From assembly GCA_965153455.1 (NCBI GenBank), contig OZ234493.1, positions 1-64,000 of the forward strand: 64,000 nt of DNA, in the 5' to 3' direction. Below are positions 1-64,000 of the stretch, piece by piece. The DNA is from Sphagnum compactum (taxonomy: Eukaryota). Within the stretch, counting starts at the first letter, position 1; every line of letters begins with the position of its first letter. Under the pieces are notes generated by a model that was not told the origin of the DNA, ran no database searches, and saw only the letters and a program-made list of their open reading frames with translations. Made by a program: the position numbers and the translations under genes.

Positions 1-2344
1 TTCATACTATTTTTTATTCTTCTACTTCTCTTTCGAAGGTAATTTTGGGTTGGTTATTGTAATTGTTCTATTGCAAGAGATGTTTAAGGCCCACAAGACC
101 CATGACCAATTTCATCATCCAATTTTCAGTTTGTTTTGGGTTTTGTTGGATAAACCCCAACTTAGTTAGCAAATGAGTGGCTAGTGAAGTTTAAAGCTTT
201 TGAGTAATCTTGGAGGAAAAGATTGTTGCCCATGACTACCTACCTATCTACTTGCTCATGAGGATTTACTAACCTAACTATGACTATTTATTTATTACTT
301 GCTCATAATTACCAACCTACCTTGCAATAACTTCATTCATATACATATTGCATTTTCTAAGTTTGTCTATATGCACTTCCAAGCTACATTCTACCTCCTC
401 CATCACCTCACTTCACTTCCAAAGGAACACATGCACCTTCACTTCATTTTCAAGTGTGTCTAACTTGAAGTTCATCATCACTTTTTTTTGGTGTTTTTTC
501 AAGCCTTTGTGCCAAACTTTAAAACAACCTAAAGCCTCCTCTTTGGCTTGCCCTTGTGTAAGTCATATGAGTTTCAAAGATCATTTAAAGCTACCTAGTA
601 AGCACCCTTCCATCGTAGGTTCCATTAAAGGTAAGCTTGTGGTGACCTTTTTGTGTTTTTAAAACTTCAAAGGTCATTTTTTGTGTCTGTTTTCTTTGTT
701 GCAAGTGTGGTGGCAACTCCTCAAAGCTTGTCATCATCATTCTTTGTTTTTTTTTTAATAAATTTATGTTGCATGAGTGGCATCGGCTTTCAAGCTTGTT
801 GTCATGTGTTTTGTTTTTGTTTTATGTTTTTTTGTGACACAAGGGCAATGTAATGCTTTAAGTTAGTCAACATTCTATCTAGTTTTTGTTTAGTTCTTGT
901 TGTCGTACAATGTTGATAATAAGCTCCAAGGTCATTATTGTTGTAATTCTTTTTGGTTTATTTGCTACAAGCGCCATGACAACACATTGTGAATTCAACA
1001 TCATCGAGGTTTTTTATTTGGTTGTGTTACAAGGGTAACAATGAGTTTCAAGCTTGTTATCGTTTTTTTTTTGTTTTGCTTAGAAACATGGTTGTAATTA
1101 GCTCTAAACTAATCATTATATCATATTTTGTTTATAATGTGTTACAAATGTGATGGCAAGTTTTAAGCTTCACATTCCTATGTTTTTCATTTTTGGTTGT
1201 TTTATTGTTGTGAGCACAACATTAACAAGCTCTAAGCTCATCATCATCAACACTCCCAAGTGAAAAACACTTTGGGAGTTGTAGTTCTATAAAAGTCCTA
1301 AATTTTTAAAACAAAAGTTTAAATGACATATGATGTCCAAATTAGACCCTCAATATGCTATTGGCAATGTTGTGAAAAATAATTGTCAAAAGTGGGTTCA
1401 CATTTTTCATTTGGAGTTATGAAATAAAAGTTATTGTCAAAATATTAGTCATGAGTCAATTTGGCAATTTAACTCCCAACCATTAAAGGTAAAAAAAAAA
1501 GGATTAAATCACCTTTTAATTGAACATGTGATATGAAATTGGAAAGTCTCTTCAAACGCTACAACTTTCCTTTGAATGTTTTTCAATTAAAGCTTGTATG
1601 TAAGGATCATGAACTCATAAAGTCGTGAGATTAATAACTTCCCAAAATCAAGAATTTTCTAATCCGCCTTTTGGGAGTTTAGGATTCTCAGATATTCTTA
1701 CCATTTTGAGGCACCCCCTAATCCCATAGTATATAGTATAGGAAAAAAAATGGTGGTTCCTCTCCAAGTCTAAGTTGTGGTGTGTTTTATGAAAATTTTC
1801 GTTCACCCATCGTTCATATAGTCACCATTTCAATTCCAACTTGGACTAATTACTTTTTTTTTTTTTTTTTTGCATTCTGAATTAAATATGGGAATTAACA
1901 TTATTTTCACCCCACATGCTATAACCTAAATAAATTCCATGGATTTGAAAATGGAAACATAAATAAATCTAGGCCCCAAGTAGCAAATATGTTCCCTTGT
2001 GTGTATCACTAATAAGCGTCAATAAATACCAAATTCTTTAAAATGTACCAAAATCTTGTCACCATGTTCAATCTTTTTTACTCAGTCATGTTTATCATGT
2101 AAAGACACATTTTTGGAAGATTATGATGGAATCTAAAATTCTAATGGTCTAAAATATGGTAGTTATGAAATATTTCACTTTTTTTTTCATTATTTTTGAT
2201 GGGGATCAAAATATTGGGTAAAAAAGGACTACATTAAGGACTAGGTCTTTTTCATCCCGGGTGGTGCACCTTAATATATGATTTGTGAATTTTCAATGGA
2301 TGAATATTACATGAACTTTCCATTCACAAGTTTTTTTGGATAAA

Positions 2345-2735
2345 ATTTCAAGGATGAATGACAAATTTCCGTGAATGATGAAATTCACTTGATGAAATAA
2401 ACTTTAGATCACCGAAATGTCATTAAAAATTTTATGTCATTGATGGAATGTAATTCATTCACAATTTGATTTCATCTTTTATGATTAATCCAATTTTTGT
2501 GGATGATGAAATTCACTTGATGAAATGAAGTTTAGATCCGTGAAATCTCATTAAAAGTTATATGTTAGTGATGAAATATAATTCATTCACAGTTTGATTT
2601 CATCCATAGGGATTCATCCAAATTTTATGGATGATGAAATTCACTTGATGAAATGAAGTTCAGATGCATGAAATGTCATTAAAATTTTTATATCATTGAT
2701 GAAAAGTATCCCATTCATAGTTTGATTCCATTAAT
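2345..2735. repeat. Tandem repeat, 128-bp unit, about 3 copies, directly downstream of the NLR stop codon
   Basis: GATGAAATTCACTTGATGAAAT recurs at 2377, 2505 and 2633 (period 128). Confidence 0.85.
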
Positions 2736-2737
2736 AT

Positions 2738-5700
2738 TCATCTCCATCGAGAACGATATCGGATGTCAAACCTCCTCCATATTGAGGACTTTTCACAATA
2801 TGTCCTGCAAGAGTCTTGAAGTGTTAGATCACAGTCTATCACAATCAACTCCCTCAAGCTGGTCAGGAGCTCCAAAGAGCGAGGCAAGGTTCGAAGACAT
2901 CTACAGCCACTGAAATCTAGTCTTCGCAGTTTAGGCAGAGCACCTTCATCCACTTCTGGAAATTCCACAAGCGTCGACCACCCATATAGTTCAAATTTTA
3001 TCAGAGCTGGAAAAGCACCACAACATGTGAAGGACCTTGGAAGATATTCCAAACCTTTGATGCCGCCTAAATAAAGTTTTTGAAGTTGTATGAGCCCATA
3101 TGGCATCTCAGCTGGGATGGTTTTGAGGTTCCAGAATAACCCTAGAATCTTAAGCTTTGTAAGTCCAGATATATTGTGAGGCACCTCCACCGCTGGACCA
3201 TTTTCTCCAGAAATGGTAAGTTCTGTGAGAAGAACCAACCCACATATGTCTTCCAACGAAGCTCCAATGGTTGGATATACATCACCCAAAGATTCTGCTC
3301 TTGCCATGCCTGATGATGTATGTTCAGCCCATGTCAACTTGTCACAACCTGTTGTGTATAATATTTGCAATGATGTGAGGCCAACCACTCCAGAAGGGAG
3401 ATAATTCAACATCCGGCAAGAAAAGAGATTTAGACATTTCAGCGCATGTAGTTTCCCTACTGCGTCTGGTAAACTCTGTAGATTACCACAATAAGAGAGG
3501 TTAAGATAAACCAAATCCTTAAGATCACCAAGTTCCTCAGGTAGATTCGAAAACTCTCCTCCCCTTAGATCCAGAACCCTCAGTTTTCGAAAATTGCTCA
3601 AGAAACTCTCTGGTACAAACCGTATTGGATTTCCACCAAGTAGTAGAGACACCAATTCAGGTGCATCAAAACTCCCAGGAAGTGTCTTCAACTTGTTTCT
3701 CCTCAATGATAGTCTCAGAGCTTTGGATATTGCTTTCCACTCTCGGGGGATTTCTTCCAAATTTTGACCTGCTCGATAAAGATAAAGCTGTTTTGCAGGG
3801 GGTGTGCCACTGTCATTTTCCAGTATGTAGAAAGTCAAATCTCTCATCAAACCATGTAACTTGAACGTCAGAAAATCATTTTCACATGAGACCTCTGCAT
3901 TTGACTGAATGAATGATCGCCTCCACAACTTATCTAACAAGGAAAATGCATCCGCTCTTGGATCATCTCCACCATTTCCAGGAACCAACCCCTCCCCTAT
4001 CCAATCACACAAAATCTCAGGAAAAAAAATCTCACAATCTTCAGGACATGCTGCAAAGTAAAGAAAACAGTCCTTCAAGCGCCAATCATCCTCCAATAGA
4101 AGATCATAGCCAAGCTTCAAACGCTCATACAACCCCTCTTCAACAGTCCTCCCTTGCATGCGCGATTCCTTTAGCTTCTTCAATAGTGGCTCCCATTGAA
4201 GTTCAGGTGAGGTCTTTCCAAACATTGCTCTGCCTATAACCTTCAGAGCTAATGGAAGACCTCGACACTCCTCAGCCATGGACTGTGCCAATGCCTTTAA
4301 TTCACGCGGAACAGGTGGTCTGAATGCATGCACACAAAAAAGGCTCCAACTATCCTGCTCTGAAAGAGGAGTCATATGCTCTTGGTTTATGTGTGGACTT
4401 GCTCTTTCCAATAAAGACTGGTTTCTAGTAGTCAACAATGTGACACTTCCATCTCCCTTGGCTAAGTCAAGTGAATCAAATGCTTTGTCTTTCCAAACAT
4501 CATCCAAAACCAGGAACACTCTTTTCCCTCTAAACTGAGAGTGTAATTTGAGCTTGTAATCCTCTGCGTTCGCATTTGATTCTGGTTTGATACCCAGTTC
4601 TTTACTCAGCCTCCGATATAGGACCATTATGTTAGGAGTTTGCCCCACAGTGAGCCAAATGAACATTGCTCCTTGAAAATGGCCATGTACCTTTGGGCTC
4701 CCATACACTCTTTGAAGAAGAAGAGTTTTCCCAACTCCACCCATGCCGCATATTCCCACATAGTGAGGAGCTGCATTCCTTCCTTCTGAGGTGACCAATG
4801 TTTCTACCCTCTCCACATAGCTCTTCAGACCAAACGTTGGTTGAGGCAAGTCATGAACCTCTCGTAAAGGTTGATCACATTCTCTTGCCACCTTCAGATT
4901 CAACATACAACCATCAAAAGGTTAGCCCATTTGTTGCTCGTAGAAAAAATATTAATACATCATTACTGACTTAAGGTGAATACTCTATACCAAGGAAATT
5001 TGCATGCAGTAATCAAATTACACAATCATAATTCATCAAAATCTCAAGCATTCTTGCTTACCTCCTAACAGAAAAATTTAATTGCATTTTATATAGTCGG
5101 TAATGCTTCAATCTTAATATCGAAAAAACTAGGTTATTGAAACTCACCTTTGCACAAGTAATGATAAATTGTAGAAGCAACCCATAGCTGGGATGTTCTT
5201 TACTTGGAGGCTTGCACACCTCCATGTGATCCGCATCCTCAACCATGTAAGAATTATTTCCTGCTGATCGTTGTGCGGAGCTAAAATCCACCAAAATTCC
5301 CTAGTCCAGTGATAGAACGCAAATTGCACATTTCAACACCAAACAACATCAAAGCATCACAGGTGTTTGGTTGGGAAAAAACAATTTCATCCAACACATA
5401 CGTACCACTTGCTTCATTGGCCTGCCCTCACAAAAAGCATATATATTGATGTTATTTTCATTGACAATGTAATCAAAATCCACTGATAACTGTTCCATAT
5501 CTCGTTGCCAGGGTTGAATGTTATGCATTATTCCAGGACGATGTCTGTTGTTGCATCTCAACAACTTCTTCACATATTCAGCAATATTGCTTGATCCAGC
5601 ATGTGGAACAGCATACAAAGCCACCCCTCTCACATTCCTCAAAAACACTTTGGCATGCTGCACTGTAGCTTCGGACCAGGAATTGGTAGGATTTCGGATG

Positions 5701-6836
5701 GTTGATTCTCTCTTCAATTTTACAACCAAGCTCTTCAACACCAACCCTCCAAAACTATGGCCTATTAACACAATAGGATGATCCCATTCATACCTGCACA
5801 AAACATATTCATTTGCTATGCTGATTTTGCAGCAAATACTTAATTGACTTGTACATTTCATATTAGTTAAGTCTATATTTATGTGTGACTGAAATATATC
5901 TTGGAGTGCACACCTCTGACATTATTCAAAAAAACTGTTCCACACTCCAGCACCGCAGCTCTCCTCATGGCATTTTCAGAATTTAGAAAATCAAAGCCCT
6001 TTCCACTTTCAAAACCAATCTTTTTAACAGCAATCTTTAAAAACATAGCCTATTTTCACAAATAAGGATGATTCCATTCAACCTGCACAATACATTACTG
6101 TGCTATGTTCATTTTCCAGGAAGCATTGCAACACCATCTATAACTGCCTGATATAGTACCGCTGATAAGCATGCAGATTTTCTATACAATTGAGAGATGA
6201 CCAAATGGTTGGGTTACAAATCTTATATCTGAAAGTTTTAGTTGCTTGACATATTTGTGACTGAAACCACTACATCTGCCCAAGCATGCCATTTTGACAA
6301 TGAAAGAGAGGTGACTTTGTACCTAGGATTCATGAGAGTCTGGAATAGGTTATGTGCAATCTCTGATACGTGATTATGAGGGGAGGTTGCTACATGTGCA
6401 TCGTATGATAGGGAGAAAATGCGCACAGCTTCCCCCAAATCAAATGGCAGCCATTTTTGAGGCCAACATACATTATGATGACCTCGTGCTGTCCATGTGC
6501 TCCTCCAGGCATCACTACTGTCATTTGCAGTGAATTGGAGCCCATGGAACAACACCACATCGAATTCAGTCCTTTGCTTGCCTCCGGAATGTGGCCATAG
6601 CTGATGCACTGGCCAATCACTCTGCCACCAAAATTCCACATTCAAAACATTCCACAATAACCAAAGTCCAAATCACAGCACCAATAAGTTTCTGAAATTT
6701 GCTGAGAGGACAGGCCACCAATTGATTTATGAAGGTAATAGAATGGGCGATTCGAACCCAAATGCTTGGAAATAAATTAGTATCACAGAGTGCACCAATC
6801 TACAAGGTGAAAGGAACTCACAGAACTAGCGGCCAT
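2738..6836 (-). CDS. Alpha/beta-hydrolase-NB-ARC-LRR (HNL-type) NLR immune receptor, 5 coding exons, 1002 aa
   Basis: Exons complement(6836-6822, 6621-6323, 5793-5406, 5300-5148, 4891-2738), all introns GT..AG, phases 0/2/0/0, total 3009 nt open. Hydrolase motifs: DVVLFHGL, CWPQKWLP, nucleophile elbow GHSFGG, DADHMEVCKP. NB-ARC motifs: GMGGVGKT, LVLDDVW, LLTTRN, GLPLAL, CFLYFA, LHG at the MHD position. These are followed by LxxLxL LRRs. Confidence 0.92.
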
Positions 6837-9672
6837 GATGATCAGGATCGCTTATCAGTTATACATCAATCCACGATATGGTAACAGTCATAGATACCAT
6901 GTGCCTTAGTAGTGTCATTAATTCGTAAACTGCCATTCAACTTTTTTTTAAAGAGCTGAAAGCAATCTAAAAATCCTCAGTGCTTGTATAAGTGGCTCTC
7001 ATAACATATAAGAGGAGGGGTGTTGCTCTCAAGAACTAATGGCTTTTCATTCTTCATTGAATTGATAGGTGAAAAACAGCATGTTGGGAGCTGCCATACA
7101 AATGGTGGTGTTGCTCTCGAGTGTCCATTTTCCTTTCATCCACACAAGAAGGGGAGAAAATCCCTGACAAACCTGTGCAATTACAAAGATCATACCCTGT
7201 TGCACATTGTTGAACTCTTCTTTCAACACCCAATCAAACAATAGAGAGTCAATTTGTAGCCTCTGTCCCCTAGCCACAGATCAATATACAGTACCATTCC
7301 AAAAGTCAGACTCTACACATTATTTGGAAAAAACCTGAAGGGTGAGAAAACAATACATAGTATTTTGTTCCACTGGTTTTTAGGCCTTGAGTGATTGGTT
7401 TTGCTGACATGATTAGTAGACATTTGTTGACTGTTAAACAACAAATTACTCAGATGTGATCAAAAGTTCACAAATCATTAGACCCTAAGCAAGAGATGTT
7501 CGGCGAAAAATACCTCAAGAAACAGAGTCCAGCACCCCAAAATGTTGCATCATCACGAACAATATCTGAAATTCCTGAGTCTGGAACCAGCATAAGAAGG
7601 AGTAGCCATTAACAGATGACAGGCCGAAAACTTGCTATTGAATTTCAACAACACCCTAATCTCTTCAAAAAGAAACTCATATGCTAGTACCTCAAAAATT
7701 GCACGCATGGAGGGAGGTTCAATCCTGCTCCTGCAACGGTAATCTGTAGAAGACAAGCCTTCAAATAGTTCAAGGTCCTTGAGCAACAACAGGTAGGACT
7801 CCCTCGTTCTGGAATGGGATTTCAGGAACTCTCAAAACTAAGTGACATTGGAGAGCAATTTTCTGAACTGATCCACCAGATTCCAAATGTTCCGCAAACG
7901 ATCAATGCACAACCAACAAGAAAACATGACGGTAGGAGTCCATCTAGCAGAATATCACCAATTGTGGTTTTGCAGATGCCCTAGAAAAGAAAGTTGCTTG
8001 CAAGCTGGTGGCATACCAGAGAGATGGTCATCGGCTGCCAGAGTGCAGACTCCAGAGTAGTCAGAGTCCAAAACTAATAGCAAACCTTCAAAATAACGAG
8101 AGTTGGGAGCTATGGACGCTGTACTGAAAACTATCGAACTTAGCAAGATACCTACCACTGGTTCTATTATAACCTCCCAGGGGAAACACTGGTCCAAAGC
8201 AGCAAGACACACGGAACCTCTTCAAACTTCAAGAAACCCCCAACCTATGTGAAGTGTGCACGGATGTTTACAATATGCAACAGCAATCGTCACATCTCCG
8301 AAACAATCTCCACATCGTCTAGGGCAATCGAGCGCGTGAGAGGAATTGACAGACAGTGGCGGGAGCGAAGAAAAATGTCGGAAGAGATAAAGAGAAACCA
8401 AAAAGTCTACAAAGTGCAGGTATTAGGGTACCGAGACAAAAAACAATTGCTTGCTACGCTAGGGAGAACGCTGGATCTAAAAGTCACCTCTTGGGGATGT
8501 GGAAAACGCAGTCAGCTCATGGAGACCCCACATTTCTCCTTCCTTCCGTCTCTTGCCGCGTCCTGCGTAGGCCTGTTTATATTTTTAAAATTTTCTAAAC
8601 TGGAAAATTTGGCGATAAAATTAGTCGAAATTGGTTCAGAAAAACACAAATTTCTCAACCTTTTTTGTGAAAAAGGGGAAATTTTGTTTTTAAAAAACAC
8701 TGAAGTTTACTGTATAGGTAGTCTTGCTCCCTACGGCGCTGTAAGGTTCTCAACTGCGTTTTTCTTCTCAATTTTGTGATGTCAAAAATTTGCCAAACTG
8801 TTCCACAAAATTAGGAAAATTAGTCAGAATTACTGCTGTTTTTTCTTTAAAAACATTTGTGAAGTTGGAATGTTGGCAATCATGCATGAGACGGTTTAGC
8901 CAAATTGGGCTAATAGTCCCACGGGGAAGTAGAATATCCTAAGATTCCTCCTCTAATTTGGAGGTCCCATTCTTTAAATATTAAATACTTTTTATCCCCT
9001 CATAATGTGGCGACTTCCATTCCAAAGAACACATTTTCCCAAAGTTTTCCCAATCTTTTTGGGGAAAACATTTGTTGCAATTCCTCCATGCAGTTTTGTG
9101 TTCCAGCTTTTATTAGAACCCAATGGACTTGGGACTCATCCAAGTTTATACAATGTCAATTTAAATGTTTTATAATAAAGTATACTTGATTTTTTAAAAA
9201 TCCAAATATTATGATCCGCCCATTTCTTTTCATTATTTGTATCACTGATTTATAAGTTGTAAGAAAATCGTTGTCATTAATTTTAAGTAGGACAATTTTA
9301 GGTTTCATAAGTTGTCCCTTGAAACAATTCCAAACTAGAATTTGTTTCGCCTATTCTAAAGTGAGGCATGGAAAAAAGTCTTTTCAGATTCTATTGCTTT
9401 AACTCTTCTTTTCAACACCATATTCACAACTAAATTTTCAATATTTATGTGTCTCATTTCTTTTCAACATTTAATTCAAGTTGCATTTGCATTACATCGT
9501 TCTTCATGCCTCTGATAACTAGATTAGAATTTGGTCAAAAATAATGGGAAATAATCACAACACGTATAAAATTGTTCCTCAAATAAAAGTGTATCCATTT
9601 ATTATATATTTCATTTGTTAATTGTGTTCAGATCACAATGACGTTAGGATATGTTACGTGTGACCACACTTA

Positions 9673-10017
9673 GGCCCGCCTTACACTAGGAGTCACGGAA
9701 AATGTTGAAGCCAAATCCAGCATTCCTATTGGTGTAAAAGTTGAAACCAGCCCCAAGGGCTTTACACTAGGTGTCAAGGTTCAAATAGAAAAAAAACTTT
9801 TCAATCTCCCCCAAGTAGTAATAAATGCTGAACTTTATGGCCTTGTATTGGCCCCAAGGCTGAAAAAAAGATACCATCAAATTTGGGAGGCCAATTTCCA
9901 ACCCCTGGGGTTAATGTTCAAGCATTGATTAGTAACTTGGGGCCAATTCGCAAACCAAAAATGCTCAAAGTTGGCCCCAAGTTTTTTTGGGCCCTGCCTC
10001 CTAGTGTAAAGCGGGCC
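9673..10017. mobile_element. PIF/Harbinger-type MITE (345 bp)
   Basis: TIRs GGCCCGCCTTACACTAGGAG (9673) and CTCCTAGTGTAAAGCGGGCC (ends 10017) match at 19/20. TTA target-site duplication at 9670-9672 and 10018-10020. Confidence 0.88.
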
Positions 10018-10577
10018 TTATGCAACCCACGTAGTTTTCATTGTTAATGTTTCCTGCAACTATTTTTTAATCAAAAATTGCATTTTTATTTTTATTTTAT
10101 TTTATTTTCTAGTGCCCCTCCCTTCGCCCATTCTTTTTGTGTGGGAAAAAAAAAATCCCAAATGCATTGGAAATTGTTTAACAGAAATTCAGCCTCAATG
10201 CACTCAAGCCCCCACAGAAAAAAGGCTTCAGAACTCATCTCAAACAAAAGAAAACCTGAAAAGACCCGCATCCTACCAAGTTGGATTTTCAAAATTCCAA
10301 CCAATTACATGATCTAGGGCACAATGCAAAGGGACAACTGACAATTAGTTACATGCTAGCCAAGTTATTTTCTCAAAAAGTTGATTCAAATTTTAGAGAA
10401 ATGAAAAAAATTATTTAATAGTAACATTCAGGTATGTTGCAACCATCAGCTCTTGGGTTTGTATATATGCCCTTCAGACTGCAACTTCATATTGTGCCTC
10501 TCTCACTGGCTGGCTCCCATCACGCAGTGTATTTCCTCATCTTTTTTTCTTTTGAGTTGGAAATTATTGAATTGCAG

Positions 10578-10645
10578 TCAGCAGCAGATTACTACAACTC
10601 TGACCTGAATCCTATCCAATCTGGCTGTTGCCGACAACCAACAGA
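10578..10645 (+). pseudogene. Isolated tetraspanin exon fragment
   Basis: CAG|SAADYYNSDLNPIQSGCCRQPT|GTGAG matches the plant tetraspanin SGCC(K/R)PP signature. No other exons are recognisable nearby. Confidence 0.6.
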
Positions 10646-10813
10646 GTGAGATTTCTAATGCAGTTAGCACATTCATGGCTTTGCTTTTACTGGTTTGAGT
10701 TGGTTGGGTTTGTTGAAATGTACTATGGAACGGTCGAGCCCTGCCCATTTGTGTTGGGTAAGGCACCCGGTGAACCTGTTAGGGCAAGCTAGGCAACGCA
10801 CCCAACATGATGG

Positions 10814-10925
10814 GCAGACATGACTCTTGCTGGTTTTGATGGGTTTCGAATCCACAGGTCAGACCAGAGTTTCTTATTCTTGGGTGATGGAAGCGAGGAT
10901 GGAAAGTCGCCCAAGGGCACGGTGA
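10814..10925 (+). pseudogene. Fragment of an ANKRD13-like (GPCR-chaperone/DUF3424) gene
   Basis: ADMTLAGFDGFRIHRSDQSFLFLGDGSEDGK is the conserved segment of plant ANKRD13-type proteins; truncated on both sides. Confidence 0.65.
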
Positions 10926-11026
10926 TCGAGCTTCGTCGACTTCATTCTTCGCGCGGGGGGAGTAGATTATTTTTAATTCTTTCTTTTTTGGTTGTCGAGA
11001 GAGATTTCTTCGCGCCAGATCCTGTC

Positions 11027-11248
11027 GTGGATGCGAAGCTCTTGTTGTCTGCAAGTCCACTCCTCCTGCTGCTGCTTTTGCTGTTGCTGCTGTGCATGCA
11101 AGCCTGACCTGTAGTGGAAGGATTGCAGTTGGAGGTGACTGGCAGGACCACCAAGTGCATTGTGGAGGACATTCAGAGTGATGTTCTCGTCATCGATGAT
11201 TACAAGGTCGTCTCCACTTCCCAGGACGACCTTAGTGTAACTGCTAAG
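11027..11248 (+). pseudogene. First exon of a p24/emp24 (GOLD domain) cargo receptor gene with an internal stop
   Basis: Leucine-rich signal peptide, TGA at 11105-11107, then VVEGLQLEVTGRTTKCIVEDIQSDVLVIDDYKVV..TAK ending at a GT donor. Resembles the p24delta N-terminus. Confidence 0.6.
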
Positions 11249-11504
11249 GTTCGCATTCTCTCTGTCTCTCTCGCATTGCTTGTTTTTCGTCTTTTTTTCG
11301 GGTCTCTGTCTATGTGTTTGTGTTGTGGCTTCTTTTTTTCCCCTTGTAAATGAGAGCGATCAGTGTTGTGGTCGTTGCTGCGATCGAGGCGGTCATTGCC
11401 ACCTGAACTTCTGCAATTATTTATTTACTAGTTTTAGCAGGATTTGTGAGACCCTGGGAAGGTAGTTCTTACTCTCACCGGCTCTTAGAGGAACGCGGAT
11501 GGTA

Positions 11505-13090
11505 TTTTCAACCCTGTGTTTTTGAGGGAAGGTCAGGTTTGCTTGATCATCCAACTCTCCCCTTTTTAGTGTGTCCTTTTTTGCAAAGTGTGGCATGTTT
11601 ATTATTTATCGCGGATGCACACCTCCTGACCGGCTGTATGGCATTATAGACCGCTCGATCAGTGATGATCGCGGTCTGTAGGGGCCAATTGGCGAGGGCT
11701 GTATGGCATTGCAGACCGTTCGCGGTCTGTAGGGGCCAATTAGCGTTCAGGAGGTGTTCACCTTCGATTCTTAAAAAATGGAACCTCATGAACCCGTCAC
11801 TTTCAATTTCTCACCGTTTGTATGGTTCCCTTCCGTATTTGTCAACCCCGTGTTCCTGAGGGAAGGTCGGGTTTGCTTGATCATCCAACTCTCCCCTTTT
11901 TAGTGTGTCCTTTTTTGTAAAGTGTGGCATGTTTTTTATTTATCGCGGATGCACACCTACTGACCGGCTGTATGGCATTACAGACTGCTCGATCAGTGAT
12001 GATCGCGGTCTGTAGGGGCCAATTGGCGAGGGCTATATGGCATTGCAGACCGTTCGCGGTCTGTAGGGGCTAATTAGCGTTCAGGAGGTGTTCACTTTCG
12101 ATTCTTAAAAAATGGAACCTCATGAACCCGTCACCTTCAATTTCTCACCGTTTGTATGGTTCCCCTCCGTATTTGTCAACCCTGTGTTTTTGAGGGAAGG
12201 TCGGGTTTGCTTGATCATCCAACTCTCCCCTTTTTAGTGTGTCCTTTTTTGCAAAGTGTGGCATGTTTTTTATTTATCGCGGATGCACACCTCCTGACCG
12301 ACTGTATGGCATTATAGACCGCTCGATCAGTGATGATTGCGGTCTGTAGGGGCCAATTGGCGAGGGCTGTATGGCATTGCAGACCGTTCGCGGTCTGTAG
12401 GGGCCAATTAGCGTTCAGGAGGTGTTCACTTTCGATTCTTAAAAAATGGAACCTCATGAACCCATCATCTTAAATTTTTTACCGTTTGTATGATTTCCCT
12501 CTGTATTTATCAACCTTGTGTTCCTGAAAGAAGGTCGGGTTTGTTTAATCATCTAACTCCTCGCTTCATCATGTCCTTTTCTAAAGAGTGTGGCATGTTT
12601 TTTATTTATCGCCGATGTACACCTCCTGACCGACTGTATGGCATTGCAGACCGTTCGATCAGTGTTGATCACGGTCTGTACGCGCCAATTGGCGTGGGCT
12701 GTATGGCATTACAGACCGTTCGATCAGTGTTTATCGCGGTCTGTACGGGCCAATTAGCATTTAGGAGGTGTTCACCTTCGATTGTTAAAAAATAGAACCT
12801 CATAAACCTGTCATCTTAAATTTTTCACCAATTGTATGATTTCCCTCTGTATATGTCAACCCTGTGTTCCTGAGAGAAGGTTGGGTTTGCTTGATCATCT
12901 AACCCCCCACTTTAGCGTGTCCCTCTCTATAGAGTGTGGCATGTTTTTTATTTATCGCCGATATACACCTTCTGACTGGCTGTATGGCATTACAAACCGT
13001 TCGATAAGTGTTAATCGCGGCCAGTATGGGCCAATTGGCATGAGCTGTATGGCATTACAGACCGTTCGATCAGTGTTGATCGCGGTCTAT
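11505..13090. repeat. Tandem array, ~334-bp unit, about 4.7 copies
   Basis: Unit starts CAACCC(T/C)GTGTT..GAAGGTC at ~11509, 11843, 12177, 12511 and 12857. Each unit has internal sub-repeats CGCGGTCTGTAGGGGCCAATT and TATGGCATT. Confidence 0.92.
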
Positions 13091-14759
13091 CAACGTAATG
13101 GCATACCTATGTTACAAATACCAACGTACCAAGAACCTTAGGGCAAGAATGTGCTCAAGGTACGTGCTTTCCTGGTCAGGTGTGCCTACAATCAAGTGGT
13201 TGGCACATAGACTTTTCCAATTTGTGCCTCAAATATGTAGAATCATTATGTCACATTCTCCAAATTGTAATTATGAGGACTAGCCACTATGTCACATTCT
13301 CCAAATTGCAATTTTGAGGACTAGTAAAAGAAAGGCAACATTAAAGATTATTTCATAAAGTTGTTTTTTATTTTTTATTTTTTTTCAATTGAATGCCTAT
13401 TATTTTATCCAAGAGAAAGGGATTTTTGACCTGTGAAATACTTAAATATGAATGATGAGATTCAATAGACAGAAAAGACTTAAAAGCAGAATTGTCACGT
13501 CACAGACAGACAACGCAATTAATATATAAGATAGACAAGAATGAGTGCAGTCATAACCAACAAGGACTATAAACCTCCGATTCTCGCTCTGAGAATCGGA
13601 ATGAAAACCTTGAAGGTTCTCGTCCAAAAAGTGAGAACCACCCAACACATGGTTATCTCCAACTTCAACATCCAACCAGCCTTCACACTATTCAAAAATT
13701 TCCAGGCATTGCATTGTTACACTGAGTCCACAATCCAGATCTGCATCTCATCCTTCTTCTAGAACGGAAAGTGCTCCAATCTCATGAGCGTCAACAGAAA
13801 CCCTAGGATATGAAGGAGGCAGTTTTGAATAGGCGAAATGCTATTTTTTAAAATTTATTTGAAGTTCTGATTTATGGTCCCTATTATGTTGAGTTCAAAA
13901 TGTAATTTATTACTATGCATTACTGCAATGTACCAAACTTATGTGGCAATTCACATCCATTGACCCGAACATAAATCATAAAACAATATTCATAGAAACT
14001 TATATGAATGTAGTGGAAATGGTGAAAAGAGAAATCATAAAGGATTTTGAATGATAAAAATTAACATTTAGTGGAATAATATCAAATATTGACCAATTCA
14101 TATCTCTAATTAGGGTTTTTATTATTGACCAATGCATATTCTTAATTAGGGTTTTTATTTTTGGCAATTTATAGCCAAATTTTCCCATTGGCCAAGGGTA
14201 GCCATGTCAACAAAAGGAACTTAAAGGCGAAAAATTGACATCATTTTGCCAAATTTATAAAATGAAATGGCATCGGTAGCCAACTAGCACTATGAACAAT
14301 GTACAATCATGGATGTTTAAGCTTGTTGTTTGAAGATTCAAGTGGATTGTGTTGTCATGGTAATGGACATATGTTTGTTGATGAGTTGATTTTGAAGATG
14401 GAGGTGTAGCTTAATTTGATGCATTTGATTTTGAAAGCGCAATAGTTCATTGCTAAACTCAACAAGGCCCCTAATGTTCGGGAAACATGGTAAGTGCTTA
14501 TAAGTTTTGATTTCATGTTGATTCTTGATTTTTGATTCGTGAATCCCTAACCCTTAAACCTTATATGAAGCTTGAATGTTTTTTCAAATTACAAGTTTAT
14601 TTAAAGCTTGTACATGTGTTGTGATGTTTTGTGCAATCTTTGGTGTTTCTTCATTGCGTGCATTGTACAAGCCTATTGGTCCCAAGTTACAAGGTACTCA
14701 TCCAAAATCTCATGGTTGGGGGAGGGCTAATAAAAGAAGCCATATTTTATAAGTTTTTT

Positions 14760-15022
14760 TTGTTTTGGAGCTAACAAAATGACTATTTTCCAAGGTGCCA
14801 AAATTGGAATTACTCAACAAATTTCTGATGACTATGTGCTTCACATACAAGGAATTCAATGTATGGTTCATCATACCAATTTAGTAGTGCAAGTTTTGTC
14901 CAAGTTGAACATGGTGAACAAGTTGGAAAGCTTGTTCCAAACCTTATATGCTTATTTCTACAAAAGTCCCAAAAGGCATTTGGAACTTATTAAACATACT
15001 AAAATCATGGAAATTAAAAGAA
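14760..15022 (+). mobile_element. Degenerate hAT-superfamily (ZNF862-like) transposase fragment
   Basis: TIFQGAKIGITQQI..GIQCMVHHTNLVVQVL..LYAYFYKSPKRHLEL corresponds to the hAT CxxH(x)NL and F..SPKR segments. Confidence 0.7.
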
Positions 15023-15029
15023 ATAGACC

Positions 15030-15602
15030 ACCAAACAATGGGACCTCCCGCTCAACAGTAAAAAAAAATCAACCCCCTCCCCCTCCCATCCCCCCTTCAA
15101 CATATATATATAAAAAAAACCCCTCCCCCCCCTCCCTAGCCACTCAACAATGAAAAAATAGTTTTAAGAAAAAAAGTAACCCCCTTCCCCTCTTCCTTCC
15201 ACATGTCAAATGAAAGAGGAAAAAAAGAAACATTAACTTGTACCCCCCTCCCTTTCAAGAGTAAAAGAAATTAAAAAAATAAAATCAAGGCGCACCCCCT
15301 CCCCCTAAACAATGAATAAATATAATAAAACAATTCCCCTTGCCCCTCTCAACAGTAAAGACTAATTTATGAAAGTTACAAGCAGTAAAAAGGTAACAAA
15401 TAGTGAACCTTCAACAATAAAAAGTAATTTACAAAAGTTACAAGCAATAAAAAAAGTAACAAAAAGTAACAAAAAATGAAAAAGGTCAACAAAAAAAACC
15501 TGCCACTACGGGTTTACAGCCTGCCACTACGGGCCCTTTTTTGTGGTCAAACAGCCTCCAGCCTGCGTCCTTACGGGCGTAGTGGTCAGATCATATGTAT
15601 AG
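15030..15602 (+). mobile_element. Non-autonomous dispersed repeat with C/A-rich body and hairpin..ATA|GG end (family X)
   Basis: Shares poly-C/poly-A blocks, AAAAGTAACA repeats and the GGTCAAACAGCC...GATCATATGTATA|GG terminus with copies at 23.8-24.7k, 40.3-40.9k and 57.6-58.6k (reverse). Confidence 0.7.
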
Positions 15603-15626
15603 GCGCGGAGGTTTAGGGAGGGCACT

Positions 15627-16493
15627 GTGCATGAGATGTGCAATGTGGAGGGCTATGGGTCTTTGGACTTCAGACCAATCATTGACCCATACATAGTTAA
15701 GGTCAAGGTTTACCAGGTGTTATGCCATGAAATTCTTTCCGTGATACAGAGGCAGATGTTAGATGACATGCCAGCTACTATGCGTACCATGCGTACTAGG
15801 TTGAACCAGTTGCAGGATTTGATGGAGCGTTGGGGAGCAATGACAGAAGATGTCTTGAGTAGTCGCATTTCAGGCATCAGGGTTGAGGTTACTGTCCATA
15901 CAGAGATGGTGGTTGATGGACGTCGACTTTGTAGCGAGTTGGATTTATTTCGGATTGGAGGCTTCGAGAGTGCATTGGGTGGGCCTTTTGCTACTATATC
16001 ATGTGCATTGGACAGGTTTTTGTATTGGTGTCGCTTCCACATTTCAGCATTTGTAGCAGAAGTTCATGGAAGAAATGCGTATGCACCATCTATTCGAGTA
16101 CGCAACGCTTACACTTTTGCTCGCCAAGCTATTGGGTGGAGTGGCAAATTCATGGGGCGTCAATTGCAAGAAGCACGAGATTGGTCTGAAGTTGTTGCAG
16201 AAGCTTCAACATGACAGATGGCGGAGAAAGGATCATCAGAATTTGAATATGATGGCTGGGAGTTAGATTCACCTCAAGATCGACCACTGATTCAAGATTT
16301 TTTAGAACATGCACAGTGGTTTTTGTTTAATAAAGTTAGAGACCGCACTATTCCAGGCTTGATGTTGATGAAGCCCAATGGTGGTGGATATTTGCCTAAG
16401 AAGGGCATTTATGATGACCGTGTAGGTGCTGCTCGTCACTATATTTGCCTATATGGGGTTGATTGGAGAGACCATGTACGTTCTATTGAATAA
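15627..16493 (+). pseudogene. 5'-truncated coding fragment of unknown family, one in-frame stop
   Basis: ORFs 15627-16214 and 16218-16493 share a frame and are separated only by TGA plus one codon. Protein-like composition and higher GC than the flanks. Confidence 0.5.
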
Positions 16494-16572
16494 ATTCAAT
16501 AATAATTGCTTTTGAAAAAAAAATTGTTTTCATACTTGAAACAATAGATCAAAAACATTTTCAAATTTCTAG

Positions 16573-16590
16573 TTTAGGGTTTAGGGTTTA
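16573..16590 (+). repeat. Interstitial plant telomere repeat (TTTAGGG)2.5
   Basis: TTTAGGGTTTAGGGTTTA seen directly. Confidence 0.75.
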
Positions 16591-16591
16591 T

Positions 16592-17262
16592 ATTTTTGGC
16601 GAAACTTGGCATAACTCCATAAATTTGGCAAAACTAAGACATAACTTTATATTTTTGGCAAAACTTCATATAATTCCATATTTTTGGCAAAACTTGGCAG
16701 AACTCCATAAATTTGGCAAAACTAAGACATAACTCTATATTTTTGGCAAAACTTGATATAATTCCATATTTTTGGCAAAACTTGATATAATTCCATATTT
16801 TTGGCAAAACTTCACATAATTCCATATTTTCGGCAAAACTTCACATAATTCCATATTTTTGACAAAACTTGGCATAACTCCATAAATTTGGCAAAACTAA
16901 GACATAACTCTATATTTTTGGCAAAATTTCATATAATTCTATATTTTTGGCAAAACTTCAAATAATTCCATATTTTCGGCAAAACTTCACATAATTCCAT
17001 ATTTTTGGCAAAACTTAGCATAACTCCATAAATTTGGCAAAATTAAGACATAATTCTATATTTTTGGCAAAACTTGATATAATTCTATATTTTTGAAAAA
17101 CTTGATATAATTCCATATTTTCGGCAAAACTTCACATAATTCCATATTTTTGGCAAACATTGGCATAACTAAAACACAACTTTATATTTTTGGCAAAACT
17201 TCACATAATTACATAAATTTGGCAAAACTTGATATAACTACATATTTTTGACAAAACTAAAT
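16592..17262. repeat. Minisatellite, ~29-bp unit, about 23 copies
   Basis: TTTTGGCAAAACTT...ATAATTCCATA recurs every 29-30 bp (e.g. GGCAAAAC at 16686, 16715, 16745, 16774, 16803, 16832). Confidence 0.93.
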
Positions 17263-17919
17263 CATAGCCCAAGAACTTTGGGAAAATAAAAATTAAGGTG
17301 CATTCCATAGTAACCCTAAACACTTTATGTGTAACCTTCATCTCCACAATGGCATTGGCTATGCACTTTCTTGGGTTTTTGGTATCCCCAAGCAACTTTA
17401 TGAACTGCACTCTCCAAACTTTGAAATTCTGTGACAAGACAGGAAAAGTCAACCAGGGATTGGAAAGTCAAACCCTGCCATATCTTCTAAATGGTGATAG
17501 TGTAGGGGAAGTTTTTTACATCATTGGATTCAGAACACTTGAAAATGGGGGGGTAGGTCATCTCCAAATATTAAAAAAAAAACCGCAATCAGGTCAAAAT
17601 GCCCATCAAACACAAAAACCCCAAATCTCGTATATCTTGAAAACCTGACACTTTTAAGCAAAAATAATTCCACCACTAGCTTTAAAACACATGAAAATGG
17701 GGGGTAGGTCACTTCAAAACTTTCAACATGTATCATAATTAACCCTTTATGCCCTCATCTATCAGCCCCCCCTGAAATTTCACACCCCCCGTATCTTTCA
17801 AATGGTGATAGTGTAGGGGAATTTTATTGCACCATTGGATTCAGAGCCCTCAAAAATGGGGGGGTAGGTCACCTCAAAACCCCAAAAAAAAAACTCAATT
17901 TTGGTGGGGACACACATGT

Positions 17920-17957
17920 AACCCTAAACCCTAAACCCCTAAACCCTAAACACTAAA
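17920..17957 (-). repeat. Interstitial plant telomere repeat (CCCTAAA)~5
   Basis: AACCCTAAACCCTAAACCCCTAAACCCTAAACACTAAA seen directly. Confidence 0.85.
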
Positions 17958-18710
17958 TCGCTTACTGCGCTTTACCTCCTGCTTTCCCACTTATCACGCT
18001 TTACACCGCTTTCCCCCGCTTACCGTGCTTCATTTTGCTTACCGTGCTTTACCCCGCTTCACCCCGCTAAACCCCGCTTTCTCCTGCTTTCTCCCGTTTA
18101 TTGCGCTTTATCGCGCTTTCTCCCGCTTACTGCGCTTCACCTCCTGCTTTCCCACTTATCGCGCTTTACGCTGCTTTCCCCCACTTACCGTGCTTTATCT
18201 TCCTTACCCCGCTTTACCCCGCTTTACCCCGCTAAACCCTGCTTTCTGCCGCTTATTCCGCTTTATCGCACTATCTCTCGCTCACTGTGCTTTACCCCGC
18301 TTTTTTCTGCTTATCGCGCTTTACCCCGCTTTCTCCCGCTTATTGCGCTTTATGTCGTTTTATCGCGCTCTTTCCCCCTTTCTCCCACTTATTCCGCTTT
18401 TTCGCGCTTTCTTCCGCTTATTCCGCTTTATCGCGCTATCTCCCGCTTATTGCACTTTACCTCGCTTTCTCCCGCTTACTACGCTTTACGCCGCTTTACG
18501 CCGCTTCTTGGGCTTTATGTTGCTTACCGCGCTTTACCCTGCTTTCTCTCGCTTACCACGCTTTAACGCGCTTTCTCTCGCTTACTACTCTTTACCCCGC
18601 TTTCTCTCGCTTATCGCGCTTTATCCGCTTTCTCCCGTTTACACCGCTTTACATTGCTTTCTCCCGCTTACCGCGTTTTACCGGGCTTTTTCTCGCTTTA
18701 CCCCCATGTT
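17958..18710. repeat. Degenerate simple repeat built from CCGCTTT/CGCTTTA units
   Basis: Dozens of (C)CGCTTT(A/C) units at 7-11-bp spacing; they grade into pyrimidine-rich low-complexity DNA up to ~19600. Confidence 0.9.
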
Positions 18711-20469
18711 AAGTTTATTTGCTTTATCCTCTTCTATGCAAATCCTTTTGCTTTCTCCCCTCCTTATGCAAAACTACCTTATAACTTTTGTCTCACCATA
18801 TTCTTTCTATATTTATCGCTTCACATTTTTACCGCTCAAATATTCTCCCGCATCGGTTCTACCTTTCCTAACCTTTACGTTTCCCTTTGCCCCGCTTCTC
18901 TTAAACCTTTTCGCTCTTGCCCATCCTTTCCATAATTTCCCGCTCTCTCCAAATTTTGCTAAACCTTTTTACTTCTCTTCCCTTTATGTTATACTTTTTT
19001 ACTTTTCACCCTTTTTTGTCAATTCCTTCTATGTCTTTCCTTGTTATTCTCCATTCCCCCTTCCCCCCCCCTTATTATAACTTTACTCAAAAGATTACGT
19101 CATCCCCCTTGTCTCAAACCCTCTAACCGTGCACAAAAATTATTTTCTAACAAAATTACAAATATTCCGCGCTTGCCCCGTTTTACCCCGATTATCCCAA
19201 TTCACCCCGTTCTACCCCCTTTTATTCTAAATATTTCGCCCCTTGCCCGCCCTATTCCGCTTTAACCAAAATTAATTCAAACCAAAATATTCCGCTTTTT
19301 CCCTCTCTATTCACCTTTGCCCAAAATATTTCGCCTCTCGCCCGCCCCACTCCCCTTTCACCAAAATTACCTTTTTTTGCTTTTATTTCCTCAAACTTCC
19401 CCACTTTTTCCGCTTTTCCAAAACTTCTATCTTCGCCCTCTCCCCGCTCCCCCGCTTTTCCCCTCTTCCGCGACTTATGTCTGATTCCTCCTCTTTTTAT
19501 ATCTTTTCTCAAACTTTTCAACTTATTTTTCGCTTATTTCAAACTATCCTTTCCCCCTATAATTATGCCGCACAAATTCCTCTCCCTTTAACTATAATTC
19601 TGCCCCACGGATTAACTTCCCCGCCGATTTCTTGTAACTAAATTATCGTAATTTTTCATAATTAAATTACTGTAATTTTTGTTAATTCAACTACGTTAAT
19701 CTCTCTAATTACATTCTTCTAATTCTGACTTCGATTCTTCTAATTTTTCCTACTACAAATTTCGCGAGATAAATTTACTCTACTGTATACAGATTAATCC
19801 AATCTTTTTTAATATTATACGTACTATAAGTTTCCATATTTCTATTATTGCAGCTTTCCACTATTTGATGCTTGAAGTTTTTAAAAACTTCAAATATTGT
19901 TGTTTTATGTGATTCAATTCATGTTATCTTTTTCTCATTGTGTTTTTTCACATTTTAATACTATACTTTTCAATATTTTCGTTAATGTAATTTCTATAAT
20001 TTCGTTGCGTTTCTGTAATTTTTCGCAAATGAATTATTGTAATGTTATGCTATTCCCATACTCTAATTTCTTCTAATTTAACTACTACAATTTTTGGTAA
20101 ATAAATTCACGCAATTATCAATATCAAAATTTTGCTGGTCAAACAACCCCCCCCCCCCCCCCCGCCTTCCGCCTTACGAGTGTAATGCTTACATCATAGG
20201 TATAACCCATTTACACCATAAATCCAACAATTCTACGATTCTCGAAAACAATACAAAAGAGAGAGAACAAGATATAACAAAGGAACAAACATGATCGTTC
20301 TTACGTTCTTTTTTAAAGAGAATCTGCTCTTTGCATAATCAGCTACCTCGTTTTTTCCTTCGTAAATCAACAAGTTACGTGCACCCGCCAATACATTAGA
20401 TAAGGATCAAGTCTAGTGGTATTATATAACTCGTGCATAATTGCTGTTTTGCCTCAAACCCGCAACCTG

Positions 20470-21945
20470 ACGGGCTCGTGGTAGTTACCCTGCGAGCAAC
20501 TAAATTGGCCTTGCGGATGGCTTTAAAAAGACCTCTTTTCAAAGAGACTGCAGCTCCTTTGGAGTCCAGAGACACCGAAACTTACAATCTGTCAGTAGAC
20601 ACAACGTCTTTTTGTTTCTTTTAGCATGAACCTCTGTCCTAACATGATCTCGTCGCTTCTGATGGGAGATACACATCTACGCTGGTTTATCCAGAAGGTG
20701 GAAAAAACATGGGGGCGAAGGAACTGAAAGCACCGTCCATTCATTAGCACCTGATGATCTTCGTACGAGGAACAAATCTAATGTTCCCGCTGTTGCTTGG
20801 TGTGGAAGCATTTTTATAGGATATTATGAGCAAGAAGCGGATGAATTATCGACCGGACAGATGTTGCATCTACCTGTTGGTTCTATCTGCACCCCAAACT
20901 TGACTGTTCAGAAAAGCTGGTCGGTGTTACCAGAATAACTAGCACTGTAAAGGGCGTTACTGGTTATGACGTTATTCTTAACGACGCAGAATGTCACAAC
21001 CGTGTTGTGATCACGAATGCTCATGCAACTTCAATTTTGACTTGTGATAGGATAGCCTCACAGAATTCCCGAAGAATTAGTAGACCGTACAGCAAAAAGA
21101 CGAACTGGCTTCAAGACCTGTAGCAATGTTGTCTGAGGTGCATTCCTTTAAGGAGCCTATTGATTCAAAAAGATTGAGATTGACCTCAACATTTCATTTT
21201 CTATTGAAATGGGACGTTCGAGGGAGTGACTCACATAAACATTCGCATTTCACCGAGGTGGGAAAGAGCCAGCAACTTGGGTTCAAAGTTCTCGTTCAAG
21301 GTGAGAGTACTACATCGTCGAGTCAAATGGTAGGCAAGGCAATCTCTGAATTGATGCACCGAGAAGATGCAACTCGTGATCTAATTTCTCGTAGCCCCGG
21401 TCCACATGACTTTCTCCTTCTAGGTGTGCGGTCCCCTCCGCTGCCATACCCGCAAGGGACTAGAGCAGCTCCTGGCCTGCTCTCAAAACTGCAGCCAATA
21501 CTGGTGCTCCATACAGTGAACTCCACCCAGTGAAATGCAATAAACTCGCCGAGTGTCCTTTGGATATTGTTACATCCTCTCAGGACCTCGTTCCATGCTC
21601 ACTTTAGCAACATTAACAATATTCCAAAGACCATTAGCACATGTCATGAGATGCTAACAGGCTGGTACATCATGAAGAGAATAAGTTCAGATCCAATATT
21701 AAGTCTTAAGAGCTTCTGATCTTTATTCAAGTGGTGGCCTTGTAGCTACCCTGCAAGCAACAAAATTGGCCTTGTGGATGGCTTTAAAAAGACCTCTTTT
21801 CAAAGGGACTGCAGCTCCTTTGGAGTCAAGAGACACCGGAACTTACAATCTGTCAGTGGACACAACGTCTTTTTTGTTCCTTTTAGCATGAACCTCTGTC
21901 CTAACATGATCTCATCGCTTCCGATGGGAGATACATATCTACACT
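20470..21945. repeat. Local direct duplication (20470-20685 vs 21735-21945)
   Basis: Both copies carry TACCCTGC(G/A)AGCAAC..GGCTTTAAAAAGACCTCTTTTCAA..TAGCATGAACCTCTGTCCTAACATGATCTC. Confidence 0.85.
21333..21458 (-). pseudogene. murA: C-terminal fragment of plant MurA (UDP-GlcNAc enolpyruvyl transferase), copy 1
   Basis: Minus-strand translation LAGMAAEGTAHLEGESHVDRGYEKLDHELHLLGASIQRL matches the MurA C-terminal LAG..AEG.T....H(I/V)DRGYE....L..LGA.I.R motif. Confidence 0.8.
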
Positions 21946-23769
21946 GCTCCTCCATTCCTGCACTCTCTGTTGGAGCTCCTCAGGTGTTGCGGACCGAGTC
22001 TCAATTTGCTCGAATCTACAGGATTTAGGATCTGGGTTTTGGACCATGACCCGCAAGCTTCTCGGTCCATAGAATGCGTGACCAGATTGCAACCGTCGAT
22101 GGTCGCGGATGCCAATTCTCGTACATAATTTTGTCGTGCGTCAGCAGACTTGGCATTATACTTTCGATGCATCGGACTGGCAGATTCCCGAAACCTGCAA
22201 ACCGTGACCGGCATGCAATATCTGAGCAATCATGGGTCGATAATATGGAGAGACGTAGATCATGTTTAAGAGCCTCGTGTAGAAGAAGGGCGTGGATAAA
22301 GTTCTGTGGGCTGCCAAAAATTCTTCCACTTCGGAGGTCTGGTTGCTGCCTGAGCGTCTTTTCCTTCTGGTCCCGATCTCGATGGGTGAACCTTTGAGAC
22401 CGTGTCGCAAAAAAATAGCTGCGAGCGCCTCAAAAAATGGAGAATATGTTCTTACGGCAGAATCCGACGTCGTTCAAAAATATTATGTTGGATCCTGCCG
22501 GCAATTAAAGCGTATGTCGCGCTCGTGATCGATGTGCCTTCCCGTGCTTTCGCTTTCTGTTTTCATAGCTCCTGTATGCAGCGTAAAGGTCGATGACATC
22601 TGACAATGCGCAGGTGCTCGTTTGCTGCGGCAAAAGCAACTCCTGGAAGTAATCAAGGACAGGGTTCTAGCACGGCTTGCTTACAAGTTCCCATCTCAGG
22701 TAATGATGGAGTGCTCAACCCTAAATTCCTTTTTCTCTCAGCATTCTTCGGAGACATCAAGTACTTTTTTTCGTGCTTCAAAAATATATGGTCATGCGAA
22801 CCTTCAAATGTGGGTTAACGAACTTGCTTTTGGGAGCAGGAAATTGAAAGTATGCCGGTAGATTGTTTCCTCCTCTGGATCCAGATCACCGTGACTTTGC
22901 GTGGTAAGTGGGACCTGGTGAAGCAATCCTCTGGTCAGTGATATAAACTACTGTGTACGAGCTGGGTGGTGGACTGTCTTTCCACTGCAAATATATGGAT
23001 GCAAAGATAGCACAATGCTAAACCTGGGATTTTCTTTGGAATACTCTCCATCCCAGCAGCCATGGGTGATACACTATTTTGGTTCATGGTAGGGGTATGG
23101 TTGCAGGTGCGACAAAAGGGGTGGTGGGGGTACATTTGCAAAGACAGGTGGTCGGAAGATCACACTACCCGGCACCGACCCTGAATGATGTCGATGACCC
23201 TAAACCCTGATGACCTCATAGTTGTCTATATCTTGAATAAAATAAGGGCTTTCTAGAAGTCCCAAAAGTTTTTTGGGCTGCCAATTATCCCTCATTTGTT
23301 CTGACCTCCCATCCAATAGCTTACCAGTAATCGGAGCAAGAAGATTTAGTTTTCTCACTCAAAAATTACGCGTATACCTAGAATTCAAATAGTTATGGAT
23401 ACTCACCGCGATGAGTCTCTAGCTCATCCTTATGTGATCCTGTTCAGTGTCGATGAAGGCCTGGTGATGGCCATGGGAGACGATGGAAGAGCAAGCCACT
23501 ATACCGGACAGGCAACTACTGGCAAGGCTTGTCCTGGTCAGAGAGGAGGCTCACCCAGGGCTCTGTTGAGTGGTGGCCTTCTACTCCAATGCAATGACAG
23601 ACCCACAGATTTAAACGGAATCTGCCGCAGCCTGAGGTGGGTCCAAGATCAGCATATTGAGTTATTTTAATTGCAACTCACATTACTGAAGATTCAAGAA
23701 AATAAGACCAGACCCTAAACCCCTTGCCCGGCGCAGCGCATGCAAGCAGCATTTTTGCAAGTGCTGGGT

Positions 23770-24727
23770 TTTTTGGAGGGTTTAGGCAGGCTGTTAATGA
23801 GCCCGAAATCCAGAAGCTTAGGGTCGTTTTGGACGACTTTCAAATAAACAAATAAATAAATAGCCCTGGGCGCACCCCTTTCCCCCTGAATAATCGAAAA
23901 ATACCCTCACCTTGCCCCCTTGAATAACAAAAAGTTTGGAAAATTTAAAAAATGGAATAGCCTATTAAGTAGATGGTTTACCTCGGACATCCGGAAAAAA
24001 CACCTATGAACCCATGAGTGCCCCCATGAGTGGTTACTTTCAACCGACCCCATGAGTGCCCCCTCCCATGAATTTGTAAAAAAAAAAAACCCCCCGATGA
24101 ACCTCTCCCTAGCCACTCCGCAATGAAAAAAACATTTCTTGAAACCCTAAATGTACCCCTTTTTCCCCTCCTTCTACCTTTTCATATATCTAGGGAAAAA
24201 AAAAACATTAACCTCCCCCCCCTCCCCCTCAACGGTAAAAAAAAAAGAAGAAAAAAAATCAACCTGCACCCTTTCCCCCGGTGCACCCTTTCCCCCCTCC
24301 TCCTTCCACCTTTTCATATATCTAGGGCAAAAAAAAAACATTAACCTCCACCCCCCTCCCCCTCAACAGTTAAAAAAAATAAAGAAGGAAAAAAATCAAC
24401 CTGCACCCTTTCAAGTTCCCCCCTCGCACAATCACATACACAATATAAACCCTGGCCCTTCTCAACAGTAAAAAGTAATTTATCAAAGTTACAACCAATA
24501 ATAAAAGGTACAAAAAGTAACAAACCCTTACCCCTTTCACTAGTAGAAAGTAACTTATAAAACTTACGACCAATAAAAAAAGGTACTAAAAGTAACAAAA
24601 AGTGAAAAAGGTCAACAAATACAGCCCGGCACTATGCAAAAAAAGCCCGGCACCGCAATGTATTTTTCCTGGTCAAACAGCCCACAGCCCACGACATTAT
24701 GACCATAATGCCAGGATTATATAGATA
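23770..24727 (+). mobile_element. Family X dispersed repeat copy
   Basis: C/A-rich body, AGCCCGGCAC repeats, GGTCAAACAGCCC, hairpin CATTAT-GACC-ATAATG, end GATTATATAGATA|GG. Confidence 0.7.
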
Positions 24728-25218
24728 GGATTCAGGGTGGACGAACTTTTCTCCTGGGGAAATTAAAGAATAGCTCGGAGAAAATGGATAAACAATACTT
24801 ATCAAATTGAAAACCTTTACCATCAAAGAGGTATATAATATGGATTTGTATGGAGAACCTTAAGCCGTATCACAAAACGAATCAAGAATTATTTATTGAA
24901 GTCTGCTTTATTGGACCCCTCAAATGTTTCGGATATACATGTGGACCACCCAAGGATTTTTTTTGGTCTATTTATGTTTTTTGAATACATTTAACAGGGT
25001 ATAAACATTTAATGTTGTGTAAGGAATATTATTGGCCAGCTAATACAACTTATCATAAAAGTCTGGCCAGTGTTTTATAAACTTTTTTTTACCACAAAGT
25101 TTGGCCAATTTGGGACCATTTATTTTCCATGAAAAATCCTTCAAATAGGTTGAAATTTGAAACCATATATTTCAGGTGCAAAATTGGCAAAAAATTTGGC
25201 AATAAAACAAATCCCAAG

Positions 25219-25237
25219 TTTTAGGGTTTAGGGTTTT
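25219..25237 (+). repeat. Interstitial telomere repeat (TTTAGGG)2
   Basis: TTTTAGGGTTTAGGGTTTT seen directly. Confidence 0.65.
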
Positions 25238-25361
25238 GGCAAGTAGGCAGTAGTACGTACATTACTACACATACTGAGTAGGCCAATCACGTGGTTGCCT
25301 GAAAAAGAAATTAAAGAAATATAAATAAAAGAAAATGGGGCAAGGGATGATGGGGAGGTTA

Positions 25362-25485
25362 ATGATGGAAAGAAGGATGGATGGACGGAAGGACCGAGGG
25401 ACGGACGAATAGATACATAGAAACTAAGAAAGAAAGAAAGAAAGAAAGGAAGACGGACGGATGGATGGACGGACGTACGTACGTA
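25362..25485. repeat. Compound tetranucleotide microsatellite (GGAT/GGAC/GAAA/CGTA)
   Basis: Direct reading. A complementary TCCA/TCCG tract lies at 40365-40420. Confidence 0.85.
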
Positions 25486-26703
25486 GAGCTCTTTGATCCC
25501 ACTGCCATGGCCACAATCCGTGAATGTCTGTGACGAACAGACACCACCACATTTGCTTTAATATATAGGATCTTGCAATGAGAAGGAATCTTGTAAATAC
25601 GATCTAGTTTACTTTTACTGTCATTTGTAAGAAAAATTAAACAATATCCCCTTTAAGTAAATGTTTTTTTTCTTATCGTAAACGGCAGGGCTAGCATGTG
25701 ACGCATGCCGTGCCCGTCGTGTTTTGTTTGTCCTTGACGGCGAACATGTGTCGTTCGAATAAACCTTGGCCGGATTGTGTGGTGGATGAAATTGAACCCG
25801 TAAAATGCAATTTCGTCCCATGAATGAAGATTTGATGTGAGTCGTAATGGTTTACAATACAAATGTCAGTCGCGAGAATGAAACCCTAATGTTAAATTAT
25901 GGATAATGGAGCGGGGGAAAATTGATATTTACTTAAAATGGATGTCATATTAATTTCCTTAAAGAATTACTTTGTTATTTCCAAGACCGGGGGGAGGGAG
26001 GGGGGGGGAGGGGAAGGAGGTTCAATTCCCTGCACCCTCGGTCCTCCTATTCTTGTCTGAGCTCTGGTTCGACGATCAGCCTAAACCCCCCCTGCCGCGC
26101 CCCCCTCTTCCCTCTTCTACTTGCGATTGGTCGCCTTTTGTTATTTTTCGTCAAGCCGCACACATTTTCGCCCTCTTCTTATTCGATTTTCCGTCGCTCG
26201 AATCATTCATTTTGTTAGGATGTCTTTTTTTTACCAGCGGTTAAAATTGTTGAACTTTTTCCCTCAGCGAACGAATGTAAACGCGGAGAGCCCAGAGTCC
26301 GCTTTACAGAGCTTTGAGCATTTGGAGGATAGAATCAATGTTGTTTTCGTCTTTCCACTCGCACACTTCCATGCTTTGGAAGGGGCCACGGGGCGCACGG
26401 GGCACGGTGGTTAGATGGCATCGCAAATTCGACTGCATATATACGCCTGAACCTTTATTCCGGCACTGAGACCCGGTAAGCGCACGGACCGGATGTCTTC
26501 GGTGTGTGCAGGAATTTGATCTTGCGTAGATGTTATGTTCGGGAAAACCAATGCGTACACTGAAATCAGAACTGCATTTTCCTATGGTTCTAGGTTGCAG
26601 GTTGGTTTGACTGGGCTCGAGTCATTCGTGTTTTGCCCGTGGACATTGTCGATCACAACTCTTATGCCTTCTCAAAACATCTGTCCATTATCAACCGATA
26701 TTC

Positions 26704-29700
26704 ATGGCCGATTTCCGATGCCCCGAGTGTAACATTTGTTTCGCCACTTCTCATCAACGCGATGGACATCGCCGAATGGTGCATCAATCAACCTGTAAGA
26801 TTCGTACCACCACCGGTGGAATTACCGTCAATCGATCGATTGACGGCAAATATCCTTGCCCCGTGGAGGGCTGCAAGAGCACATTTGAACGCAGTGACAA
26901 GCTCCAGGGCCATTTCAAAGTGCGACATGCGGAACAGAGCGATTCCGCCCTAAATCAAGATCTTGACGACAACGACGCGCAAATTAGAGCAATGTCCCTG
27001 GGCATGTTAATCCAACCGCCCATCGAACAAACACCGAAACTGCTCCGTGATGTCGGCCTTGCGGTTCTCAACATCGCGGATGGCATTCGTCTCCTGTTCT
27101 GCAGGGTTTGCGACGTCTGTCTGGAGCCCGAGGCTCGCCGTGTGCATAACCACTTACTGGGGCACGACAATTGGAGAGCTCCCAAACGACATCGCAACGG
27201 TGGCCTCCGTCGCGTGACTGGGATCCCACCTGTTACGGATTTCGCATCGTCGTTCGACGAGATCAAGTTCACCCAGTTGCAAGACCCTCGCCTGGAAAGG
27301 TATACCACATCTCCACAGCAGGACCTTTTGCCGGTGGTCCCAGGGATAAAGGTTGTGAACGGATATCGATGCGAGGCGGATGGATGTGCGTACTATTCCG
27401 CCACCAAGAAGATTATGGGCAATCATCGTCGGGCCAAACATTTCTTCTTACCGGTTCATGCCAACGGTCAACCGTGTCAGGTGCAGCGCCTTTTGAAAAA
27501 GGTCGGGTACACCGTGTATTTTGGTGTGGACCACCAAAATGTGGAGCTCGAAGGCGCAGGTGCACGTTTCGTTGCAGGCCCACCAATGTTCCATGCGGAA
27601 CGCGGCACCAAATCCATCCATTCGTGAATTGAGTCCATGGCTGAGAGTGTCTCGTTGGCTCGCCGTCAACCACATCATTCCGGAAGGTACGCCGTTGGAC
27701 CGCATCAAGCGAGCGAGCGTGCTTCCGAACCCAATCGGCGAGGAATCCAATTTGGATCGTTTGCCCTCGATGGTCCGAGCGTATTTGGAGAATGCGCAGG
27801 CCATGATCGGTCGTGTGCCATACCATCTCAGGCGGTTGGTCGTTTCAGTGGTAGATTCCCCCCTGGCCGCGGTGGGGCTCAACCAGCTTTGGGTGCCATC
27901 CACCATAACCAGATATTGTACGTTGATGACCAAGCTACTCACTATGATGGTTCGATCCAGGGACAGCGCCCCGGTGGATGACGAGCCATTCGTCAACGTT
28001 CTGGGCGATTTGCATTCGGATCTCGGAGATGCGCTGGAGAATCTCATCTCTCACATTCGAAGTCGACGAGACGCGGACGGGGATGACGAAGATCTCGTTC
28101 CCATCCACACGGTGTTGCTCCACATTTGCAGATCCGGTCGTTCAACACGGGCTCCAAACCGGTTGTCCGATAATCAGGTTCCTGATCATGAACAGCTTGA
28201 AGTCGGACCCTCCGTCGACCAACCTCGCGTTCGAACATGTTCGACGCGTGTCGGGTCCCGTAGCCATTCTCCAGTATTGGTGGAGATGCACGATCCTCAT
28301 GCAGCTGGTGCGTCCGATGTGGCAGCCCGATCACCCCCCCATCCCGTGGTGCGAAGCCGACGAGTGGCTCGCTTGCGTTCGCGAGAACGCCAAGGACACA
28401 CCGTTCAGCAGACTGCGAGAGACCATGCGCCTCGCGGGGACGATGTCGGGCGACGAACCCTGCATCCCGAGACTCGTTCGGATCGGTCCCATGGCGTGCA
28501 CGATCGATGGTCAAGCCGTCACCATCGACACTTTACGAAACCTGGTCGGCGAACTGCTCCGTGGGGCAAATCAGGTGATGAGAAACCAATTGTTGCTAGG
28601 ACTCCGGAGAACCTGGATCGACCGGGTGATAGCGGAGGGTAGCGTCGCGGACAGGGCGAACGAAGACGAAGTCGGGTATTCTTTCTTGTCGGATGACCGT
28701 AACGAATTTCATCGTCACTGACAAGATCTTGCCATCCACCTTTTCAGCGATCGGCGTACCCGAGGTCTTTTCGTCAAAGGCACAGAAGGCGATCGATCCA
28801 TCGTATGGAATCAAAATGCCTTGGCGATGTGGGCCAAGGCGGCGGATCGTATGCACACGTTGTTATTTTTGCTCATGCATTTCACCGTCGGCGGTCCTCC
28901 TCGCGGCGAGGAGTACAGGAGCTACCTCCTTCGCAACACGGAGCATTTCGAGAGGACATTTTATTGGTCTGCTGGCACCATCATGACCTTCCAGAGATAC
29001 CACAAGGGCGCCAACGCAGGGCGGCCGATCAAACTAATACCCCGTTTCCTACCCCCAGAACTCAATTCACTCTTCATCGAATATATGTTGCTGGTGAGGC
29101 CGGTGCAGTCCTTCATCGCGGGTTTGCGCGGAAACATTGACGCGGCCCGACAACACATGGACCTTTGGGCCATTCAACGAGATGTCGCCATGGACGGCGA
29201 AGATGTTTCCCGTTTGGTGGCCACGGCGTTCCTCGAGCGCGCAAATCTCGATCTGGGGATCGCGGATTATCGTCACCTGGCCGCTTACTTCGGTAGTGCC
29301 ATCAAGCAAAGTTATTGCACGGAATTTCCCATCGACGACACGTCGGGGCACTCTTCGACCACGGCCGCACGACAGTACGCCAATTGTTCCAACAATCACA
29401 GATTCATGGACAGTCAACAGATGTACACGTACAGATTGGCCGCCGAAGCGTGGCATCGCTTGTTGCAACTCGACCGGAGCCCGGTCCGAAACCCTCCGAC
29501 CGGTGGTTCGACCGACGAGGTTCCTATGGGTGTCGACTGACCCGATGGCCATTGTTCGTCGCAACCCCAGTGCGCCTCTCTCCTCGCATCTCTCGTGTGT
29601 TTGGTCACACAGACCGTCCCTCAACCAACCTTGCCGCCACCGCCCGAGGATCAAACGCACGAAGTGCGTTCTCTGCGAGCTCTTCGTCGACTGGGCCACG

Positions 29701-31424
29701 CATAGTGGACGTGCAAGGAACAAGGTTTGGCCGTGACGTTGGTCCTGGAAAACAGGGTCGATGTTTTGGTGGTCATGCCCACCGGACACGGCAAAACGGC
29801 TGTGTTCATGATCCCGCCGATGGTGACGGCTCGCACCGTCATCGTGGTGGTGCCCCTGACGATCCTCGTCCGCGGACACGAAGCGGACGCAACCCGAGCC
29901 GGCTTACGACATGCGACCTACGGCACGAACACGGTCACATTCGACGATCCTCCGTCCATCTTGTTCGTATCGGTGGAACGTGCGGCCAGTCCCGGGTTCG
30001 TGGAACTCACGCATATGTTGAACCATTTGAAAAAGCTTCACTGCGTCGTCGTGGATGAAGCGCATTTGCTGCTGTCAGATTTCAGACCCGTCATGAAGCG
30101 CCTTTTGTCGTTGTGGGCCGTGGGATGCCAGCTCGTCGCGTTGATGGCCTCCCTGTCCCCTTCCGAAGAGACGGACCTCAAGATCGTGATGTCCGCGAGA
30201 TTCGCCGTCGTCCGGATGTCCACGGTGCGCCCGTTGATCGAGTACGTCGTCGATGAGGTGGCCGACGTGGACGAGGAAATCGTTCAACAGCTCATTTAAT
30301 GGGATTGCAACGTCTCTTCCGAGACGGACAGGGCCATGGTGTATTGCTTGACGCGACAGTCGGTCGAGCAAGTGGCGTCCATGGCCAACAACGTGGCGTG
30401 CGTGAGGACCGCTCACCTTCACGCCCATCTCGACGACGACGCTAAGAAGGCGCAGTTGCAGTCGTGGCTCTCGGGCGAAGCGCGCGTCGTGGTGGCGACC
30501 GCGGTCATCGGCTGCGAGTACAACTATCCGTCGGTCCGGCTCGTCATTCATCGCGGATCTTTCAGATCTTTTGCTGCTCTGCACCAAGAGTCCGGGCGAC
30601 TCGCCCGTGACGGCCGACCGAGTACCAGCAGAGTGATTTCTAGCACGAAATCTAGAGCCGAAGCTCTGCACCTCGATTCCTCCTTCGCCGAGCCCAACGT
30701 TTGGATCACGGACACGGAGAATTGTCGACGCCACCATCTTCATTTGGCTGTGGACGGCCAACCGCAACAGTGCAGCCTGATTCCCGTCGCACAACCCTGC
30801 GACAACTGTTTGCGGCAATGGCGAGCGGTGTTGCAGCAACCCTCCTCGCCGTTGCCGATGCTCAGCGTGCGTGGCACGGCGCTCACCTCTTTCGTGAACG
30901 AGGATCGCGCAGCCCTGACGAATTTTTGTCGATTCGCTGGTCCCGAAGAACTCGATTGTCTCTTGTGTTGTGTTTACGGCGGTGATGGAAACGTGCGTCA
31001 CCCCAGTCAAAATTGTCCGTTGTTGCTGGACGGTCGTCGATGCTTCAAATGTCTGGGATCGCATCCTAGGTCGGATTGTCGTAATTCCATTCCCCAATCA
31101 CCCGACGTTTGTCCCAAGTGCCACCTTTCGCACAACGGGCCAGCGTTGGACAACGTCCCATTGCACGAAGGAAGGTACGGTGTCGATTGCCCGGGTCAGA
31201 TCCGGGGCGAACGATATCGAATTCTTATTTGGGCCATTTGGCGTCGCAACCCGTCGGACATGCGCAAGGCCATGCCGAAATTGATGAACATCACTCGCGA
31301 CGAAGAGTTGGCTCGATGAATGGGACTGAAGGCCTTCGGCCGGTCCGTTACCAACTTTGCACGATTGGCGGATGCATGCATTCGAATGCTGGAGCGGGAC
31401 CATAGATGTACAAGCCGATTTTAG
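26704..31424 (+). pseudogene. Decayed C2H2-ZnF / DUF3505-like / tyrosine-recombinase / RecQ-helicase / Zn-knuckle polyprotein gene (telomere-linked-helicase-like, probable mobile-element gene)
   Basis: Two N-terminal C2H2 fingers (CPEC..HRRMVH; CPVEGC..HFKVRH). DUF3505-like LFCRVC..H..GYRC..C..H..CQVQRL..YFGV, then SPWL..SRW. YR-like GGPPRGEE, YHK, DYRH, GHS, QYA. Helicase MPTGHGKT, VVDEAH, QESGRLARDG, RecQ Zn module CRR..C..CDNC, then CxxC..H..C knuckles. Two frameshifts (~27590, ~28130) and five in-frame stops (28719, 29538, 29703, 30297, 31317). Confidence 0.88.
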
Positions 31425-31694
31425 GATTGCGATCGTAAGTCCGACGACTGGTAGCCTCCTTCGGGCGTATTGTTCATGCCTCTTTCGGTTGCTGTCGACA
31501 TCTTGTTTCGTGCGCACCGGCAGGAAGTCGACGAGCGTTCAACAGTCGGAGTCTGTAAATTAAATTAGGTGGGGTTGCGACAGCGTCGAGAGCTTCTCAG
31601 AATGTCGGATTGAAAAAATCGAAGGGAATTGGATTACAATATGTGGATATCTGTTGGTTCTGCACTGATGACAAGATCATTGTTGATATGGCAG

Positions 31695-31793
31695 CTAGCA
31701 TTTCCAAAAGGACTCGCTGCTACAGCCGGAAGACTAAGAGTAGCACCCAGCACTCCAATAATATTTGATGTTCAATTGTTGTACATACCTAAT
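31695..31793 (+). pseudogene. Terminal exon fragment of a plastid FKBP-type peptidyl-prolyl isomerase
   Basis: CAG|LAFPKGLAATAGRLRVAPSTPIIFDVQLLYIP resembles the C-terminus of thylakoid FKBP16-3-type proteins. Confidence 0.7.
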
Positions 31794-31807
31794 GTCTCAT
31801 TTTCTAT

Positions 31808-33776
31808 TGGCGAGTAAAAAGCTTTCGACCCTGAGAACCTTCCGATTAACAAAGGAATCGGCTCACCATTCAGGGAGTGCATTCAAAGATCATCTTTTTC
31901 TTAACAATGATGTTGTACAAATCGTGCGGATTCTCTCCTGAGGTTCTTTTGGCCATTTTCCAAATGAAATTTGAAAACATTCACCAGAAATATAGAAGGT
32001 TGCCTCCCTAAAATCTGCAATTTGTAGAGTTGTCGCCAATGGATGCTGGATTCTTTTGGGAATGCTCACCGATGATGCCGCAGCTGCAGGACCGAAAAAT
32101 AGTGGATTGCACTTGAATTGCATACACATTTTTTTTGCCACAGAGCATGCACCTTCTACTTTGCTTTCATGTACCAGGAAATGCAAACTACACAACTGTA
32201 TCAGCTTCTTCATCCGCTTCGTACCTGGAGCTTTCTTAGTGAATTGACGATGCTTCAGTGACTCCATTTCGAGAGTTTTCTCATATCTTACGATCTCCTA
32301 GTTTGCTAAACTTCCACTTCACCTCAATTCATTACAGATCGATACCTCAAGGTTCTATCTGCACTCCAAACTTGACTGTTCAAAAAAGGCTGGTCAGTGT
32401 TACCAGAATAACTGGCACTGTAAAGGGCGTTACCGGTTATGTTATTCTTAACTACGCAGAATGTCACAACCGTGTTGTGACCACGAATGCTCATGCAACC
32501 TCCATTTTGACTTGTGATAGGATAGCCTCACAGAATTCTGGAAGAATTAGTAAATCGTACAGCAAAAAGATGAACTGGCTTCACGACCAGCGGCAGTATT
32601 GTCTGAGGTGCGTTCCTTGAAGGAGCCTATTGATTCAAAAAGGTTGAAATTGACTTCAACATGTCATTTTCTAGTGGCGAGTACAAAGCTGACGACCTTA
32701 AGACCCTAAACCCGATTGACAAAGGAATCAGCTCACAACTCAAGTAGTGTATTCAAAGAGATCATTTTTTTTCTTAACAATGGTGATATACAAATCTTGT
32801 GGATTCTCTCCTGAGGTTCTTTTGGCCATTTTCCAAAAGAAATTTGAAAAACATCCACCGGAAATATTGAAGGTTGCCTCCTTAAAATCTACAATTTGTA
32901 CAGTTGTCGCTAATGGATGCTAGATTCTTTTGGGAATGCTCACCGACGATGCTGCAGCAGCAAGACCGGAAAAAATAGTGGATTGCACTTGAATTGCAGA
33001 CACATTTTGTTCGCCACAGAGCATGCACCCTTTACTTTGCTTTCGTGTACCAGGAAATGCAAACTACACGACTGTATCAGCTTCTTCATCCACTTCGTAC
33101 CTGGAGCTTTCTTAGTGAATTGAAGATGCTTCAATGACTCCGTTCCGAAAGTTTTCTCATATCTTGCGATCTCCTAGTTTGCTAAACTTCCACTTCACCT
33201 CGATTCATTACAGATCGATACCTCCAGGTTCTATCTGCACTCCAAGCTTGACTGTTCAGAAAAGCTGGTCAATGTTACCAGAATAACTGGCACTGTAAAG
33301 GGCGTTACCGGTTATGTCATTCGGGTTGTGATCACGAATGCTCATGCAACTTCAATTTCGACTTGTGATAGGATAGCCTCACAGAATTCTCGTAGGATTA
33401 GTAGACTGTACAGCAAAAAGATGAGCTGGCTTCACGACCAGCAGCAATATTGTCTAAGGTGCGTTCCTTTAAGGAGCCTATTGATTCAAAAAGGTGGAAA
33501 TTGACTTCGACGTGTCATTTTCTATTGAAATTGGACGTTCGAGGGAGCGACTCACATAAACATTCACATTTCACCGAGGTGGGAAAGAGCCAGCAACGAA
33601 TCAAAGTTCTCGTTCAAGGTGAAAGTACCACGTCGTCGGGTCAAATGGTAGGCTGGGCAATCTCTGAATCGATGCACCAAGAAGATGCAACAGGTGATCT
33701 AATTTCTCGTAGCCCCAGCCAACATGACTTACTCCTGCGATGTGTGGGGTCCCTTCAATTGCCATACCGGCAAGGA
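31808..33776. repeat. Tandem ~870-bp duplication; its distal part is also copied at 20880-21458
   Basis: GGCGAGTA(A/C)AAAGCT starts at ~31809 and ~32676. The GGTTCTATCTGCAC..AAAGGGCGTTAC..GGAGCCTATTGATTCAAAA block occurs at ~20880, ~32350 and ~33227. Confidence 0.88.
33650..33774 (-). pseudogene. murA: C-terminal fragment of plant MurA, copy 2
   Basis: LAGMAIEGTPHIAGVSHVGWGYEKLDHLLHLLGASIQRL within ORF 33601-33843; paralogous to 21333-21458. Confidence 0.78.
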
Positions 33777-33800
33777 TTCCTCCTTTGCCGAACCCAACGT

Positions 33801-36633
33801 TTGTGGACATTTTGTGTGGAGAGATTATGATATACTTGTCCATACTACATTTGTTTTTTCACAAGCTCCGGTCTTTTACTTCTGCTTCTAGAACCAACAC
33901 TCAGTCTGGTTCGAGTTCTGCCTCTAGAGTCAAGACTAAGTTCGGTTCGGGTTGCAGCTGCGGACCTTGTTTGGAACCCGGATTTCGATATCAGACTGCA
34001 GCTCGAATGAGGACCTTAGTGATGTTTTGGATTGGCTAATGTATCATGAGTGCTTGTCAACATGTTTATTGAGTCTCAGATTGCTGCCAGAATAATGCAA
34101 GATAAATGCAAGGTGCGGATTTTGTAGAGTTGTTTGTGGACATTTTTTGCGGAGAGATTATGGTATACTTGTCCGTACTACTTTTGTTTTTTCAAAAGCT
34201 CCGCCCTCTTACTTCTACTTCGAGAACCAGCACTGAGTTTGGTTCGAGTTCTGCCTCTAGAGTCAAGACTAAGATAGGTTCGGGTTGCAGTTGCGAATCT
34301 TGTTTTGAACCCGGATTCGGATATCAGACTGCAACTTGAATGAGGACACTACCGATGTTTTGGATTAGCTAATGTATCACGAGTGCTTGTCAACATCTTT
34401 ATTGAGTCTTCGGATTGCTGCCAGAATAATGCAAGAGAAATGCAGGCTGCAGATTTTGTATAGCTGTTTGTGGACATTTTTTGTGGAGAGATTATGGTAT
34501 ACTTGTCCATACTACATTTGTTTTTTCAAAAGCTCCGCCCTCTTACTTCTGCTTCTAGAACCAACACTAAATTTGGTTCGGGTTGCAGCTGCGAATCTTG
34601 TTTGGAACCCGGATTCGGATATCAGACTGCAGCTCGAATGAGGACACTAGTGATGTTTTGGATTCGCTAATGTATCATGAGTGCTTGTCAACATCTTTAT
34701 TGAGTCTTCAGATTGCTACGAGAATAATGCAGGAGAAATGCTGGATGCAGATTTTATATAGTTGTTTATGGACATTTTTTGTGGAGAGATTATGGTATAC
34801 TTGTCCATATTACTTTTGCTTTTTCAAAAGCTCCGGCCTTTTACTTCTGCTTCTAGAACCAACACTCAGTTTGGTTCGAGTTCTACCTCTAGACTCAAGA
34901 CTAAGTTTGGTTCGGGTTGCAGCTGCGGATCTTGTTTGGAACCTGGATTCAGATACCAGACTGCAGCTCGAATGAGGACCCTAATGATGTTTTGGATTGG
35001 CTAATGTATCATGAGTGCTTGTCAACATCTTTACTGAGTCTTAGATTGCTGCTAGAATAATGCAAGGGACATGCAGGATGCAGATTTTCTATAGCTGTTT
35101 GTGGACATTTTGTGTGGAGAGATTATGGTATACTTGTCCATACTACATTTGTTTTTTCAAAAGCTCCGCCCTCTTACTTCTGCTTCTAGAACCAACACTA
35201 AGTTTGGTTCGAGTTCTGCCTCTGGACGCAAGACTAAATTTGGTTCGGGTTGCAGCGGCGGATCTTGTCTGGAACCCGGATTCGGATATCAGACTGCAGC
35301 TCGAATGAGGACCCTAGTGATGTTTTGGATTGGCTAATGTATCATGAGTGCTTGTCAACATCTTTATTGAGTCTCATGTTGCTGCCAGAATAATGCAAGA
35401 GAAACGCAAGATGCAGATTTTGTATAGCTCTTTGTGGACATTTTTTTTGAGGAGAGATTATGGTGTACTTTTTCCATACTACTTTTGTTTTTTCAAGAGC
35501 TCCGGCCTTTTACTTCTGCTTCTAGAACCAACACTCAGTTTGGTTCGAGTTCTACCTCTAGACCCAAGACTAAGTTTGGTTCGGGTTGCAGCTGCGAATC
35601 TTGTTGTGAACCCGGATTCGGATATCAGACTGCAGCTTGAATGAGGACACTACTGATGTTTCGGATTAGCTAATGTATCATCAGTGCTTGTCAACATCTT
35701 TATTGAGTCTTCAGATTGCTGCCAGAATAATGCAAGAGAAATACAGGATGCAAATTTTGTATAGCTGTTTGTGGACATTTTTTGTGGAGAGATTATGGTA
35801 TACTTGTCCATACTACATTTGTTTTTTCAAAAGCTCCGGCCTTTTGACTTCTGCTTCTAGAACCAACACTGAGTTTGGTTCGAGTTCTGCCTCTAGACTC
35901 AAGACTAAGTTTGGTTTGGGTTGCAGCTGCGGATCTTGTTTTGAACCCGGATTTGGATATCAGACTGCAGCTTGAATGAGGACCCTCGTGATGTTTTGGA
36001 TTCGCTAATGTATCATGAGTGCTTGTCAACATCTTTATTGAGTCTTCGGATTGCTGCCAGAATAATGCAAGAGAGATGTAGGATGCAGATTTTGTATAGC
36101 TGTTTGTGGACATTTTTTGTGGAGAGATTATGGTATACTTGTCCATACTACATTTGCTTTTTCAAAAGCTCCGGCCTTTTCCTTCTGCTTCTAGAGCCAA
36201 CATTAAGTTTGGTTCGAGTTCTACTTCTAGATGCAAGAGTAAGTTTGGTTCGGGTTGCAACTGCGGATCTTGTTTTGAACCCGGATTCGGATATCAGACT
36301 GCAGCTAGAATGAGGACACTAGTGATGTTTTGGATTCGCTAATGTATCATGAGAGATTGTCAACATCTTTATTGAGTCTTCGGATTGCTGCCAGAATAAT
36401 GCAAGAGACATGCAGGATGCAGATTTTGTATAGCTGTTTGTGGACATTTTTTGTGGAGAGATTATGGTATACTTGTCCATACTACATTTTTTTTTTCAAA
36501 AGCTCCGGCCTTTCACTTCTGCTTCTAGAACCAACACTGAGTTTGGTTCAAGTTATGCTTTTAGACTCAAGAGTAAGTTTGGTTCGGGTTGCAGCTGCGG
36601 ATCTTGTTTTGAACCCGGATTCGGATATCAGAC
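33801..36633. repeat. Tandem array, ~334-bp unit, 8.6 copies
   Basis: (G/A)TGGACATTTT..GGAGAGATTATG at 33803, 34136, 34470, 34768, 35101, 35434, 35771, 36106 and 36440 (spacings 333, 334, 298, 333, 333, 337, 335, 334). Confidence 0.95.
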
Positions 36634-37289
36634 TCGGAGAAGGTTGTTTGACTTCTTCCAAGCCTTTTTGATCTCATATCTTGGATATCATAATCATATT
36701 GAAAGCACAACAGTTTCAGAAAGTCACCGTTTACCTTCCTCCAACTTCGACCGAAGTTCTGGACACCTTGCTTTGGCAACACAAACAGAGATAGGTTTTT
36801 GAGTATTCAGAGCATGCATAGTGTCTACATTTCAGCTGACTGCTTGTCTTTCTTGGAGTTTTCTTCTCGTGCTGCGAGCCTGGGAGGAGGACGGGTTTCT
36901 CGGAATGGACGATGTGTTTTTCAGGACTTTTGTTCACAATAGTTGCAACGAGATTTGTTTCTCAGTTATGAGTGAGTGTTTCGACTACTTTGGAGTGGTT
37001 GGGTGCTCTTTTCGTACAACAGTTGCTGGGGGTTGGTGCAGGTCGTTGGGTTCGTTTATAGCTCTGAGCTATGTGCATCATGTGGATTGTGCTTACATCA
37101 ATTCCTCCGAGAAGGTTGACGACCCTTGTTCCTGATCTGCAAGGTCAATTCTGCAACTACCGAAACAGCTGATAGAAGGACCGGTCTCAATTGGTCAACG
37201 GCCAGGAAGAAGATTTGAAACCTGTATGATGTATGAACTAGAGAAAATGTGGATTTCTGAAAGTACCCGATTGTGCATGGATATGGCGG

Positions 37290-64000: not shown

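What the first reader, a model, noticed from the sequence alone, without database searches (positions are those of the whole stretch)
28860..29400. Complete tyrosine-recombinase catalytic constellation hidden upstream of the helicase
Seen in order: GGPP-R-GEE (~28900), YH-K (~29000), DY-R-H (29265-29276), G-H-S (29346-29354) and RQ-Y-A (29373-29381). Known: YRs use R...K...HxxR...H/W...Y, with GH about 9 residues before the Tyr nucleophile, as here. Inference: this region, which automated annotation would probably leave unnamed, is an integrase, which would recast such helicases as transposases.
Basis: partly seen in the sequence, partly recalled or inferred. Interest (0 to 1): 0.8.

Follow-up and report, generated by a model that had tools for sequence, protein, structure and literature searches.

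The report
Hidden recombinase domain in telomere-type helicase
A dead copy of a large repeated helicase gene in a moss-like plant genome carries, just before its RecQ-type helicase, an unannotated domain with the fold and conserved catalytic residues of a tyrosine recombinase, which probably explains the long-unexplained "TLH domain" of fungal telomere-linked helicases.

Summary
All are invariant or nearly so across 81 homologues. An AlphaFold model (pLDDT 86.6) matches tyrosine recombinases first: XerA Z 12.3, then XerH, Cre, XerD. Ranks 1-29 are this superfamily apart from one entry I could not place, then Z drops to 3.4. A profile comparison with 13 E. coli integrase domains gives P 2.4e-6, against 0.28-0.69 for 11 scrambled controls, and pairs the catalytic residues. 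Pfam, NCBIfam and PDB sequence searches see nothing. The canonical His of HxxR is absent.

The domain sits in a ~1,570-aa gene: two C2H2 fingers/OrsD, a helical middle part, the recombinase domain, then a RecQ-like helicase. That is the published architecture of fungal telomere-linked helicases, whose ~250-aa "TLH domain" has no known function. This copy is dead: two frameshifts and five in-frame stops. So are all 50 related copies recovered.

The transposase reading is only inferred, because no element ends or target sites could be defined. I found no paper linking these helicases to a recombinase.

The parts
26704..27555 (+). N-terminal part of the gene (frame 1). ATG at 26704. Two C2H2 zinc-finger motifs: C37-x2-C40-x12-H53-x4-H58 at 26719-26784 and C83-x4-C88-x12-H101-x4-H106 at 26857-26928 (P0002 numbering). 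An OrsD (PF12013) domain follows.
   Evidence: Translation. Pfam OrsD E 1.4e-10 (42.1 bits, above the cut-off) and weak zf-C2H2 at residues 35-58. tblastn of homologues in frame 1 up to 27555.
27551..28132 (+). Middle region read in frame 2. There is a frameshift relative to homologues at about 27551-27555 and another at about 28060-28130.
   Evidence: tblastn: P0018 and P0013 switch frame 1 to 2 to 3 without a gap.
28059..28718 (+). Helical region of 220 aa directly upstream of the recombinase domain. This is where a core-binding domain would sit, but its fold was not identified.
   Evidence: AlphaFold model with pLDDT 85.3 and pTM 0.59. Only generic helical-bundle matches, Z<=6.5.
28719..28721 (+). 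In-frame TGA specific to this copy.
   Evidence: At 28719 other copies read G (GGA, Gly) in 8, 16 and 7 contigs of three runs. Homologues have G there.
28722..29537 (+). Tyrosine-recombinase-type catalytic domain (the finding). Codons: R61 28902-28904, E64 28911-28913, K95 29004-29006, R184 29271-29273, H185 29274-29276, H210 29349-29351, Y219 29376-29378.
29538..29540 (+). In-frame TGA in the linker between the recombinase domain and the helicase.
29703..29705 (+). In-frame TAG just before the helicase core.
29706..31316 (+). RecQ-like SF2 helicase: DEAD domain 29721-30158, Helicase_C 30318-30614, then a Cys-rich C-terminal part. It is interrupted by TAA at 30297-30299.
   Evidence: Pfam DEAD 2.8e-17 and Helicase_C 1.5e-11. 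For the homologue P0009, the best PDB sequence matches are RECQ5, RecQ, BLM, RECQ1 and WRN (7e-21 to 2e-13). TIGR00614 recQ_fam 5e-33 to 8e-54, below its curated cut-off.
31317..31319 (+). TGA that ends the frame in this copy. Other copies read TGG, so the original frame ran on to the next in-frame stop, near 31420 on the translation.
   Evidence: 31319 A>G in 15, 13 and 12 contigs. Translation.
26300..26304 (.). Point where similarity of this copy to the other copies begins. The other copies remain alike further upstream, so this copy lacks most of the family's 5' non-coding part.
   Evidence: blastn: 14 loci start at 26300-26304 and 9 at 26327-26329. Junction listing. Comparisons among loci.
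31797..33527 (+). Two tandem copies of a unit of about 870 bp downstream of the gene. Similarity to the closest other copies ends inside it (32222 or 32363, equivalent to 33098 or 33239).
   Evidence: Self-blastn: 31797-32676 matches 32664-33527 at 87.9%. for L017, L018 and L024.

Best explanation
Window 28722-29537 is the catalytic domain of a tyrosine recombinase-type DNA breaking-rejoining enzyme. It is built into one large protein of about 1,570 aa: two C2H2 fingers plus an OrsD domain, a helical middle part, the recombinase domain, and a RecQ-like helicase with a Cys-rich tail.

In intact relatives I expect the following. Y219 attacks a DNA phosphate and forms a 3'-phosphotyrosyl link. 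R61 and R184 (with E64 holding R61), K95 on the beta-hairpin, and H210 stabilise the transition state and the leaving group. The fused helicase unwinds or branch-migrates the DNA that the recombinase cuts and rejoins. Together they would move or recombine the gene's own DNA segment between chromosomal sites, in fungi mainly between chromosome ends.

What is shown:
- the fold
- homology to integrases
- conservation of the residues
- the domain order
- the multi-copy, decayed state of the family in this plant lineage

What is inferred:
- catalysis
- cooperation between the recombinase domain and the helicase
- mobility

The copy in the window is a dead relic.
For: 1. Fold. AlphaFold2 with 82 sequences gave pLDDT 86.6 and pTM 0.83. 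An all-against-representatives structure search placed ranks 1-29 in the tyrosine recombinase / topoisomerase IB superfamily, apart from one entry (rank 20) that I could not place:
- XerA 4a8e: Z 12.3, rmsd 2.8, 153 aa
- XerA 5hxy: 10.1
- XerH: 9.7
- Cre: 9.4
- XerD: 9.2
- Brujita Int: 8.9
- IntI: 8.2
- lambda Int: 7.1
- Flp: 6.6
- the next unrelated row: Z 3.4

Foldseek's 12 best rows are all recombinases, though weak (E 0.1-1.1).

2. Profile-profile comparison. hhalign of the 81-sequence family profile against 13 PF00589 domains of E. coli K-12 gave score 45.7, P 2.4e-6 and probability 88.9%. The reversed control scored 12.0, and 10 column shuffles scored 10.1-13.5. The alignment pairs R61 with XerD R148, E64 with E151, R184 with R247, H185 with H248, H210 with H270, and Y219 with Y279.

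3. Conservation. K95, E64 and Y219 are 81/81. R61, R184 and H210 are 80/81. The same residues appear in named proteins of Schizosaccharomyces japonicus, Xanthomendoza and Piccolia. Calypogeia keeps all but R61 and E64, which fall outside its matched stretch.

4. Secondary structure. K95 lies in the turn between strands 86-93 and 104-109. R61 starts a helix, R184 lies in helix 180-197, and the H210-Y219 stretch has low confidence.

5. Architecture. OrsD, about 500 aa, this domain, then DEAD + Helicase_C. Both flanking parts (OrsD and a helicase domain) are present in 19 of the 41 homologues scanned. No Pfam family falls on this domain in any of the 41.

6. Repetitive family. 50 related loci at 54-95% identity were recovered. 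1353 and 1925 contigs of two DNA runs lay on the 13.8-kb stretch laid (window 20000-33800). The longest open frame in any of the 50 loci is 843 aa.
Against: - The canonical His of HxxR is missing: A181, in a variable column.
- One named fungal protein (Parastagonospora nodorum) has R in place of H210.
- No sequence-family search recognises the domain. hhalign against XerD alone gave probability 0.23%.
- hhalign places XerD K172 four residues from K95, so the Lys assignment rests on the model's hairpin, not on the alignment.
- I could not inspect the model's coordinates, so clustering of the residues in one pocket was not checked.
- No terminal repeats, target-site signature or empty site was found. 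No intact copy was found.
- One polyA RNA run of a differently labelled organism showed next to no reads over most of the gene (mean depth 0 to 0.8 over 26454-31524).
- A recognisable core-binding domain was not found upstream.
Confidence: 0.7

Rival explanations
1. The domain is catalytically active but is not a transposase. It acts as a host-side DNA swivel or strand-transferase, like a type IB topoisomerase or a Xer-like resolvase. It works with the fused RecQ-like helicase on telomeric or subtelomeric recombination intermediates, as a single-chain analogue of the RecQ-plus-topoisomerase partnership. The gene is multi-copy simply because subtelomeres duplicate.
For: - The conserved set R-K-R-H-Y without the HxxR histidine is the pentad of type IB topoisomerases (recalled knowledge). 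Topoisomerase IB structures are among the matches: 3m4a Z 7.2, 2b9s 6.5, 2h7f 6.2.
- Papers describe such helicases as host telomere-linked genes duplicated with subtelomeres (passages read).
- No element ends were found here.
Against: - The closest structures and the profile match are recombinases, not topoisomerases: Xer, Cre and phage integrases at Z 8.2-12.3 against 4.9-7.2 for topoisomerases (hhalign).
- The family occurs as tens of decayed, diverged copies in a plant lineage. The copy in the window lies in ordinary plant DNA, about 22 kb from an NB-ARC/LRR gene. That is unlike a conserved host function.
Confidence: 0.2
2. The fold is a recombinase relic used only for DNA binding, as in yeast Ndc10 or the phage regulators MrpR and SroF, and the helicase does the only chemistry.
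For: Ndc10 (3sqi Z 5.2, 4aco 5.0), MrpR (8a0a 5.1) and SroF (9rd5 6.7) are among the structural matches. An NDC10_II cluster appears as a lead at score 0.86 in the language-model search.
Against: Every catalytic position except the HxxR histidine is kept in 80-81 of 81 diverse sequences. That is not expected for a purely structural module. The matches to active recombinases are much stronger.
Confidence: 0.07
3. The motifs are a chance pattern in a non-coding or wrongly read frame.
For: The frame carries stop codons and the copy is dead.
Against: 1250 homologous cluster representatives, a confident fold and homologues in the same frame.
Confidence: 0.01

Closest known systems
Telomere-linked RecQ helicases (TLH) of fungi and a choanoflagellate: M. 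oryzae TLH1, S. pombe Tlh1/2, U. maydis, F. oxysporum, B. cinerea
   Same: Same domain order as described in the passages I read:
- Two N-terminal C2H2 motifs whose spacings fit the published patterns. In the window they are Cx2Cx12Hx4H and Cx4Cx12Hx4H.
- A conserved domain of about 250 residues directly upstream of the helicase (the 'TLH domain').
- RecQ-type helicase motifs.
- A multi-copy family.

A Schizosaccharomyces japonicus helicase (SJAG_05173, P0099) is a member of the window's family. F. oxysporum subtelomeric helicases of 1317-1531 aa carry DEAD and Helicase_C domains. Several of them also carry OrsD/DUF3505.
   Different: - The window's copy lies in a plant (bryophyte-type) genome and not at a chromosome end within the 64 kb.
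- I could not obtain the published TLH sequences, so identity of this domain with the 'TLH domain' rests on position, size and architecture, not on an alignment.
- The papers read give the TLH domain no function and never mention a recombinase.
Simple tyrosine recombinases (XerA/XerC/XerD/XerH, Cre, phage integrases; Pfam PF00589)
   Same: Catalytic-domain fold. R-x-x-E, hairpin Lys, Arg-His, and His nine residues before Tyr. Spacings R61-K95-R184-H210-Y219 of 34, 89, 26 and 9 residues. By recalled numbering, Cre has 28, 91, 23 and 9.
   Different: Not detected by the Pfam model. Lacks the HxxR histidine. Fused to a helicase and zinc fingers in a protein about five times larger. Eukaryotic.
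Cryptons and Starship 'captains' (eukaryotic tyrosine-recombinase DNA transposons, DUF3435)
   Same: A eukaryotic, multi-copy gene with a tyrosine-recombinase domain, without long terminal or inverted repeats.
   Different: No hit to any Crypton-type Pfam family. Cryptons and Starships are not described with a fused RecQ-like helicase in the papers I searched. Ends and target sites are unknown here.
Helitrons (RepHel: HUH nuclease fused to a helicase)
   Same: The logic of a tyrosine-using DNA-cutting domain fused N-terminal to a helicase in one large transposon protein.
   Different: Different nuclease fold (HUH versus recombinase) and a different helicase superfamily (Pif1-like SF1 versus RecQ-like SF2). 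This comparison is from recalled knowledge.
Type IB topoisomerases and telomere resolvases
   Same: The same superfamily fold and the R-K-R-H-Y pentad.
   Different: Weaker structural matches: topoisomerase IB Z 4.9-7.2, protelomerases TelA and TelK Z 3.3-3.4.

Membership tests
Tyrosine recombinase / DNA breaking-rejoining superfamily | Catalytic-domain fold | tested here: met
   AlphaFold model with pLDDT 86.6. VIA-align gave XerA Z 12.3 (rmsd 2.8, 153 aa). Ranks 1-29 belong to the superfamily apart from one entry I could not place, then Z drops to 3.4. Foldseek's top rows are the same families but with E 0.1-2.
Tyrosine recombinase / DNA breaking-rejoining superfamily | Arg I in an R-x-x-E motif | tested here: met
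   R61 is 80/81 and E64 is 81/81. hhalign pairs them with XerD R148 and E151.
Tyrosine recombinase / DNA breaking-rejoining superfamily | Lys on the beta2-beta3 hairpin | tested here: met
   K95 is 81/81 and lies between predicted strands 86-93 and 104-109. hhalign puts XerD K172 four residues away across a gap, so the residue-level pairing is approximate.
Tyrosine recombinase / DNA breaking-rejoining superfamily | His II of the H-x-x-R motif | tested here: not met
   The position three before R184 is A181, which hhalign aligns to XerD H244. The column is variable: S 21, A 19, N 10 of 81.
Tyrosine recombinase / DNA breaking-rejoining superfamily | Arg II | tested here: met
   R184 is 80/81 and is paired with XerD R247.
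Tyrosine recombinase / DNA breaking-rejoining superfamily | His/Trp III and the Tyr nucleophile about 9 residues later | tested here: met
   H210 is 80/81 and Y219 is 81/81, nine residues apart. They are paired with XerD H270 and Y279.
Tyrosine recombinase / DNA breaking-rejoining superfamily | Covalent 3'-phosphotyrosyl DNA intermediate; strand exchange | not testable with these tools
   Needs biochemistry.
Pfam Phage_integrase (PF00589) | Score above the family's gathering threshold | tested here: not met
   No hit in P0001 at E<=1, in 41 homologues at E<=0.01, or in 18 members at E<=10. It is related only at profile-profile level, P 2.4e-6.
Crypton / Starship-captain recombinases (DUF3435) and NDC10_II | Match to the family models | tested here: not met
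   No Pfam family of any kind falls on this domain. NDC10_II appears only as a 0.86 lead.
Crypton-like DNA transposon | Defined element ends with a short terminal sequence matching the target site | tested here: inconclusive
   Comparison of 50 loci gave several different 5' break points and 3' ends between window 31388 and 32363. No terminal repeats were found.
Telomere-linked helicase (TLH) family | Two N-terminal C2H2 motifs with the published spacings | tested here: met
   Window 26719-26784 and 26857-26928 fit Cx2-3Cx8-14Hx3-5H and Cx2-5Cx11-16Hx4-5H, as quoted.
Telomere-linked helicase (TLH) family | Conserved 'TLH domain' of about 250 residues just upstream of the helicase | tested here: inconclusive
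   Position and size agree. No published TLH sequence was available to align. The S. japonicus member P0099 is the only named yeast link.
Telomere-linked helicase (TLH) family | RecQ-type helicase core | tested here: met
   The best PDB matches are RECQ5, RecQ, BLM, RECQ1 and WRN. recQ_fam E is 5e-33 to 8e-54 but below the curated cut-off.
Telomere-linked helicase (TLH) family | Location next to telomere repeats | tested here: inconclusive
   The window holds short interstitial TTTAGGG runs: 10 matches against 0.48 expected. The nearest is at 25220-25240, 1.47 kb upstream of the ATG. No whole genome was available to place the window.
Type IB topoisomerase | R-K-R-H-Y pentad on the shared fold | tested here: met
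   The pentad is conserved. The fold matches are weaker than to recombinases, Z 4.9-7.2.

The most novel reading that the evidence does not exclude
Telomere-linked helicase genes of fungi, a choanoflagellate and bryophytes are not host helicases. They are the single large gene of an unrecognised class of eukaryotic mobile element. Its protein joins a tyrosine recombinase to a RecQ-like helicase, much as Helitrons join an HUH nuclease to a helicase.

The recombinase inserts or exchanges the element at chromosome ends. That would explain why the genes are telomere-linked, why they are multi-copy, why they are present or absent between strains, and why they are scattered across distant eukaryotes.
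Probability: 0.3. Interest if true: 0.9.

Novelty: new variant of a known kind. Interest (0 to 1): 0.78.

Why it matters
Telomere-linked helicases have been catalogued for more than twenty years, in fission yeast, the rice blast fungus, Ustilago, Fusarium, Botrytis and a choanoflagellate. The papers I read still call the protein's function undetermined and treat the conserved 'TLH domain' as a motif without a role.

If that domain is a DNA-cutting and rejoining enzyme, clear experiments follow: a Tyr-to-Phe mutant, covalent-complex trapping, and recombination on telomeric substrates. It also gives a concrete mechanism for how these genes spread among chromosome ends. And it points to a possible new kind of recombinase-helicase mobile element, one that has also colonised bryophyte genomes.

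Tried and rejected
- **PDB sequence searches.** P0001 alone and the profile of 18 sequences both gave 0 hits at E<=10.
- **Foldseek against PDB.** No match at E<=1e-3. The top rows are recombinases at E 0.1-2, so I relied on the all-against-representatives search instead.
- **hhalign of the 18-sequence profile against XerD alone.** Probability 0.23%, and only the GHS...Y stretch aligned. My search for XerD relatives returned only sequences 88% identical or more, useless for a profile. I therefore used 13 diverse E. coli K-12 integrase domains.
- **Upstream 220 aa.** Only generic helical bundles, Z<=6.5. No verdict on a core-binding domain.
- **Element ends.**
  - Similarity of the window to other copies starts at 26300-26304 or 26327-26329. 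But the other copies continue to resemble each other upstream and break at different points: L018:378, L044:3460 or 2667, L055:7219, L020:956.
  - A segment of L020 (522-925) matches window 25578-25983, so the window's copy seems to have lost about 2.4 kb.
  - 3' ends scatter between 31388 and 32363.
  - No terminal inverted or direct repeats were found in L044.
- **A skipped-segment join.** A single contig joins 25237 to 32828 with only 20 matching letters on one side. I judged it a chance match of similar short strings.
- **Telomere-repeat idea.** TTTAGGG runs are enriched in the window. However, the one copy capped by (TTTAGGG)6+3 (L033) continues with GTTACATGG. That same junction appears as a loose end of an unrelated repeat at window 24721. 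It therefore looks like an insertion of another repeat that begins with telomere-like units, not a chromosome end.
- **Expression.** The polyA RNA raw reads of one run gave next to no reads over most of the gene (mean depth 0 to 0.8 over 26454-31524). That run is labelled as a different organism from the DNA holders, and only about 12% of it was read. Metatranscriptome contigs cover the gene but may contain DNA. No conclusion.
- **Taxon names.** 20 cluster look-ups named only three clusters: S. japonicus, Xanthomendoza, and two 'bacterial' MAG labels.
- **Not available.** The window's own genome is not held.
- **Literature.** Searches found no paper that links OrsD/DUF3505 helicases or TLH proteins with a tyrosine recombinase. 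Subscription papers (for example Rehmeyer et al. 2009, which defined the TLH domain) and bioRxiv supplements were not readable and could bear on this.
Full report
**What is at the coordinates.** The window is plant DNA. It has an NB-ARC/LRR resistance-type gene at 2738-4921 (-) and an EXS fragment at 37986-38444. The closest named relatives of the gene studied are from the bryophytes Sphagnum and Calypogeia.

Between about 26.3 and 31.4 kb lies a G+C-rich island, 0.53-0.64 against 0.3-0.46 around it. One + frame runs from 27948 to 31319. It is interrupted by TGA at 28719, TGA at 29538, TAG at 29703 and TAA at 30297. Homologous proteins map onto 26713-27555 in frame 1, 27551-28132 in frame 2 and 28059-31250 in frame 3. 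This is therefore one gene of about 1,570 codons with two frameshifts and several nonsense codons.

At 28719 and 31319 the other copies in public runs read G, giving Gly and Trp instead of stops. Those stops are private to this copy, and the original frame ran on to the next in-frame stop, near 31420.

**The observation.** The codons are R61 at 28902, E64 at 28911, K95 at 29004, R184-H185 at 29271-29276, H210 at 29349 and Y219 at 29376.

**Is it more than chance.** An exhaustive phmmer search of 1.84 billion cluster representatives found 1250 proteins at E<=1e-3 and 232 at E<=1e-10. I cut out the domain from the 80 proteins that cover it and aligned them with P0001. E64, K95 and Y219 are present in 81 of 81. 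R61, R78, R184 and H210 are present in 80 of 81. H53, Y93 and W244 are present in 77 of 81. H185 is H in 68 and Q in 13. The tool's own alignment of 82 whole proteins reports the same invariant columns.

The position three residues before R184, where classical recombinases have the His of HxxR, is variable: S 21, A 19 and N 10 of 81.

Named members keep the pattern: S. japonicus SJAG_05173, Xanthomendoza sp. and Piccolia ochrophora. Calypogeia fissa keeps all but R61 and E64, which fall outside its matched stretch. One member, Parastagonospora nodorum, has Arg in place of H210.

**Fold.** AlphaFold2 with the 82-sequence alignment gave mean pLDDT 86.6 and pTM 0.83. Only residues 210-224, the His-to-Tyr stretch, fell below 50.

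Foldseek against the PDB found nothing at E<=1e-3. Its 12 best rows were XerH, XerA, Cre and IntI, at E 0.1-1.1.

The search that aligns the model to all 48,161 representative chains was clear:

| Structure | Z |
|---|---|
| XerA 4a8e (rmsd 2.8, 153 residues) | 12.3 |
| XerA 5hxy | 10.1 |
| XerH | 9.7 |
| Cre | 9.4 |
| XerD | 9.2 |
| Brujita integrase | 8.9 |
| a Staphylococcus integrase | 8.5 |
| IntI | 8.2 |
| Tn1549 Int | 7.6 |
| SSV1 Int | 7.3 |
| bacterial topoisomerase IB | 7.2 |
| lambda Int | 7.1 |
| Flp | 6.6 |

Ranks 1-29 belong to the recombinase / topoisomerase IB superfamily, including Ndc10 and the phage regulators MrpR and SroF. The one exception is rank 20 (9hjt, Z 5.4), which I could not place. 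The first clearly unrelated row has Z 3.4.

In the model R61 opens a helix, K95 sits in the turn between strands 86-93 and 104-109, and R184 lies in helix 180-197. I could not read the coordinates, so the geometry of the pocket is untested.

**Sequence-level homology.** Pfam, NCBIfam and PHROGs give no recombinase family for P0001, for 41 long homologues or for 18 short ones. PDB sequence and profile searches give nothing.

I therefore took the 13 PF00589 domains of E. coli K-12 from its genome record and compared their alignment with the 81-sequence family alignment using hhalign. The result was score 45.7, P 2.4e-6 and probability 88.9% over 179 columns. The reversed template scored 12.0, and ten column-shuffled templates scored 10.1-13.5, with P 0.28-0.69.

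The alignment pairs R61 with XerD R148, E64 with E151, A181 with H244, R184 with R247, H185 with H248, H210 with H270 and Y219 with Y279. The XerD positions were verified by motif position. That these are XerD's catalytic residues is recalled knowledge. XerD K172 falls four residues from K95 across a gap.

A language-model search gave fungal hypothetical clusters at 0.95-0.97. It also gave, as leads only, a tyrosine recombinase cluster and an NDC10_II cluster at 0.86.

**The rest of the protein.**
- *N terminus.* There are two C2H2 motifs, Cx2Cx12Hx4H at 26719-26784 and Cx4Cx12Hx4H at 26857-26928, followed by an OrsD domain (E 1.4e-10).
- *Upstream of the recombinase domain.* The 220 aa just upstream fold into helices with a small sheet (pLDDT 85.3). 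They match only generic helical bundles, Z<=6.5. Whether this is a core-binding domain is open.
- *Downstream.* Downstream come DEAD and Helicase_C domains. The nearest solved relatives are RECQ5, RecQ, BLM, RECQ1 and WRN, at 7e-21 to 2e-13. The best NCBIfam model is recQ_fam, at 5e-33 to 8e-54, below its curated cut-off. A Cys-rich tail follows.

The order OrsD, about 500 aa, this domain, helicase recurs across the family. Of the 41 homologues scanned, 19 carry both OrsD and a helicase domain, and most of the rest are truncated at one end.

**What family this is.** Passages of a 2024 preprint on Fusarium oxysporum (10.1101/2024.02.27.582403) describe three features of telomere-linked helicases (TLH):
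- two N-terminal C2H2 motifs, with spacing patterns that the window's two motifs fit;
- a conserved 'TLH domain' of about 250 residues directly upstream of the helicase, first defined in 2009;
- RecQ motifs.

The preprint states that the function of the protein is undetermined. The words recombinase and integrase do not occur in it. They also do not occur in a 2025 paper that treats TLHs as host genes (PMC12857005) or in a preprint on F. oxysporum subtelomeres. That preprint reports helicases of 1317-1531 aa with DEAD and Helicase_C domains, some also with OrsD/DUF3505 (10.1101/2023.02.05.527183). A Botrytis preprint describes the same domain set in strain-specific subtelomeric copies (10.1101/2022.03.07.483234).

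The window's gene has this architecture, and a fission-yeast (S. japonicus) helicase belongs to its family. I could not obtain published TLH sequences, so the equation 'this domain = TLH domain' is very likely but not proven by alignment.

Eight literature searches found no paper connecting these proteins with a tyrosine recombinase. For all papers I read search listings and the quoted passages only.

**Is it a mobile element.** A scan of metagenome contigs with the N-terminal part found 50 related loci at 54-95% identity. Some are duplicates between samples. Two DNA runs laid 1353 and 1925 contigs at 80-99% likeness on window 20000-33800. C>T plus G>A make up 746 of 1771 changed places in the first run. 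None of the 50 loci has an open frame longer than 843 aa. So this is an old, decayed, repeated family in this plant lineage. That fits a mobile element and, given the mainly fungal relatives, perhaps a horizontal arrival.

I could not define its ends, however. Similarity of the window to other copies begins sharply at 26300-26304 (14 loci) or 26327-26329 (9 loci). The other copies stay alike upstream of that point and break at different places. A segment of L020 matches window 25578-25983, so the window's copy has probably lost about 2.4 kb of 5' sequence. The 3' limits scatter between 31388 and 32363. No terminal repeats were found. Mobility therefore remains an inference.

**Mechanism proposed.** Shown: a recombinase fold with R, K, R, H and Y conserved, fused in one chain to a RecQ-like helicase and zinc fingers. 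Inferred:
- Tyr219 forms a 3'-phosphotyrosyl link.
- The two arginines, the hairpin lysine and His210 do the usual transition-state and leaving-group work.
- The missing HxxR histidine makes the site resemble the type IB topoisomerase pentad.
- The helicase supplies unwinding or branch migration of the exchanged strands.

I put 0.7 on an active recombinase-type domain that serves the element's own movement or exchange, and 0.2 on a host-type topoisomerase or resolvase role at chromosome ends. I put 0.07 on an inert DNA-binding relic and 0.01 on chance.

**Verdict.** The thing is a new variant of a known kind: a recombinase-superfamily domain in a new fusion that family databases do not see. 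It most likely gives a function to the unexplained TLH domain.

Noticed in passing
window 2738-4921 (-): An open frame of 727 aa with NB-ARC (E 1.5e-41), a winged helix and LRR domains. This is a plant disease-resistance-type gene and shows that the window is plant DNA.
   Followed up: partly
window 16573-16586, 17922-17957, 25220-25240: Short interstitial runs of the plant telomere unit TTTAGGG: 10 matches allowing 2 mismatches, against 0.48 expected. Two runs in opposite orientation flank a 1.3-kb tandem-repeat block at 16587-17921. One lies 1.47 kb upstream of the helicase gene's ATG.
   Followed up: partly
L033:2176-2249 and window 24721: One related copy is cut at the equivalent of window 28506 by (TTTAGGG)6 and then 3 more units, followed by GTTACATGG. 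The same 'telomere units + GTTACATG' string appears as a loose end of contigs at window 24721. This suggests a separate repeat family that begins with telomere-like units.
   Followed up: partly
window 33799-36634: A satellite array of about 8.5 units of 333-334 bp at 88-91% identity, just downstream of the element.
   Followed up: no
window 11502-13088, 16589-17286, 17958-18704, 51885-57508: Further tandem or dispersed repeat blocks. 17958-18704 is strongly C-rich, with GC skew -0.56 in the 18-20 kb bin.
   Followed up: no
window 24059-24732, 15058-15604, 40449-40894, 57593-58533: A dispersed repeat of about 450-550 bp in at least four copies in the window, very abundant in the sequencing runs. 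Depth over 24149-24609 is up to 3888, against about 400-800 nearby.
   Followed up: no
L018:1-377; L060:3089-3463; L019:4545-4916 and 4964-5336: A small repeat of about 375 bp occurs next to or inside several copies of the helicase gene. In L060 it is inserted within the helicase region. It is probably a small non-autonomous transposon.
   Followed up: no
window 20871-21457 vs 32343-32676 and 33219-33775: A segment of 340-590 bp upstream of the gene is repeated just past the gene's 3' flank, at 85-90% identity. Its relation to the element is unresolved.
   Followed up: no
proteins P0088 and P0323: Two full-length members of this eukaryote-type family (1499 and 1519 aa) are labelled in NCBI as metagenome-assembled genomes of 'bacterium' and 'Gloeomargaritales cyanobacterium'. 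This is likely mis-binned eukaryotic DNA.
   Followed up: no
window 30900-31316 (+): The C-terminal tail of the protein is rich in Cys/His clusters, for example C-x2-C-x3-H-x4-C, which resembles a zinc knuckle. No Pfam family was found on it.
   Followed up: no
window 44375-46886 vs 61088-63909: Two very A+T-rich blocks (G+C 0.21-0.30) are 74-77% alike over about 2.6 kb.
   Followed up: no
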